Under the pieces are notes generated by a model, which saw only the letters and a program-made list of their open reading frames with translations, made no database searches and had not been told where the DNA came from. Made by a program: the position numbers and the translations under genes. Below are positions 1 through 64,000 of a stretch of DNA of 64,000 nt, piece after piece. Each line of letters starts with the position of its first letter. Position 1 is the first letter of the stretch. The stretch comes from an uncultured bacterium (GTDB lineage: Bacteria > Patescibacteriota > Saccharimonadia > UBA4664): the NCBI GenBank assembly GCA_963740635.1, contig CAVUEQ010000001.1, positions 740,840 through 804,839 on the forward strand, written 5' to 3'.

Positions 1-2638
1 CGCTGCCGTTGAATTTCGCGATATGGGTATTAGTGCCCGAACCGGTCAGTCCGGTGCCCGAACCGGCACAGTTTCCTAATTCTATAGTACAAATTGTTTG
101 CGTGGTGCCGCCGGCTGCGACTGGCAAATTGAAGGTGACATTGCCGGCGCCAGTCGGTGACGTAGCCAGTAAGTTGGCTTAGCTGTGCATTGGTGGCGTT
201 GGCCATATTTAGCGATGCCAGCAGTGGTGGCGGCCACGACCAAAGGTGGCGCCGCCTGCGCCCTGCACGTCCAGGGTGCCGCTAAAGGCCGGGCTGTTGG
301 TAATGGTAATATTGCTGCAAGCTGCCGCCACTGCCTAAGCGTGATCGTGTCACCGCCGCCGCTCAGATTGCCGGTGCCGCTGGGGCAGACCAGCGTGGTG
401 TTGCCCTGGACGGCGGTGGCGGCCGAGCTGCCCGTAATTGACGCTCAAACTGGCACTGCTGCCGCCAAGCGAAACCAGGCCGCCGCCGGCCAGTCCCGAG
501 CCGGCCGTGACCGTGAGGCTGGAGTTGGCCAGCTTGGCATTCGTGACCTTGGCGTTGCCGATGGTGGTGACGCCGGCATTGTTGACGGTGAGGTCGCCGC
601 TGAGGGTGGTGAAGGTCGGCACGCCAGAACCATTCGCCAACAGTACCTGGCCGCCAGTACCCGCGGACGTGACTTGCAGGGCACCGGCGCCGTTGCCAAA
701 CAGCACGCCGTCTGCGGTGAAGCTGGCGGCGCCGGTGCCGCCGTTCGCGGTGGTGAGCGCGGTGGATAGGGTGAGGCCGCCAAAGGCCGGCGTGGCGGTG
801 ACGGAAATATCCTGGATGGTGTCGATAACGCCCGCGCCGTTGTCGGAAAAGCTGGTGCTGCTAAAGCTGGCGATGCCCGGGGTGGTACCGTCATCGGCTT
901 TGGCGTTGTCAATGGTGATGGCACCGCCGCTGCCAGTGGAGTTGTTGACCGTGACCACGCCGGTTTGGCCTTCGACGGACGTAACGCCGCCGGAACCCGG
1001 GCAGGCCTGAAACACCGGCGCGCCGGCGGTGGCCACGAGGCACTGCCCGAGCGATCCGGTGACGGCGGTGACGGGACTGGCGCCGTTGCCGAGCAGCACG
1101 CCATTGGCGGCCAGGCTTGAGGCGCCGGTGCCGCCATTGGCCACCGTCAGCGCCGAGGACAATGTGAGGCCGGCGAAGGTGGGCGCCGAGCTGGCAGCGA
1201 TGCCCTGGATAGTGTTTACGATCCCGGCAGCCACGCTGAAGTTGGTGGAGTTGAAGCTGGCGATACCCTTGGCGGCGGTGGTGGCGTCGTCGATGGTGAT
1301 GGCACTGCCGGCGCCGGCAGTGTTGTTGATGGTGAGGGCGCCGGTGAGACCGTCGAGGCTGGCAACACCGCCCGCGCCGGTGCAGGTCTGGAAGCTGGGC
1401 GCCGCGCCGGCGCCGTTACTCACCAGGCAGTCGCCGCCGGCACCGTTGCTGAACTGGCTGATGGCCGACGACGTGCTGGCAAACAGGAGCTGGTTGGCGC
1501 TGAGCGTGCTCAGGCCGGTGCCGCCGTTGCCCACTGTCAGCGCCGAGGACAATGTGAGGCCGGCGAAGGTGGGCGCGGAGGTGGCAGCGATGCCCTGAAT
1601 GGTGTTGACAACGCCGCCGGCGGCGGAGAAGTTGGTGGCGTTGAAGCTGGCGATACCCTTGGCGGCGGTGGTGGCGTCGTCGATGGTGATGGCACTGCCG
1701 GCGCCGGCAGTGTTGTTGATGGTGAGGGCGCCGGTGAGACCGTCGAGGCTGGCAACACCGCCCGCGCCGGAGCAGGCGCCCCACTGCACATCGCTGGAGC
1801 CGGACAGCAGGCAGAGGCCGGCGGATCCCGGCGTGGCTACACCCAGCGTGGCGGTCCCCTGGCCAAACAATATGCTCGCGGCCGGCACGCTGCTCACCCC
1901 GGTGCCGCCGCTGCCCACGCCCAGCGGCGCGCCCAGGCTGAGGCTCGAAATGGTGGTGCCGCCCAGGCTGGTGGCGCCGGTGGCACTGAAGCTGCCGGTA
2001 GAGTTGAGGCCGCCGCTGAAGGTGTTAGCAGACGTGAAGGTGTTGGCGGCATTGCGGAGCGCCACGTTGCCCGAGAGCAGGCTGTCAGCGATGGTGCCTT
2101 GCAGATTTTGGGCATTGGTGAAGAAGGCGCTGTTGTGGCCGCCGAGCAAAGAGGCGTCAACCCCGGTGATGGCGGCGCCGTTGCCGCTGAAGTTGGCCGC
2201 CGTGAGCAACCCGCCAAAAGTGCCGTTGCCGTCCACGGTGAGGTCGCCGCCGATGGTGGCCTTGGTAGACACCTGCAGCGCCTTCACCAGCAGGTCGCCC
2301 AGATCGGCCTGGTCGGCGATAATCTGCGTGACGTTGAGAATGGAATTGTTGTCGGCCGTCTTCGAGCCCAGGGCCTGCTGTTCAGCTTGGCTGAGGCCCG
2401 GCTGGGGGGATGTCGTGGGCGAGGCAGTGGTGGTTTTTGGCTTGCCCCCCAGCGTAATGGCAGCCCAGGTTCCGGCGCCGATGAGCAACAACACCAACAC
2501 CACCACCGGAACCAGCCAGCCCGGCCGGCGCGGCTTGCGGGGAGGCGGAGTCGATGAAGCTGCGGGCTGGAGAGGGGCCCCTCCCGCAGGCAACTGTTGG
2601 TTTATCTCGGGGTTAAAATTTGGATCCATCCACACCAC
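1..2638 (-). CDS. Large Gly/Thr/Ser/Ala/Asn-rich repetitive surface protein. The N-terminus has a Pro-rich segment and a signal-anchor TM. The body has beta-helix-like low-complexity repeats. The gene is partial and runs off the window start. The track ORF ends at 350, but the Gly/Ser/Thr-rich coding signal continues in another frame to nt 1, so there is a frameshift near 350-440.
   Basis: ORF 350..2638 translation: N-terminal TM (LVPVVVLVLLLIGAGTWAAI), then about 130-aa repeats (GAGGVASLDGLTGALTINNTAGAGSAITIDDATTAAKGIASFN...). The reverse complement of nt 1-200 still encodes GSGTGLTGSGTNT-type sequence. Confidence 0.6.
750..1790. repeat. Tandem direct repeats of about 390 bp (about 130 aa) inside the surface-protein gene. 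Copies at about 1148-1535 and 1535-1790 are near-identical at DNA level. A more diverged copy lies at about 750-1148.
   Basis: Identical stretches, e.g. gcgatacccttggcggcggtggtggcgtcgtcgatggtgatggcactgccggcgccggcagtgttgttgatggtgagggcgccggtgagaccgtcgaggctggcaacaccgcccgcgccgg at about 1261-1390 and about 1651-1780, and cgccgaggacaatgtgaggccggcgaaggtgggcgc at about 1150 and about 1540. Confidence 0.85.
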
Positions 2639-2700
2639 TAAATGGTTGTGGTTATTTTACCTTATTCCATACCTGAAACACAAGCGTTTTGGGGGCGAAA

Positions 2701-2733
2701 AAAAGCCAAAAAAAGAGCCCCTCGGCGGGGCCC
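2701..2733 (-). terminator. Intrinsic terminator downstream of tRNA-Ala(GGC): GC hairpin followed by a U-tract.
   Basis: On the minus strand, GGGCCCCGCCGAGGGGCUC hairpin (stem gcccc/ggggc, 5-nt loop) followed by CUCUUUUUUUGGCUUUUUUU. Confidence 0.55.
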
Positions 2734-2753
2734 TTGATAAATCGATGATTTCT

Positions 2754-2830
2754 TGGTGGAGCTACAGGGATTCGAACCCTGGACCTCCTCGATGCCATCG
2801 AGGCGCGCTAGCCAGCTGCGCCATAGCCCC
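2754..2830 (-). tRNA. tRNA-Ala (anticodon GGC), CCA encoded.
   Basis: Reverse complement GGGGCTATGGCGCAGCTGGCTAGCGCGCCTCGATGGCATCGAGGAGGTCCAGGGTTCGAATCCCTGTAGCTCCACCA folds as a cloverleaf. Anticodon loop AT-GGC-AT. G3:U70 Ala identity pair. T-loop TTCGAAT. Confidence 0.85.
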
Positions 2831-2876
2831 ATGCAGGTAAGAGCATACGCTACCGGGAAGTGTTCGTCAAATACAC

Positions 2877-3584
2877 ATGAGAGTGCTCTGTAGTACAATC
2901 ATGATTATGAATGAGACAAGGTTGCGAGCAGTCCAACTCCGAAAATGGGGTCTCACCTATTCTGAGATTCAATTGCAAATAGGAAAAAATATACCGAAGA
3001 GTACATTGTCGTACTGGTGCCGGGGGGTCAAGCTGTCTGAGCGGCAGCTGAATAGAATATTAGCCCTGGGAAAGGAAAATTTAATCCGTGCTAGATCGGC
3101 GGCAGTCCGAAGCAAGGCCGTCAGTCGAAAGCGTCGTCTGGAGGAAGGGTACAAACAAGCGAAGGGGTACCTTGGTGACGTTAGCCTTCGGGAAGCAAAA
3201 ATTGCATTGGCTATGCTTTACCTTGGTGAGGGTTATAAGTTCCCCGCCAGCAGAGGACTGAAGCTGGGCAGCTCAGATCCCCGGATTGTCAATACTTTCA
3301 TACATTTGCTGCGGTTGTGTTTTGATGTGAGACCAGAGGACCTAAAATGCCTTATCAGTTATAGAGCGGACCAGAACCTGGATGAATTGATGTCCTTCTG
3401 GGCAGCCAAAACCGGCATACCCCGCGATAATTTTTACCAATCCAAGGCTGACCCTAGGACGGTAAATAAACCAACCAAAAATTCAGAATACAAGGGGGTC
3501 GCGGTTGTCTCTTCCAAGGGTGTAACTAACCAGTTGGAGCTTGACCACATTGCAAACGTTTTGCTGGAAGCTATTTCGAGCTAG
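2877..3584 (+). CDS. AT-rich hypothetical protein with an N-terminal HTH. The C-terminal region has a possible LAGLIDADG-like motif (ALAMLYLGEGYK), so it is a candidate homing-endonuclease-like or DNA-binding protein.
   Basis: ORF is about 45% GC in a 65% GC background. The N-terminal segment LRKWGLTYSEIQLQIGKNIPKSTLSYWCRG looks like an HTH. It lies adjacent to a tRNA gene. Confidence 0.5.
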   Translation: MRVLCSTIMIMNETRLRAVQLRKWGLTYSEIQLQIGKNIPKSTLSYWCRGVKLSERQLNRILALGKENLIRARSAAVRSKAVSRKRRLEEGYKQAKGYLGDVSLREAKIALAMLYLGEGYKFPASRGLKLGSSDPRIVNTFIHLLRLCFDVRPEDLKCLISYRADQNLDELMSFWAAKTGIPRDNFYQSKADPRTVNKPTKNSEYKGVAVVSSKGVTNQLELDHIANVLLEAISS

Positions 3585-3811
3585 GGGTGGAGCTTAAATG
3601 CCACCACCAGCGCCCAGGCCAGACCGCCGACAATGAGGGCGACCAGCAGCTGGGCCGTGATTATGCCTATGCCCAGCCGAAATCCGTCGCCGTAGGTGAG
3701 GCGGCGGCCGCGCGGGCGGACGGCGTCGGCCAGAAAGGTATCGCGGACCCGGGCAGGGCGGGCCGTGGCTTTGGGTTTGTCGTCTAGATCAGTCATGACA
3801 GGCCGGGCCAA
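3581..3811 (-). CDS. Small hypothetical membrane protein (C-terminal TM).
   Basis: 76-aa ORF with hydrophobic C-terminus LLVALIVGGLAWALVVAF. No homology recognised. Confidence 0.3.
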   Translation of the reverse strand: MARPVMTDLDDKPKATARPARVRDTFLADAVRPRGRRLTYGDGFRLGIGIITAQLLVALIVGGLAWALVVAFKLHP

Positions 3812-3839
3812 CAGTTAGGAATATGGGTTAATTCTACGA

Positions 3840-5138
3840 TTATTGCGCCTCAAGCACAAGCGGCATGGCGGGGCGGGGCGCACCGGGACGGATGGCGGGG
3901 CGGGGGGCGCCGGGACGGATGGCCTGGGACAGACGGTCGAGGGCAATCATGGCGGCGGCGGTGCGCGGGGTGGTGTCGGCCGTGCGCGACAGGGCCATGA
4001 CCTCGGCGGCGGACTGGCGGAGCTTGGAGGCCAGGCGGGCCAGCACCATCGGCTCGTCCCAGTTGTACCCCTGGAGGTTTTGGACCCACTCGAAGTACGA
4101 GCCGACCACGCCCCCGGCGTTGGCCAGGATGTCGGGGACGACGGTAACGTGGTGGCGGGCCAGGATGGGGTCGGCGGCGCGGGCGATGGAGCTGTTGCCG
4201 AGCTCGAGGACCACGCGGGCGCGGACGTGGGGGGCGTTGCGTTCCGTGATGGCGTGCTCGACCGCCGCCAGCACCAGGATATCGGCGTCGGCGGCGAGCA
4301 GCTCGGCGTGCGTGGCCGTGCGGCCGCCAGCAGGGGCAACGCGGCCGGTCGCGGCCAGCGCGGCCCGCACCGCGGCGGGGTCGAGGCCGGCGGGGTCCAG
4401 GACGGCGTCGCGCGCGTCGCTCACGCCCACCAGCCGGTAGCCCGCGCGCACCGCGGCCTCGGCGAAGTGCGAGCCGACATTGCCGAAGCCCTCCACGGCG
4501 ATGGTGGGCGTAGCGCCGAGGCCAAGATCCGGCCGGTGTGCCAGCACCTCCTCGAGCACCTCGAACCCGCCGTAGCCCGTGGCCTCGCGGCGGCCCAGGC
4601 TACCGTAGAGTGCGCCCGGCTTGCCCGTAAAGGCGGCCGGCGTGAAGCTGCCGGTGAGCGCGGCGTACTCGTCGACCATCCAGGCCATGGTAGCCTCGCC
4701 GGTGTTCACGTCCGGCGCCGGGATGTCGCGCCACGGCCCGATCAGCGGCTGTACCTGCCGCACATACAGACGGGCTAGCCGCTCGAGCTCGGCCGCGCTG
4801 AGGGTGGCCGGGTCCACGGCCACGGCCCCTTTGGCGCCGCCGAACGGCACGTCGGCCACGGCGCATTTGAGCGTCATCAGCAGCGCCAGGTTCTTCACCT
4901 CTTCCAGATTGGCATCGGCGTGGAACCGGATGCCGCCCTTGAACGGCCCGCGGGCATTTGAGTGCTGCACGCGCCAGGCCCGGAGCCTGAGGATGGTGCC
5001 GTCGTCGCGGGCCAGGGGCAGCGTCATCTCGATAATCCGGTCGGGCTGCGCCAGCGCCTGGATGACTTCGCGGGGGATACGCTGCATGGCGGCAGCCCGT
5101 TTTAGTTCATTCCAGCTGGCTTCATAGATGCTTGGCAT
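3840..5138 (-). CDS. gdh: Glutamate dehydrogenase (Glu/Leu/Phe/Val dehydrogenase family).
   Basis: GGAKGAVAVDP motif and Rossmann GFGNVG segment. 432 aa. The C-terminal tandem peptide repeat AIRPGAPRP x2 comes from a DNA direct repeat at about 3865-3905. Confidence 0.85.
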   Translation of the reverse strand: MPSIYEASWNELKRAAAMQRIPREVIQALAQPDRIIEMTLPLARDDGTILRLRAWRVQHSNARGPFKGGIRFHADANLEEVKNLALLMTLKCAVADVPFGGAKGAVAVDPATLSAAELERLARLYVRQVQPLIGPWRDIPAPDVNTGEATMAWMVDEYAALTGSFTPAAFTGKPGALYGSLGRREATGYGGFEVLEEVLAHRPDLGLGATPTIAVEGFGNVGSHFAEAAVRAGYRLVGVSDARDAVLDPAGLDPAAVRAALAATGRVAPAGGRTATHAELLAADADILVLAAVEHAITERNAPHVRARVVLELGNSSIARAADPILARHHVTVVPDILANAGGVVGSYFEWVQNLQGYNWDEPMVLARLASKLRQSAAEVMALSRTADTTPRTAAAMIALDRLSQAIRPGAPRPAIRPGAPRPAMPLVLEAQ

Positions 5139-5245
5139 TGCCGCTCCGTTTTGAGAATTATTATTGTTCGGTTTGATTATACACCTAATATTTTGACAAT
5201 AGTTATAATTCTTAATAAACTAGCAGTTATTATTGAGGATCTTGG
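5139..5245. promoter_or_regulatory. AT-rich divergent promoter region between gdh (-) and glnA (+).
   Basis: About 30% GC island with TTGACA and TATAAT-like hexamers (ttgacaatagttataattcttaataaac) between divergently oriented starts. Confidence 0.3.
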
Positions 5246-6654
5246 ATGTTTTTGGACATACCCTACGACAAACTCGAGCAAATGAACCTGGCGGCGCGCA
5301 AGCTGACCGACCCGGACGAGGCCAAAGCCAAACACACGGCGTACCTGGAGGGCGAGCCGAAACTGAAGGCGGTGACGGTTTGCTTTTCGGACATCGAAGG
5401 CCGGCTGCACATGCTCGACTACGACAAGAAATTCCTGCTGGCGTCGCTCGACAACCTGACGTTTGACGGCAGTTCGATCCGGGGCTTCAGCGAGCTGCAC
5501 GAGAGCGACCTGCGGCTGCTGCTCGATTGGACCAGTTTCACGCACCTGCCGGCGGACGTGTTTGGGCCGGGAAAGGTGATCGTGTGGGCGAACGTGGCCG
5601 GGCGTGACCTCAAGCCGTACGAGGCCGATTTCCGCGGGCGGCTGCAGGCCTATGCCGCTGAGCTTGCGGCGAAAGACGGCCTGGAGGCTTTCATGGCGCC
5701 GGAGCTGGAGGGGTTTTTGCTGGACGGCGTCGACGCCGAGCAGCATTTTTCCAGCGCCGAGGGCTTTAAGCTGATCTCGAGCGGCGGCTATTTCCACTCC
5801 CTGCCGCTCGACCGGCTGCGGCAGTTCATCGACGCCACGGCCGAGGCGCAGCGGGCGCTCGGGTTCCGCAACGAGAAGGACCACCCCGAGGTGGCGCCGT
5901 CACAGTTCGAAATTAACTTCAGTTACACCGACGTGGTGCGGGCCTGCGACCAGGTGCAGCTGTACAAGCTGATTTGCCGGCAGATCGCCAACCGCCTGGG
6001 CATGACGGCGACCTTTTTGCCCAAGCCCATCCAGGGCATCAACGGCAGCGGCATGCACACCAACTTTTCGCTGGCGCGGGACGGCAAAAACGCCTTCCAC
6101 GACGCCAAGGGCACGGACGGCCTGTCGCCGCTCGGCGTGGGGTTTCATCGAGAAACTGCTCCACCGCGCGCCGGAAATCTGCCTGGTACTGAACTCGAGC
6201 GTGAACTCCTACCGCCGGCTGGACCCGAACTTCGAGGCCCCCAACCAGATTAAGGTGTGCGCCCACGACCGCGGCTCGATGATCCGCATCCCGTTTGGCA
6301 ACGAGCGCACGGCGCGCATCGAGATCCGCTCCGTGGCGCCGGACACCAACCCGTACCTGCTGCTGTTCGCTTTGCTGAAGGTCGGTCTCGAAGACAAGAA
6401 ACCAAGCCGCGGAAAGCGCCGACAAGCGATCGCGGCTGCGGTTTTTGCCGGGTACCATCAAGGACGCAATGCGCCTGTTTAAGGCCAGCGACCTGACGGC
6501 TGGGATTATGGGCGAGGACACGAAGGAGAAGTTCCTGAGCTACAAGCAGGCCTCGGCCGACCGCAACCCGCGCGAGCTGGGCACGACCATTAAAGATTCC
6601 GAGATTATCTACCACCACGAGGTGTGGAACCAGGTACTGTGGAATAAGTTCTAG
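5246..6654 (+). pseudogene. glnA: Glutamine synthetase (GlnA) reading frame interrupted by two +1/-1 frameshifts (near about 6140 and about 6430). This is either a pseudogene or an assembly indel.
   Basis: Frame A (5246..) carries GSGMHTNFSL. Frame B (about 6125..6482) carries FIEKLLHRAPEICLVLNSSVNSYRRL...RGSMIRIP...NPYLL. Frame C (about 6421..6654) carries LPGTIKDAMRLFKASDLT. Together these make a complete GS of about 470 aa. The first shift lies in a G-run (ggcgtgggg). Confidence 0.8.
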
Positions 6655-6692
6655 CTTACGGGCGCCGGTTTTTCGCGAGGAGCGTGATGGCA

Positions 6693-6828
6693 ACTATACT
6701 CCAAAAGGGTATATCTACCATTATCACACAAATGTTGTAGTCTTTTTGGCTTGGGTGAGCCATTATTTCTACCTTACTCGAACACAAATGCCCATTACCG
6801 TCAAAGGTATACTCTTTGGGAGTATAGT
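6693..6828. mobile_element. MITE-like 136-bp AT-rich element with about 22-24 bp terminal inverted repeats (copy 1), upstream of kbl.
   Basis: Left end ACTATACTCCAAAAGGGTATATCTA. Right end GGTATACTCTTTGGGAGTATAGT, which is the reverse complement of the left. The internal motif TGTAGTCTTTTTGGCTTGGGTGAGCCATTA is shared with copy 2. Confidence 0.6.
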
Positions 6829-6905
6829 CGGGCATGCGAGGACTCCGGAAAAAATGCGTGGGTACACCTGGTGCATTTTGGACCGGAAGCGTACACTAGG
6901 TCGTT

Positions 6906-8093
6906 ATGAGCACAAAAGATAATTTCTACAAGCAACTAGCCGAAGCCGAGGCCGGCTTCAAGCCGCCGCGGGTGATTACCAGCGGGCAGGGCGCCTACTT
7001 AAAGATAGACGGCCAGCCGCGGCTGAACTTTTGCTCGAGCCATTACCTGGGGTTCGCGGTGGACGGGCGGCTGAAGCAGGCGGCCAAAGCGGCCGTCGAC
7101 AAGTACGGCATTGGCACCGGCTACCGCACGCTGGCCGGGACGCACGAGTTGCACCTGGAGCTGGAGCGGGCCATCGCGGAGTTTAAGGGCGCCGAGGCGG
7201 CAGTGGTATTTTCGAGCGCCTACGCGGCCAACGCGGCGGCCATCCAGACGATTATCGGCAAGGAAGACATTGTGATTTCGGATGAGCTGAACCACGCCTC
7301 CATCATCGATGCGGTGCGGCTGAGCGGGGTGAAAAATAAGTTCATATACGGCCACGGGGATATGGCGGCGCTGGAGGCGAAGCTTCAAGAGGTGGCAGAG
7401 CTGCGCAAAACGCCCAAGGCCAACGGCGAGCCGCCGCTGGTGCTGATAGTGACCGACGGCGTTTTTTCGATGGACGGCGACCTGGCGCCCCTGCCCCGGA
7501 TCGTGGAGCTCGCCAAGCGCTACGACGCGCTGACCATGGTGGACGACGCCCACGGCGAGGGCGTGCTGGGCCGTGGCGGCCGCGGGATCGTGGACCACTT
7601 TGGCCTGACCGGAGAGGTGGACATCGAGGTGGGGAGCTTGAGCAAGGCGTTTTCGGTGATGGGCGGATTTATTGCGGGCCGGCGCGAGTTGGTTAATTTC
7701 TACAACGCGAGGGCCCGGCAGCGGCTGTTTTCGGTGGCGCTGACCATCCCCGACACGGCGGCGGCCCTGGAGGCGGTGCGGATTTTGCAGGAGTCGCAGG
7801 ATTTGGTGCAGAAATTGTGGGACAACGTGGATTATTTGCGCGAAGGGTTTAAGGAGCTGGGATTTGATATCGGCCACTCCGAGACGCCGATCATCCCGGT
7901 GATGCTGGGCGACGAAAAAACGGCGGTGGAAATGAGCGCCAAGATGTTTGCAGACGGGGTGTTTGCGACGCCGATTGTGTTTCCGATGGTAGCCAAGGGC
8001 AAGGCGCGGATACGGGTGATCGTGTCGGCGAGCTTCAGCCGCGAGGACTGCGATAAGGGGTTGGCGGCGTTCAAGAAGGCGCGGGGGGATTAA
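6906..8093 (+). CDS. kbl: 2-amino-3-ketobutyrate CoA ligase (glycine C-acetyltransferase), class II PLP aminotransferase. Assigned as Kbl rather than BioF because tdh is adjacent.
   Basis: 395 aa. PLP-lysine context GSLSKAF. Convergent with a threonine dehydrogenase-like Zn-ADH gene. Confidence 0.8.
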   Translation: MSTKDNFYKQLAEAEAGFKPPRVITSGQGAYLKIDGQPRLNFCSSHYLGFAVDGRLKQAAKAAVDKYGIGTGYRTLAGTHELHLELERAIAEFKGAEAAVVFSSAYAANAAAIQTIIGKEDIVISDELNHASIIDAVRLSGVKNKFIYGHGDMAALEAKLQEVAELRKTPKANGEPPLVLIVTDGVFSMDGDLAPLPRIVELAKRYDALTMVDDAHGEGVLGRGGRGIVDHFGLTGEVDIEVGSLSKAFSVMGGFIAGRRELVNFYNARARQRLFSVALTIPDTAAALEAVRILQESQDLVQKLWDNVDYLREGFKELGFDIGHSETPIIPVMLGDEKTAVEMSAKMFADGVFATPIVFPMVAKGKARIRVIVSASFSREDCDKGLAAFKKARGD

Positions 8094-8170
8094 CCTTTCC
8101 TTTTAATGGGGGTGGGGGCGTTTGGCGTGTTCGATTGCACGAGGTTTTTCTGCGAGTTGGCACGGTGCGC

Positions 8171-8306
8171 ACTATACTCCAAAAGAGTATATCTATCTTT
8201 CCGGCGAATATATTGTGTAGTTTTTGCTTAAGTGAAGCCATAAACGCGATGTTGCAATATTACATGTTTAGAGCAATGTCAAAACTATACCCTTTTGGAG
8301 TATAGT
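8171..8306. mobile_element. MITE-like 136-bp element copy 2, between kbl and tdh. Same TIRs and same length as copy 1.
   Basis: Left ACTATACTCCAAAAGAGTATATCTA. Right AAAACTATACCCTTTTGGAGTATAGTTG, the reverse complement of the left. Internal TGTAGTTTTTGCTTAAGTGAAGCCATAA. Confidence 0.6.
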
Positions 8307-8346
8307 TGTGTGTATAAGTTTCCGCGGGGAGTGGCGGCGTCCGGTT

Positions 8347-9546
8347 TTAACCGTTAACCTTGAAGATGACTTTGGGGTGGGCGTTGAGGGCTTGCTCGAA
8401 ATTGAGCTGGTCGTACTGCGCGAGCGGTAGGATGGTCCCCTCCCCTTTTTTGAGGATGACGTCCCAGATTTTGCCCTGGATGCCGTTGGATTTGTCCGAC
8501 AGAATGCGCTGGGAAATCTGCCAGGTGCCGAAAATTTGGCGGCCGATAATGCCGTGGACGGTGAGGCCTTTGACGATAAAGCGCGAGAATTTGGGAACGG
8601 TGAAGTCGCCGTCCTTGAGGCCGAAGAGGATGACCTGGCCGCCGCGGCGGGTGGCTTCGAGGGCGTTGTTGAGGCTCGAGGGCGGGCCGGCCATTTCCAT
8701 GGCGATGTCGACGCCCTTGCCGTAGGTGAGCTCGTTGATGCGGCCGACCACTTCGGGGTCGTGGTCGTAGTCGTGGGCCTTTTCCTTGCGCTCGATCTGG
8801 ATGGTCTCGTGGGCGCCGCACGCCTTAGCCATGGCCAGGTTGTCAGGGTTAACGTCGACGGCGATGACCTTGGCCGCGCCGAAATTTTTGAGCAGCAAGA
8901 TGGCGAACAGGCCAATTGGGCCGCAGCCCATCACGGCCACGCGCTGGCCGCGGACCTCGACCTTGGTGGAGGCGTGGACGGCGTTGCCGAACGGGTCCAT
9001 GATGGCGGCGATTTCGGGGCGGATGCGGGACTCGTCGATCGGCCAGAGGTTTTTGGCCGGGATTTTGACGTATTCGGCAAAGATGCCGTTGATGGAAATG
9101 CCGAGAATGCTCTCGTTCATGCAGACGTTGCCCTCACCGATGCGGCACTGGTAGCATTTGCCGCAGGTGACATGCGAGTCGCCGGACACCAAGCTGCCGA
9201 CCTCGATTTTGGCGTTGTTGTTCGGGTCTTCGTCGTAATAGAGGGTGCGAACCATGGAGCCGGCCGCCACGACCTCGCCGACGAATTCGTGGCCGAGCAC
9301 GCGCAAAGTCTGGCCCTGGGCGGCCAAGGAGTCGTGGATGAGGTCGTGGAAGGTGTTGCGGTAGTAGATGCCGCGGTCGGTGCCGCAAACGCCGGCGTAG
9401 CGGATTTTGAGAATGACGGCAGTGGCGTCGGCGGGGTCGGCCGCCTCGTTGAGGGCGGGCCGCTCGATGTCTCGGAGCACAAAGCCCCGGGATTTCTCCC
9501 AGGAATCGGTGTGAGTATCAAATGTGAGAGCTTTTACTGTGGCCAT
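8347..9546 (-). CDS. tdh: Zn-dependent alcohol dehydrogenase family, L-threonine 3-dehydrogenase-like.
   Basis: GHEFVGEVV zinc-ADH motif, cysteine-rich structural zinc loop (CGKCYQCRIGEGNVC), Rossmann GCGPIG. Neighbour of kbl. Confidence 0.75.
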   Translation of the reverse strand: MATVKALTFDTHTDSWEKSRGFVLRDIERPALNEAADPADATAVILKIRYAGVCGTDRGIYYRNTFHDLIHDSLAAQGQTLRVLGHEFVGEVVAAGSMVRTLYYDEDPNNNAKIEVGSLVSGDSHVTCGKCYQCRIGEGNVCMNESILGISINGIFAEYVKIPAKNLWPIDESRIRPEIAAIMDPFGNAVHASTKVEVRGQRVAVMGCGPIGLFAILLLKNFGAAKVIAVDVNPDNLAMAKACGAHETIQIERKEKAHDYDHDPEVVGRINELTYGKGVDIAMEMAGPPSSLNNALEATRRGGQVILFGLKDGDFTVPKFSRFIVKGLTVHGIIGRQIFGTWQISQRILSDKSNGIQGKIWDVILKKGEGTILPLAQYDQLNFEQALNAHPKVIFKVNG

Positions 9547-9590
9547 AATAAGAATTATGTATTTATATCATGCTTTGTTAGTTCGATCAA

Positions 9591-10010
9591 TTAGCCGGCG
9601 CCGCTTCCGGTCCGTTCGGCGCGCGGCTGCTGGAGGGTCCAGTGGTTGCCGTCCGGGTCGTGGAGCTCGGCGTGGAGCACGCCCCAGGGCATCATGGCCG
9701 GCTTCTCGATATGCACACCCTTGGCCTTGAGCTGCTCGTAGGCCGCCTGCGCGTCCTTCACTACCAGCAGGATGGCGTCGATCGAGCCCGGCTTCATGTC
9801 AGTGATGCCCTGGCCAATGGTGATCGAGCAGGCCGATCCCGGCGGCGTGAGCTGGATGAACCGCCGGCCGTCTTCGATCGTCGCGTCCATGTCGGCATGG
9901 AAGCCCATCTTTTCGGTGTAAAATTCCTTGGCCCGGTCAACGTCCGACACCGGGACCGATACCAGCTCAAGTTTCATTTCCATGCGGGTGCTCCTGTTTG
10001 ACTCGTGCAA
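9591..10010 (-). CDS. VOC / glyoxalase-bleomycin resistance family protein. True start probably MEMKLELV or MKLELV near 9975-9983.
   Basis: VSVPVSDVDRAKEFYTEKMGFH ... PWGVLHAELHDPDGNHW is a typical glyoxalase-fold signature. Confidence 0.7.
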   Translation of the reverse strand: MHESNRSTRMEMKLELVSVPVSDVDRAKEFYTEKMGFHADMDATIEDGRRFIQLTPPGSACSITIGQGITDMKPGSIDAILLVVKDAQAAYEQLKAKGVHIEKPAMMPWGVLHAELHDPDGNHWTLQQPRAERTGSGAG

Positions 10011-10060
10011 TTATCGCGCACCCGAGCCACGTTTGTCGTTGTGCAAGCTTACAGCTGGGG

Positions 10061-10531
10061 TTAGCCGACTAGGGGAAAATTGACCGGGCGTTTGAGATTG
10101 CTCACGTACAATGCGATCCAGCCGGCGTGATCGAACGCGATTTGATCCTCCTGGGGCAGCTGGTCCGGCTCAAACCACTGGATGCCGTCGGACTCCCAGT
10201 CGGGCTGGCCCGTTCGCTCGGTGGCTTCGGCGAAGTATTGGAAGCCGACGTTTTGACGGTCGTCGCTGCCGCGGACGGGGTTGCTAACGATTTGCGCTAG
10301 CACCAGGTTTTTGACCCTCCAGCCGGTCTCTTCGTGGATTTCGCGCTGGATAGCCTGCTCGATGGTTTCGTCGCGGTCGACAAACCCGCCCGGCAGGCAC
10401 CATTTGCCGCCGTCGCGCAGGGCGGGATGGCGCTTCACGAGCAGTATTTTGCCGCCTTTGTGCACAACAGCGTTGGTGGTGACGTGGCGCAACGACGCCT
10501 CATTTCCGTTCTCGAATCGACAATCAATCAT
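10061..10531 (-). CDS. NUDIX hydrolase. True start is the internal Met MIDCRF; the longer track ORF overlaps the upstream permease.
   Basis: Nudix box GGFVDRDETIEQAIQREIHEETG. Confidence 0.8.
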   Translation of the reverse strand: MIDCRFENGNEASLRHVTTNAVVHKGGKILLVKRHPALRDGGKWCLPGGFVDRDETIEQAIQREIHEETGWRVKNLVLAQIVSNPVRGSDDRQNVGFQYFAEATERTGQPDWESDGIQWFEPDQLPQEDQIAFDHAGWIALYVSNLKRPVNFPLVG

Positions 10532-11733
10532 GCCTTGGGCCCGATGCCAAATAGTTCGCGGGGAGTGATTTTGCGGGTGTACTGCAGGCTGCCGTAGCGG
10601 AAACTTGTAACGGCAATGGCGAGGGCGGCCGCGGCGCTGGCCATTACCACAATAATGCCGAGGGTGGCCTCGAAGGGGCTGAGGTTGCCGACGGCGTTGC
10701 GGATCAGCAAGGTGAGGGGGGCAAAGGTCGGGAAGAAGGTGAAGAATTTGACGATGGGTTGGTCCGGGGTGGTGACGATGGCGGCCGCGGCATACAGCGG
10801 GACAAGCATCGACAGCATGCCCATGCCGAAGAACCGGTTGGCTTCCTTGGCGGTGGGCATGGCGGCGCCGATAGCCACCAGTATGCCGGTAAACACCAGG
10901 AATCCGCCGGCGAAGACCAGTGCGCCGACCAACATTTGCCAAGGATCAAATACGATGCTCCGGAGATCGATGGTTTGGCGGTATTTGGCATAGGCGAGGA
11001 GGATCGGCACTAGGATGGCGAGGATTTGGACGAAACCGACGCCGATCATGGCCACGATTTTGCCGATTATGAGGGAGGTCGAAGACACAGTGGTGAGCAT
11101 GACCTCGATCACCCGGTTTTCTTTTTCTTTGGTGGTGGAGGATAACATTTGGTTGCCGAGTAACACCATGACCACAAACAATAGCACCGCGAAGGCGCCG
11201 GGAGCGATGATGCGGGAGACCGTGGCATTGACCTGGCGCCCGTCGGCGTAGGCGGTGAGGCTGGCGCTGGCCTGGCCCTTAACGATGGCAATTTTTTCCG
11301 GCGAGCCAATGCCAGCGACCACGCCCGAGTCGAGGAGTTGGGTGGCAGCGTTGGTGTACTGGCCGTCTTTGATGATGCCGACGTCGCGCGCGTAAACCTC
11401 GATAGAATGTTTCACGGGGTCCGACGGGTAGTAGAAGAAGGCGTCGACTTGCCCGGCTTTGACGGCCTCAATGCCGGCCTGCCGGGTGCCGGGGATCTGA
11501 GCTTTGGCGGCGCGCAACACGCCCGGCGGGATGAGCTTTGACTGGTCGAGTACCATGAGACTGAACTGCTCCTGACCAGCGCTGAGCTTGGCGCTGGCGG
11601 ATTTGCTCGAGTAAAACTCCAGAGCGAAGATGCCGGCCACAAGTAGCGGGATGGCCAGGGTGGTCACCCAGAAAGACTTGCGCCGGACGGTGCGGATAAA
11701 CTCAAAGCTGACCACGGTCCGCAGGTTATGCAT
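10528..11733 (-). CDS. ABC-2 type transporter permease (NatB-like). The start MHNLRTV overlaps the upstream ATPase stop (ATGCATAA).
   Basis: N-terminal TM, large extracytoplasmic loop, then 5 C-terminal TMs. Translationally coupled to the ABC ATPase. Confidence 0.75.
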   Translation of the reverse strand: MHNLRTVVSFEFIRTVRRKSFWVTTLAIPLLVAGIFALEFYSSKSASAKLSAGQEQFSLMVLDQSKLIPPGVLRAAKAQIPGTRQAGIEAVKAGQVDAFFYYPSDPVKHSIEVYARDVGIIKDGQYTNAATQLLDSGVVAGIGSPEKIAIVKGQASASLTAYADGRQVNATVSRIIAPGAFAVLLFVVMVLLGNQMLSSTTKEKENRVIEVMLTTVSSTSLIIGKIVAMIGVGFVQILAILVPILLAYAKYRQTIDLRSIVFDPWQMLVGALVFAGGFLVFTGILVAIGAAMPTAKEANRFFGMGMLSMLVPLYAAAAIVTTPDQPIVKFFTFFPTFAPLTLLIRNAVGNLSPFEATLGIIVVMASAAAALAIAVTSFRYGSLQYTRKITPRELFGIGPKA

Positions 11734-12688
11734 GGGCGGTCTCCGGTTGGCCGGCTTTGGTGCCGGCGTTTTCCGAATAGATGGCCACAAAAATATCGTC
11801 GAGTGAGGCCTGCTGCTCTTCGAACTGGGTAACGGACAGGCCACGGTGGCCGGCCAGCGCCTCAAAAACCTGCTGGGTGGTCACGCCGTCGCGCATGGAC
11901 AGAGTGGCGGTGCCGTGGTCCTGGGCGGCCACTTCGTAGAGGGCGGTGTGCGCCGGCAGTTTCCCACCAAAGCGCAGGGCGATGATTTTGGAGCCAAACT
12001 GGTTGCGGATATCGTTGACGGTGCCGTAGAGCCGGCGCTTGCCGTCCTTGAGCAGCGCCACCCGGTCGCACAAGCGCTCCACTTCCTCCATTTGGTGAGT
12101 CACCAGCACAGTCGTGGTGCCCTGCTTCGACAACTCCTCGAGCATGTCCACGAGCAGCCGGCGGTTGACGGGGTCGAAGCCTTTGGTGGGCTCGTCGAGG
12201 ATGAGCAGCTCCGGATTGTTCATGATGGTGACGCCGAGCTGGATTTTCTGCTGCTCGCCGCCGGAGAGGCGGTCCATGCGCGCGCCGGCCTTGTCGGGCA
12301 GGCCCACGCGCTCCAGATATTCAGCCGACCATTTGGCGACGGCCGCCGGGTTCATGCCCTTGAGGCGGCCGAAGTAAGTCATGCAGCTAGACACGGTTTC
12401 TTTTTGGTACAGCCCGCGCTCTTCGGGCAGGTATCCAAGGATGCCGGCCATTTTGGTGGTGTATTTCCGGCCGTTTACGAGCAGGGTGCCGCGGGTAGGT
12501 TGGTAAATGCCGAGTAATGCCCGCAGGGTGGTTGTCTTGCCGGAGCCATTTGAGCCCAAAAAACCGAAGGTTTCGCCCGGCTTCACGTCAAACGACAAGT
12601 CCTCAATGACGGTCTTGTCGCCAAAGCGCATCTGGAAATTGCGGATATCGATCGGGAGGGGATGCGGCATATCGGATTTATCATACAC
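11726..12688 (-). CDS. ABC transporter ATP-binding protein.
   Basis: Walker A GSNGSGKTTT, signature LSGGEQQK, Walker B LILDEPT. Confidence 0.9.
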   Translation of the reverse strand: MYDKSDMPHPLPIDIRNFQMRFGDKTVIEDLSFDVKPGETFGFLGSNGSGKTTTLRALLGIYQPTRGTLLVNGRKYTTKMAGILGYLPEERGLYQKETVSSCMTYFGRLKGMNPAAVAKWSAEYLERVGLPDKAGARMDRLSGGEQQKIQLGVTIMNNPELLILDEPTKGFDPVNRRLLVDMLEELSKQGTTTVLVTHQMEEVERLCDRVALLKDGKRRLYGTVNDIRNQFGSKIIALRFGGKLPAHTALYEVAAQDHGTATLSMRDGVTTQQVFEALAGHRGLSVTQFEEQQASLDDIFVAIYSENAGTKAGQPETAHA

Positions 12689-12699
12689 CCGCGTGCCGA

Positions 12700-13014
12700 T
12701 TATGCGGCGGCCGATTGCTGATGTGAGTTAGGACTGGCCATGTGACCCCGCAACAGACGCTGAGTCCGCAGTGACCTGCGATCCACCCGGTCCAGACGCT
12801 GACTTTCGCCCCGTGCATCACCCTCAAGCATTTCGCGCAATTGGCGGATGTCTGTCTTGAGCTCCGTCTTCATGTCCGCCATTTCGGTCCGCAATTCTGT
12901 CCGTAGAGCGGTCATTTCTGACCGCAATGAACTTTCGGATGCACCAACCGCGCCCTCGACGACGTCTGCTACGATTCCTCGGATTTGGTTGAGGTCATTA
13001 GGCGTAAGCGACAT
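12700..13014 (-). CDS. Hypothetical coiled-coil protein, immediately upstream of the ABC operon.
   Basis: 104 aa with heptad-like charged repeats (TALRTELRTEMADMKTELKTDIRQLREMLEG). No homology recognised. Confidence 0.4.
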   Translation of the reverse strand: MSLTPNDLNQIRGIVADVVEGAVGASESSLRSEMTALRTELRTEMADMKTELKTDIRQLREMLEGDARGESQRLDRVDRRSLRTQRLLRGHMASPNSHQQSAAA

Positions 13015-13128
13015 GCTAGTTCCTGTTACTTATCCAGTGTAAACTCCACCTCGGGTACATTATAGCGAACAAAATGCGAACAGACAAAATTAACGCCTCG
13101 CCTTGAAGCGTTTGGGAGGACCTCCAGG

Positions 13129-13368
13129 CTAGTGAATCGCGTGTAGCAAACGCAATATGCCGATGGTCTCATTGCCGGCAAGGTGCCTCGCGATTGTGAT
13201 GTCAGTCAAACCCTGGGGATCCTGTCCGATGAGATAGACTGGCGCGTAGCCCTTTTTGGCGGCCGTGGGGCTGATCCAGAATCGCGCGAATACATTGTCT
13301 CGTCCTCGAAAAAGCGAGCGAAACAGGCTTACTTTGGCTTTGTTGGTCGCCTCGTGCTCCCCCACCAA
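13129..13368 (-). CDS. Short hypothetical ORF, possibly a gene remnant, within a lower-GC islet.
   Basis: 79-aa ORF abutting the Fic gene. No recognisable domain. Confidence 0.25.
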   Translation of the reverse strand: MVGEHEATNKAKVSLFRSLFRGRDNVFARFWISPTAAKKGYAPVYLIGQDPQGLTDITIARHLAGNETIGILRLLHAIH

Positions 13369-13372
13369 ACTC

Positions 13373-14470
13373 TTATCCTAGCCGCCGCTTGATCTCTGCC
13401 AGGGTTTGACGCTGGTCAGTCTGCAGGCGACGGATTTCTTTGGCCCGACCGATCATGGTGAGTTCATAGAGTTGGTATCCGCCGGGGGTATGCGAGGCCA
13501 CCTCAAGCAGGCCTTCACGGGTCCAGTGGCGAAGAGTCGGGACGGTCTCCTCGGTATCCTTAGCCAATTCGCCAATCTTGAGGAGTTTGGCGGCACCGGC
13601 ACCGGGGCTTGCAAGAGATGGCCCGCCGACTGATTCAAGGTAAATGTCGAGAGAGCGATCGATGGAAGCATAGATGCAATCATAATACCCGTCCATCGGG
13701 CCGCCGGTCTGGGCGGTTTCAAGTGAAGTAATATAGGTGCTCCGATCCTCTGGACGGAGGATGGCAGCGGGGTAGCCTGTCTGCATGAGGAGTAGATTCA
13801 TGAGGAGTCTGGCGGTTCGCCCGTTACCGTCGACAAACGGGTGGATACTGACTAGCCTGAAGTGAGCATCAGCCGCGATCTTTGCGGGATGATCAGAGTT
13901 CTCTGATTTCAGCCATGTGGCAAATGCAGCCATGAGGTCTGGTACCTTTAGGTAGTTTGGCATTACGGCCCGGCTACCGGCGATTCGCACCGGGACGCTT
14001 CTGTAGCGCCCGGCGTTTACGTCAGCAGTGCCGCCTAGGATTCTCTCATGTAACGAAAGTATGAGGTCCTCTGTGATATCTGTGCGATCCCCACCGACAA
14101 ATTGCTCGATATAGTCAAATGCCCGAGCATGGCCAGCAGCTTCCATAACTTCTTTGAGCGTTTTGCCCTCAATGCCAAGCCCCTTGTCTACCACCAGTGC
14201 CGTTTCCTGGCGCGTTAGGGTGTTGCCCTCGATGGCGTTCGAAGTGTAGGTCAGCTCAACACGAAACCACTCCCGAAGATTATTGATCAGCTCGGGGGCG
14301 AGGGGCTGAAACTGATCCAGCGATTGTTTCTTGCGACTGATGTTGGCTAGAATTGTATACATAGTATGCAGTGTAACGTCACGCTTTACGGTTGTCAAGA
14401 TGCCCACATACTCCGTGAAGTTTGCGTCAATGTCTGCCTTGCCCGACGAACGAACCGTCGGAGGTCCCAC
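13373..14470 (-). CDS. Fic/Doc family protein (class II Fic with intramolecular inhibitory motif) fused to a C-terminal MerR-like HTH.
   Basis: Canonical Fic motif HPFVDGNGRTARLL. Inhibitory [S/T]xxxE[G/N] motif TSNAIEGN near the N-terminus. C-terminal LKIGELAKDTEETVPTLRHWTREGLL...LAEIKRRL resembles a MerR HTH. Locus is about 55% GC. Confidence 0.8.
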   Translation of the reverse strand: MGPPTVRSSGKADIDANFTEYVGILTTVKRDVTLHTMYTILANISRKKQSLDQFQPLAPELINNLREWFRVELTYTSNAIEGNTLTRQETALVVDKGLGIEGKTLKEVMEAAGHARAFDYIEQFVGGDRTDITEDLILSLHERILGGTADVNAGRYRSVPVRIAGSRAVMPNYLKVPDLMAAFATWLKSENSDHPAKIAADAHFRLVSIHPFVDGNGRTARLLMNLLLMQTGYPAAILRPEDRSTYITSLETAQTGGPMDGYYDCIYASIDRSLDIYLESVGGPSLASPGAGAAKLLKIGELAKDTEETVPTLRHWTREGLLEVASHTPGGYQLYELTMIGRAKEIRRLQTDQRQTLAEIKRRLG

Positions 14471-14496
14471 TCGTTAGGGCTTAAGCGAGGAATTCG

Positions 14497-14570
14497 AGCT
14501 ATAGAACCCAAAGGGGATTCGAACCCCTGGTTTTTCCTGTGTCAAAGCCATTAACCCCAAATAACTCTCG
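14497..14570 (-). other. tRNA-like fragment (T-arm plus 3' acceptor strand), not a complete canonical tRNA.
   Basis: Minus-strand sequence contains AGGGGTTCGAATCCCCT (perfect T-stem-loop) followed by TTGGGTTC, but no complementary 5' acceptor strand could be found. Confidence 0.35.
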
Positions 14571-14622
14571 CTCCTTCGAAAGACTGAGGGCCATTTTTGG
14601 CTTGTGGTAGCGAATGTCTAAA

Positions 14623-14699
14623 TGGTGGAGCTGGAGGGATTCGAACCCTCGACCTCTGCAATGCGAATGCAGCGCTCTAGCCAGCTGAGCTACAGCCCC
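14623..14699 (-). tRNA. tRNA-Ala (anticodon CGC), CCA encoded.
   Basis: Reverse complement GGGGCTGTAGCTCAGCTGGCTAGAGCGCTGCATTCGCATTGCAGAGGTCGAGGGTTCGAATCCCTCCAGCTCCACCA. Anticodon loop TT-CGC-AT. G3:U70. Confidence 0.85.
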
Positions 14700-14736
14700 A
14701 CGGACTGATACATTGTGCCTGTTTGAGCGGTGGGCG

Positions 14737-16578
<1,842 letters not shown>

Positions 16579-16624
16579 TTTTGGCTTATGCTTGGCAAAT
16601 AAATTGGGCGGGTCTGTTCAGGAT

Positions 16625-17914
16625 TTAGCCGAGCCAGGCGAGTTCGGCGTCGCCGATGCGGATGGTGTCGCCGTCCTGGGCGCCTTGGCGCATCAGCTCG
16701 CGGCGGACGCCGGTTTTGGCCAGGATGTCGCGGAGGCGGCGGACGGCGTCGTCTTGTTCGAAGTTGGTGCGGCGGGCGAAGCCTTCGATGCGCTCGCCCG
16801 TCACGCGCCAGACGCCGGCGCCTTCCGGGGCCACGCGCCAGAAATCAGGGAGGTCAACGGCTTCGATCACGGGCACGGCGGCCTCGGCGAGCTCGGCCTC
16901 GCGCTTGGCGCGGGCGGTTTTAACGAGCTTGGCGGCGGCGCGCAGGACATCGGCCAGGCCCTGGTGGGCGACGGCGGAGATGGTGAAGATAGGGGTTTTG
17001 CCGGCGGCACGCCCCGGCGCACCTTCGGCTTTTTTGACGGCGGACACGGTCGCCTTGAGCGCTTTGGCGTCGACGGTGTCAGCCTTGGTAATGACAATGA
17101 GCTGCGGCTTTGCGGAGAGGTCCACCTGGTACTGCGCCAGCTCGGCCTGGATGGTGCGGTAATCGGCGGCGGGGTCGGGCGAGCCGGCGTCCACCAGGTG
17201 CAGGAGCACGGCGGTGCGCTCGATGTGGCGCAGGAAGTCGTCGCCGAGACCTTTGCCCTCACTGGCGCCTTCGATGAGGCCGGGAATGTCGGCCACCAGG
17301 AAGCCGAAGTCGTCAATGTCGACCACGCCCAGGTTGGGCACGAGGGTGGTGAACGGATAATCGGCGATCTCGGGCTTGGCGGAGGATATCACCGACAGCA
17401 GCGTGGATTTGCCGGCGTTGGGCAGGCCCACCAGGCCGACGTCGGCGACCATCTTGAGCTCGAGGCGCAGGCCGTGGGTTTCGCCTGGTTCGCCGAGCTC
17501 AGCGTTGCGCGGCGATTGGCGGGTGCTGGACTTGAAGTGTGCGTTGCCGAAGCCGCCGCGGCCGCCGCGCGCGATCACGGCCTCGTCGGCGGGGCCGGTG
17601 AGGTCGGCGAGCAGCTTTTCGTCTTCCCAGAGCTGCGTACCCTGCGGCACTTTCACCACCGCGTCGGCGCCGTGTTTGCCGTGCATGCGGTTGCCGCCGC
17701 CGGGCGCGCCGGCCTCGGCCCGGATGGTTTTGGCGTTGCGGTAGGCGGCGAGGGTGTTGAGGTTGTGGTCCACGCGCACAATCACGTCGCCGCCGCGGCC
17801 GCCGTCGCCGCCGTCGGGGCCGCCCAGGGCCCGGTATTTCTCATGCCGAAAACTAGAGCGGCCATCGCCGCCCTTCCCCGCGCGTACTTCAATTGTGGCT
17901 GTGTCTACAAACAT
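16625..17914 (-). CDS. obg: GTPase Obg (ObgE/CgtA).
   Basis: Gly-rich Obg fold (GGDGGRGGDVIV). G1 GLPNAGKSTLL. C-terminal OCT/TGS-like domain. Confidence 0.9.
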   Translation of the reverse strand: MFVDTATIEVRAGKGGDGRSSFRHEKYRALGGPDGGDGGRGGDVIVRVDHNLNTLAAYRNAKTIRAEAGAPGGGNRMHGKHGADAVVKVPQGTQLWEDEKLLADLTGPADEAVIARGGRGGFGNAHFKSSTRQSPRNAELGEPGETHGLRLELKMVADVGLVGLPNAGKSTLLSVISSAKPEIADYPFTTLVPNLGVVDIDDFGFLVADIPGLIEGASEGKGLGDDFLRHIERTAVLLHLVDAGSPDPAADYRTIQAELAQYQVDLSAKPQLIVITKADTVDAKALKATVSAVKKAEGAPGRAAGKTPIFTISAVAHQGLADVLRAAAKLVKTARAKREAELAEAAVPVIEAVDLPDFWRVAPEGAGVWRVTGERIEGFARRTNFEQDDAVRRLRDILAKTGVRRELMRQGAQDGDTIRIGDAELAWLG

Positions 17915-18006
17915 TACTACCGCTTAGTATACCAACTCTTGCTTTTTAATACTAGTTATGTTAATATATTCATGTCTCGCACACCTACAATTCCCAGGGG
18001 GACCCA

Positions 18007-18363
18007 ATGACTGAGACCGCAATACCAGCCGGCTACGTCAGCCTCGAGCAACTGCTCGAAGAACTTCGGACCTTCGGGTTCGAACGGCAGATGGTCATGG
18101 AGCTGGTGACCGGACCGGCCACGCCGTACTACCGTAATGGCTTCGGACCGACGCACGACGAAGCGCTGTTTGCGATCCTCAGGGCCGCCAAGGTTCTGAA
18201 CGACCGCTTCGGCCCTGCTCGCGTCCTGAAGGTTTTCTACCACCGGAAAGGCTCAACCACCGGCCTGACGATGGCGGACCTGGTGAAGAGCCGGGAATTC
18301 GCGACGTTGACCGATCACATCGATATGACCCGCGAGGGCATCGGCATGTACGCTCGGGAGTGA
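18007..18363 (+). CDS. Hypothetical protein.
   Basis: 118-aa ORF with an SD (agggggac) 6 nt upstream of ATG. No domain recognised. Confidence 0.4.
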   Translation: MTETAIPAGYVSLEQLLEELRTFGFERQMVMELVTGPATPYYRNGFGPTHDEALFAILRAAKVLNDRFGPARVLKVFYHRKGSTTGLTMADLVKSREFATLTDHIDMTREGIGMYARE

Positions 18364-18500
18364 TGTGCGGGCAACCCCGCGGCTGGTTGAGCGCTGAAGC
18401 GCTGACTGGCCGCGGGACCCACGGAATTATTTGACCTGCCTTCTAATGGGTAGGTCATTTTGTTCTCCCAAGTGGGTACTAATTTCGGTACGTATGGCTT

Positions 18501-18570
18501 TTTTTATATCATATATGGGTTCAGCGCGATACCATATATGGTATAGAAAGTCAGATACATCGTAAGGGAT
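18501..18570. repeat. Conserved about 70-bp AT-rich palindromic intergenic element, copy 1 of 2 (family with the CCATATATGG palindrome).
   Basis: TTTTTATATCATATATGGGTTCAGCGCGATACCATATATGGTATAGAAAGTCAGATACATCGTAAGGGA. Copy 2 at about 40496-40567 shares about 80% identity. Contains the perfect palindrome TACCATATATGGTA. Confidence 0.6.
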
Positions 18571-18587
18571 AGTGCCGGGTGGTGCGG

Positions 18588-19775
18588 CTAGTAAATGTAG
18601 CGGAAGGTGCCGGCCGGGACGGTGCGGTGGCTGACGCGGTCCCAGCCGCCGTTGTAGTTCATTTCCGAAACGGTCACCATGCCGCCGGAGACGCCCTCAA
18701 CGTAGGCCACGTGGCCGTAGTAGCCGGCGCCGGTCCAGGCGATGGCGCCCGGCACGGGCGTGTAGCCGACTGAGAAGCCGGAGGCTTGGGCGTTGTAGTA
18801 CCAGGCGTTGGCGTTGCCCCAGTTGCTGGGGACGTTGCGGCGGGAGGCCACGTAGTAGGTGCAATAACCGAAGGCGTAGCCGTTGCCGGAGTAGCTGAAG
18901 TGGGTGAGCGACGGTGCGGAGGTGTAGGCGCCGGCGACACGGCTGTAGCTGGTGGTGACGGGGGCGGGTTTGGGTGCGTCCTGCTTGACGCCGTCGGGGA
19001 CGATGATTTTCATGCCGGGCACGAGGCCTTTGACTTCGGCGTTATTGAACGACAGGATTTGGGCGGCGTTGGCGCTGAAGGCCCCGGCAATGGAGTCGGC
19101 GGTATCACCGGCCTGCACCGTATAGAGCAGGCCCGAGACCGGCAGGATCGTGAGCACTTGGCCGGGCTTCACCATGTCGACGTCGTCGAGGTTGTTGGCC
19201 CACTTGAGGGTGGCGCTGGTAATGTTGAACTTGCTGGCGATACCCGACAGCGTGTCGCCCGGCTGGACGGCATATTGGGAGATGTCGCGGGTGGCGTTGC
19301 CGGCGGTTGAAACCACCTGGCGCTTGGCGAGTGAATTGTCGTCGGCGGTGAGGAGGGCGACCTGGCTGCTCTTGGTGGTGGCGGTCTTGGTGGCGTCGGC
19401 CTGGACCATCATCTGGTTCTTGTCGGCGATGTCGGCGGCGACTCCGGCGGTGGCAGCCGGGTCGAGTGAGGCGCCGATGCCGGCTTGGGAGGACATTAAG
19501 CGCACCGATACCGAGTGCGCCCGGTCGGGGCTGTTCCCGACTACCAGGAACGCGGCTGCCCCGATGAGCCCGAGATGGGCCAGGTAGCGCGGCCGGTAGT
19601 GGCGGCGGATTATGGCGATGTCGAGTTTGCGGGCGGTCCGGCGGGTTCTGCTTGAGACCTGAGTTTTTATGTTCGAAATGGACTCTGGAGTGTCTCCGGT
19701 TCCCCGGGCCATGCGCCCGATGGGGAACTGATCAAGGGAGACACTGAGGGCATCTCTACTAATAATGTTCTCCAT
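18588..19775 (-). CDS. Peptidoglycan hydrolase: N-terminal TM, 2x LysM, C-terminal CHAP domain.
   Basis: LysM repeats (YAVQPGDTLSGIASKF..., YTVQAGDTADSIAGAF...). CHAP Cys (GYCTYYVA) and His (GHVAYVE). Confidence 0.8.
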   Translation of the reverse strand: MENIISRDALSVSLDQFPIGRMARGTGDTPESISNIKTQVSSRTRRTARKLDIAIIRRHYRPRYLAHLGLIGAAAFLVVGNSPDRAHSVSVRLMSSQAGIGASLDPAATAGVAADIADKNQMMVQADATKTATTKSSQVALLTADDNSLAKRQVVSTAGNATRDISQYAVQPGDTLSGIASKFNITSATLKWANNLDDVDMVKPGQVLTILPVSGLLYTVQAGDTADSIAGAFSANAAQILSFNNAEVKGLVPGMKIIVPDGVKQDAPKPAPVTTSYSRVAGAYTSAPSLTHFSYSGNGYAFGYCTYYVASRRNVPSNWGNANAWYYNAQASGFSVGYTPVPGAIAWTGAGYYGHVAYVEGVSGGMVTVSEMNYNGGWDRVSHRTVPAGTFRYIY

Positions 19776-19869
19776 CCCGTGAGTGCTATTACGCTCACGC
19801 TTATCTGTGTACTTTCGTAGTCTAATTCTGGTACGCCATAGGTGTCAAACGGGTTTCCAGGAGGAAATA

Positions 19870-19977
19870 ATGTCGAAGAACAGTGCAAAAGGTGAGCCCA
19901 TTTTTGTGACACTGACCGGTAGCACAGGTTTGGTATATGTCAAATCCGAGGCTGGAAAATGGTTGGCTTGGCCCTAA
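19870..19977 (+). CDS. Small ORF (35 aa) with a strong Shine-Dalgarno sequence.
   Basis: AGGAGG followed by aaataATG. Peptide MSKNSAKGEPIFVTLTGSTGLVYVKSEAGKWLAWP. Confidence 0.35.
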   Translation: MSKNSAKGEPIFVTLTGSTGLVYVKSEAGKWLAWP

Positions 19978-20068
19978 GCAGTACGGTAGTGTGCTGAATT
20001 TTGGTTAATTCCCCTAAAAGGCTGGTATGTCGCCCTCTATCTGCCTGTCGGCCAGTCTCTACTTAGAA

Positions 20069-20108
20069 ATTACTCCCCATTTGGTATGCCACCCAAAAAG
20101 GGAGTAAT
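20069..20108. promoter_or_regulatory. 9-bp perfect inverted repeat ATTACTCCC...GGGAGTAAT overlapping the PadR SD and abutting its start codon. Candidate operator or RBS-sequestering hairpin.
   Basis: attactccccatttggtatgccacccaaaaagggagtaatATG. Confidence 0.4.
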
Positions 20109-20513
20109 ATGCCGCCCATTAATACTCCCTCTCCATTTGATGAGCTCCCGAAGCCGCTGCGACCGGCGATTTTCTACATTCTTCTAGCCTTAGTGCGAGG
20201 TGCTTCGCACGGATATGTCCTGAAAAATGTGGCCCGAAATGATTCGTTTGGGAGCGTCAAGATCCCGGTAGGTAAACTTTATGATTTACTGATGACAATG
20301 TTTGAAGATGATCTCATTGAGCTTGCTGGAGACCGACCTGCGGGTAAATCGGGCATTCTCCGCACGCATTACCGGATATCGCAATACGGGACGATCCGCT
20401 TAAAAGAAGAGTTAGTCCGAATGGCTCATGCAGCCAAGATCGGCGAGGCAGCCGGTTTGCTAGATGACCAAATGCCGCTCGACCTCCAGCGTCTGAAGAT
20501 GGGACGCCTATAG
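20109..20513 (+). CDS. PadR-family transcriptional regulator.
   Basis: ILLALVRGASHGYVLKNV...GKLYDLL is a PadR winged-helix signature. Confidence 0.7.
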   Translation: MPPINTPSPFDELPKPLRPAIFYILLALVRGASHGYVLKNVARNDSFGSVKIPVGKLYDLLMTMFEDDLIELAGDRPAGKSGILRTHYRISQYGTIRLKEELVRMAHAAKIGEAAGLLDDQMPLDLQRLKMGRL

Positions 20514-21503
20514 GTGCTTGGCGATGTTGGCCTGGTGCTCGGCGTAGGTTTTGGCGAAGTAGGTTTTGCCGTCCTTGCCGGTGAGGAAATAGAGGTAGTC
20601 GGTGGTGGCGGGGTGAGCGGCGGCGTCGAGTGAGCCGAGGCCGGGGCTGCAAATGGGCCCGGGCGGCAGGCCGGGGTAGCGGCGGGTATTGTAGTGCGAG
20701 TCGATGTTGACGTTAAAGGGCACTCCCAGAAGCTGGGAGGCATACACGGCCGTGACGTCGGAGCCGAGCGGCTGCCCCAGCTTGTAGCGCTTGAGGAATA
20801 TCTGGGCCACGATCGGGCGGTCGGTGGGAATACTGACCTCGCGCTCGACGATAGAGGCCAGCGTGAGGCCCTGATGCAGAGTGAGGCCCTCGGCGGCAAA
20901 GGCCTGCACGTACTCCGGGCCCACGCGCTTGCCGAAGTTGTCGAGCATGGCGTTGACGAGCGTACCGGCAGTGGTAGTGGACGTAACGTCGTAGGAGTCC
21001 GGGAACAGGTAGCCCTCCAGGTCGACGCCGGCCGGTTTGCCGGCCAAAAAGCTCTGGGAGTGCGGCGCGGCCAGGGCGGCTTTGAAGTCCGACTGTGAAA
21101 TGCCGAGTTCGGCGGCGGCGGTTTCGATCTGGCTGAGCCGGTAGCCCTCGGGTATGGCCAGCCGCTTACTGACGGTGCGGCCGCCGGCCAGCCGCTCGGC
21201 GATGGCGTTGGCGCTTTGCGTGGGCGCAATGAGGTACACGCCCGCCTTCAGCCGCGGACGCAGGCCGTGGAAGTTCACATAGGTAATGAAGGCGTCGTGG
21301 CTGCGGATGAGGCCGGCGCCGACCAGCCGGGTGGCGATGGCCGGGGCGTTTTCGCCGGCGTACACGGTGAATTGGCGCTCGGCGCCGGAGCTCGCCACCG
21401 GGCGCAGGCCCAGCCGGTAGCCGGCATAGAGTCCGGCGAAAGCTAGCACGATCGCTATGGCAAGGGCCGAGAAGAGGCGGCGCCGGGTGAGTCTACGCGT
21501 CAT
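20508..21503 (-). CDS. mltG: Endolytic murein transglycosylase MltG (YceG-like).
   Basis: N-terminal TM plus YceG domain (FTVYAGENAPAIATRLVGAGLI...). Overlaps ruvX by 4 nt. Confidence 0.85.
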   Translation of the reverse strand: MTRRLTRRRLFSALAIAIVLAFAGLYAGYRLGLRPVASSGAERQFTVYAGENAPAIATRLVGAGLIRSHDAFITYVNFHGLRPRLKAGVYLIAPTQSANAIAERLAGGRTVSKRLAIPEGYRLSQIETAAAELGISQSDFKAALAAPHSQSFLAGKPAGVDLEGYLFPDSYDVTSTTTAGTLVNAMLDNFGKRVGPEYVQAFAAEGLTLHQGLTLASIVEREVSIPTDRPIVAQIFLKRYKLGQPLGSDVTAVYASQLLGVPFNVNIDSHYNTRRYPGLPPGPICSPGLGSLDAAAHPATTDYLYFLTGKDGKTYFAKTYAEHQANIAKHL

Positions 21504-21888
21504 AGGCTGTCGAGATAATCCTGCAATATGAGCGCCGCCGCTTCGGCGTCGATGGCGCCGGGCTGGTACTTGCGGCCCGATTCCTTGAGCCGCTCTTCGG
21601 CCACGGCGCTGGTTCCGGCCTCATCCTGGAACACGGCCTCGATGTGGAGGCGGCGCCAGAGCAGGTCGTCGGCGAAGTGGCGCACGGCCAGGGTTTGGGG
21701 CGTGTCGTGGCCGTCGAGGTTGCGCGGCAGGCCCACCACCACGGCTTCGAACGGCCCCTCGCGCTCAATGAAGGCGGCCAAGTCGTGCGGCGCCACGGTG
21801 GAGTGCGGCGAGGCCAGCTTGGCATCCTTGTCGGCCACAGCCAGGCCGACCCGTTTGGCGCCATAATCTATTGCTAGATATTTAGCCA
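21500..21888 (-). CDS. ruvX: Putative pre-16S rRNA nuclease / Holliday junction resolvase-like RuvX (YqgF). Probable TTG start preceded by a GGAGG SD.
   Basis: KYLAIDYGAKRVGLAVAD ... VVVGLPRNLDGHDTPQ is an RNase H-like YqgF signature. The track ORF N-terminal extension overlaps the upstream gene and was trimmed. Confidence 0.8.
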
Positions 21889-21917
21889 ACTTTACCCTTC
21901 CTCCCCCTCTCCGAAGG

Positions 21918-23621
21918 TTACTTGCTTTGTGCGACTGTAATCGTAATCGATATTTTATCAGACCGGCTGGGCATGCTCGACTGCCAGGGGGGCGAAATGC
22001 TGATATCGGCGCGGGTAACGCCGGGCAGGCCGGAGGCGGTATTGGACGCATCGCCGAAGCGCTGGCCCTTGAGCCGGTCGGCGATGGCGGCCTTGTCGAG
22101 TTTGGCGCCGCCGTAGGCCTCGGTGGTGAGGTGGAAGGTTTGGCGGCCGGCCGAATCTTTGTTGGCGGCCGTTACCTGCGCGTTGCCCAGGCCGTCGTCG
22201 TAGATCTGGTTGTTGCTCCCCACTTGTTTTTGTTCCACGACATGCAGCAGGTCGGAATAATCGGACTTCTTGACGGCCAGCACCGTGTAGGTGACCTTGA
22301 ACGACAGGTGACCGGTGTCTCCCTCGGAGCCGACGGCGGGAGAAGAGCTAACGTTGTCGGTGGTAACGGTCTGGGAAGCCGGAATGGCGACGTAGCCGCT
22401 CGGTACCCGGGCGGCGAGGTCACGGGCCGAGGCGTCTTTGTCCTTGTCGAGCAGAGCGGCTTTTTCGGTGTCGACGTCGGACTGGGCCACAATCGTCACC
22501 GTCTTGGTGGTACCGCCTGACATTTGCGCGCCCTGGCCATAAATTTTGGCCTGCATCGAGCCGCTATAGCCGGGGATGGAATATTTGGCCGGCGCTTCAT
22601 TGTAGGTGTCGCCGGATTGGTCGGCCTCGACCGGGATGGGGTCGGATTTGCCTGGGTTGAGAACGATTTGACCTCCCTGCAGGCCAACGGTGGCCCCGGG
22701 GACAGAGCTGTCGGCGGTGGTGCGGAAGATTTTGCCGTCGGGAGCTTGGAAGCGGGTGCCCGCCACAAAGGCGTGCGAGCTGGTGTCGTATTCGTTGTAA
22801 GCCGTGATGTTGCCGGAGGCCTTGGTGCCGGCGTCTTTTTTACCGGTGGGCGTGAACGGGCCGTTGAGGTCTTTGCTGACCGTGACGGTCTGGCCGGCCA
22901 GCACGGCGGCGCCCTGGTCGGTGGCGCCGGCGGGGTCGATGGCGTAGGTGGTGTCCACGCTGACCTTGCTGCCGGTGGCGTACAGGGTGACCTTGGCCGA
23001 GGTAAACAGGTACATGGCGAGCATGTAACCGCCCACCAACACCACGCCGGCGCCCACCCACATCACCCGGCGCTGCAGCCGGCCGAAATTCGGGACTTTG
23101 GGCGGTTTTTTGGCCTTGGCGGGGGCAGCATCGGTGGGGGCGGCAGCGGCATCTTCGGACGGTGATTCGAGCGGATTGGTGGCGGAGGGCGGCGGCGGGC
23201 CGTCGCTGATGGGCAGGCGGCGCAGCAGCGGCTTCTTGGGGATCTTGGCCGCCGGGGGGACGGGCTGCTCAGGGGCCGGCGGCGGCTCGGGGTCGCCGGC
23301 CTCTATCACCTCCTCGCCGGTCTTGAGGTCCTCGGGCATTTTGGCTTCGGTCATCACGGCCTTGGCCCCGACCGACGGCGCCACCGCCAGGCCCACCCGG
23401 GCCGCTAGCTCGGTAGCGATGCGGTCGCCCGTGACCAACACGATTTCTTTGCCGCCTTGGTCCGCCGCCTTTTTGAGCAGTTTGAGATTAATTATGCTCT
23501 GCAGCATCGTCGAGCGCTTGGGTACGACGATTTGGACCGGCCCCTCACCAGACTTGCTCAGCTTATCAATGGCCGACGTGATGTCTTCATCGACCTCCAA
23601 ATAGAGGGCGTTGTCCTTCAT
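21918..23621 (-). CDS. Hypothetical bitopic membrane protein: cytoplasmic N-domain (about 95 aa), Pro-rich linker, one TM, large extracytoplasmic domain.
   Basis: 567 aa. TM VMWVGAGVVLVGGYMLAMYLF. No recognisable catalytic motif. Confidence 0.5.
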   Translation of the reverse strand: MKDNALYLEVDEDITSAIDKLSKSGEGPVQIVVPKRSTMLQSIINLKLLKKAADQGGKEIVLVTGDRIATELAARVGLAVAPSVGAKAVMTEAKMPEDLKTGEEVIEAGDPEPPPAPEQPVPPAAKIPKKPLLRRLPISDGPPPPSATNPLESPSEDAAAAPTDAAPAKAKKPPKVPNFGRLQRRVMWVGAGVVLVGGYMLAMYLFTSAKVTLYATGSKVSVDTTYAIDPAGATDQGAAVLAGQTVTVSKDLNGPFTPTGKKDAGTKASGNITAYNEYDTSSHAFVAGTRFQAPDGKIFRTTADSSVPGATVGLQGGQIVLNPGKSDPIPVEADQSGDTYNEAPAKYSIPGYSGSMQAKIYGQGAQMSGGTTKTVTIVAQSDVDTEKAALLDKDKDASARDLAARVPSGYVAIPASQTVTTDNVSSSPAVGSEGDTGHLSFKVTYTVLAVKKSDYSDLLHVVEQKQVGSNNQIYDDGLGNAQVTAANKDSAGRQTFHLTTEAYGGAKLDKAAIADRLKGQRFGDASNTASGLPGVTRADISISPPWQSSMPSRSDKISITITVAQSK

Positions 23622-23679
23622 GCCTATTAGACTACCATAATTGTTAAGGTTGCGTTATAGTAGGCTCAACTAATAATAG

Positions 23680-23964
23680 GTGAGCACTAACAACATGGCG
23701 AAGAGGGAAGCAAAACTTAATCCATTAGTGGTAGACCGCGTACTGCTGGTGGGCGTTCTTTTGGCAGCCACGGGCTATATTATCCGGGGCAGTTGGCCGT
23801 CCGAGTTCTTCTACGCCAGTGCATTGATTCTCGGCGTTGTTTGGTCATTTAGGGCGATTACGACCAGCAAGTCGCGCGAGTTCCGCCTGCTCGCCACGCT
23901 GCTGCTTGTGCTGCTGGGTGCCTTGCTGGCTTTTGCCCTTGGCTCAGCCAAAACCGTCGTCTAG
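23680..23964 (+). CDS. Small membrane protein (3 TM).
   Basis: 94-aa ORF with hydrophobic segments. Confidence 0.45.
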   Translation: MSTNNMAKREAKLNPLVVDRVLLVGVLLAATGYIIRGSWPSEFFYASALILGVVWSFRAITTSKSREFRLLATLLLVLLGALLAFALGSAKTVV

Positions 23965-24705
23965 CCAGCGCTATATTTTTTGTATTGATATTTGCGACCG
24001 GGTGCGTTATGTTAAACGCCCCTGATGGGTTTTTCGGCCTCGCCGATAACTCATCTGGATAGACTTCCCCGCCGGCGCCTACATGCGGCGAACCATAAGC
24101 GGGGAGGCGGCCTCGGGCTGGACGTGCAAGGGGTTGTGCATGTACAGCCCGAGGTTCAGGCTCCAAAAGCCCGGGCCAGGAAACGACGTTTATGGATGGG
24201 TGGCGTCGTCTGGCCTGCCCTGGATCGGCTCGCCTCGGCCGATATTCCGGGGACACCCGGTGAGATAGAGTGGACGCAGCGGGGAAACCTGTAGCGGGTC
24301 TCACCGGGTGGGAAAAACGTTCCGGTGGAGTCATTCCCTTCGCTTCACCGGAACAAGGAGACACGGATGGCCTGGCCGCCTGGAGGCCGGCAACCGTCTC
24401 TCCAGTGAGAAGCCCAGTGGGGGCAGCGCCGGCTGACGGGCCACCCGCTGCCCCCCTGGGTCTCGCACCTTCCAACTTGGGACATTGTCCCTCTCAGATG
24501 TGCTCCGGTACGAGCTTCCCCCGTGGCTCAAGCTGGAGTAACACCGGCCCGGCGGGCGATTTTTACCCGCCGGGCCGGCAAATCATCTTGTTAGTCTGCG
24601 GCTTGCCCGCGGACCGGCCGGAAACCCCCGGCTGCCTAGTCGCTCAATGAGCGGTTTGCAGTCGGGGCGAACGCAATTATTTGATCCTAAGCTTGGCCAT
24701 AACCT
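23965..24705. ncRNA. About 740-nt GC-rich non-coding gap downstream of ftsA with several strong hairpins. Candidate structured RNA of unknown class.
   Basis: No ORF longer than 70 aa in a coding-like frame. Hairpins CCGGCGGG-cgatttttac-CCCGCCGG (24548-24575) and CCGGTGGAG-N12-CTTCACCGG (24321-24350). Confidence 0.2.
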
Positions 24706-25998
24706 TTAAGACGAAATAGCCCGGGCGAGCTTGCGGGCGAGGGTGTCGGTGGTGGACTGCCCGCCGGCCTGGTCGAGCCCGAGGTTGGCCAGGCCCATGG
24801 GGGTGATGTCGGCGTAGCTGGTAAGCTTGCCGGTTTTGTCGACCACGCGGTTGACCTCGCTGGGGCTGATGTGGTTGACCACCGGCTTGCGCGCGAAGGC
24901 CAGACTCTTGTACCACTCCTTGCCCTTGAGCGCGTCCATGATTTGGGGCAGCCCGGTGCCGCCGCCGCAGAGCAGAATTTTGGCCGGGAGGTGGTCGACG
25001 CGGTCGAACTCGGCCAGGGATAGTTCCACGCCGGACAGCCACACCTGGATGTCGGCGTTCACGGCCTCCTCGACCAGCTTGGTGGCTTTGACGCCCAGCT
25101 TGCCGGTGCCGTAAGCAATTTTCATTTCCTCGGCTTTTTCGAAACTGGTATTGGCCACCTGGGCGATGCGCTTGGTGAAGGCGCGGCCACCGATGGCGAA
25201 CATTTTGGTGCCTTCGACGCCGCCGTTGTTGACCAGCGCGATGTCGGTGGTGCCGCCGCCAATGTCGATGAAGATAGCTGAGAATTCGCCGGAGTCCTGG
25301 CCGCCCACGGATTTGGCGACCGCGAACGGCTCGGCGGCGATGTTGATGAGGTTGAGGTCGAGGTCGGAGGCCACGGTTTGCAGGGCGCCGAGGTGAACCA
25401 TGGGGGCAAAGGCGTTGAAGAGTTGGATTGACACGTCTTTGCCCTGGAAGCCGATGGGGTTGGTGACGCGGTAGCCGTCGATCTGGACGTCGACGATGGC
25501 GGTGTTCACGAGCTTCACCTCGAGCTCCTTGAAGCCGGTTTCCCAGGTGAGCTGCTCGCGGGCGCGCTCGAAAGCGCGGTATTGGACGCGGTCGAGGATT
25601 TTGCGCAATTCGGTCATGTCGATGGGGTCCGACGGTGTGGCGCGCTTGTAGCGCACGATGGTACTGGCGCCCTTCACCAGTTCGCCGGCAATGCCGATGA
25701 CCACGTCTTTGGCCACTACGCCGGCCCCGCGCTCGGCCATTTTGAGGGCGGCGTCGCAGTTTTCGACCACGCCGGTGATGTCGGTGACGGCGCCGGAGCT
25801 CATGTCGGTGAGGCGCTGGCGCTGGCGTCCCACGCCCACAATTTCCACCTGCGAAGGCACCCCCGAGGCCGGGTCAATTTTGACCTCGCCAATGAGGGCT
25901 TTCACAAACTCAGTCCCGATATCGAGGGCCACAAGATAGCGCGGGCCGGGAGGGCGGCTGCGGAGTTTAACGAATTTTTCGAGCAATTTGGCCGGCAT
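24706..25998 (-). CDS. ftsA: Cell division protein FtsA.
   Basis: Actin-like ATPase motifs (LVALDIGTEFVKAL, GIAGE, IFIDIGGGTTDIALV, ILLCGGGTGLPQI). Confidence 0.85.
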   Translation of the reverse strand: MPAKLLEKFVKLRSRPPGPRYLVALDIGTEFVKALIGEVKIDPASGVPSQVEIVGVGRQRQRLTDMSSGAVTDITGVVENCDAALKMAERGAGVVAKDVVIGIAGELVKGASTIVRYKRATPSDPIDMTELRKILDRVQYRAFERAREQLTWETGFKELEVKLVNTAIVDVQIDGYRVTNPIGFQGKDVSIQLFNAFAPMVHLGALQTVASDLDLNLINIAAEPFAVAKSVGGQDSGEFSAIFIDIGGGTTDIALVNNGGVEGTKMFAIGGRAFTKRIAQVANTSFEKAEEMKIAYGTGKLGVKATKLVEEAVNADIQVWLSGVELSLAEFDRVDHLPAKILLCGGGTGLPQIMDALKGKEWYKSLAFARKPVVNHISPSEVNRVVDKTGKLTSYADITPMGLANLGLDQAGGQSTTDTLARKLARAISS

Positions 25999-26114
25999 GC
26001 ACGCGAACCCTTACCCCGCAATTGTACTGCTTATGGTGACATGAGCCAAACAAGGGATTTCCTAATAGGTAACGAGCGGGCACGATCTTTTTCGAGAATA
26101 TGCCACTCATAAGG

Positions 26115-26207
26115 GGTGTTTCATTTTGGGACATTGATTAAGCGCAAGCGGCTTCCCTATCTGTAAAATTTCCCACTAACAACTCTATGTCCCAATTTGA
26201 GACATGT
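26115..26207. repeat. Palindromic about 93-bp intergenic element upstream of ftsA (family TGTGCCAAATTGGGA / ATGTCCCAATTTG), copy A.
   Basis: ggtgtttcattttgggacat...ctatgtcccaatttgagacatgt. The reverse complement aligns with 42186-42260. Confidence 0.55.
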
Positions 26208-26259
26208 GCCGCACTGCGGGGTCCGAAAATGTTCTGCGAGGGCAGCGGCTTGGACGACC

Positions 26260-26556
26260 CTAGTGCAGCGGCGTGGCCGTGGGCTTGGGCGTCGCGGTCG
26301 CCTTGGGCGAGATGGTGGCGCCGGGCGTGGGTGTGGGCGAGGGTGCGGGTGTGGCCACCGGCGTGGGGGTCGGGGCGGGCGTGGCCTTGGCCTCCTCGAG
26401 CTGCCGTTTGAGGCTGTCGTTGTTGCCCATGAGCTCGGTGTTGGCCTGGTCGAGGTCGTTGGCGTGGCGCACGAGGAAGTAGCCGCCGATGCCGCCGCCG
26501 ATTACCAATATGGCAATCACGGCCCACAGGAAGTAAAGTAATTTTCTTGAATACAT
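26260..26556 (-). CDS. FtsB/DivIC-like septum formation initiator (TM plus coiled coil) with a Pro/Thr/Ala-rich tail.
   Basis: N-terminal TM LLYFLWAVIAILVIGGGIGGYFLV. Coiled coil DLDQANTELMGNNDSLKRQLEEAKA. Confidence 0.55.
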   Translation of the reverse strand: MYSRKLLYFLWAVIAILVIGGGIGGYFLVRHANDLDQANTELMGNNDSLKRQLEEAKATPAPTPTPVATPAPSPTPTPGATISPKATATPKPTATPLH

Positions 26557-26577
26557 GGCAGTAACCTTTCCGGAGAG

Positions 26578-27171
26578 TTAGTTTGAAAGTGTGGGCAAGG
26601 CCGCATTCTTGACGGCGGCCCGGGCAGCGGCCAATTCGTTGCGGCCGGCCTGGCCGTCAGCACAGGAGAAGTATGACGGCCTGTATGAATAAGTATAGCC
26701 CCCGACAATCTTCTTGAACGGTTGGTTGGCGGGCGTTTTGGTGGGGAACGGGGTGACGCTGGCGCTTGTGGACGGGCTCCGGCTGGGGCTGGGCGACGGT
26801 GTGGGCGTGGGCGCCGCCTTTGATCTTACCAGAGTGCCTAGGGCGCCGGCTTTGCAGGCCGGATATTTGGCCAGGAGTTTTTCGGTGGTGAAACCGGCCC
26901 AGGTATCGGTGCCGTCCTTCACCTCACCGTAAACAAGGTCGGTGATGGGGTCGGTGACCTCGAGTGAGACGCCGTACAGTAATATTTTGACGGTGGACTT
27001 GCCGGCTACTACCGGCGTGATAGGGGTGGGCGTGGGTTCGGTTGACGCCGTCGGTAAGGGGGTCGAAACGGGCACGTGGTCGGCTTGCATGCGGGGCTGG
27101 GTGAGGGTTACCCAGACGCAGCCCGCCAGGCCGAGCAAAACGCCAAGGAAAATTGGTCTCCCAAACCGCAA
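26578..27171 (-). CDS. Putative lipoprotein.
   Basis: Signal peptide with lipobox LLGLAGC. Pro/Thr-rich segments. Confidence 0.55.
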   Translation of the reverse strand: MRFGRPIFLGVLLGLAGCVWVTLTQPRMQADHVPVSTPLPTASTEPTPTPITPVVAGKSTVKILLYGVSLEVTDPITDLVYGEVKDGTDTWAGFTTEKLLAKYPACKAGALGTLVRSKAAPTPTPSPSPSRSPSTSASVTPFPTKTPANQPFKKIVGGYTYSYRPSYFSCADGQAGRNELAAARAAVKNAALPTLSN

Positions 27172-27180
27172 ATAAGCCTC

Positions 27181-27669
27181 CTAATTCAGATACGAGGCCA
27201 AAATATAGCCCGTAATTCCATTTACTGTAATCTGTTGGTATTGCCCGCTCCCCGCTCCCAGGGTCACAGTCGTGCCGACCGGCAGTTGCGTATATGACAG
27301 CAGGACCTTGGAGCTAGTGCTGGGTCCAGAATGGATGTTGCCGGACTTTTTGACAGTGGTGGTTTTGGGGGCGCTGGCGTCAAGCACGGCGGGCGTGGGG
27401 GTGGGCGCCGGCGACGCGGCCGGCGTTGCGTCCGGCGTGGCCAGCGGCGAGGGCGTGGGGCTGGCGGGAGCCGAGGCGGTCTGCTGGTCCTGGTTGACCT
27501 GGTAGCGCAGGTCGGTGATTTCGCCCTGGAGCAGTTTGTGGTCTTGCACAGCCGCCTGGTGCTGGGCGATGTTGAGGTAGGCAGAGGCAGCCAGGCCCAA
27601 GCCTAATACAACCGCTATCACGACAGGCAGCGTTATGCCCCCTTGTTGGTTCACAAAAAAGCGCCTCAC
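27181..27669 (-). CDS. FtsB/FtsL-like TM plus coiled-coil protein with a C-terminal bacterial SH3 (SH3b) domain.
   Basis: TM ITLPVVIAVVLGLGLAASAYL. Coiled coil HKLLQGEITDLRYQVNQ. SH3b-like GNIHSGPSTSSKVLLSYTQLPVGTTVTLGAGSGQYQQITVNGITGYILASYL. Confidence 0.55.
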   Translation of the reverse strand: MRRFFVNQQGGITLPVVIAVVLGLGLAASAYLNIAQHQAAVQDHKLLQGEITDLRYQVNQDQQTASAPASPTPSPLATPDATPAASPAPTPTPAVLDASAPKTTTVKKSGNIHSGPSTSSKVLLSYTQLPVGTTVTLGAGSGQYQQITVNGITGYILASYLN

Positions 27670-28314
27670 AATGCTTACGTATCTTATTGTAACAAACTAA
27701 TTCTGCAATTTCTCATATTGCTTTAGATACCCCTTTATGTTTTAATGCTCACGTTCGCACCTTCCCTGGTGGTGTGAGCAATGTAGTGTGATGCCAGTCT
27801 CTTTCGAGACCTGGTGACGTTGGAGCCTGGTGGCACAACGCGGGTAACCCCGCGCCAAAACCACCATTATTAATTTTTCGCCGCGTGCCACAGGCGCCGG
27901 CTTCAAACCCGGCCCCTCCCCTGTCTCGCGCAAAAATTAATCCCCTCCACACCCCCCAGATCACCGCGAACGGTGCATCCGGCTTCCGGCCAAACTAAAC
28001 GGCGGCAGCCAGAATGCATCTTCAAGGCGATAAGCATCAACAATACAACTTGTTAAACGCACCTTCGATCATGCCATTCTGGTGATCCTTCGGGATCATG
28101 CCGCGCGTGCAGCGCAGCCCACAGCCGGCCGATCGGTCGCAACAAGCACACACCATCCCAGACTTTGTCGCCTTGTGCGACGAACGACGAAGGTACGAAC
28201 GCTAGGCCGTTCCGGGCAACCGGAGCGGCCTCGTACCCTTTTAGGGGCATGTTATTATCTGTGCGAGCTCCCTGCTCATTGATTTTGTGATCCCGGCGCC
28301 TGAGGAGGCAAACC

Positions 28315-29112
28315 ATGGATGCGGCTTACCACGGACCGGCCGACCGCGTGTTGCGGTGGGCCGGCGTACTGAAATTGTTTGACCGCCTGGGTAGGCACTC
28401 CGACGGCACGTACAAGCGGCGGGCGGAGAAAATCCCCAACTTCTTGTGCTGGCTGCGGATCTACGGCGGCCCGCCGTCCGCCATCGCGACCGCCACGCTG
28501 GAGCTGTTGCACATCTACTTCTGGGCACAGTTCGCCCTGGCGGTTTTGACCGGGCTGATAGCTCTGGACCTGTTCGACGGTCCGATAGCCCGGCGGGCGG
28601 GTCTGCCCAAGCGGGCGGAGCCCGTGGGCAAGTATCACGGCGCCACGCTGGATGCGGCCTCGGACAAGGCCGTGATCGTGCCGGCGCTGATAGCGGCCCT
28701 GGTGATCACCCATCACGAACTGCCCGGCCCGGCCCAGGGCGTATTCGCACCGATCGCGGGAATCTTGATTGGCTTCGATGCCGTCTTGATGTTGATAACC
28801 GTGATGGAAGCCAATGCCGCCGCCAAAACCTGGGACAAGGGCGCGACGGCGAAGCCGCGGTCGGGGTGGTTTGGCAAAACCAAAACCTTCCTCGAAGGCG
28901 TAGGCGCGACGCTGGTGTCGGGCAGCCTGGTGTGGGAATGGCCGGTGGCAGGTGAAGCCGGCATATGGCTGGGCACGGTGGTGTTGGCCGCGAGCGTGCC
29001 GTTCGCGATCATGAGCGTCGTCCGGCACCTGGACAACTTCGCCAAGATCAACCAGTCGATTGGCGCCGGCGTACCGCGGTGGATGGCCAAAGCCGGGCCG
29101 CCGCGCCGCTAG
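28315..29112 (+). CDS. CDP-alcohol phosphatidyltransferase family protein (PgsA-like).
   Basis: D-G-x2-A-R...G...D-x3-D motif (DLFDGPIARRAGLPKRAEPVGKYHGATLDAASD). GGAGG SD. Multiple TMs. Confidence 0.7.
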   Translation: MDAAYHGPADRVLRWAGVLKLFDRLGRHSDGTYKRRAEKIPNFLCWLRIYGGPPSAIATATLELLHIYFWAQFALAVLTGLIALDLFDGPIARRAGLPKRAEPVGKYHGATLDAASDKAVIVPALIAALVITHHELPGPAQGVFAPIAGILIGFDAVLMLITVMEANAAAKTWDKGATAKPRSGWFGKTKTFLEGVGATLVSGSLVWEWPVAGEAGIWLGTVVLAASVPFAIMSVVRHLDNFAKINQSIGAGVPRWMAKAGPPRR

Positions 29113-29183
29113 CAGCGGTTTCGCAGGGACTCCCAGGGTTGACCGGCTTCCAATCGCGGAAGCCGGTCAACCCCTGACCGCTC

Positions 29184-29768
29184 TTGCTTTTCGTACGATT
29201 TGTGCCATTATATAGAATGTCCGCAATACCCGGTTACTACCTGGCAAGGCACCGTGAAAGGGTGATGTTCATGAAGAACAGGCTGTTTTTGTACGGAACG
29301 CCGGCGTTAGTGGCGGCAGGCTGGTACTTGCTCCTGCTGTTTGGGCCGCTGAAGACCACTTTCGACTGGGGCGGGTGGCCGCAAGTGTTGCTGGTTCTGG
29401 CCGGCGTGCCGCTCGCCGTCGGGGCCTGGATCATCGTCCTGGCTGTCCCGCGCTGGAAGGCGTGGGGGCCGGAGCGCGGATCGGCGAATACCGATGCCAG
29501 CGGCCTGCCGGGGTTCCCCGAAGATGATTCCGCCTCAACCGCTGCCCCACCGCCGCTGCCCGTGGCAGCTCTGGCCGGCACACCGGCCCGGACCCCTAAC
29601 GGCCACCGGCGCCCGGGGCAACTATTCGTGACGGTCCTGCCTCCCAGGTCTGCCCGCGAGGAGTATGCTAAGGCGTACTCTTCTTCACGCCTGGTAGCAA
29701 ACTACGTCAGCACTCATGGGCGGATACCCATTGCTGATGAGACGGGGCGCCATCGGCGCCTCGAGTAG
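29184..29768 (+). CDS. Hypothetical membrane protein (2 TM). Start more likely the internal Met at about 29265.
   Basis: TMs ALVAAGWYLLLLFGPL and VLLVLAGVPLAVGAWIIVLAV. Confidence 0.4.
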   Translation: MLFVRFVPLYRMSAIPGYYLARHRERVMFMKNRLFLYGTPALVAAGWYLLLLFGPLKTTFDWGGWPQVLLVLAGVPLAVGAWIIVLAVPRWKAWGPERGSANTDASGLPGFPEDDSASTAAPPPLPVAALAGTPARTPNGHRRPGQLFVTVLPPRSAREEYAKAYSSSRLVANYVSTHGRIPIADETGRHRRLE

Positions 29769-29845
29769 GAAGGTACGCGGACGCAAGGCCGGTTCCGAAC
29801 TCGGAACCGGCCTGAGTCTTGCCAAAATGCTTATGCTTAATTGTA

Positions 29846-31738
29846 TTATTCGAGAACGGCTTTGATGCGGCGGATGCCGGCGGAGCTGGATTCCTCTTTG
29901 GTGATTTTGTAGCGTTTGCCGCCCTCGCCTAGCGCGGCGGTGTGGGTGACGTGAGGGCCGCCGCAGATTTCTTTACTGAACCACTCCCCGTCCGGGTCGC
30001 CGGCCGTATAGACTTTCACCGTGTCGCCGTATTTATCACCGAAGGCACCCAGCGCACCCTCTTCGAACGCCTGCGCAGTCGGGATTTCGCGGAAGCCCAT
30101 GGGCCAGTCGCGCTCGATGTTGGCGTTTACGATATCCTCGACCTGTTTGATCTGCTCCGGGGTCATTTTCTCGGGATGGCTGAAGTCGAAACGCAGGCGT
30201 TCGGGGGTGATGTTACTACCGCGCTGAATGACGTGGTCGCCAAGTACCTCGCGCAGGGCTTTGTAGCCGAGGTGGGTGGCGGTGTGGTATTTGATGGAAA
30301 CGTCGGAATGGTCGGCCAGGCCGCCCTTGAATTGGCCGGCGGTGGCGGTGCGGGAGCGGTCACGCTGTTCGCGCAGGAGAGCTTCGAACTCGCTGTGCCA
30401 GTGCTGGTTGACGGGGATGTGCTTCTCGTGGGCTTCCTCGAGCGACAGTTCAGGCGGGAAACCGTAAGTGTCGAACAGCACGAAGATTTTGGCGCCGGTG
30501 AGTTCGTCGCCGGCCAGTTTCTTGAATTCTCGCACGCCGCGCTCGAGGGTTTTGCGGAACTGTTTTTCCTCGGCCACGAGGGTGTGAATGATGGCTTCTT
30601 CGCGGGCGGCCACCTCCGGGAAATCGTCGCGGTAGAGCTCGGCGATCACGGGCACTACCAGCTCCAGGAAGTCCTCCTTGAGGTCGAGGGCCAGAGCCTG
30701 GCGGATGGCGCGGCGGATGAAGCGGCGCATGACATAGCCCTGGTCTGTGTTACTGGGCGCCACGCCGTCGACAGCCAGGAAATACCGCCGCGCGCAGGTG
30801 GTCGGCGATGATGCGCATGGCCTCCGGGTTTTGGTCGTAGCGGATGCCGCTCATTTCCTCGAGCTTGCGAATGATCGGCCACAGCAGGCTGATGCGGAAC
30901 ATGTCGCCGCTCCCCTCCTTGGCCGCCGCGATGCGCTCGAGGCCGCCGCCGAAGTCCACGTTTCGCTTGGGCAGCTCGTCGAAACCGCCGTCCTCGCGCT
31001 TGATGATATTGCATAAACACCGAGTTACCGATCTCCATGAAGCGGCCGCAGTCGCAGTTGGGGTGGCAGTGCTGGCCCCACTTCGGGATCGTGCTCGATA
31101 TGGGTGAATTCGTAGAACATTTCCGAATCCGGCCCGCCAGGTTCACCCGCGGGCATGTTTTCGGGCACGCCGGCGCGGCTCCACCAGTTCTTCCTGGCGT
31201 CGTAATAAAAGATGCGCTCGCCGGGATTGATGCCGCGGTCGTAGCCGCCTTGTTCGGAGCCGATATGGGCCGCTTCGGCCTGAACGCCCTTGTCCGCGAA
31301 CAGCTTTTTCCAGATCGCGACTGATTCGTCGTCGCGGGGGATGTCATTTTGCTGATCGCCCGCTAAAGACGGTGACGTATAGATTCTGGTCGGGTCGAGA
31401 CCCACCACGCCGGTGATAAATTCCCAGAACCACGGGAGCTGCTCGGCTTTGAAGTAGTCACCGAGGCTCCAGTTGCCGAGCATCTCGAAGAAAGTAGTGT
31501 GGCGGTTGTCGCCGACTTCGTCGATGTCCTCGGCGCGGAAGCAAGTCTGAGAGTTGACCAGGCGGGTTCCATTCGGGTGCACCTCGCCGAGCAGATACGG
31601 AACGAGTGGCTGCATGCCGCTGCCGGTAAAGAGCGTCGTGGGGTCTTCGCGCGGCACGAGGTTGGCGCGCGGGATTACGGCGTGGCCGCGGCCGGCGAAG
31701 AATTTAAGGTAGGCGGAGCGAATTTCGTTCGTGGTCAT
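29846..31738 (-). pseudogene. alaS: Alanyl-tRNA synthetase (short form, about 630 aa) split over four reading frames by three frameshifts between about 31070 and about 30760. The gene is essential, so assembly indels are a likely cause.
   Basis: The 31738 frame has the N-terminal catalytic domain (…GPDSEMFYEFTHIEHDPE). The 31347 frame has CGRFMEIGNSVFMQYHQ. The 30959 frame has DFGGGLERIAAAKEG…MRIIADHLRAAVF. The 30763 frame has APSNTDQGYVMRRFIRRAIRQ plus the editing-domain motifs HTATHL and CGGPHV. Confidence 0.85.
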
Positions 31739-32022
31739 GCGGGATATTGTACCTTCCAGAGAGCTTTGGTGTAAACGCCCGGATGTGCTGCGGGCCGCGA
31801 GTGCGGTAGTACCGGGAAGAAAAATAATTCCAATGGAAAGGTGGGCGCCTTTCGAACTTGACGCAACGCATTGTCACGCCAAGCAACCTGACACGACGCA
31901 TCGCAGCGCCGCACCAAGGAAATGTTACGCCCACCTAACCCCAACCACGGCTTCGGGAAAATAAGGCACCTCCTTTCATGGCGGTGCGAATGCCGTCGTT
32001 GAACAAGTAATTGTTCGAGGCA

Positions 32023-33126
32023 TCACTCCTTTCGGTCTGCGGTTAGGGCGAGTGTATTATACTCGCACAACATTCCGCCGCCAAGCACAACCTCTCCATC
32101 GTAGATGACGGCGGATTGGCCGGGGGTGAGGGCGCGCTCGGGGCGGGCGAGGGAGATGGCGAATGCGCCGCCGGAGGCGGGGGTGATTTGGCATTCGATG
32201 AGCCCGGCGCGATGCCGGCTGCGGAGCTGGTAGGTGCGGCGGGGCTGGGGCGGCTCGCCGATCCAGTGGGCGCCGGCGATGGTGGCCCGCGTGGAATCGA
32301 GCACGGCCGTGGCTGGGCCGGGGGCTACATAGACAGTGTTGGTGGCGACATCCTTGCCGGTAACGTAGTAGGGCTGCCCGCCGCCGATGCCGAGGCCGTG
32401 GCGCTGGCCGGTGGTGTAGAACACGGCGCCCTGGTGGGTGCCGAGCTGGCGGCCCGTAGTGAGGTCGAGGACCGGTCCTGGAGCCACCTCCAGGTACTGG
32501 CGCAGGAATTCGCGCAGGCCGACCTCGCCCACGAAGCAGATGCCCTGCGAATCCGGTTTTTTGGCTGTGGGCAGGCCAAATTCGGCTGCCAGCCGCCGCA
32601 CCTCGGGCTTGGTGAGTTCCCCTAGTGGAAATAATGTCTTCCCGAGAGCATCCTGCGAGACCCGGTAGAGGAAATAGGTTTGGTCCTTGTTTCGGTCGCG
32701 GGCGGCTAAAAGTCGATTTTCGACATTTGAGCCGGTGGCATGCTCCACGCGCGCATAATGCCCGGTGGCAATGAGGTCGGCGCCGCTGCTCAAAGCGGTG
32801 CGCAGAAACAGGCGGAATTTGATCTCCTGGTTGCACAGCACGTCCGGGTTCGGGGTGCGGCCGGCCTGGTATTCGGCCACCATCACGTCGACCACGTGCT
32901 GCTTGTATTCGGCCTGGAAGTCGAAGACCTTGAACGGGATGTCGAGCACCGCCGCGGCGGCGCGCGCGTCGGCCAAATCCTGCTTCCACGGGCACTCCAC
33001 GCCCGCCACGTCTTGGGTCCAATTCTTCATGTACACGCCCACGACCGAATAGCCCTGCTGCTTGAGCAAGGCCGCGCTCACGGAGGAGTCCACTCCCCCA
33101 CTCATACCGACGTAGACGGTCTTCAT
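32023..33126 (-). CDS. mnmA: tRNA-specific 2-thiouridylase MnmA.
   Basis: PP-loop VGMSGGVDSSVSA. Conserved Cys residues. Confidence 0.9.
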   Translation of the reverse strand: MKTVYVGMSGGVDSSVSAALLKQQGYSVVGVYMKNWTQDVAGVECPWKQDLADARAAAAVLDIPFKVFDFQAEYKQHVVDVMVAEYQAGRTPNPDVLCNQEIKFRLFLRTALSSGADLIATGHYARVEHATGSNVENRLLAARDRNKDQTYFLYRVSQDALGKTLFPLGELTKPEVRRLAAEFGLPTAKKPDSQGICFVGEVGLREFLRQYLEVAPGPVLDLTTGRQLGTHQGAVFYTTGQRHGLGIGGGQPYYVTGKDVATNTVYVAPGPATAVLDSTRATIAGAHWIGEPPQPRRTYQLRSRHRAGLIECQITPASGGAFAISLARPERALTPGQSAVIYDGEVVLGGGMLCEYNTLALTADRKE

Positions 33127-33178
33127 AACTTGACTATTTTACATATTTATTGCTTTTAAGGAAAGGGTTCGGGTAGTA

Positions 33179-33571
33179 ATGGGCTGGTCCCAAATAACGC
33201 AAGACGCGCATAATGAAAGCATGTTTTCTTATAAAGTATTTCTTCTCCGGTTGGCGCACGGCTTGTTTGCGGCGTATTTTATTGCCTGCATCGGAGTATT
33301 GCTCTACAGCGATGTGACTGGACGCATGGGCGTGCCTTTAATAGTGGCTGTAGTGAGCCTGGCTCTTGAGGGATTTGCCGTCTTCATCCTGAATAAGGGT
33401 GACTGCCCACTAATTCACATTCAGCGCAAAATTGGCGACGAGGTGCCATTTTTTGAACTAATTTTTCCGCCTGCGATGGCCAAACGGGCGATCCCGGTGT
33501 TTGCCGGGCTGACGTGGGTGGCGGTTGGCGTGCTGGTGGTACGCTTGGCGGTCGCAATTATTAATCCGTGA
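33179..33571 (+). CDS. Hypothetical membrane protein.
   Basis: 130 aa with 3 hydrophobic helices. Confidence 0.45.
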   Translation: MGWSQITQDAHNESMFSYKVFLLRLAHGLFAAYFIACIGVLLYSDVTGRMGVPLIVAVVSLALEGFAVFILNKGDCPLIHIQRKIGDEVPFFELIFPPAMAKRAIPVFAGLTWVAVGVLVVRLAVAIINP

Positions 33572-34529
33572 AATCCTGGGTGACCATGAGGCCGTAGGGT
33601 CCGCCGTCGACAATGCCGATGCCGACGGTGCGGTAGCTGGTGGAGAGGATGTTGGCGCGGTGGCCGGGCGACTTCATGAGACCGTCGTGGGCGAGCTGCA
33701 GGTTGGGCGCGAGCGCCAGGTTTTCGCCGGCGCTGCCAAAGTCCACTCCGCCCGCACGCATGCGGTCGAAGGGAGATTTGCCGTCGGGACTGATGTGCGA
33801 GAAGTAGCCCTCGGCAAACATGTCGGCGGAGTTGGCGCGGGCAACGGCGCGGGCCTTGGTGTTGAGCGCGAGCTCGGGCAGGCCGCGGCTGGTGCGTTCA
33901 TGGTTGAGCAGGGTGAGCATGGCGGTCTCGGCAGCGGGGGCGGCGGCGACGTTGGTGGTGGTGAAATGCAGGTCGATGCGCTCGTCGCTCTCGGGCTCGG
34001 CGGTGACCGTGAAGAAGTTGAGGCTGTCGTTGATGTCATGGCCAAGGCCGGCCGCGAGCTCGGCCTGCAATCCCCCGCTGGCGGCCAGGAGTTGCCCCGC
34101 CACCGGCGCGCCGGTCACCGGCCTTTTAGCGGCGGCGCTGAGCGGCAGGCCCGCGAACACTATGAGACCGAGGGTGATGACGGCGGCGGCCTTGAGGGCG
34201 TTTAAGACCGCCCCGCCGGCGCGGCGCAGCGGCGACAGCCGCAGGTGGCGGTGCAGGTGGGGTAGCAGCACGAAGCGAATGATCAACGCGCAGGCGACCT
34301 CGGTGATGGTCCAAATGCCCACGAACGCCACCACGTTGCCGAGGGCGGCAGTGACGTGGGCAAAGATTTCGATGCCGAGGCCCACCGGATGGTATAGGCC
34401 CAGCGCGACGTAGGTGGCGGCCATAAAGCTGACCAACTCCAGGCCGATGAGGACCATCCCGCGCTTGGTGCCGGAATAAGCGGAGTACCCAAGGGCGGCC
34501 AGGATACCTATGGCCACCAGCCAGCTCAC
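33561..34529 (-). CDS. CvpA-family membrane domain fused to a C-terminal CAP/SCP/PR-1 domain.
   Basis: N-terminal 4-TM CvpA-like region. C-terminal GENLALAPN...LMKSPGHRANILSTSYRTVGIGI is a CAP-domain signature. Confidence 0.65.
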   Translation of the reverse strand: MSWLVAIGILAALGYSAYSGTKRGMVLIGLELVSFMAATYVALGLYHPVGLGIEIFAHVTAALGNVVAFVGIWTITEVACALIIRFVLLPHLHRHLRLSPLRRAGGAVLNALKAAAVITLGLIVFAGLPLSAAAKRPVTGAPVAGQLLAASGGLQAELAAGLGHDINDSLNFFTVTAEPESDERIDLHFTTTNVAAAPAAETAMLTLLNHERTSRGLPELALNTKARAVARANSADMFAEGYFSHISPDGKSPFDRMRAGGVDFGSAGENLALAPNLQLAHDGLMKSPGHRANILSTSYRTVGIGIVDGGPYGLMVTQDFTD

Positions 34530-35122
34530 TGGCTGCTGCTCCCGCTGACTAACTCATAGACTACCTTTTGCAGCTCGGAAAAGGTGAGCGAGCGGCTTTG
34601 GGGCGTGGCCCACCAACGCGACCGCCGCCACGCGTCGTCGAACGATGAATGGTTGATGATAATGAATTTTGATCCCAGCGCCCGCCGGAATTCAATGTAG
34701 GCCCGCCGCTGATGGTAGGGCGAGGTCACCAGAATGATGGAGTGGAGGTTTTGCTGATGAATGATGGCGGCGGCGCCCGAGGCATTCTCGCGGGTGTTGG
34801 TAGCCAGCTCATCCAGGGAGATGGCCGAGGCCGGGACTCCGGCGTTCAGCGCCGCTTGTTCCATGGCTTTGGCGTTCGACGGACCGTTGGGGTCGAGTGC
34901 TGCCCCCGAGAAGATGATATTGGCAGCATAGCCGTCTTGGTAGAGTTTGATAGCTTCGGCGGCGCGGGCGCCGGTTTCACCACCCGAAATGGCCACCACG
35001 GCGTCGGCTTTGGCGAGTTTGTCCTGAGGTGAGAGATAGTAACCGATGCCAAAAAAGAACACGGCCCCCAACCCGGCGATGACCACGAAAAATATAACCA
35101 CCCCCAGTAGGAACCGCTTCAT
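34526..35122 (-). CDS. DUF218 (YdcF/SanA/ElyC-like) protein.
   Basis: N-terminal TM plus AVVAISGGETGARAAEAIKLYQDGYAANIIFSGA ... ATNTRENA motifs. Confidence 0.7.
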   Translation of the reverse strand: MKRFLLGVVIFFVVIAGLGAVFFFGIGYYLSPQDKLAKADAVVAISGGETGARAAEAIKLYQDGYAANIIFSGAALDPNGPSNAKAMEQAALNAGVPASAISLDELATNTRENASGAAAIIHQQNLHSIILVTSPYHQRRAYIEFRRALGSKFIIINHSSFDDAWRRSRWWATPQSRSLTFSELQKVVYELVSGSSSQ

Positions 35123-35158
35123 ATGTGTAATTGTAGCAGCTTGTGCTGAGATTATTGT

Positions 35159-36340
35159 TTACAGCTCGCGCAGGCGCTTGACGATTCCGGGGAGAACCTT
35201 GATGACCTGGCCGATTGACCCTGATGTGGCCGACCGCCCGAGGGTGAGGCGCAGGCTGCACTGGGCCTCGGCGGAGGTGCGGCCAATGGCCAGCAGCACG
35301 TGCGACGGGTCGAGGTTGCCGGTGGAGCAGGCCGAGCCGGTGGAGGCTTGGATACCGGCGTTGTCGAGGTAGAGCACCATGGCCTCGCCCTCCGCGCCGG
35401 GAATGGTGAGGTTGAGGTTGTTAGGCAGGCGGCGGCGCGGATCGCCGTTGAGGCGCGCATCCGGGACGGCGGCGGTGACGGCGGCGGCCAGCTGGTCGCG
35501 CAGGGCTCTGAGGCGGCGGGATTCGGCCTCGCGGCCGGCGGCGGCCAGCTCCAGGGCACGGGCCAGGCCGGCGATACCGGCCACATTTTCGGTGCCGCTG
35601 CGCCGGCCGCGCTCCTGGCCGCCGCCGTACACCAGGGGCTCGAGGCTGGTGCCATGCCGCACGTACAGCGCGCCGGTGCCTTTGGGGCCGTAGATCTTGG
35701 AGCCGCCGATGGTCAGCAAATCCACGCCGAGGCGCGTGACGTGCAGGTCGAGGTAGCCGGCGGCCTGCACGGCGTCGGTGTGGAGGTAGAGCGGCAGGGT
35801 GATGCCGCGGCGGTCGCGGTCGGTGCGGACCCGCGCGACTAGCTTGCCAATGTCGGCGATGGGCTGGATGGTGCCGATTTCGTTGTTGGCCATCATGACC
35901 GACAGGAGGACCGTTTGGTCGGTGATGGCGCTCTCAATTTCAGCCGGGTCGACGATGCCGCTAGGTTTAACGCTGACCGCAGTTGCCTCGTGTCCCTCAC
36001 GCTTTAATGGCTCCACGCAGCCCAGAACGGCATCATGCTCGATAGCGGTGGTAACCCAATGCGCCCCCGGGTGGGCCCGCAGCACCCCCTGCACCGCCAG
36101 GTTGTCGCCCTCGGTGCCGCCCGAGGTGAACACGATTTCGGTCGGTTTGGCGCCAAGAATGCCCGCGATGGAGCGCCGGGCCGCTTCGACCGCCCCACGG
36201 GTTTCGCGCGCCGCGGCATAAAGGCTCGAGGGGTTGGCAAAATCCCGCTCGAGGTATGGGCGCATAGCCTCAAGCACCGCCGCGTCGAGCGGGGTAGCGG
36301 CTGCGTGGTCGAGATAAATTGGCTGCAAAGGTTGGCCCAT
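35159..36340 (-). CDS. Cysteine desulfurase (class V aminotransferase, IscS/NifS-like).
   Basis: TSGGTEGDN, HTDAVQAAG, PLP-Lys in GGSKIYGPKG, C-terminal active Cys in STGSACS. Confidence 0.85.
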   Translation of the reverse strand: MGQPLQPIYLDHAAATPLDAAVLEAMRPYLERDFANPSSLYAAARETRGAVEAARRSIAGILGAKPTEIVFTSGGTEGDNLAVQGVLRAHPGAHWVTTAIEHDAVLGCVEPLKREGHEATAVSVKPSGIVDPAEIESAITDQTVLLSVMMANNEIGTIQPIADIGKLVARVRTDRDRRGITLPLYLHTDAVQAAGYLDLHVTRLGVDLLTIGGSKIYGPKGTGALYVRHGTSLEPLVYGGGQERGRRSGTENVAGIAGLARALELAAAGREAESRRLRALRDQLAAAVTAAVPDARLNGDPRRRLPNNLNLTIPGAEGEAMVLYLDNAGIQASTGSACSTGNLDPSHVLLAIGRTSAEAQCSLRLTLGRSATSGSIGQVIKVLPGIVKRLREL

Positions 36341-36382
36341 GGCCGCTAATTATGCCAGCTTACAAGCAGCTTTTCAATGAGC

Positions 36383-36478
36383 GAGGTCCGACCTTCACCG
36401 TGTTACTGGAATCCCGGTTGTGTTTGAGAACTACTTGAGCGTAAGCGGGATTCCGGTGTTTCGCTCAAGGTCGGACCT
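36383..36478. repeat. REP-like palindromic doublet (two inverted copies) at the 3' side of the RAYT gene.
   Basis: GAGGTCCGACCTTCACCGTGTTACTGGAATCCCGG (36383-36417) and the inverted GGGATTCCGGTGTTTCGCTCAAGGTCGGACCT (36447-36478). Confidence 0.65.
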
Positions 36479-37013
36479 TGGCCCTTGACAGGTACTCCAG
36501 GTAGTCGCATGGCGTATCAAATAGTTGTAATACCGGCCGGGGGTCGACAAAGCTAGAAGCGCTGTCTGGCTGGAGGTAAACCTGCAGGCTGGAATGTTGG
36601 TGTTGGCGCCAGCCGAGTCCTGCGCGCTCCGGGTTTCGGTGGATATAGCGCGACTCCTCCATAAGGTGGGCAGCCCCAGCCACCCGGCTTGCCTTGTATT
36701 TTCCCTGAAACAATGGCCCAATACGCAAGTGGCGCTGGTTGAAGTAGATAACATACCCGGTAATTAACCTCTGGAACCATCGGCCCATTGCCCCGGTTTC
36801 AGTTTGGCTTAGTAATACGTGGAAGTGGTTCGGCATGAGGCAAAAAGCGAGTAAAGTAACGCTCGGCTCCCGCTCGAGGGCTTGGTGCATCTGCAACTTG
36901 AAGCGCTGGTGGTCATGGTGATCGAGGAAGATACGCCTGCGCTCAACCCCCCGGTTGTATGCATGATAAATGCCTTGGGGTAGGTCTTCTTTGATCGTGT
37001 GGCGAGACGGCAT
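36465..37013 (-). mobile_element. REP-associated tyrosine transposase (RAYT) / IS200-like Y1 HUH transposase TnpA. Start taken at internal MPSRHTIKED...
   Basis: HUH motif MPNHFHVLL. Catalytic Tyr context SRYIHRNP. N-terminal MPSRHTIKEDLPQGIYHAYNRG resembles the IS200 TnpA start. Flanked by REP-like repeats. Confidence 0.8.
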
Positions 37014-37045
37014 GTTTGACAGCCTAGCACCTGGTCCGTCGACCG

Positions 37046-37080
37046 GCAAGGTCCGACCTTCACCGTGTTACTGGAATCCC
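37046..37080. repeat. REP-like sequence, third copy, 5' of the RAYT gene.
   Basis: AAGGTCCGACCTTCACCGTGTTACTGGAATCCCGG is identical over 31 nt to the 36383-36417 copy. Confidence 0.7.
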
Positions 37081-37089
37081 GGCTATGGT

Positions 37090-37641
37090 TCAGGGTTTGG
37101 TGAGGGTGTCCAAGATGACGGCACCGGAGATTTCAGTGAGGGCGGTTCCGGGAATGAGGAGCTTGGAGCGCCTGAGGCCGCCGCCAATGACCAAGCGGGA
37201 GACTTCGAGCAGGCTCTGGTCGATGAGGAGGGGCCATCCGCCGGGCAGCCCGAGGATCGTGATGCTGCCGTACTCCTGGCCGCTGGCATCCACGGCAAAC
37301 TCGCGGCTGGCCATCGAGGTTTGGCGGGCGCCGAGCCGGCGGCGGATGAGGCCGTTGATGTCGGCGCGGGCGTGAGCAGGGACGAGACAGCCGGCGGGAG
37401 TGATGGCGCCGGCGCGGCGGCCCTCGACGATGAGGCAGTTGGCAGTCTCGGCGGGGTCAACCTGAAATTCTGCACAGAATGCGTCGGTGTCACTGAATTT
37501 GGGGTCGATTTCGCAGACCAGGATCTGAGAAACGAGCGTATGGCCCGACCATTGCTCGAGCGCGGTTTTGACGGGACCGGCCAGCAGGTCGGGGCGGTCG
37601 AGGGCGGAAGTGAATAGCAGGGTGCCGAAGGTTAGTTTCAT
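37090..37641 (-). CDS. YbaK/ProX-like aminoacyl-tRNA deacylase domain protein.
   Basis: 183 aa. YbaK-like segment CLIVEGRRAGAITPAGCLVPAHARADINGLI. Confidence 0.6.
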   Translation of the reverse strand: MKLTFGTLLFTSALDRPDLLAGPVKTALEQWSGHTLVSQILVCEIDPKFSDTDAFCAEFQVDPAETANCLIVEGRRAGAITPAGCLVPAHARADINGLIRRRLGARQTSMASREFAVDASGQEYGSITILGLPGGWPLLIDQSLLEVSRLVIGGGLRRSKLLIPGTALTEISGAVILDTLTKP

Positions 37642-38405
37642 ATGCCGAAGAGTCTTTCGGCGTTAGTGGTGGTGGCGTGCTCGAGGTCTTCGAGGGACTC
37701 GCCTCGCAGGTGGGCCAGGAAGGCGGCGGTCCTGGCGATGTAGGCGGGCTCGTTGCGCTTGCCGCGATGCGGGACGGGCGCGAGGAAGGGGGCGTCGGTT
37801 TCGAGGATGAGGCGGTCGGGGGGGACGCGGCGGGCGGCCTCGAGCTGGGCCGGGTCTTTGGTGAAGGTCATGATGCCATTGAGCGCGACGTGGAGACCGC
37901 GCTCGAGGGCGCCTTCGAGCTCTTCGGGGCCGGCGGTGAAGCTGTGGACGAGGCCGCGCGGTGGGGTGCCGGCGCCGCCGTAGTCGTCGAGGATGGCGAA
38001 GAATTGCGGAAAGGCCTCGCGCACGTGAAAGACCATGGGCAGCCCGCGCTCGAGACCGAGCTCGATTTGGAAGCGCAGGGCGCGGTCCTGCTCGTCGCGA
38101 GTAGTCTCGGATTTGTAATTGTCGAGGCCGCATTCGCCGATGGCCACCACCGGCTCGAGCTCGGCCAACCGCGCGACCTCCTCGAGCGCTTCGTAGCCGC
38201 GGCCGGCGTCGTGGGGGTGGAGGCCGGCGCTGGCCCAGAGGTTTTCGTAGGCCCGGGCGACGGCGATGGCTTCGGCCGAGTCGGTGTCGTTAACGCCGAC
38301 CACGAGCATTTTGTCGACGCCGGCGGCGTGGGCCCGCTCGAGCACGCCGTCTATTTCGTCGCGTAGTTCGGGGAAATGGACGTGGGCGTGGGTATCAATT
38401 AGCAT
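37638..38405 (-). CDS. tatD: TatD-family metal-dependent hydrolase.
   Basis: MLIDTHAHVHF start. Conserved His/Asp/Glu metal ligands. Confidence 0.9.
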   Translation of the reverse strand: MLIDTHAHVHFPELRDEIDGVLERAHAAGVDKMLVVGVNDTDSAEAIAVARAYENLWASAGLHPHDAGRGYEALEEVARLAELEPVVAIGECGLDNYKSETTRDEQDRALRFQIELGLERGLPMVFHVREAFPQFFAILDDYGGAGTPPRGLVHSFTAGPEELEGALERGLHVALNGIMTFTKDPAQLEAARRVPPDRLILETDAPFLAPVPHRGKRNEPAYIARTAAFLAHLRGESLEDLEHATTTNAERLFGI

Positions 38406-38436
38406 TAAGAGCCCCGGTTAATGCCTGGCGCGGACA

Positions 38437-38961
38437 TTACCGGGCCGCTCCGACGACGGCCGGCCGGACCATGATGTACTCGTCGGAGGTTTGCCCGTCT
38501 CCGACTCCAAGCCTGGTGGTGCCGGCGATCTCAAAGCCCAGCGACCGGTAAAGCGCTAGGGCATGCTGGTTCTCGGACCAGACCTGGAGGTAGATGCGCC
38601 CCGCCCCGGCGAGCCGCGGATGCTCCAGGGTGCGCTCCAGCAGCCGCCGGCCGATCCCCTGCCGCTGCAGGTCCGGGTCGATGTAGAGCCGGTCGAGCAG
38701 TTGGTCGCCGGGCTCGGGGGTGAGCTCCGGGAAATTGACTTGGCTGATTTGGGAGTAGCCCCGGACCCGTCCGCGCTCGACGTCCACCAGGATCACGTCG
38801 CCGTGCTCCAGCGCCTGGTGAAAGTAGACCTCGGAGCGGTTCTCGGCCAGCTCGCGGGCTAGCAGCCGGGGCGAGTAGGTATGGCCGAAAGCATGCGCGT
38901 ACGACCGGGCAGCGACCGAGGCGAGGGCAGCAAGCTCGGAACGGCGGACTGGTCTGATCAT
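38437..38961 (-). CDS. GNAT family N-acetyltransferase.
   Basis: Acetyl-CoA binding motif QRQGIGRRLLE. 4-nt overlap with metG. Confidence 0.8.
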   Translation of the reverse strand: MIRPVRRSELAALASVAARSYAHAFGHTYSPRLLARELAENRSEVYFHQALEHGDVILVDVERGRVRGYSQISQVNFPELTPEPGDQLLDRLYIDPDLQRQGIGRRLLERTLEHPRLAGAGRIYLQVWSENQHALALYRSLGFEIAGTTRLGVGDGQTSDEYIMVRPAVVGAAR

Positions 38962-40421
38962 TTGCCCTCGGCCTTAGACGGTTCGTGCTTGGGGAAGAGC
39001 AGGCCGACGTCGGGGCGGGCCACGCCGCCGGCGAAGGTGGCCGCGATTTTCTGGGCGGTGGCCGGCATGAACGGCATGATCATGGTGGCAATTTGGTTGA
39101 GGTCGGCCACGGCGTGGTGCAGCACTTCGGCGAGCTGGTTGGTGTCGGGGCGCTTGCCACCAACGGCTAGCTCCCAGGGCTTCTCCTCTTCGAGGTACTG
39201 GTTCAGGCCGCGGATGAGCAGCCAGACTTCGGCGAGGGCCTTGTCGAAGCGCAGGGCAGTCATGGCCTCTTCGTACGGCCGAACGTCGTGGGAATGCTGC
39301 GGCAGGTCGCCGACGATGCCCTTGAAGTACTTGCCAAACATCACCTGCACGCGCTGCACGAGGTTGCCGAGGTCGTTGGCGAGGTCGGCGTTGTAGACCT
39401 GCTCCATGCGGTTCCAGGAGAAGTCGCCGTCGGCGTCGGAGGGAATTTCGCGCAGCAGGTAGTAGCGCAGGGCGTCCAGGCCGTATTTGGCGATGACGTC
39501 GGCCGGCGCCACCACGTTGCCGAGCGATTTGCTCATCTTGTGGCCTTCGCTCGAAATGAAGCCGTGGGCATAGATGGCCTTAGGAACCGGCAACCCGGCC
39601 GAAATCAACATCGCGGGCCAGAGGGCGGCGTGGAAGCGCGTGATGTCTTTGCCGATCACGTGAATATCGGCGGGCCAATAAGTGGTGAACTGCTTGGCTC
39701 CCAGGTCGGGGTAGCCCAAGGCGGAGATGTAATTGGTGAGGGCGTCGTACCACACATACATGACGTGGGTTTTGTCGTCGGGCACCTCAACCCCCCAGTC
39801 GAGCTGGCTTTTTTCGCGCGAGATACTGATGTCTTCGAGGCCGCGGTCGAGCAGGGCGAGCATCTCGTTGCGCCGCGAATCCGGATAGACCACCAGCTTA
39901 CCGGAGTTGATCAGCTCGCGGATTTGCTCGGTGTAAGCGCTTAGTTTGAAAAAGTAATTTTCCGCCTTCATATGCTCGAGGGGCTTTTTGTGGATGGGAC
40001 AGACGTGGTCCGGCACGTCGATGTCGGTGTAGAAAGCCTCGCAGCCGGTGCAGTACCAGCCCTCATAAGGCTGCTTGTAAATGTCTTTCTTGGTGGCGGC
40101 CCAGAGGGCCTGGGCGGCGGCTTTGTGTTTGGGGTCGGTAGTGCGAATGAACTGGTCGACCGAAACGTTGATCTCGCCGGTGAGGTCTTTGAAATGCTTG
40201 CTTACCTCGTCGACGTAGTCCTGCGGGGTAAGGCCTGCGGCCTCGGCGGCCTGCTTGTTTTTGTTGCCGTTTTCGTCGGTGCCGGTGAGAAACCAGACTT
40301 GGTCGCCGCGTTGGCGGTGATAGCGCGCCAGCACATCGGCCTGGATTAGCTCCATGGCATAGCCGATATGCGGGGCGGCGTTGGTGTAGGCGATGGATGT
40401 GGTGACGTAGAATTTGGCCAT
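38958..40421 (-). CDS. metG: Methionyl-tRNA synthetase.
   Basis: HIGH-class motif (NAAPHIGYAMELI). KMSKS as KMSKSLGN. Zinc knuckle CTGCEAFY...CPIH. Confidence 0.95.
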   Translation of the reverse strand: MAKFYVTTSIAYTNAAPHIGYAMELIQADVLARYHRQRGDQVWFLTGTDENGNKNKQAAEAAGLTPQDYVDEVSKHFKDLTGEINVSVDQFIRTTDPKHKAAAQALWAATKKDIYKQPYEGWYCTGCEAFYTDIDVPDHVCPIHKKPLEHMKAENYFFKLSAYTEQIRELINSGKLVVYPDSRRNEMLALLDRGLEDISISREKSQLDWGVEVPDDKTHVMYVWYDALTNYISALGYPDLGAKQFTTYWPADIHVIGKDITRFHAALWPAMLISAGLPVPKAIYAHGFISSEGHKMSKSLGNVVAPADVIAKYGLDALRYYLLREIPSDADGDFSWNRMEQVYNADLANDLGNLVQRVQVMFGKYFKGIVGDLPQHSHDVRPYEEAMTALRFDKALAEVWLLIRGLNQYLEEEKPWELAVGGKRPDTNQLAEVLHHAVADLNQIATMIMPFMPATAQKIAATFAGGVARPDVGLLFPKHEPSKAEGK

Positions 40422-40495
40422 CGTAAGGGTATCGTTAACTGCGTTATCGTAGCATAAATCTTATCCGGGCATCGACCCTTCGTCATGTATGTGTG

Positions 40496-40567
40496 TTTTT
40501 ATATCATATATGGGTTCCCGCAGATACCATATAAGGTATAAAAAACGTGATACACCTCGAAGGAGGC
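40496..40567. repeat. Conserved about 70-bp AT-rich palindromic element, copy 2 (upstream of metG).
   Basis: TTTTTATATCATATATGGGTTCCCGCAGATACCATATAAGGTATAAAAAACGTGATACACCTCGAAGGAGG. Confidence 0.6.
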
Positions 40568-40573
40568 TCGCCG

Positions 40574-41311
40574 TTACTGTCTTAATGCGCCGGGTGCGGG
40601 CGGGATTTTGGGTTTGGGTTGCTTGGTGGGCTTGATGAAGCGGTTCTTGAGCTTGCCGGCGGCGTTGACCAGGCGCAGGGCGACGGAGACCAGGAGCAAA
40701 GCGAGGGCAATGAGGCCGAGCTGGAGCGCAACTCCGTGCAAAGCGGTGGTGAGGAAGGGCGCGAGGGCGGTTTTAAGCGGGGCGGCGCCGGGCTGGTTGA
40801 GCAGGGAGAGGACGATGGTGGGCGTGAACCACATGAGGGCGGCGGACAGGCCGAGGCTAAACGCCGATTGCAACGTGGTACGGGCCAGCACCGGCAGGCG
40901 CTCGGCGCGCATGGTGAACAGAATCAGCAGCACGAGCACTACTACGAGCACAGGGGCTAGGAACGTGGCGGGCTGGATAGCCTTGAAGGTGTGCGAGATA
41001 GTGTCGTCGCCGGTGCCGAGGTTGAGAGTTTGGGGCTGGCCGCCGGGCGGAGTGAAGGTGGGGGCGGGGGTGCCCTTGGTGAGGTGGTCGATGAACGCGG
41101 GCAGCACCGCCTGCACCTGGTCGCGCAAGACCGACGGGTTGATGTCGGCGTCGGGGATGGAGGTGCTGAGGCTTTGGTAGAGCCCGCTTTGATCGGCCGC
41201 ACGTTCGAGGTAGGCGGGGCTGCCGAGAGTACGGCTGAGCACAAACGACCAGGCCGTAATGGTAATGACGAGCGTGAGCAGAAATGCCAGAACGTGGCCG
41301 ATGAATTTCAT
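40574..41311 (-). CDS. Hypothetical polytopic membrane protein.
   Basis: 245 aa, about 5 TMs. Overlaps ksgA by 4 nt. Confidence 0.5.
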   Translation of the reverse strand: MKFIGHVLAFLLTLVITITAWSFVLSRTLGSPAYLERAADQSGLYQSLSTSIPDADINPSVLRDQVQAVLPAFIDHLTKGTPAPTFTPPGGQPQTLNLGTGDDTISHTFKAIQPATFLAPVLVVVLVLLILFTMRAERLPVLARTTLQSAFSLGLSAALMWFTPTIVLSLLNQPGAAPLKTALAPFLTTALHGVALQLGLIALALLLVSVALRLVNAAGKLKNRFIKPTKQPKPKIPPAPGALRQ

Positions 41312-42138
41312 CCGAGGATTCCTTGTTTTTCGGTTAGGTTATAGAGGCGCTGCCAGGATTTGAGATCGAGCTCCTGGGCGCGCGCGGTGGGGGCAAGTTT
41401 GGCCTTGGCAATGAGCTCGACGGCTAGCCCGGGGCTGAGGTTGAGGCCGCCGGCGAGGGCGTTTTTGAGCTGCTTGCGCTTTTCGCCGAAGCCGGCCTTG
41501 ATGAGGCGGAACAGTACGGCGGGGTCGGCCGGGAAGGCGGGGCCGGTGAGGGTGACGCGCAGCACGGCCGAGTCGACTTCGGGCGCCGGCCAGAATTTAT
41601 GGCGCTCCACGATGCGCACGATTTCGGGCCGGCCGTAATACTGGACCGACAGCGCCAGGATGGACAGTTGGCCGGGCCGGGCGGTGATGCGTTCGGCTAC
41701 CTCACGCTGGATGAGGAGGCTCATGACCGACGGCGGGTTGGGGCTCTCGATGAGAGTCCGGAAGATTTTGGAGGTGAGGTAATACGGGATGTTGGCGATA
41801 ACTTTGTAACCGGGCGGCAGGGCGGTGAGGTCGAATTCCAAAAAATCCTGCTCCACGACCTCGAGGTTGGCGGGCGCATCGCGGCGCAGGAGGCCGGCCA
41901 GCACCTGGTCGGTTTCGACCGCGATGAGGCGGCCGGCCCGATCGGCCAGCGGGCGGGTCATGACGCCCAGGCCCGGGCCGATTTCTAGGACCGTGTCGGC
42001 TGGGTCTACGCGGGCCCCATCCATGACGGCCTGCAAGCTCGGCTTGTCGACCAGAAAGTGCTGTCCTAAGCCTTTATTTGGCTTAATGCCAGCTAGTTTG
42101 AGAGCAGTGCGAACGTCTTCGACGCGCGTGAGATCCAT
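41308..42138 (-). CDS. rsmA: 16S rRNA (adenine1518/1519-N6)-dimethyltransferase RsmA/KsgA. Start trimmed to the internal Met because the track N-terminus lies in a palindromic repeat.
   Basis: SAM motif LEIGPGLGVMT. N-terminus KGLGQHFLVD. Catalytic NIPY. Confidence 0.85.
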   Translation of the reverse strand: MDLTRVEDVRTALKLAGIKPNKGLGQHFLVDKPSLQAVMDGARVDPADTVLEIGPGLGVMTRPLADRAGRLIAVETDQVLAGLLRRDAPANLEVVEQDFLEFDLTALPPGYKVIANIPYYLTSKIFRTLIESPNPPSVMSLLIQREVAERITARPGQLSILALSVQYYGRPEIVRIVERHKFWPAPEVDSAVLRVTLTGPAFPADPAVLFRLIKAGFGEKRKQLKNALAGGLNLSPGLAVELIAKAKLAPTARAQELDLKSWQRLYNLTEKQGILG

Positions 42139-42185
42139 ATAAGAGGAGTGTAACATTAAATTTTTTTCGGGCTTATGCCCTGCAT

Positions 42186-42260
42186 GGTGTATGTGCCAAA
42201 TTGGGAGATAGGTTTCAAAATTGAGGCTAAATTTTCGAGCGATGTCCCAATTTGGCACAT
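42186..42260. repeat. Palindromic about 75-bp element with about 19-bp TIRs (ATGTGCCAAATTGGGAGAT / ATGTCCCAATTTGGCACAT), copy B, upstream of rsmA.
   Basis: ggtgtatgtgccaaattgggagataggtttcaaaattgaggctaaattttcgagcgatgtcccaatttggcacat. Related to 26115-26207 in inverted orientation. Confidence 0.6.
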
Positions 42261-43295
42261 TCAGGCTGCTGGGAGTGGGCCAGCGGGAGGAGTGGAAGCC
42301 GGAGTTGGAACCGCAGAAGTTGGTGGGGCCGGTGGAGCCGATGGGGCCGGGGCAAAAGGCGGGGCGGCGGGGGCGGGTGGGGCCGGGGGAGCCGCGGGCG
42401 CAGGCGGGGCCGGCGGCGGCGCAGGTGGGGCCGGCGGCGCGGCACCCATAGCCAGCAGCTGCGCCAAGGCGGTGCGGGTGCGGGCTACCGTGCCGGCAAT
42501 GTCGCCGCCGGCCTTGTTGATTTGCCAGGCCAACAGCGCCAGCATTTTGTAAGCCGCATAGACCTTAATGGTTTCAGGTTTACTGACCTGGAGCATGTGG
42601 TTCATGATTTGGGCGCTGGCTTCAGGTTGGTCCGCCAGCGAAAACCACAGCCCCACCAGGTCGATCAGCCGGTCGCCATAGCCGACCTGGTCCCAGTCGA
42701 GGACCGCGGAGATATTTTGCCCCTGGGTGAGCACCTGGTCGATGGTGAAGTCGCCGTGGACGAGGTCGCCCTTTTCCAACATCAGGTTGTCGAGGCCCAT
42801 CACCATGCCCTCGATTTGGGCGGCCAGCGAACTGGTTTCGGGCCCAAAGAGCATCAGCATGCGGACCAGGCTCCCCTCCCCTTTGAAGACGGCGCTTTGG
42901 ATGTACCAGCCCCAGTCTTGGCCCTGGACTTCGGAAATGGCCTTGCCTTTTTGGAGCTCGATGAGGTTAATGAGAGCCGTGACTTGCTCCGGAGTGGGCT
43001 TTTCGGTGGCCAGCCCGGGGAGTTCGTCCTCGAGCCAAAAGGTGCCGCGGTCGGTGGCGTCGATGTAGTAATAGGCGGGTACGGGGTAACCAAGCGGCCG
43101 GAGGTGCCCGGTGGCGGCTTTGGCGCGTTCTATCTGGGCTTTCCACATGGGATTATTGCTAGTTTTGAGTACGGCGCGAGCGCCGTCGGTGTTGGTAACG
43201 CGAAAGGCATGTTCGCCACCCGAAAACTGCGCCGTGAGCGTGTAGTTGGTGCCCTTGGCGGCGTTGATGTATTCGAGGGCTGAATTAGGGTCCAT
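42261..43295 (-). CDS. Aminoglycoside phosphotransferase (APH)/choline kinase-like protein kinase-fold enzyme with a C-terminal Pro/Ala-rich tail.
   Basis: Catalytic HGD (DLVHGDF) and DxD (LDWDQVGYGD) motifs. Tail APPAPPAPPPAPPAPAAPPAPPAP. Confidence 0.65.
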   Translation of the reverse strand: MDPNSALEYINAAKGTNYTLTAQFSGGEHAFRVTNTDGARAVLKTSNNPMWKAQIERAKAATGHLRPLGYPVPAYYYIDATDRGTFWLEDELPGLATEKPTPEQVTALINLIELQKGKAISEVQGQDWGWYIQSAVFKGEGSLVRMLMLFGPETSSLAAQIEGMVMGLDNLMLEKGDLVHGDFTIDQVLTQGQNISAVLDWDQVGYGDRLIDLVGLWFSLADQPEASAQIMNHMLQVSKPETIKVYAAYKMLALLAWQINKAGGDIAGTVARTRTALAQLLAMGAAPPAPPAPPPAPPAPAAPPAPPAPAAPPFAPAPSAPPAPPTSAVPTPASTPPAGPLPAA

Positions 43296-43365
43296 AGATT
43301 GATAGTAAGCTTAGGGGTTACGCTTGTAAAACGGTTCAAAGGTCAGCCGTAAGATATTGCTCAGG

Positions 43366-44535
43366 TTAATCGGCGATGCAGGGGCCGGTGCCGACGGCGG
43401 AATGCGATTTGGCTTGAGTGATGGCAGACATTATTTCGGGCGAGGTGAGGGCGTAGCCGACGTCGGGGTTGGTGGTGGAGGTGGCGAAGACGACGCCGAT
43501 GACAGCGCCGCCCTCGGTGACGAGCGGGCCGCCGGAGTTGCCGGGCCGCACCACGGCCTGCAGCACATAGATGTCGCGGTGGATGAGGCCGGTGTCGTAG
43601 ATGTCGCGGCCGACGGCGGTAAGCCGTGCGAGGATGGCGGCCGCGCCGGGGGTGAAGCTGCCGCCGCCGGGGTAGCCGAGCACGGCCGCGACCGTGCCGC
43701 GGGGTTCGTTGCGGGTGTCGAGCGGCAGCGGTGCGCCGGCCAGCCGGGTGGTGCGGAGCACGGCCAGGTCGAGGTCCGGGTCAAACCACACCACCGTGGC
43801 GGTGTGCCGGCCGGCCGAGTCGGTGATTTGCGGGCGGTCGATGCCGGCGACCACGTGGGCGTTGGTGGCCACGAGGCCACTGCCCACCACGAAGCCCGAG
43901 CCCTCCACGATGCCGCCGCAGCCCGCGCCTTCGACTTTGACGGTGGACTCGCGGGCGGCGGCCGCAGCGGCGTTGACGGCGGCGGCGTTGGGCCCCGTGA
44001 CCGGCGGGGCGGGCGTGGGTTCCAGGCCCGCGAACACCTGCGGGAAGCGGCCGGCGCCCACCAGGCGCTCAATGCGGGCCGTGACCTCCGGCGCCGGCGG
44101 CAGCACCTGGTCGAGGGCGGCGAGGATGCGCGAGCCGGCGACGTCGGTGGCCAGCTGCGGCCCGCCGGCCTGCCCAAAGGTGGCCGCCAGCAGCCAGACG
44201 GCCAGCAGGGTGCCGATGAACCCGAAGGCGGCGCCGAGCACGCCGTCGGCCTGGCCGAGGCCGGCGCGCTCGGTGAGGCCGCGGAAATGCTCGCCGACGG
44301 CCTCGCCAATCCCCGAGACCGTGAGCGCAATGGCAAAGAACAACATCAGGATCAGGAACGGCCGGCCGGGCGTGGGCGGCAAAATGCCGGCAATAAACGG
44401 GGCCAGGATAGCGCCGGCCAGCATTCCCACCACAAAGCCACCGATCGACCCGAGCTGACGCAGGAAGCCCGAGGCCACCCCGCGGACGGCCGCCGCTCCC
44501 ACTAAGACTATTATGAGGAAGTCGATAAAATTCAC
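43366..44535 (-). CDS. CvpA-family membrane domain fused to a trypsin-like (S1) serine protease (MarP-like).
   Basis: 4 N-terminal TMs. Protease His/Asp/Ser with GNSGGPLV. Catalytic HVV. Confidence 0.75.
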   Translation of the reverse strand: MNFIDFLIIVLVGAAAVRGVASGFLRQLGSIGGFVVGMLAGAILAPFIAGILPPTPGRPFLILMLFFAIALTVSGIGEAVGEHFRGLTERAGLGQADGVLGAAFGFIGTLLAVWLLAATFGQAGGPQLATDVAGSRILAALDQVLPPAPEVTARIERLVGAGRFPQVFAGLEPTPAPPVTGPNAAAVNAAAAAARESTVKVEGAGCGGIVEGSGFVVGSGLVATNAHVVAGIDRPQITDSAGRHTATVVWFDPDLDLAVLRTTRLAGAPLPLDTRNEPRGTVAAVLGYPGGGSFTPGAAAILARLTAVGRDIYDTGLIHRDIYVLQAVVRPGNSGGPLVTEGGAVIGVVFATSTTNPDVGYALTSPEIMSAITQAKSHSAVGTGPCIAD

Positions 44536-44581
44536 GTTGTAATTATACGCGCCTAGTTAGCGGCCCGGGCTGAGAAACAGC

Positions 44582-45793
44582 TTATTTACACTGCCAGGCT
44601 TTGGTGCCTTCGCGGGCCATCTTTTTGGCGGCCAACTGGATCTGGAGCGAGCCGTCGAAAATGTTGTCGTTGGTGCCGCCGGCCGAGCGCCAGGTAGAGG
44701 GCAGGAACTGGAACAGGCCGGTGGGGTGCTCGCCGTTAATCACGAAGGCTGACACATCAGTGGCGTTGCCGTGGGATTCACAGTTCATGATACGCAGCAT
44801 CATGTTGGGGTCGAGGCCCCAGACCGCGGCGGCGGCCTCCACCTGCGGGCGCCAGTATTCGACCGATCCGGCGAAGAAGACCTTGGTACCCTCGACGACC
44901 ACTTGGGTCACCGGAGCCGCCTCGCTGACGGTCTGGACGGCTTCGCGGGCGGTTTCGGCGCCGTCTTTGTAGTGGATGCGCCAGGTGACGGTTTTTTGGC
45001 CGTCGGCGCCGGCGGTTTTAACGGCGGTCTGGCCTTTGAGCACGGTGGGGTCGGGGATAACTTTGACCGGCCGCGGCAGCACCTGCGTGAGCGTAACGAC
45101 GGCCTCGGTGACGCGCGTGATTGAAACTGTTGTGCCGGCCACAACGGGCGAACTAATAGGCGTGGATAGCGTGTCCTTGGGACCAAGCACCACGCCACCG
45201 TCCTTGAGGGCCTCGCCGGTGGTGGCGGCCTGAGTGCGGATGAGGCGGTTTTGGCCGTCGACCTTGACGTTTAGAGGCTTGGCGCGGGTGACCACCACCT
45301 TCTCCCCCACCCCTCCGTCGTCGACAAAATCGGTGATGACCTCCGTGCGGAAGCGGTCTTCTGGGTAGAGCACGAGGCCGGCGGCCAAGGCGAGCAGGCG
45401 CGGGCTCTGGTAGGCGCTGCGGAGGCGGTAGGTCTGAGTGCCGTCCTCGACCAGCACGGGCCGGGCGCGGTAGACGTTGATATTGAACTGGCCCGTGGGC
45501 ACGCTGGAGGCGGGGGCGGGCTCCACCAGGTCGGCAGAGGCCAGCTTCACGCCGGCGCGGCGCAGCACGTCGCCGACGGTTTTGTCGTCGGCTGAGAGCA
45601 GGCGTGAACGCCCGTCGGCGTACAGCGAGATGAGGGCGTGCGCATCGGCGTTGGCGCCGGCCGTTACGGGCAGGCGGCCGGTGGAGGGGCCGAGGCTGAC
45701 TATGCTAATGAGGATGCCGATCGCCAGGAGGTTGCGGGGCCTTGCTGCAAGTTTCCGGTAGGCGGCGATGATCCGGCTGATACCGTGACGCAA
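44582..45793 (-). CDS. RpfB-like protein: TM, DUF348 repeats, G5 domain, and a C-terminal lytic transglycosylase-like domain.
   Basis: C-terminal WGLDPNMMLRIMNCESHGNATDVS...GLFQFLPSTW is a transglycosylase-like signature. G5-like segment upstream. Confidence 0.7.
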   Translation of the reverse strand: MRHGISRIIAAYRKLAARPRNLLAIGILISIVSLGPSTGRLPVTAGANADAHALISLYADGRSRLLSADDKTVGDVLRRAGVKLASADLVEPAPASSVPTGQFNINVYRARPVLVEDGTQTYRLRSAYQSPRLLALAAGLVLYPEDRFRTEVITDFVDDGGVGEKVVVTRAKPLNVKVDGQNRLIRTQAATTGEALKDGGVVLGPKDTLSTPISSPVVAGTTVSITRVTEAVVTLTQVLPRPVKVIPDPTVLKGQTAVKTAGADGQKTVTWRIHYKDGAETAREAVQTVSEAAPVTQVVVEGTKVFFAGSVEYWRPQVEAAAAVWGLDPNMMLRIMNCESHGNATDVSAFVINGEHPTGLFQFLPSTWRSAGGTNDNIFDGSLQIQLAAKKMAREGTKAWQCK

Positions 45794-46049
45794 AATAATC
45801 GTCTCTTTCGTTAATACGAAGCGACTTTTATTTCTCGTTGTTGGTTTTTGAGAACATGCTTATGGTAGCGCACTATCTGGAATGGGTCAAATTTTCTTCT
45901 AATGTACTCTGGTGCGGGGCGTGATGCTACCTGATGCTATTCTTTCGCCTGCGCGCTTTGTGGTAGTAGTCTTAAATTAGGACTTCGGGAAAATTTCTTG
46001 CTTTACTGGAGCCATTAATTTTTACAACAGTCTAAAGTTAGGACAACCT

Positions 46050-46085
46050 AATAAACGTCAAACGCCCGGCCAAAAATTTCGGCCG
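46050..46085 (-). terminator. Intrinsic terminator after pyrH.
   Basis: Minus strand CCGGCCGAAATTTTTGGCCGG hairpin followed by GCGTTTGACGTTTATT. Confidence 0.45.
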
Positions 46086-46100
46086 GTGGTTTTGGCTAGC

Positions 46101-46823
46101 TTAGCCGACTTTGGTGCCGACGTTCTGGCCTTCGATGACGCGGCGGATGTTGCCGTGGGTGAGCAGGTCGAAGACGACGATGGGCAGTGAATTGTCCATG
46201 GCGAGCGAGATGGCGGCGTTGTCCATGACGTTGATTTCGGGGTCGGTGAGGACCTTGTCGAAGGTGAGGTTGTCGTGCTTCTTGGCGCCTGGGTGCTTGG
46301 CGGGGTCTTTGTCGAAGACGCCGGCGACCTTGGTGGCCTTCAGTACCAGCTCGCAGTCCAGCTCGAGGGCGGTGGTGACGGCGGCGGTGTCGGTGGTGAC
46401 GTAGGGGTTGCCGGTGCCGCCCGCGACAACCACTACCCTGCCCTTCTCCAGATGGCGCAGGCCCCGGCGGCGGATGTAGGGCTCGGCGACGGAGTCGGCG
46501 CGCAGGCGGGTAGTGAGGCGGGCCGGGACGCCGGTGGCTTCGAGGATGTCGACGAGCGCCATGCCGTTGATGAGCGTGGCGAGCATGCCCATGTAATCGC
46601 CGGTGGCGCGCTCGATGCCGGATTTGGCCACGGAGGCGCCGCGCATAATGTTGCCGCCGCCCACTATGATCGCCAGCTGGACATTGGTGGCCGCGATGGT
46701 CTCGGCCAGTTCTTTGGCCAGGCGGTTGACGAACACCGGGTCAATACCGTTTTCGCGCTCGCCGGCAAATTGCTCACCGGAGAGTTTGAGCAGGACGCGC
46801 TTGTGGGTTTGCGGGTTTGACAT
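46101..46823 (-). CDS. pyrH: UMP kinase.
   Basis: RVLLKLSGE...IVGGGNIMRG and the conserved PyrH fold. 240 aa. Confidence 0.9.
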   Translation of the reverse strand: MSNPQTHKRVLLKLSGEQFAGERENGIDPVFVNRLAKELAETIAATNVQLAIIVGGGNIMRGASVAKSGIERATGDYMGMLATLINGMALVDILEATGVPARLTTRLRADSVAEPYIRRRGLRHLEKGRVVVVAGGTGNPYVTTDTAAVTTALELDCELVLKATKVAGVFDKDPAKHPGAKKHDNLTFDKVLTDPEINVMDNAAISLAMDNSLPIVVFDLLTHGNIRRVIEGQNVGTKVG

Positions 46824-46870
46824 TGCTGTTAATAGTAGCGCAACTCGATTGGTTGCTCAATGGCGGTGGG

Positions 46871-49303
46871 CTAGTCGCCGCCCTTGCGCCGGCTCAGGAG
46901 CACGATGGCCACGGCCAGGAGGGCCAGGCCGAGGGTGGCGGAAATAACGTATTTGGGCAGGGCGTAAAAGAAGTCGCGCAACTGGTAGAGGACCTCGGCG
47001 ACCAGGGTGGCGGCGCCCCAGATGGTGAGCAGCCGGTAGTTGATGGACATGCCCAGAAATACCAGCGCCAGCGCAACGCCAATGAGGATGAGGCCGTAGA
47101 CTTGGCCGTCGTCGGCGAGGGCTTGGCCGGCCAGCGGCAGGGTGAGCACGGCCAGGGCCAGGCCCACCAGGCCGTCGTAGGCCTCGTGGCCGCGGTCGCG
47201 GCGGCGGTAGGCCAGGTAGGCAATGTAGGCCGCCCAGGGCAGGGTGTAGGCCTGGGTCTGCGTGACGCCCTCGACCGAGGTGAACCAATTGAAAGCCAGC
47301 ACCAGCACGCCGCCGGCCACCTCGGCCACCACCGGCTGGGCCTGGCGCCGGGCTTCGGCCCACAGCAGGGCGCCGCCGCCCGCCAGCGCCGCGACCGGCG
47401 CCAGGTGCTGCGTTTCCTGGTAGAGGCCGAATAACGAGCCGAGGAACGGCCCGGCCAGCCCGCTGTAGCGCAAGGCCTCGGACCGCCGGGCGTCGGACTC
47501 GGTGTAGCCAAACGCGTACAGGCCGGCTCCGGCCAGCAGGAACAGCAGCGGGCCGGCCACCGCCGGGTCGAGGTGGAAGATGGCGGCCTGCTGCAGGGCG
47601 GCAACATAGAGGCTGATGGCTTCGCCGTACACAAACAGCGGCTGGCCCTCGGTGTAGCTAAGTACGAAAAAGATCACGGCTACCGCGATGGCGACCGCCG
47701 ACAACGCGTTCACCGAAGAAACGGCGGCGGTGAAGACGGCCAGGGCCAGGGCGCTGACGTAGGCGAATACTCCGACCTGCTCGGCCGAATCGGGCCAGCC
47801 GCGCATGAATCTGGTCCACCAGACGAGGGCGGGCACCTCGGCCAGCAGTGCAATGGACACGGCGCTCCACGGCAGGGCGGGGTCGAGATAACCGCGGAAC
47901 AACACGAACGGCAGTGCCAACAGGCTGAGGATGGCGAGGAGGCTAAAGGCGGACTGGCGCAGGCGCAGCGCGAGGTCGGCGTTCACGAGCACGGCGCCGG
48001 CCAGAATAGCGGCGATGACGCCCGGCCGGTCGTACATCACCAGGATGCCGGCCAGGGGCAGCAGGCCGGTCACCATCGCCAGGGTTTCGCGCCAGGTGTG
48101 GCTGAGCTTGCCTGAGGCGGTGTGTTCTATGGCCAGGTAAGCGCTACAGCAGGCCAACATAACGAGCGCGATGGTGAGCCGGCTGGCGGTGTCCCACAGC
48201 CCAATGCCGAGGGCGGCCGGCAGGCTCACGAGGGCGGCGCCCCAGTAGAAGCCGGCGTCGGGGCGGCCGATGAAGCGCTGCGCCATGGCGGCGTAGAAGG
48301 CGCCGGCCAGGGCGATGGTGACGCCGAGCTGAGCCAGGCCGTGGTCGCTGGTGTTGGCCATGGACAGCAGCAAAGACACCGGCACAAACACGTTGGCGCT
48401 CACGAGCAGGGCGCCGGCCGCATCTTCCCAAAACAGTTTGGTGCGCGACAGCGTGAGCAGCAGTATCGACACCGCCCCCATGCCCCAGCCGTACCAATAC
48501 ACCGGCACGTCGAACAGCGAAATGCTGGACTCGAACAGGGACAGCGAAGTGAAAGCCATGAGGTAGGCAATGTAGGTTTGGCGCGTAACCAACAGGGTGA
48601 TGATGTAGGCTACCAGCGTGACGGCCGAGGTCACGAACCAGGTGGCGTGGCCGTGCTCGTGCAGCGAGGTGAAGTTGTAGGCGGCCAGCCCCACCAGCGG
48701 CAGCACCACCAGGCCGATGCCGGTGAACGTAACGCCGGCCGGCCGCAATTTCTTGGACCACAGGTACAGCATCAAGCCGACGGCGTAGAAGGCGGCGGCG
48801 AACAGGCCGAGGAACATGGTTTTGAACACGCCGGACAGGACTTCGAAATTGTAGCCCACAAAAATGCCCGCCGACACCACAATGAGGAAGGCGCCGAGAT
48901 AGAGAATGAGGTTAATGTTGTCCATATTGTGGAACGCCGCGCCGATGTCGGTATTGAGTCCGGTGGCGGGCTTGGTGGCCTCCGGCGCCGGCACCTCCCA
49001 ACTGGCGGTGGTGCCTCGATGTACCACGCCGGCGCCGGTGTCGGCGTGGGCCGGGGCGCCGGGCGGCAGGGCGGCATCGAAGGCGGCGGTGCCGTCAAGA
49101 GCGCCGGCGATGCGCATGAGGCTCTCCACGACCTTGGGCGACTGGCCGAGCGCCGCGGCGCGGACGTCGGCGGCGGCTTTGGCGCGGGCGACCGCGTCGG
49201 CGCTCTTGCCGCCGCGCACCAGCCATTGGATAAACACGACCAGACCAATAATGTAGAACACCGGGCTCGAGAGGGCGATCAAAACTCCCAACAGCAGTTC
49301 CAT
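46871..49303 (-). CDS. Large polytopic integral membrane protein (810 aa, 20 or more TM), function unknown.
   Basis: Continuous hydrophobic helices throughout. Start overlaps the HEPN-like gene stop (TAATG). Confidence 0.6.
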   Translation of the reverse strand: MELLLGVLIALSSPVFYIIGLVVFIQWLVRGGKSADAVARAKAAADVRAAALGQSPKVVESLMRIAGALDGTAAFDAALPPGAPAHADTGAGVVHRGTTASWEVPAPEATKPATGLNTDIGAAFHNMDNINLILYLGAFLIVVSAGIFVGYNFEVLSGVFKTMFLGLFAAAFYAVGLMLYLWSKKLRPAGVTFTGIGLVVLPLVGLAAYNFTSLHEHGHATWFVTSAVTLVAYIITLLVTRQTYIAYLMAFTSLSLFESSISLFDVPVYWYGWGMGAVSILLLTLSRTKLFWEDAAGALLVSANVFVPVSLLLSMANTSDHGLAQLGVTIALAGAFYAAMAQRFIGRPDAGFYWGAALVSLPAALGIGLWDTASRLTIALVMLACCSAYLAIEHTASGKLSHTWRETLAMVTGLLPLAGILVMYDRPGVIAAILAGAVLVNADLALRLRQSAFSLLAILSLLALPFVLFRGYLDPALPWSAVSIALLAEVPALVWWTRFMRGWPDSAEQVGVFAYVSALALAVFTAAVSSVNALSAVAIAVAVIFFVLSYTEGQPLFVYGEAISLYVAALQQAAIFHLDPAVAGPLLFLLAGAGLYAFGYTESDARRSEALRYSGLAGPFLGSLFGLYQETQHLAPVAALAGGGALLWAEARRQAQPVVAEVAGGVLVLAFNWFTSVEGVTQTQAYTLPWAAYIAYLAYRRRDRGHEAYDGLVGLALAVLTLPLAGQALADDGQVYGLILIGVALALVFLGMSINYRLLTIWGAATLVAEVLYQLRDFFYALPKYVISATLGLALLAVAIVLLSRRKGGD

Positions 49304-49746
49304 TAGGCGGCCACCTTCTGAATGTGCTTGATGAGGGCGGCCACGGCTGCGAGTGAGGCGCGGGACTGCGCTTCGCTGGCGTCACGGCCCTCGTGGATCA
49401 GATCGTTGCGCAGCTCGGTATGGTCGATGAAGGCGCGCCAGAACGGGGCCTGGCGGATGTCGTCGTTCGAGAGGGCAATGTAGAGCTGCGAAACCTTCGA
49501 ATTGCCGATGTTGTAGTTGATGAGGAAATGCTCAAACGAGCTCTTGAGGTACTCGATGTGGCGGGTGACGTAGAGATGCCGGAGGGTCTTTTCAGTAAAC
49601 AGCTCAACGGCGATTTGAGCGAGAATTATGGCTTCTTTGTACTGCTTTTGGTCATGCGCCGCCTCGGCCGCGGAAAACAGGTTGATGTAGGGATCGTCAG
49701 CGGTGAGGAGAGGTATGAGTGACATCTTGAGCGAATTGTAGCACAA
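49303..49746 (-). CDS. AT-rich hypothetical protein with a HEPN-like Rx4H motif.
   Basis: Helical protein with RNDLIHEG near the C-terminal third. Lower GC than flanks. Confidence 0.45.
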   Translation of the reverse strand: MCYNSLKMSLIPLLTADDPYINLFSAAEAAHDQKQYKEAIILAQIAVELFTEKTLRHLYVTRHIEYLKSSFEHFLINYNIGNSKVSQLYIALSNDDIRQAPFWRAFIDHTELRNDLIHEGRDASEAQSRASLAAVAALIKHIQKVAA

Positions 49747-49830
49747 GAGCTTAAAAGGAGAACGGCCGCAAGGCCCCCAAGTGAATGGGGACCCTGCGGC
49801 CGCAGGGCGGGCTCACTCGGGGAGTGAGGG

Positions 49831-50205
49831 TCAGTTGCAGACGTCGCAGTCAAAGAACGAATCGCAGAGGCTGTCGCCCCCCTGGCTGGCGGCGGTGATG
49901 CCGTAGTAGAAGAAGCCCAGGGCCCAGATCCAGGCTGAGCGCAGGACATGGGTGAGGATGGTGCCACAGATGAAGCGAGCGCCCTGGACGGCGCCGAACA
50001 TGCGCACAACCTGCAGAGCGCGGGTCGAGCAATTCTCGGTCCACCGGCGCTTGCAGAACTCCCGGCCGGCTGAGATGTACCGCTTGTACAGGCGGATGGC
50101 CAATGCCAGCGCCCAGGCCGCCGGCGTGCGGACTCTCTTGGCGCCATCAGGCATCGGGGGCAGGGGTGGCAGTTTGAACAGGTGATCCATTAGTGGTCGG
50201 GACAT
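49831..50205 (-). CDS. Hypothetical protein, weakly YidD-like (membrane protein insertion efficiency factor).
   Basis: AIRLYKRYIS...CKRRWTENCS loosely matches the YidD core. Overlaps the upstream ORF tail. Confidence 0.3.
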   Translation of the reverse strand: MSRPLMDHLFKLPPLPPMPDGAKRVRTPAAWALALAIRLYKRYISAGREFCKRRWTENCSTRALQVVRMFGAVQGARFICGTILTHVLRSAWIWALGFFYYGITAASQGGDSLCDSFFDCDVCN

Positions 50206-51079
50206 GACGCTTCCTCTTTTCGGATGGGATGGATCTGTCGGTAAGGCTGAGCACCTTCTTGCGCTCGGCCGTCATGTAAGGTTCGGCACCAAAAATGGGC
50301 CTAGGTAAGACCAACCTGGGTCGCGGCAGCAGCCGCAATTTTGGGCGGAGGTGCCGGCCAACTCGTGGATCGCTGGCGGCCAGCTTCACGGCTTGAAGCA
50401 TACACCACGCGAGGAGAACTCGCCGGTTCGATTTGCACGGCCGCACACGAGAGCGGCGATGGGTGAAATCAGTGCGCAGGTCGTACCAATGGTCCATGAT
50501 CACGCCGGCGGCCGTGATGTGGCCGAACGCTCGCACGAACCGGCCGTACGCCTGCTGGTCTGAGCGTTCTTCCGCGGTGGCGCATAGGCCGGCGAGACTG
50601 GCGGTCAGCCGGCTCTCGCGCCCCAGTACCCGGCCGTACATGAACACACTGCGCTTCCTGGCCTTGACGGGCGCCAGATCGGCGACGGACAGGGCCATGT
50701 CGACAAGTTCGTCCCGAGCGTCTTGGCCGAGCTCGCGCAGGGCATTGTTGCACAGAGCCATTAGCGGCGGCAGGTCTGGGTGGACCCATTCCGGGAACTC
50801 GCAGGCGAGCGGATCCTGGGCCTCCAATAGCTCTTGGTAGCATCTTCGCGCCTCCGCTTCCTGGCCAGGCGGATGCTCGTCGAGCAGCTCGTCGAGGCGG
50901 TAGGCCAGCGCCCAGATCCGCATCCAGCGCTCCTGGGTTTCGCTGCTGGGGTGAAGGCCGCACCAGCGCGCAAAGTAGTAGGCGTAAATCGCGATAGCGT
51001 ACCACCCGGGGTGGGAACGCCATACCGCCTCATACGGCAGCCCGGCGTCGCCTTTGAAATCGTGGTATTTCGCCCGCAT
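50147..51079 (-). CDS. Hypothetical protein, possibly with an isoprenoid-synthase (class I terpenoid synthase) fold. The C-terminal about 100 aa of the track ORF is probably out of frame or overlapping.
   Basis: Asp-rich motif RLDELLDE. Second motif GVIMDHWYDLRTD resembles the phytoene/squalene synthase NxxxD region. Confidence 0.35.
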   Translation of the reverse strand: MRAKYHDFKGDAGLPYEAVWRSHPGWYAIAIYAYYFARWCGLHPSSETQERWMRIWALAYRLDELLDEHPPGQEAEARRCYQELLEAQDPLACEFPEWVHPDLPPLMALCNNALRELGQDARDELVDMALSVADLAPVKARKRSVFMYGRVLGRESRLTASLAGLCATAEERSDQQAYGRFVRAFGHITAAGVIMDHWYDLRTDFTHRRSRVRPCKSNRRVLLAWCMLQAVKLAASDPRVGRHLRPKLRLLPRPRLVLPRPIFGAEPYMTAERKKVLSLTDRSIPSEKRKRHVPTTNGSPVQTATPAPDA

Positions 51080-51354
51080 GGCGGTTACCTCCTCTCAACA
51101 GGTCTCGTATCAAACAACTTCGATTAGAAATTTCGACCAGGCTACGATACAACTAAGTGCGAGGAATAGCAATCTACTCGCGGTCCGAATGTGCTGTTCT
51201 TTGTATGGGTGATTTGTGTGTTCCTGAATTGTTCGGTAAATGTTTGCTTATATACGAAGATGTACTAAAATGTAAGTACAAATGATTCGCTTTCCGAACT
51301 GTCACCGTATGGTGTGCGTGTCTGGGACATCCAGACTAGGAGGCGGATCGCTTG

Positions 51355-51972
51355 TTATTTAAAACGCCAAATATTTTCGATTCGTTTTTTAACTATTCGT
51401 TGATACTCATCATCGCCGGAATTGACAGTATGATAGATCGATCCGGAGAGCATGTCCGCTAGCTGGATCAGTACGTTCTCTTTTGAATCTACGAACCTTA
51501 GAGATTTGATTATTCTGTCATCTCCCTGATTGAGCTGAGCCCTCAAGTACGATCCAGCTGCTCGCTTATACGTTCTGTCGCCTCGTCCGTCGAGCTTAAT
51601 CTTGGCGTCGATAATTTTGCCTTTTGCATCTTTAAGCAACAACTTTATGGCATAGTTATAAAACGAAGCGCGGTTATGCTTAAGTTCCTCACTGTTGATG
51701 ATTGACTTATCAATTACCAGAGCTCGGACTCGGAAATTATTCCCGCTTACCCTTTTGAGAAATGCTTGTTTTGTTTGGGCGTTTGCTCTGTTGAAATGAA
51801 ATTCGTGGGAGTCCGGGCGCTTCAGCTCCCGTCTGAGTAATTTAATATCTACCGCAGTTTTCTCGGCAGCTAGATCATCCTCAAAGATAACCGCGACTAG
51901 TACGAAGTATTTTGTGGAGCCCCTGTTGATTTTAAAGCCAGCGTCGCCAGATTCATCGATAAAGACCAACAT
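51355..51972 (-). CDS. DUF3800 family protein, AT-rich, start 5 nt after the pcrA stop.
   Basis: MLVFIDESGD ... IQLADMLSGSIY are DUF3800 hallmarks. Followed by an about 270-bp AT-rich non-coding stretch. Confidence 0.7.
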   Translation of the reverse strand: MLVFIDESGDAGFKINRGSTKYFVLVAVIFEDDLAAEKTAVDIKLLRRELKRPDSHEFHFNRANAQTKQAFLKRVSGNNFRVRALVIDKSIINSEELKHNRASFYNYAIKLLLKDAKGKIIDAKIKLDGRGDRTYKRAAGSYLRAQLNQGDDRIIKSLRFVDSKENVLIQLADMLSGSIYHTVNSGDDEYQRIVKKRIENIWRFK

Positions 51973-51977
51973 CTGGC

Positions 51978-54302
51978 TTACTCGACCTTCTCGATGGGCG
52001 CGAAGCTGAGGCTGAGGCGCTTGGTGCCGAGGCCCTGGAAGGTGGCCGTGACTTCGTCGCCGGAGACGCCGGCCACAATGCCGTCGCCGAATTTGGTGTG
52101 GCGGATGCGGTCGCCGGGGGCGAGGTCGAGGCCGAGCATGGCCTCGCGGTGGTCGGCGGCAGCGGCCTCGGTGGTGGCGCCGGTGCCGTGCATGGGCTGC
52201 GGGCTCCAGCTGCCGGCGCCGGCGGCGTGTCCGGCAGCGGCGGTGGTAAGGCCGCGCGCGGTGGCGGACCATTCGCTGCCGGAATCCTGGAGCTCGGGCG
52301 GGATCTCGAGCAGGAAACGGCTGGGCGGGTTGTGGTTGGTGGTGCCGTAGAGCAAGCGCGAGTTGGCGTAGAGCAGGAACAGACGCTCTTTGGCGCGGGT
52401 GAAGCCCACGTAGCACAGGCGGCGCTCCTCTTCCATTTGCTCCCCGTCGAAAAGGGCTCTGGAATGCGGAAATATCCCCTCCTCCGCGCCCGGGATGAAC
52501 ACCACGGGGAATTCCAGCCCCTTGGCGGAATGCAGCGTCATGAGGGTGACGGCGTTGGACTCGGCGGAATAATTGTCGACGTCGGCGATGAGGGCGATTT
52601 CTTCGAGGAAGGCTTCGAGAGTGAGCTCGTTGTAGGTCTCGGCCACGCTGAGCAATTCTTTGACGTTTTCGATGCGGTCGGCGGCGGGAATGGAGCCGTC
52701 GTCGAGGAAGGTGAGGTAGCCGGAGCGCTTGAGCACGAGGCTGAGCAGCGGGCCGGTGGCGAGTTTTTGGCTCTCGGCGCGCAGGCCGTCGATGAGGTTG
52801 GCGAAGGCATGGAGGGAGTTGACCGCCTTGGGCTGCAGGCCGGGGCAGAGGTCGGCGCGGCGGCAGGCCTCGAGCAGGCCGATGGATTGCTGAGTGCGCC
52901 AGGACTCGAGCCGGTCGAGGCTGACCTCGCCGAGGCCGCGGGCCGGCAGGTTGATGATGCGGGCGAAGCTGGCGGAGTCGTCGGGCTGGTAGATGAAGCG
53001 CAGGTAGGCTAGCGCGTCTTTGATCTCTTTGCGCTCGTAGAAGCGGGTGCCGCCGATGATTTTGTATGGCATGCCGGCGCGCAGGAAGCCCTCTTCGAGC
53101 GACCGCGATTGGGCGTTGGTGCGGTAGAGCACGGCGAAATCGTAGAGCTCGCGTTTGTCGGCGGCCCGCAGCTGCTGAACGCGCGCCACGATAGTCTCGG
53201 CCTCCTGGATTTCGTTGTATACATTTATGATACCGATGCCGGTGCCGTCGCCGCGGTCGGTCCAGAGCTTTTTCTCACTGCGGACGCGGTTTTTGGTGAT
53301 GACGGCGTGGGCGGCGTCGAGGATTCGCTTGGTGGAGCGGTAATTCTGCTCCAGTTTGATGACTGTAGCTTGCGGGTAGTCCTTTTCGAAGTCGAGGATG
53401 TTCTGGAAATTGGCGCCGCGCCAAGAATAAATCGATTGCCAGTCGTCCCCAACTACACAAAGATTATGTGGTTTTGTCAAGGCCAGGAGTTTGGTTATTT
53501 GGTACTGGGCGTGGTTGGTGTCCTGGTATTCGTCGACTAAGATGTAGCGGAATTGCTGTTGGTATTTCGCTAGGATGTCCGGGTGGTCGCGGAACATTTG
53601 GACGGTGCGGAAAATGAGGTCGTCGAAGTCCAGCGCCCCGGCGTCGGTGAGGAGCTTTTGGTAGACGGGATACACTTTGGCGGCGGCCACTTGCGCCCGG
53701 CCGGTGGCGAGCTTGGTGTATTGGGCCGGGCTGATGAGCTCGTTTTTGGCGCTGGAAATGAGGTTTTGGATGAGGCTGGGGGTGAGCTGCTTGTCGTCGA
53801 TGCCGAGACCCCGCATGGCGCGCTTGATGGCGGACTGCGAATCGGCGGTGTCGAAAATGAGGAAATTAGAGGCCAGGCCAATGTCCGCCGCCTCGCGGCG
53901 CAGCAGTCGCAGGCAGATGGAGTGGAAGGTGCCGATGAACGGGAAGTAGCTGCGGCTCTCGGGGTCGCGGCCCAGCAGGCGCAGCACGCGGCCGCGCATT
54001 TCGCCGGCGGCCTTGTTGGTGAAGGTGACGGCCAGGATATTGACCGGCGGCACGTGCTTTTCGGCCACCAGGTAGGCCACGCGATGCGTGAGGGCTTTGG
54101 TTTTGCCCGAGCCGGCGCCGGCCAATATCAGCACCGGCCCCTCAGTGGTCTCGGCGGCGACGCGCTGCTGGTCATTGAGTTCTGACAGGAGTGGATGCAC
54201 TATCCGATGATACCGTAGATCGGCAGATCTTGCCCCGCCAGCGGTTTCAGTTAATAATGGCTTATCGCTCATCACCGGCACTTCTACAGAAAGAGAGACC
54301 AA
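51978..54302 (-). CDS. pcrA: ATP-dependent DNA helicase PcrA/UvrD (SF1) with a C-terminal Tudor-like domain.
   Basis: Walker A AGAGSGKT. Helicase motifs II-VI. C-terminal TKFGDGIVAGVSGDEVTATFQGLGTKRLSLSFAPIEKV. Confidence 0.9.
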   Translation of the reverse strand: MVSLSVEVPVMSDKPLLTETAGGARSADLRYHRIVHPLLSELNDQQRVAAETTEGPVLILAGAGSGKTKALTHRVAYLVAEKHVPPVNILAVTFTNKAAGEMRGRVLRLLGRDPESRSYFPFIGTFHSICLRLLRREAADIGLASNFLIFDTADSQSAIKRAMRGLGIDDKQLTPSLIQNLISSAKNELISPAQYTKLATGRAQVAAAKVYPVYQKLLTDAGALDFDDLIFRTVQMFRDHPDILAKYQQQFRYILVDEYQDTNHAQYQITKLLALTKPHNLCVVGDDWQSIYSWRGANFQNILDFEKDYPQATVIKLEQNYRSTKRILDAAHAVITKNRVRSEKKLWTDRGDGTGIGIINVYNEIQEAETIVARVQQLRAADKRELYDFAVLYRTNAQSRSLEEGFLRAGMPYKIIGGTRFYERKEIKDALAYLRFIYQPDDSASFARIINLPARGLGEVSLDRLESWRTQQSIGLLEACRRADLCPGLQPKAVNSLHAFANLIDGLRAESQKLATGPLLSLVLKRSGYLTFLDDGSIPAADRIENVKELLSVAETYNELTLEAFLEEIALIADVDNYSAESNAVTLMTLHSAKGLEFPVVFIPGAEEGIFPHSRALFDGEQMEEERRLCYVGFTRAKERLFLLYANSRLLYGTTNHNPPSRFLLEIPPELQDSGSEWSATARGLTTAAAGHAAGAGSWSPQPMHGTGATTEAAAADHREAMLGLDLAPGDRIRHTKFGDGIVAGVSGDEVTATFQGLGTKRLSLSFAPIEKVE

Positions 54303-54303
54303 G

Positions 54304-54648
54304 ATGCTGCGATTTATCCCCCTAATTGTCGTCGGCTGGATCGCCTGCGGGATGGCAGGCCAGGTATTGGCGGTTTACATCCACGGGGTCCAGACCAATC
54401 TGGAACGAGGGCTCAATGTGGCACTTGGGCTCGTGACCCTCCTGAGCGCCATCCGGCCGGCCATCCGCGTGAGTCGCGGCAAGTATTTGCGCTTCGTCGT
54501 CGTGGCGTTGAACGCCGAATACCACTTCGGGCAAGGACAGACCATTTGGGGTAGGAAGCGGGTTCGAACGCGAGCTTCAGGCTTCGCGGCCATCAAGAGC
54601 TACCGTGAGCAGCAACCCAGGGCGCAGAGCGCAGACGCCCGACAATGA
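54304..54648 (+). CDS. Small hypothetical membrane protein.
   Basis: 114 aa with two hydrophobic helices. Divergent from pcrA. Confidence 0.3.
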   Translation: MLRFIPLIVVGWIACGMAGQVLAVYIHGVQTNLERGLNVALGLVTLLSAIRPAIRVSRGKYLRFVVVALNAEYHFGQGQTIWGRKRVRTRASGFAAIKSYREQQPRAQSADARQ

Positions 54649-54712
54649 CCCCGTGAGGAGGCTCGACCCGGGACCCTTCGCGGGGTTTCGGCATTTTTGG
54701 GATCAGGCCGGT

Positions 54713-56248
54713 CTAATTGGCGTTGGTGAGTTCGAAGGTGGCCGTGGTGCAGGGCGCCACCGGGTTGATGACATTGGCCCCGGTGTCGGCGGCATTTTCG
54801 AGGCAGGCGGACAGGGTGTAGGTGGTGGCAGAATTGGCCGGGGTGTAGGTGTAGACGTAGGGCGATTTGCCGGTGGGGTCGGTGGGGATGGTTTTGAAGA
54901 TCGGCGGACTTGAGGCGTCGCCCTTGGTGAGATCGGCCAGCTTATTGGGGTACATATTATTGTTCACGAAATATTCTTCCAGCCCTTTGCGGATGGTGGT
55001 GAGGTCGGTTTTGCGCTGGGTGTCGTGGGCTTTTTGCTGCGCCGTGGCGGTGGTGTGCGGCACGTTGGTGCGGGTGGTGTCGGGGCTTTGGGTGTCATCG
55101 GTGCCGCCCTCGAAAGCCGTCAGCAATTCGGAGGCGTCTTTGGCGCCGGAGGGGGCTTCGATTTTGGCCGGCTGGTTGTAGGAGCCGGTATCGAAAGTTT
55201 CGGCGGTTTTGGACTTGGAATCGGAGGAGTCGGAGGTGCTCACCCGCAGGCGGTCTTTCGACCAGCCGCGCCAGAGGTCGTAACTGATCGTGAGGGTTTT
55301 GAAATCGTCGGCGGACAGGTCGAGTTGGCAGTCGGCAGGCAGTTTTTTGTTGGCGTCGTCGACGGCTTGCTTGATCTTGGAATTATCCACGGTACCAACA
55401 AAATGCAGCATGGGAGAGCCATTAATGGTCTCGATTCCCTTAAAGGCAGCTCCTTTCACCGGAATCCTGGTGAGGATTGAACTGCCGAATAAGGCGCCGG
55501 AATCTTTTTTGTTATCGAGGCACTTGTTGGCCGAGTCGCCGGACGAGCCGAGGTCGTATTTGTACCAGTCGTTGGGGATCTTCGTGGGGAAGAAGGCGGA
55601 GAGCAGGGAGAAACTCTCGATCTTAAAGTAGACTACTTGGGACAGCAGGCGGAGTTGGCCCGCGATAGAACCCTGGGAGGCGGGCGTGACGACGACGCCG
55701 GTCGAGGAAGATGTACCGTTAACGCTTACGTCGGCGGCCGGCTTGGATTTGTCGGTGAGGTCATATTTGCCCGACAGTTTGATGGAAAAACGGCCGCCGT
55801 CGTAGTCGTATGAGACGTCGGAGGCGAAGGTGGCGGTTTTGGCCGCGACGAGCCGGCCGAGATAGGCCGACAGGGCCGACTGCGGCGCCAGGAAGAACAA
55901 GTAACCCGCGGCGGCGGCGAGTCCGACCACCAGGAGGAGGCCGATGGTAAGCAGGAGGGCTTTGCGCGGGAAGCGGCGGCCGCGTTTTGGCTGCGGGAGT
56001 TCGCCGGGGCCGGATCCGGAGGTCAGCGGGGCCGGTTCGCCGGGGACGAAGGGGGCGGCTGCCGGGGTCGCGGCGGGAGTTGGCGCGGGGGCTGGGTCTG
56101 TGACAGCCGGCGCCGGCTGCCCGGTTGGAACCGGCTGCCCGGCCCGGTCAGCGAGCCCGGCCGGGCCTGGTTCCAGGTGGCCGCACGCCAGACACAGCCA
56201 CCCGCGGGCAGATTGGGTCATATCGTGGCCGCATTGGGTGCATTTCAT
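54713..56248 (-). CDS. Zinc-ribbon / Pro-rich linker / single TM / extracytoplasmic domain ending in a type IV pilin/pseudopilin-like globular domain (paralog 1).
   Basis: N-terminal MKCTQCGHDMTQSARGWLCLACGH (CxxC-x13-CxxC). TM LLLTIGLLLVVGLAAAAGYLFFL. C-terminal DTQRKTDLTTIRKGLEEYFVNNNMYP...PTDPTGKSPYVYTY is a GspG/pilin-like signature. Confidence 0.7.
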   Translation of the reverse strand: MKCTQCGHDMTQSARGWLCLACGHLEPGPAGLADRAGQPVPTGQPAPAVTDPAPAPTPAATPAAAPFVPGEPAPLTSGSGPGELPQPKRGRRFPRKALLLTIGLLLVVGLAAAAGYLFFLAPQSALSAYLGRLVAAKTATFASDVSYDYDGGRFSIKLSGKYDLTDKSKPAADVSVNGTSSSTGVVVTPASQGSIAGQLRLLSQVVYFKIESFSLLSAFFPTKIPNDWYKYDLGSSGDSANKCLDNKKDSGALFGSSILTRIPVKGAAFKGIETINGSPMLHFVGTVDNSKIKQAVDDANKKLPADCQLDLSADDFKTLTISYDLWRGWSKDRLRVSTSDSSDSKSKTAETFDTGSYNQPAKIEAPSGAKDASELLTAFEGGTDDTQSPDTTRTNVPHTTATAQQKAHDTQRKTDLTTIRKGLEEYFVNNNMYPNKLADLTKGDASSPPIFKTIPTDPTGKSPYVYTYTPANSATTYTLSACLENAADTGANVINPVAPCTTATFELTNAN

Positions 56249-56274
56249 ATTGGCTAAGGGTTAGAAACCCGGTC

Positions 56275-57996
56275 TCACTTTACGTCTACGCAGTATGGAG
56301 CGGCGGCGCCGTCGAGCAGGGTGTAGAGCGCTAGGTAGCGGGTGCCGGTGGCGCCAGGCGTGTGGGCGGGGCCGGTGCAGGAGCCGCCGGGCTGGTACTG
56401 GATTTGGCCGGCCGCGGTGGGGGCTGTCTTGGCTACCACGTAGGGCTGGCCGGTGCCGGGATCAGTTGCGCTAACTGAGACGGCCGGCGGGTTGACGGGG
56501 TAGAAACCGTTTTTGCTAATGGCCTTGTAGGCCGCGGCGAAGGCGGCCAGGTCTGATTGGCGCTGGGCATTGGCCGCGGCCACATCCGGGGTGGGGACGG
56601 GAGTGGGGGTGGCGTCTGAGCCGAGCACGCTCGAGCCGGTGTCGCTGGTTTTGGGCGTGGGAGTAGGCGCCGGCGAGGGGCTCGACGGCTTGGCGATAAT
56701 CATGAACACCGCGCCGCCGCCGATGAGCAATAGCACGGCAAACGTGGCAATTAACGCGAGCTGGCGCCCGCGCGAGAGGGGCTGAGGGTGCGTGACCGGC
56801 TGCACCGGGGGCTTGGCGGGCTGCGGCGCCGACGAGGCCAGCGGGGCCGGGGGCGGGGTTCCGGGGGCCGGTGCGGACGGTGCCGCTGGAGTAGCCGGCG
56901 GTGAGACCTCGGGGGTGGCGGGCTCGGATGGCGGGGCGGTCAACGTGGTGGCTTCGGGAGTGTCGGTCTGGGCCTCGGGGGCTGCGGGAGGCTCTGGGGC
57001 CGCCGGCGTGTCCGGAGCGGGCGGCGCGGCATCCTCCGACTCAGCTGGTTTTTCGGGTTCGTCCTCCCGTTCAGCGGCTGGGTCTTCGGACCCGGCAGTT
57101 CCGTCAGGTTTATCTTCATCTTGGCCGGCCGGAACGGGCTTATCCTCTTCTTCGGCGGCAGGACTGTCTGCGTCTGGCTTCTCAGCGCCCCCGGCCGGAT
57201 TCGTGTCTTCTTCGGCCGGCTCGGTGTCTTCTTCGGCCGGCTCCGCATCCTTATCGGACTCCTCCGGCTCCTTGGCATCCGTCTCGGGCGTGGCATCGGG
57301 ACCGGCGGTGGTTTCGGCGCTGGCAGCGTCAGCAATTGCGGCCACGGCGGCCACGGCCGGGCTGGAAGACAAGGCCGTTTGCGGCTCGAGAGTTTCGTTG
57401 GCCTCGGGCTCGGGCTCGGCCTTGGCTGCGCCTTGCAGCTCGGCGATCGACTCTTGCAAGACCTTTTCGGGCGGCTCGTCTACATCTGTGACCACCGCCG
57501 CCGGTTCGGCTGCGGCTTCGGCCACGGGTGTTTTGTCGGCCTCAGGCGGTTCGTCAGCTTCGGGCTTGTCAGTTTCGGGCTTGCCGGTCTTCAGCAGTTT
57601 GTCATCACCATGCGTTTTGATCACGGCCGCGGGCTTGTCATCATCTTCTTTGGATTCGTTTTCATCGACCTTTTCGGCCTCGGGCTCATCGGATTTATCG
57701 GCCTCATCGGGCTTATCGACCTTCTCGACCTTCTCGGCCTCATCGGGTTTCTCGGGCTCATCAGGTTTCAGTGGCTCTTCTGGTTCGTCGGATTTTGCCG
57801 GTTCGTCAGCTGTTGCGGGTTCCGGGTCCGGCTTCGGCGCATCGTGCCCGTGCAGGATCGGGGGCATGGCGTCTTCAATTTTCTGCTTGTCAGCGTCGCT
57901 CAGGATTTCGACATGACCGCATTCCATGCATAACCAGCCGGCTTTCGACTGGACCATTTCGTTGCCGCAATTTGAGCACTTCATGGAATCAAGCAT
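56275..57996 (-). CDS. Zinc-ribbon / about 350-aa acidic Pro/Glu/Asp-rich disordered region / TM / pseudopilin-like C-terminal domain (paralog 2).
   Basis: MKCSNCGNEMVQSKAGWLCMECGH. TM LALIATFAVLLLIGGGAVFMII. C-terminal AQRQSDLAAFAAAYKAISKNGFYP...ATDPGTGQPYVV. Confidence 0.7.
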   Translation of the reverse strand: MLDSMKCSNCGNEMVQSKAGWLCMECGHVEILSDADKQKIEDAMPPILHGHDAPKPDPEPATADEPAKSDEPEEPLKPDEPEKPDEAEKVEKVDKPDEADKSDEPEAEKVDENESKEDDDKPAAVIKTHGDDKLLKTGKPETDKPEADEPPEADKTPVAEAAAEPAAVVTDVDEPPEKVLQESIAELQGAAKAEPEPEANETLEPQTALSSSPAVAAVAAIADAASAETTAGPDATPETDAKEPEESDKDAEPAEEDTEPAEEDTNPAGGAEKPDADSPAAEEEDKPVPAGQDEDKPDGTAGSEDPAAEREDEPEKPAESEDAAPPAPDTPAAPEPPAAPEAQTDTPEATTLTAPPSEPATPEVSPPATPAAPSAPAPGTPPPAPLASSAPQPAKPPVQPVTHPQPLSRGRQLALIATFAVLLLIGGGAVFMIIAKPSSPSPAPTPTPKTSDTGSSVLGSDATPTPVPTPDVAAANAQRQSDLAAFAAAYKAISKNGFYPVNPPAVSVSATDPGTGQPYVVAKTAPTAAGQIQYQPGGSCTGPAHTPGATGTRYLALYTLLDGAAAPYCVDVK

Positions 57997-58037
57997 ACCA
58001 TAACTCTTATGCTACGTTTAGCAAGGCTGGCAAGTGA

Positions 58038-58499
58038 TCAGAAACTGGGGTTAATGTCGATCCGGTCGAGGCCGTGATCTTCGAGCTCTGCCCGGTAGCG
58101 TTCTTCGTGCGGACGCAGATCGAGCAGGTCATCATCGCGGTTTACATGGTCGGCGTCGACGCCGCGCTCGCGGGCCAGGTCGCGCAGGGCCAAGCGCTCG
58201 GTCAATTCATCCCAAAAGGTGTGGTCGTCGTAGTCTAGGATATAGTCGTCGTAAAGCCGCTCGGTCCACTCCGACTTCATGAAATATTCACCGGTTTCGG
58301 CATCGAGGTCAACGTCGGGGAGCTTGTGGTCCGCCAACAGTTTCTGGACGGTTTTGGTGGCGTCTTCATCCTGGAACTCAGTGTCGTGCTGAGCATTAAT
58401 CATCCACTCGCCGAGGTAGGCCAGCTCCACCAGCTTGCGAAATTCCTCAGATGTAAATTCTAATTTCACCACGGGCGCGGGCTCACTCTTTTTAAGCAA
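58038..58499 (-). CDS. Acidic cytoplasmic hypothetical protein.
   Basis: 153 aa, Asp/Glu-rich. No motif recognised. Confidence 0.45.
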   Translation of the reverse strand: MLKKSEPAPVVKLEFTSEEFRKLVELAYLGEWMINAQHDTEFQDEDATKTVQKLLADHKLPDVDLDAETGEYFMKSEWTERLYDDYILDYDDHTFWDELTERLALRDLARERGVDADHVNRDDDLLDLRPHEERYRAELEDHGLDRIDINPSF

Positions 58500-58538
58500 T
58501 GCGCCTATTTTAGACGATGTTGGGCTTGGTTGCGACTG

Positions 58539-59687
58539 TTAAAGGGCGCCGAGGCCGGCCAATGTGCCCGCCCCGGTGGGGCCGTCGTAGCCGGCGCCGG
58601 CCCGGCAGAGGTAACTTGAGCAGCTACCGGTGACGCCGGAGGTGATGTCATGGAGCCGGCTTGTACCGAGGGAGCCGTATAGGCGGCTGAACAGCGTGGT
58701 CTGCGACACCGGACCGGCGAGACCGATGAGGCCTGCCACCAGCGGAGCCGCCAGGCTGGTGCCGCCGACCGTGAACCAACCGGCGCCATTCGGGCTGGTA
58801 CCCGTGTAGATCGCCGCGCCGGTGGCAGGGTCGGCATCGGCGGAAACGTCGGCCATGGTGCGCCGGGCGCAGCCGGCGTCGTGCTGCCAGGACGGCTTAG
58901 CCTCGTATTTGCTGCAGCCGGACCCTGAACCGGCCCAAGCGGTTTCGCCGGCGCGCGCTCCACCGGGGGCGAGAGCGAGGCGCGTGCCCCCGACTGCCAC
59001 AACCCGGGGAGATGCTGCCGGCCAGCTGGTGCCGTAGCCCGAGTCGCCGGATGATGCCACGAAGTCGACATTAGTTGGAAAGTGGGCGTCAGAGCTGATC
59101 TCGGAGGCGGTTTCTGATCCGCCCCAGGACATAGAGACGATTTGCGCGCCGGATCGTACTGCCTGGTCGACGGCGGCAATGAGGTTGGCGGTGGAGGCGG
59201 TTGTAGCCTGGACGAGCTCTATGCGGCACCCGGGACACACAGCGTGTGCGGCCTCCACGTCGAGCGCGGTCTCAACCGCCCACCCTTTGTTGGTCGAGGG
59301 GTAGTGCCGTCCGCCGGACTGATCGGTCTTTTCGAAACAGCCCGTTTGCGACTGGCTGGTGCAAGCCGGCATCACCGGCAGACGGAAAACGCGGCTGTAG
59401 TTGTCGAGGTCGGCTTTGATGGTGGGGTCGCCATAGGCGTCCACGATGGCGATTTTGGCCGAACCGGAGCCGGCGGCGCCATAGGCGGAGCGGAAATTCG
59501 CCGGGGTGTAACCGGCTGGACCGCCGGCCGGGTTGGCCGACAGTACCTGGGCAAAACAGCCGGCCCGGGTGGATGTGGGCTGGCTGCATTGAGCGACCGG
59601 TGTGGCAGCCGCGGCGGCGCGAGGAACCAGATTAATTGTGAGACTGGAAAGGATGGAACAGAGGATCAGAAAAGCACGGATGGTCAT
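58539..59687 (-). CDS. Secreted S53 (sedolisin-like) family serine peptidase.
   Basis: Signal peptide. ETALDVEAAH (catalytic Glu region), SGDSG, GGTSLAAP (Ser) motifs. Confidence 0.7.
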   Translation of the reverse strand: MTIRAFLILCSILSSLTINLVPRAAAAATPVAQCSQPTSTRAGCFAQVLSANPAGGPAGYTPANFRSAYGAAGSGSAKIAIVDAYGDPTIKADLDNYSRVFRLPVMPACTSQSQTGCFEKTDQSGGRHYPSTNKGWAVETALDVEAAHAVCPGCRIELVQATTASTANLIAAVDQAVRSGAQIVSMSWGGSETASEISSDAHFPTNVDFVASSGDSGYGTSWPAASPRVVAVGGTRLALAPGGARAGETAWAGSGSGCSKYEAKPSWQHDAGCARRTMADVSADADPATGAAIYTGTSPNGAGWFTVGGTSLAAPLVAGLIGLAGPVSQTTLFSRLYGSLGTSRLHDITSGVTGSCSSYLCRAGAGYDGPTGAGTLAGLGAL

Positions 59688-59770
59688 CGGGAAACTCCAT
59701 TAGTGTCCCGATGTTCGCTCTTTGTTCGGCTTTTGTCAATGCTTTTTTCAGATGGGCTTGGTTGCGACTG

Positions 59771-60956
59771 TTAAAGCGCGCCCAGGCCGATGGGGGCGCC
59801 CACGCCGGTGGGGCCGTCGTAGCCGGAGACGGCAGTGCAGAGGTAGGCCGGGCTGCAGGAGCCGTTGCTGCCGGAAGTGACGTCGTAAAGGCTCGAGGCG
59901 CTGGAGGATCGAGTAGAGCTTATCGAGCACGGCCGATTGGTCGCCGTCACCGGCGAGACTCACGAGCGAGGCGATGAGGGGCGTCGACAAGCTGGTGCCG
60001 CCCACCTGGAACCACCCGCTGCCGTAGGGCGTGTAGCTGGCGTATATGGCGGCGCCGGTGGCGGGGTCGGCCACGGCCGCGACGTCGGCGACGGTGCGCT
60101 TCGAGCAGCCGGCGTCGTGCTGCCTGGCCGGCTTGGCCTCGTAGGCGCTGCAGCCGGAGCCGCCGTCGGACCAGGCGGTTTCGGTGTCGCGGCCGCCGAG
60201 TGAGTTCAGTGTGAGGCTGGTGCCCCCGGCCGCGATCACCCGCCCGCTAGCCGCCGGCCAGCTGGCGCCGTAGCCCCAGTCGCCAGTGGCGGCCACGAAG
60301 CTGACGCCGGTGGGGGCGAAGTGCGAGTCGTAGGCGGTTTCGCCGGACCACTCGTCCGCGCCCCAGGACATGGAGACCACGGTGTTGCCGAGGGTGGCGG
60401 CGCGGTCAACCGCTACCATGAGGTTGTTGATGGAGGAACTGCGGGCCTCAATGAGGTCGATGCGGCAGGTGGGGCAGACGGCGTGCACGGTTTGGACGTC
60501 GAGCGCGCTCTCAAACGCCCAGCCCCGGTTGCGCTGGGGGTAGAAGGTGCCGCCGCTCTGGTCGAATTTGGCGAAGCAGCCGGTGGTGACTTTGCGGCTG
60601 CAGTTGGGCAATACCGGCAAGCCGAAGGTGGTGGAGTATTTGTCGAGGTCGGACTTGGCGTAGGGATTGTCGTAGGCCACCACCACCGCCACGCGGCCGC
60701 CGCTGCTATCGGGCACTTTGTAGGCGCTGCGGAGTTGGGCCGGGCTGAGGCCGGGGGGCAACGTAGCCGCGGGCGTTACTTTGCCGTCGGGGCGGGCGCG
60801 GACCTTGGCCAGGCAGGCCACGTCTCCCGTGCTGGCGGCCGAGCACACGGCCAGGTTGCGCTGCACATCATGACCAGGAGTATTATGGCTCTGCGGAGCC
60901 GCAAACGGCAGCCATGATGTTAATAAGACGAGGGCAGAAACGACTTGATGTACCAT
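59771..60956 (-). CDS. S53 peptidase paralog, a tandem duplicate, with a C-terminal frameshift near about 59885. The start codon overlaps the tpiA stop (TAATG).
   Basis: ESALDVQTVH, TGDWG, GGTSLSTP motifs. After LDKLYS the frame shifts; the alternate frame gives ...DVTSGSNGSCSPAYLCTAVSGYDGPTGVGAPIGLGAL*, matching paralog 1. The 3' flank GGGCTTGGTTGCGACTGTTAAAG is shared with paralog 1. Confidence 0.7.
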
Positions 60957-61714
60957 TATTTTTTATACCCCTGTACAGCTTTAACAATTTTGGAAAACTC
61001 GGCAAAATTTAAACTGGCGCCGCCCGGCAGCAGCCCCATCACACCATCGATGCCCAAGATGGCCGGGACGAATTCGGAGGCCACACTGGCGCCATAGATT
61101 ACTTGGACGCCGGCGCTGGCAGCCTCCCCGTAGAGCTCCTCGATGGTGGTACGGATAGCGGAGATGGCCGGCCGGATTTGCTCAGGTGTAGCGGGCGTGC
61201 CGCTGCCGATGGCCCAGACCGGCTCGTAGGCCACCACGATCTTGGCGACGTCCTCGTCGGTCAGCATTACCAGATTCGCGGTCAGCTGGCCGGTGACAAC
61301 TTTTGTGGACAGGCCGTGGTGGCGGTCGTGGAGGTTCTCGCCCACGCAGAGGACCGGAGTGAGGCCGTTGCGAATAACGGCCGCGAGCTTCTGGGCGATG
61401 AGGGCGTCGGTTTCGCCGAGGGCGCGGCGCTCGGAATGGCCCACGATGACGTATTGCGCGAGCCCGCGGAGCATGGCGGCGGAAATTTCGCCCGTGTAGG
61501 GGCCTTCGTCGAGGTGGTGGGCGGTTTGGGCGCCCAGCTTAAACTTCTTGTGGTCGATTTCTTTGGACAGCGGGTAGAGGTCAATAAACGGGGCGCATAG
61601 CACCACTTCGGTGCCCGGCTTGGCCTCAATGTGTTCGTCGAGCCGACCAACGAGCAAGCTGGCCTCCCCTGGGCCAAGGTGCATCTTCCAGTTGCCTACG
61701 ACTAAGCGTTTCAT
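60956..61714 (-). CDS. tpiA: Triosephosphate isomerase. Start taken at the internal Met MKRLVVGNWKMH.
   Basis: VVGNWKMH. Catalytic AYEPVWAIGSG. Confidence 0.9.
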   Translation of the reverse strand: MKRLVVGNWKMHLGPGEASLLVGRLDEHIEAKPGTEVVLCAPFIDLYPLSKEIDHKKFKLGAQTAHHLDEGPYTGEISAAMLRGLAQYVIVGHSERRALGETDALIAQKLAAVIRNGLTPVLCVGENLHDRHHGLSTKVVTGQLTANLVMLTDEDVAKIVVAYEPVWAIGSGTPATPEQIRPAISAIRTTIEELYGEAASAGVQVIYGASVASEFVPAILGIDGVMGLLPGGASLNFAEFSKIVKAVQGYKK

Positions 61715-61806
61715 GTTCCCCGTTATGATAACGCTTATGTAGAAATGTGTCGATCTGTTCTTGAAACCCGGCGCCGTTCCCACAAAGCGGGTTGCCAATT
61801 CCTCAA

Positions 61807-61851
61807 AACTAGGTATTCTAATCACCTACTAAGTGATTGGAATACCTAGTT
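61807..61851. promoter_or_regulatory. 19-bp near-perfect inverted repeat with 7-nt spacer about 20 nt upstream of the second PadR gene. Candidate autoregulatory operator.
   Basis: AACTAGGTATTCTAATCAC-ctactaa-GTGATTGGAATACCTAGTT. Confidence 0.5.
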
Positions 61852-61870
61852 ACACGAAAAGGATAGTTGA

Positions 61871-62392
61871 ATGAGACTGGCTGACAGAAATATTTATAAA
61901 CCGCCACTGGATCCGACCACGCTATATGTGCTCCTGGCACTAGTAGATAGTGACCGGCATGGGTACGGAATACTGAATCGGGTGTGGAACTTGTCGCGGT
62001 CGGCTGTACAGCTCAAAACGGGCAATCTGTATCCGCTACTGGAGCGATTGGTGAGGGCTAGGTTAATCGAGGGGGCGGGCGCGAGGCCAACGCGGCACTC
62101 GGAGCTACCGAGGAAGCACTACACACTCACGAAAATGGGAATGATCCTATTAAAGGCGGAGCTCCAGCGTATGCAATATGTGGTGGCGGTCGGCGAATCA
62201 GAGGGACTGTTTGGCGATAAGGTGCCGCTCGATATTCAGGCGCTACTTGTCGAGCAGGGCCTCGAGGCCGGGAAGCTTGTTGCCGCTCATGAGCTCGAGG
62301 CTGGCACCGCCGCCGGTAGAGACCCAGGTGAATTTGTCGTGGAGGCCGGCGCCGTCCACGAAGCCGGCCGTGTCGCCGCCGCCGATGATTGA
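61871..62392 (+). CDS. PadR-family transcriptional regulator (paralog of 20109..20513). The 3' end is uncertain because the ORF runs into the antisense of pgk.
   Basis: LYVLLALVDSDRHGYGILNRV...GNLYPLLERL is a PadR signature. C-terminus VPLDIQALL parallels MPLDLQRL of paralog 1. Confidence 0.6.
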   Translation: MRLADRNIYKPPLDPTTLYVLLALVDSDRHGYGILNRVWNLSRSAVQLKTGNLYPLLERLVRARLIEGAGARPTRHSELPRKHYTLTKMGMILLKAELQRMQYVVAVGESEGLFGDKVPLDIQALLVEQGLEAGKLVAAHELEAGTAAGRDPGEFVVEAGAVHEAGRVAAADD

Positions 62393-63427
62393 GATGGCGC
62401 CGGGCAGCTTGATGATGGCCTCGGCCATGGCCTCGGTGCCGGCGGCAAATTCCGGCACCTCGAATTTGCCGAGGGGGCCGTTCCAGATGACAGTGCACTT
62501 ATTGTCGAAATCGAGAAACGCGTAGACGGCCGGGCCGAGAGTAGCGGCAAAGGCCGGCGCGACGTCGGCGATGTAGTCATCATCTTTGACGGCGGCGAGC
62601 TTCACCGTGCGCACGTCTTTGGCTTCGTCGAGCGATTTTGACACCACCACGGTGTCGGGCAGGAAAAGTTGGCAGTCTTCTTTGGCGGCCAATTTGAGCA
62701 GGCGGTTGCACTCTTCGACGAGGTCGGGTTCGGCCAGGGATTGGCCGATCGCGTGGCCTTGGGCCAGGAAAAACGTGTTGGCCATGGCTCCGCCGAGAAA
62801 GAGCGCATCGACCTTGGGGATGAGGTTTTCGAGCACCGGCACTTTGGTCGACACTTTGGCGCCGGAGATTATGGCCACGAGCGGGCGGTTGGGGTGCTCG
62901 AGTTTGCCCTGGATGTACTCCACCTCTTGTTCGACCTGCAGCCCCGACACTGCCGGCAGGTGCTTGGGGATGCCCACGATGGAGGCGTGCTCGCGGTGTA
63001 AGGTGGTGAAGTCGTCCTCCACGAAAAGGTCGCCGAGCGCGGCGATGGCTTTGGCGAAGCCGGCGTCGTTGGCCTCCTCTTCCGGGTGGAAGCGCAGGTT
63101 TTCCATCAACAGGACGTCGCCGGGTTGGAGGGCTTCGGCCGCAGATTTGGCCTCGTCTGAGAGCACATCGGCCACAAATTTCACGGGGCGGTCCAAGAGC
63201 TTCTGGAGTACCGGCGCCACCGGGGCCAGGCTGGTCCCCTCTTTGCTGTGGTGGCTGAGCAGTATTAGAGAGGCGCCATGATTGAGGAGATACCGGAGCG
63301 TAGGCAGTTCAGCTTTAATGCGGAAATCGTCGGTAACCTGGCCGTCCTTAATGGGAACATTGAATGGGACGCGAACCAGTACTTTCTGGTCTTTAACGTC
63401 GATGTCGCGGATAGTTTTTTTAGTCAT
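62243..63427 (-). CDS. pgk: Phosphoglycerate kinase.
   Basis: RVPFNVP N-terminus. Hinge and nucleotide-binding motifs (GGGASLELM...). 394 aa. Confidence 0.9.
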   Translation of the reverse strand: MTKKTIRDIDVKDQKVLVRVPFNVPIKDGQVTDDFRIKAELPTLRYLLNHGASLILLSHHSKEGTSLAPVAPVLQKLLDRPVKFVADVLSDEAKSAAEALQPGDVLLMENLRFHPEEEANDAGFAKAIAALGDLFVEDDFTTLHREHASIVGIPKHLPAVSGLQVEQEVEYIQGKLEHPNRPLVAIISGAKVSTKVPVLENLIPKVDALFLGGAMANTFFLAQGHAIGQSLAEPDLVEECNRLLKLAAKEDCQLFLPDTVVVSKSLDEAKDVRTVKLAAVKDDDYIADVAPAFAATLGPAVYAFLDFDNKCTVIWNGPLGKFEVPEFAAGTEAMAEAIIKLPGAISIIGGGDTAGFVDGAGLHDKFTWVSTGGGASLELMSGNKLPGLEALLDK

Positions 63428-63486
63428 ACGGTAAAGTTTATTAGAGTATTACAATAAAGCCAACGCTCACTAATAAGGAGAGGCTT

Positions 63487-64000
63487 ATGCCGGCCGAAGC
63501 GGTAGTGTTTAACAAAGTCGAGAAGGTCTACGACAAAACGTTTAAGGCTTTGGACGGGTTGAGCTTTTCGATACACGAGGGCGAGCTGTACGGGCTAATC
63601 GGCCCGAACGGCGCGGGCAAAACCACCGGCATCCGGGTGTTGACGGGTTTACAACGGGCTTCGGCCGGCGAGGTGACGGTGCTGGGACATAGGCCGCAGG
63701 ACCCGGCGGTGCGCCCGAGTATCGGCTACATGCCGCAGGAGACGGCGCTGTATCTGGATTTGACCGTGCGCGAGAATCTGGAATTGTTTGGCCGGTTGTA
63801 CGACATGAAACGCGACGCCCTGCGCGCGCGCATTGATGAACTGCTTGAGTTTGTGAACCTCACCGACTGGGCCGGCAAGGTCATCACGCAACTGTCGGGC
63901 GGCATGCAGCACCGGGCGTCGCTGGCGGCGGCGCTGCTGCCCAAGCCGCGGCTGGTGGTGCTCGACGAGCCGACGGTCGGCGTGGATCCGGAGCTGCGCG
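63487..64000 (+). CDS. ABC transporter ATP-binding protein (partial, continues past the window end).
   Basis: Walker A GPNGAGKTT, signature LSGGMQHR, Walker B LVVLDEPT. SD aaggagagg upstream. Confidence 0.85.
   Translation, partial: MPAEAVVFNKVEKVYDKTFKALDGLSFSIHEGELYGLIGPNGAGKTTGIRVLTGLQRASAGEVTVLGHRPQDPAVRPSIGYMPQETALYLDLTVRENLELFGRLYDMKRDALRARIDELLEFVNLTDWAGKVITQLSGGMQHRASLAAALLPKPRLVVLDEPTVGVDPELR

Follow-up and report, generated by a model that had tools for sequence, protein, structure and literature searches.

Six minus-strand genes lie close together in the window, a 64,000-nucleotide stretch of DNA from an uncultured Saccharimonadia (CPR) bacterium. They encode triosephosphate isomerase (tpiA), two S53 peptidases (S53a and S53b), an acidic protein and two proteins with an N-terminal zinc ribbon, a transmembrane (TM) helix and a C-terminal head, here called par2 and par1 (Table 1). 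Strand and coordinates of these open reading frames are as first claimed in an earlier note on this DNA, which was also right that the stop codon of tpiA overlaps the start of S53a (TAATG). The intergenic gaps from S53b through par1 are 26 to 66 nt. Since Pfam TIM matches the long tpiA ORF from residue 41 onwards, translation probably begins at the ATG at 61714. The earlier note had counted seven close-packed co-directional genes and read them as one operon joining pgk-tpiA to the rest. There are only six, since the gap of 528 nt between tpiA and pgk holds a plus-strand PadR gene, which overlaps the 3' end of pgk by 150 nt, and a promoter-like site, the top consensus match between 51500 and 64000. 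Because the opposite-strand PadR gene sits between pgk and tpiA, there is no seven-gene operon. The stretch from tpiA to par1 showed no convincing internal terminator on the minus strand. The GC-rich hairpin is placed between the par1 stop and a convergent plus-strand ORF of 114 aa (54304-54648), a gene that is called in locus L001 too. This hairpin is likely to be the end of the transcription unit.

Table 1. Features of the tpiA-par1 locus and its surroundings, in window coordinates.
Feature	Coordinates	Strand	Description
GC-rich hairpin, terminator-like	54668..54691	.	10 pairs, T-run on plus strand
par1	54713..56248	-	ORF, 511 aa; zinc ribbon, short linker, TM helix, LprG/LppX-like domain, pilin head
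par1 type IV pilin / GspG-like head	54716..55048	-	aa 401-511; invariant Cys482-Cys500 pair
par1 LprG/LppX/LprF-like (LolA-superfamily) domain	55145..55888	-	aa 121-368; invariant Cys243-Cys307 pair
par1 signal-anchor TM helix	55889..55960	-	aa 97-120, after KRGRRFPRK; Kyte-Doolittle peak 2.45
par1 C4 zinc ribbon	56183..56242	-	aa 3-22, CTQC-x12-CLAC; predicted cytoplasmic
par2	56275..57996	-	ORF, 573 aa; zinc ribbon, acidic linker, TM, Pro/Thr/Ser stalk, divergent pilin-like head
par2 C-terminal head	56278..56577	-	aa 474-573; invariant Cys540-Cys569 pair
par2 TM helix	56695..56760	-	aa 413-434; Kyte-Doolittle peak 2.57
par2 acidic linker	56782..57906	-	aa 31-405; predicted cytoplasmic
par2 C4 zinc ribbon	57919..57978	-	aa 7-26, CSNC-x12-CMEC; predicted cytoplasmic
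Acidic cytoplasmic protein	58038..58499	-	144 aa from GTG 58472, or 153 aa from TTG 58499
S53b, secreted sedolisin-like serine peptidase	58539..59687	-	382 aa; Pfam Peptidase_S8 2.4e-11; N-terminal hydrophobic signal
S53a, paralogous sedolisin-like peptidase, frameshifted	59771..60956	-	ORF as listed extends to 59748
tpiA, triosephosphate isomerase	60956..61714	-	Pfam TIM 5.8e-73
Promoter-like site TCGACA-17-TATCAT, upstream of tpiA ATG	61725..61753	-	consensus match only, 10/12
PadR-family regulator	61871..62392	+	Pfam PadR 1.3e-13; NCBIfam padR 4.8e-13
pgk	62243-63427

The two adjacent peptidases are paralogues, as had been proposed (53% identity, E 2e-108). The best solved match of S53b was sedolisin (1nlu/1ga1, E 6e-16), and the E-x3-D, SGD and GGTS motifs of the sedolisins (MEROPS S53; sedolisin, kumamolisin) are invariant here. 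E139, D143, D215 and S311 (S53b numbering) are conserved in all 8 homologues and provide a Ser-Glu-Asp triad with an oxyanion Asp, catalytic roles that we take from knowledge of the family. Unlike sedolisins, the proteins are short (about 380-395 aa), one copy is frameshifted and the pro-kumamolisin prodomain (PF09286) is absent. Their sole Pfam match is Peptidase_S8, and the catalytic domain begins about 60 aa past the signal peptide. In S53a the reading frame shifts by 1 nt near 59903-59906; the conserved C-terminal end (ending in GYDGPTGVGAPIGLGAL) is encoded in another frame, with the true stop at 59771-59773.

It had been claimed that par1 and par2 share one architecture. Each does have a zinc ribbon and one TM helix, but par1 carries an extra LprG/LppX-like domain of about 250 aa and only a short linker. 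The ribbons are of the C4 type in both proteins, as described, with a spacer of 12 residues instead of 13, and are 62% identical over 26 aa (E 1e-11). In the AF2 model of par1, the ribbon is predicted to form short beta strands (residues 9-27), and a modelled helix (95-135) covers the TM segment. Many database entries begin at Met10, so that the first CxxC is lost. The long, disordered acidic linker of par2, rich in Pro/Glu/Asp/Ala, was confirmed: it spans 375 aa, of which A/P/E/D/K make up 72%, has a net charge of -74 and ends in a conserved juxtamembrane motif, PVQPVTHP (56785-56808). The pattern P-x-T-H-P directly precedes the TM helix in the window, in loci L002 and L005-L010 and in proteins P0006, P0011 and P0203. 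A K+R bias of 3.6 versus 1.4, found in 56 of 68 family members, indicates an N-in/C-out orientation, and all extracytoplasmic Cys are in conserved pairs. On these sequence grounds, par1 and par2 are predicted to be type-II bitopic membrane proteins, in agreement with the earlier idea that an internal signal-anchor TM helix carries the head.

Ten full-length homologues of par1 are 37-57% identical to it, and its AF2 model has a pLDDT of 68.8. Par1 has no Cys beyond the four in the ribbon and the two pairs outside the membrane. The par1 head has the globular pilin fold, with alpha1-C packed on an antiparallel beta sheet, and is homologous to the heads of the type IV pilins of its own lineage. 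Its identity to the heads of true pilins is 50-60%; against prepilins from related organisms it reaches 58-60% (E 5e-30). Between the TM helix (97-120) and alpha1-C (403-430) lies the domain of about 250 aa, which has the LolA-like half-barrel fold of LprG and LppX. In mycobacteria, LprG and LppX are well-known carriers of triacylated glycolipids (PIM/LM/LAM), TAG and PDIM, which they bind; structure 3mha is that of LprG with bound PIM. By sequence, par1 scores 17.8 bits against Pfam LppX_LprAFG (PF07161), under the curated cut-off of 24, and a relative, P0177, passes that cut-off (25.5 vs 24). The closest family by sequence is NCBIfam SCO4651, of actinobacterial lipoproteins, against which par1 scores 39.6, under the cut-off of 65; the one paper found to mention SCO4651 is a study of the Streptomyces sigma-E cell-envelope stress regulon (PMC6767563). 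Unlike LprG, LppX, LprF, LprA (PF07161) and Streptomyces SCO4651, par1 has no lipobox Cys or lipoprotein signal peptide. Its N-terminus is the zinc ribbon, followed by the internal TM helix that replaces the acyl anchor. Moreover, its domain is fused to a pilin head and comes from CPR, not from Actinobacteria.

For the par2 head, the claimed likeness to pilins was recovered for the N-terminal half only. This part is alpha1-C-like and aligned with the pilin-head profile in hhalign (probability 95.7%, E 1.1e-8, 49 columns), and the head gave no Pfam or PDB sequence match. It starts at residue 474, separated from the TM helix (413-434) by a P/T/S linker. Homologues of par2 were found in at least 13 loci, immediately 3' of the acidic gene. 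Neither protein has a G/FTLIE prepilin leader, as the earlier note had stated. The regular expression G[FYW][TS][LIV][ILVM]E had no match in any frame of the window or in zinc-ribbon family members, and par1 and par2 gave no N_methyl Pfam match; true pilins in the same match list do carry the leader. An alpha1-N helix continuous with alpha1-C, as in the pilin lollipop, is likewise absent from both. With neither leader nor alpha1-N, they would therefore escape PilD processing and pilus polymerisation, and presumably they are not polymerisable. A role as pilins was considered for both and rejected, since they have no class III leader, no continuous alpha1-N and no T4P/T2SS machinery genes within ±8-10 kb.

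The globular head is what par1 and, over the N-terminal half of its head, par2 have in common with type IV pilins and T2SS major pseudopilins (GspG/EpsG/PulG; T2SSG PF08334 with N_methyl PF07963). Unlike these, they have no class III signal peptide (G-1/F+1/E+5), their heads come after an internal TM helix, at a distance of 280 aa in par1 and about 40 aa in par2, and this helix itself follows a cytoplasmic ribbon and linker, and their genes are outside T4P or T2SS loci. The modular or leaderless saccharibacterial pilins PilX1 and PilX2 of Nanosynbacter lyticus TM7x (PMC11623550) and the bimodular pilin PilB of Streptococcus sanguinis (PMC8179133) also combine a pilin module with an extra adhesive domain, and the thin T4P-2 pilus needs PilX2 to bind the host efficiently (PMC11623550). 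However, those proteins belong to T4P loci and keep the lollipop shape, in which the head bears the extra domain. In par1 these parts come in the opposite order (anchor, extra domain, head), a cytoplasmic zinc ribbon is added at the N-terminus and no T4P genes are nearby.

The locus was compared with about 30 related loci. They share a Saccharimonadia backbone of PGK, TIM, 0-2 S53 peptidases, a 143-aa acidic protein, 1-2 zinc-ribbon/TM/head proteins and then PcrA, and the conserved order runs on beyond PcrA. Housekeeping neighbours kept across Saccharimonadia include TIM, PcrA, a UMP-kinase-like AA_kinase and an RpfB-like DUF348/G5/SLT protein. The acidic protein and the zinc-ribbon proteins recur together as a unit of two or three genes whose place between TIM and PcrA is fixed. 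A head-bearing zinc-ribbon gene directly follows the acidic gene in 13 distinct loci; in one lineage (L037/L038), a zinc ribbon-linker-TM protein without a head is found there. The acidic protein (pI 4.4), encoded just upstream of the zinc-ribbon genes, is conserved and gave no fold match. It is not obligately coupled to the zinc-ribbon proteins, because three related lineages (L034, L036, L043) keep it with no zinc-ribbon gene before PcrA, and distant homologues (26-38% identity) occur in unrelated gene contexts.

The S53 peptidases had been presented as an integral part of the system. About half of the related loci contain them, about 12 in the same slot. In about 14 others, TIM is directly followed by the acidic gene and the zinc-ribbon proteins are kept. 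Locus L029 retains an 81-aa S53 remnant, and S53a is frameshifted here. The S53 peptidases are dispensable to the zinc-ribbon unit; together with tpiA and pgk, they are its neighbours and not components. The PGK-TIM adjacency belongs to the conserved gene-order backbone of Saccharimonadia and is not evidence of a functional link.

The zinc-ribbon/TM/head architecture is kept in many independent metagenomic loci and therefore is no chance pattern. At 50% identity the family falls into at least 75 clusters, none of them annotated; this size depends on the threshold (75 clusters at E<1e-30, 439 at E<1e-10). The ribbon was recognisable in about 38 of 155 inspected members despite truncated start calls, and the family is unannotated partly because gene callers drop the first half of the ribbon. 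No description of the architecture was found in the literature, which bears out the initial impression of an undescribed family. Its modules are combined in several ways: the LprG-like domain is joined to a par2-type head in L010, P0140 and P0144, both head types occur in one protein (P0006), and in P0203 a par1-type head follows a zinc ribbon, linker and TM helix. These alternative fusions indicate that the modules belong together. In L008, L009, L025, L026 and L041 the par2-type gene stands alone, without the LprG-like domain, and which head type sits on the same scaffold differs between sub-clades. Finally, none of the loci for which called genes were available showed a T2SSE, T2SSF or Peptidase_A24 Pfam (T4P ATPase, platform or prepilin peptidase) within ±8-10 kb, and no prepilin or T4P machinery gene was found in the window neighbourhood or in any related locus examined.

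CPR bacteria such as Saccharibacteria are attached to the host bacteria on which they live, and they have no lipid synthesis. CPR bacteria without lipid synthesis recycle the lipids of other bacteria (PMC8080830), and cultivated Saccharibacteria have Actinobacteria as their hosts (PMC10633639). The reading that we tentatively favour, although it falls somewhat short of an even chance, is that par1 and par2, recurring with the acidic protein, are tethered, non-polymerising proteins that expose a lipid/glycolipid-binding module and a pilin head on the surface. Both would be static tethered surface proteins. Par1 would most likely offer a lipid/glycolipid-binding cavity and a pilin-type binding surface on the cell surface. 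At the contact site it would bind lipids or lipoglycans from the envelope of a (probably actinobacterial) host and might import them as well. The par2 head would most likely be shown on its Pro/Thr/Ser stalk, long enough for wall crossing. The zinc ribbon and linker motifs would most likely recruit a cytoplasmic partner, for which the acidic protein is the obvious candidate.

A possible but unlikely alternative is a role in the cell's own envelope biogenesis, in which the LprG-like domain would shuttle lipids, lipoglycans or lipoproteins from membrane to wall and the head would serve as scaffold or wall contact, a housekeeping function with no direct part in the host interface. LprG and LppX in mycobacteria offer the analogy, and SCO4651, with its link to envelope stress (PMC6767563), and the conserved position amid TIM, PcrA, AA_kinase and RpfB-like genes point the same way. 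Indeed, the fixed position and vertical inheritance of the unit fit a self-directed role and a host-directed one equally. However, the five loci without the LprG-like domain and the three lineages without the gene disfavour an essential housekeeping role, and the pilin-close par1 head and the head swaps between sub-clades are more typical of diversifying surface-interaction modules.

Alternatively, the tethered heads could dock on pilins or the pilus base (as anchor, cap, primer, reservoir or decoy), with the zinc ribbon coupling the pilus to a cytoplasmic partner. The closeness of the par1 head to prepilin heads would suit such a type IV pilus accessory. Yet filament contacts in T4P and T2SS are made mainly through alpha1-N, the helix that is missing here, the par2-type head is by now very distant from pilin heads, and no prepilin or T4P machinery gene was found near the locus or in any related locus examined. 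Although TM7x PilX1 and PilX2 reportedly have no predicted PilD signal and still lie in T4P loci (PMC11623550), we consider this role improbable.

Improbable as well is a further host-directed reading, in which the acidic protein and the zinc-ribbon/TM/LprG-like/pilin-head proteins would make up a Saccharimonadia-specific contact apparatus. Its head would dock on the actinobacterial envelope, its LprG-like cavity would extract host lipids or lipoglycans (e.g. PIM/LM/LAM, phospholipids) for an epibiont unable to make its own, and its ribbon and linker would couple to an intracellular partner.

The initial model, a single co-transcribed surface system from pgk-tpiA through the S53 genes to par1 and par2, with the peptidases processing or remodelling the pilin-like proteins, is very unlikely. 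The tight spacing from tpiA to par1 with its TAATG overlap, the missing internal terminator and the recurrent S53 slot speak for it; against it stand the PadR gene and promoter-like site, the absence or decay of S53 genes where zinc-ribbon proteins persist, and the longer backbone to which PGK-TIM belongs. Least probable is an anti-sigma or one-component signalling device, in which ligand binding or proteolysis of the ectodomain would release or alter a zinc ribbon-acidic protein complex, given that the ribbon is C4 (CxxC-x12-CxxC) and not HxxxCxxC as in ZAS (zf-HC2), and that neither the acidic protein, itself without a fold match, nor its neighbours in related loci gave a sigma-factor or DNA-binding Pfam match.

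Altogether, the pilin head appears to have been reused in Saccharimonadia as a membrane-tethered, non-polymerising module, repeatedly recombined with an LprG-like domain and a zinc ribbon. Pilin surveys should be read with caution, since a T2SSG or pilin-head match without the N_methyl leader does not denote a pilus subunit. The family provides testable candidates for host-contact or lipid-handling proteins and, if the contact-apparatus reading were true, would give a molecular handle on membrane-lipid acquisition in CPR bacteria.

The C-terminal domain of par1, the zinc-ribbon membrane protein at one end of the gene cluster, is a pilin head. It scored 22.4 bits against Pfam T2SSG (cut-off 21), and a profile of the head matched the solved structures of GspG/EpsG (E 4e-7 to 1e-5). 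In an all-against-library profile search, leader-bearing proteins of 140-160 aa (…GFTLLELLIVIVIIG…ARDTQRKTDL…) matched the par1 head with E 5e-30 to 4e-22 and 50-60% identity; one of them is encoded in a tandem pilin locus and has a Pfam N_methyl hit. The head of the neighbouring paralog, par2, is more divergent. It has no Pfam match, its family profile found no sequence match in the PDB, and the comparison of that profile with the pilin-head profile (95.7% probability, E 1.1e-8) covered the alpha1-C helix and first strand only. Thus the pilin-like domain that the earlier note had assigned to both paralogs stands for par1 and, over these two elements, for par2.

Between the membrane and its head, par1 resembles mycobacterial lipid carriers. 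It matched the NCBIfam SCO4651 lipoprotein family (4.5e-10, 232/277 profile positions, under the cut-off) and Pfam LppX_LprAFG, with 17.8 bits in par1 itself and 25.5 in its relative P0177 (cut-off 24). The AF2 model of par1, computed from a 10-sequence alignment (pLDDT 68.8), predicts, from the N-terminus on, a small beta ribbon at residues 9-27, disorder over 30-92, a long TM helix spanning 95-135 and a beta-rich domain (138-353), then a C-terminal long helix (403-430) followed by three strands. Homology and fold are established for the par1 head and LprG-like domain, as are the domain composition, the missing leader and the linkage conserved between loci.

The two paralogs had been described as sharing one architecture. 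The N-terminal ribbon is common to both (62% identity over 26 aa, E 1e-11), as is a single TM helix, and par1 departs from the scheme by its large extra domain. Both ribbons read CxxC-x12-CxxC, not x13 as first reported. The par2 linker extends over 375 aa with a net charge of -74. Global alignment was uninformative on short conserved motifs in par2 linkers, as the disordered region does not align; only a P-x-T-H-P motif is claimed, which in the par2 lineage directly precedes the TM helix. Neither protein has a class III prepilin leader, as previously noted, according to a Pfam search and leader-pattern searches of the window frames and family members. Of 68 family members, 56 have more lysine and arginine on the N-terminal flank of the TM helix than on the other (mean 3.6 vs 1.4). 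All cysteines are either the four ribbon ligands or conserved ectodomain pairs (243/307 and 482/500 in par1, 540/569 in par2). Together, the missing leader, the K+R bias, the cysteine placement and the linker charge indicate an N-in/C-out topology, which would place ribbon and linker in the cytoplasm and the domains of LprG-like and head type outside. By the same sequence rules, the TM helix would be an internal signal anchor for an extracytoplasmic head, in agreement with the earlier note. Since the leader and alpha1-N are missing, par1 and par2 would be neither PilD substrates nor filament subunits; they would be tethered surface proteins.

The start that gene callers assign to these proteins is usually an internal methionine (Met10 in par1) or lies further in. 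A database entry 100% identical to par1 over 98% of the query begins at Met10. In entries P0001-P0005 and P0009 and in loci L005, L006 and L009, the truncated start costs the protein its first CxxC or its entire zinc ribbon, and the frame upstream of these called starts is open and always reads MKCxxC…. Therefore the ribbon is invisible in most public annotations.

Searched against 1.84 billion representatives at 50% identity, the full-length par1 profile matched 7009 proteins at E≤1e-3, of which 439 reached ≤1e-10 and 75 reached ≤1e-30. Among the best 155 matches, from which layouts were read, the recurring order was zinc ribbon, linker, TM helix and LprG-like domain, to which a head may be added; the linker varies in length, and the TM helix lies anywhere from residue 76 to residue 720. 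Other combinations also occurred. The LprG-like domain is joined to a par2-type head in L010, P0140 and P0144, both head types are present in P0006, and in P0203 the ribbon, linker and TM helix lead straight to a par1-type head. Heads were also found on other non-pilin anchors (P0207, P0216, P0217, P0222, P0237). In L015 (4105-5577) and L020 (2661-4037), the second gene places a par2-type head on the zinc ribbon-TM-LprG-like scaffold; in the window's clade, the head in that position (54716-55048) is the one close to true prepilins. The presence of par2-type and pilin-type heads on one scaffold suggests that head modules have been exchanged between zinc-ribbon genes and true type IV pilin genes. 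Neither defence-system nor phage libraries contained a match to par1, to par2 or to the acidic protein encoded beside them.

Related loci were collected from nine encoding contigs looked up for their neighbourhoods and from that of prepilin P0209, from one genome scan and from one metagenome scan, and were mapped with HMMs of the components. The metagenome scan used the acidic protein as query and gave 46 loci; the genome-contig scan with the par1 alignment gave only 3, its patterns being too narrow. In Saccharimonadia the order is PK/PGK, TIM, zero to two S53 peptidases, acidic protein, one or two zinc-ribbon proteins and PcrA/UvrD, followed, as in the window, by AA_kinase, a DUF348/G5/SLT protein, CvpA-trypsin and KsgA. 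The glycolytic genes are a portion of this conserved gene-order backbone. In the window, the ORFs of the earlier note were all recovered on the minus strand, and the stop of tpiA does overlap the start of S53a in TAATG. The proposed contiguity of pgk with tpiA fails, as the plus-strand PadR gene lies in the gap. The strongest promoter-like site of the region is immediately upstream of the tpiA ATG.

Features of the cluster and its borders in the window.
Feature	Position	Strand	Remarks
par1	54713-56248	-	511 aa; six-frame ORF list
par2	56275-57996	-	573 aa; six-frame ORF list
Acidic protein	58038-58499	-	pI 4.4; six-frame ORF list
S53b peptidase	58539-59687	-	Paralogue of S53a, 53% identical, E 2e-108
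S53a peptidase	59748-60956	-	ORF as listed; conserved C-terminus ends at 59771-59773 in other frame
tpiA	60956-61714	-	Pfam TIM 5.8e-73
PadR-family regulator	61871-62392	+	Pfam 1.3e-13; NCBIfam 4.8e-13
pgk	62243-63427	-	528 nt from tpiA
Membrane-protein ORF, 114 aa	54304-54648	+	Convergent with par1, between par1 and pcrA
GC-rich hairpin, 10 bp	54668-54691		T-run on plus strand; between stops of par1 and 114-aa ORF

The acidic protein is an uncharacterised family by itself. Its 205 clusters, of about 143 aa, have 36 invariant positions and 59-83% identity; its membrane-protein neighbours show only 37-57% and are thus far less conserved. It is predicted with confidence to be all-helical, and neither model nor profile gave a structural or profile match. 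A head-bearing zinc-ribbon gene directly follows the acidic gene in 13 distinct loci, and a headless zinc ribbon-linker-TM protein does so in the L037/L038 lineage. In three lineages (L034, L036, L043) PcrA follows it, with no zinc-ribbon gene. Distant homologues (26-38% identity) occur in unrelated gene contexts.

Both S53 peptidases are, on sequence grounds, sedolisin-like: their top solved matches were sedolisin 1nlu/1ga1 (E 6e-16), and E139, D143, D215 and S311 are invariant across 8 homologues. A Pfam search found the usual sedolisin prodomain in neither. S53a carries a 1-nt frameshift near 59903-59906, in a 'ctcc' context, after which the conserved C-terminus resumes in another frame up to a TAA stop. 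L001, an independent Logan assembly with the same sequence as the window, begins at 59870, 30-35 nt downstream of the frameshift, so the site falls outside it. The frameshift could be a genuine pseudogene, as S53 is decaying in L029 (an 81-aa remnant), or an assembly error. About 12 loci have S53 genes between TIM and the acidic gene; about 14 have none there, and several of these retain zinc-ribbon proteins. The S53 genes are therefore a frequent yet dispensable insertion, under loss in places, which fits the S53a frameshift, and are not integral to the system as had been proposed. Since S53 is dispensable and the acidic and zinc-ribbon genes co-occur, what recurs as a unit is the acidic protein with its zinc-ribbon protein(s).

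Several further features were observed around the cluster. The PadR ORF overlaps the 3' end of pgk by 150 nt, unusually long for convergent genes, and past about aa 110 it may be antisense read-through rather than real protein. Relatives have other inserts between PGK and TIM (L002 a 289-aa membrane protein) or none. In L005 and L006 another small protein, rich in Pro and with a TM helix at its C-terminus, takes the slot of the 114-aa ORF on the same strand. PcrA/UvrD contains an intein (Pfam Intein_splicing), which splits the helicase match, in L010 (10463-13918, 1151 aa) and L025 (8123-11425, 1101 aa); the window PcrA (774 aa) has none. Directly downstream of pcrA, a DUF3800 gene (51355-51900, minus strand; Pfam 5e-9, PADLOC candidate defence family PDC-M04A 5e-12, PHROG 9243), whose longest ORF overlaps the pcrA 3' end, lies inside the lowest-GC 2-kb block of the window (50001-52000, 0.549 vs about 0.62). 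Its N-terminal FxDESGD motif recurs in neighbours of distant acidic-protein homologues in L057, L058 and L060. An 810-aa ORF (46871-49303, minus strand) has as sole match a sub-threshold DUF2157 membrane protein (16.8 vs 32.4 bits).

LprG and LppX are mycobacterial carriers of acylated glycolipids and lipids, and structure 3mha shows LprG with PIM. CPR bacteria without lipid synthesis reuse the lipids of other bacteria (PMC8080830), and Saccharibacteria in cultivation grow on Actinobacteria (PMC10633639). On these grounds we tentatively favour a role of par1 and par2 in lipid or glycolipid binding and surface adhesion, probably at host contact, with ribbon and linker engaging a cytoplasmic partner, for example the acidic protein. 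The LprG-like domain might also serve lipid trafficking in the bacterium's own envelope, which we consider less probable. An accessory role in type IV pili is unlikely: the par1 head is like that of pilins, but alpha1-N is missing. The seven-gene system with S53 processing, for which the TAATG overlap speaks, is very improbable given the pgk-tpiA gap and the loci devoid of S53. An anti-sigma-like signalling device is the least probable reading.

The proteins resemble pilins in their head and, in part, LprG-type carriers, but par1 and par2 have no class III leader, no alpha1-N and no lipobox. As the defining tests of both families fail, we do not file them with pilins or LprG-type carriers. Among published cases, the closest are modular pilins (PilB of S. 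sanguinis) and TM7x PilX1/PilX2, which are reported to lack a predicted PilD signal (PMC11623550); all of these are encoded in T4P loci and have a lollipop layout. The Pam pilus of CPR bacteria, considered for its mentioned coupling to metabolism, was rejected as unrelated, its Ig-fold donor-strand pilins being encoded beside ATP synthase genes (bioRxiv 10.64898/2026.03.03.709456). Literature searches combining LprG/LppX with Saccharibacteria or Patescibacteria, or zinc ribbon with pseudopilin, found no paper, and no publication on the zinc ribbon/TM/head architecture was found, in agreement with the earlier note. Altogether, these proteins form a conserved, unannotated family across Saccharimonadia, whose importance would be high only if they do bind host lipids.
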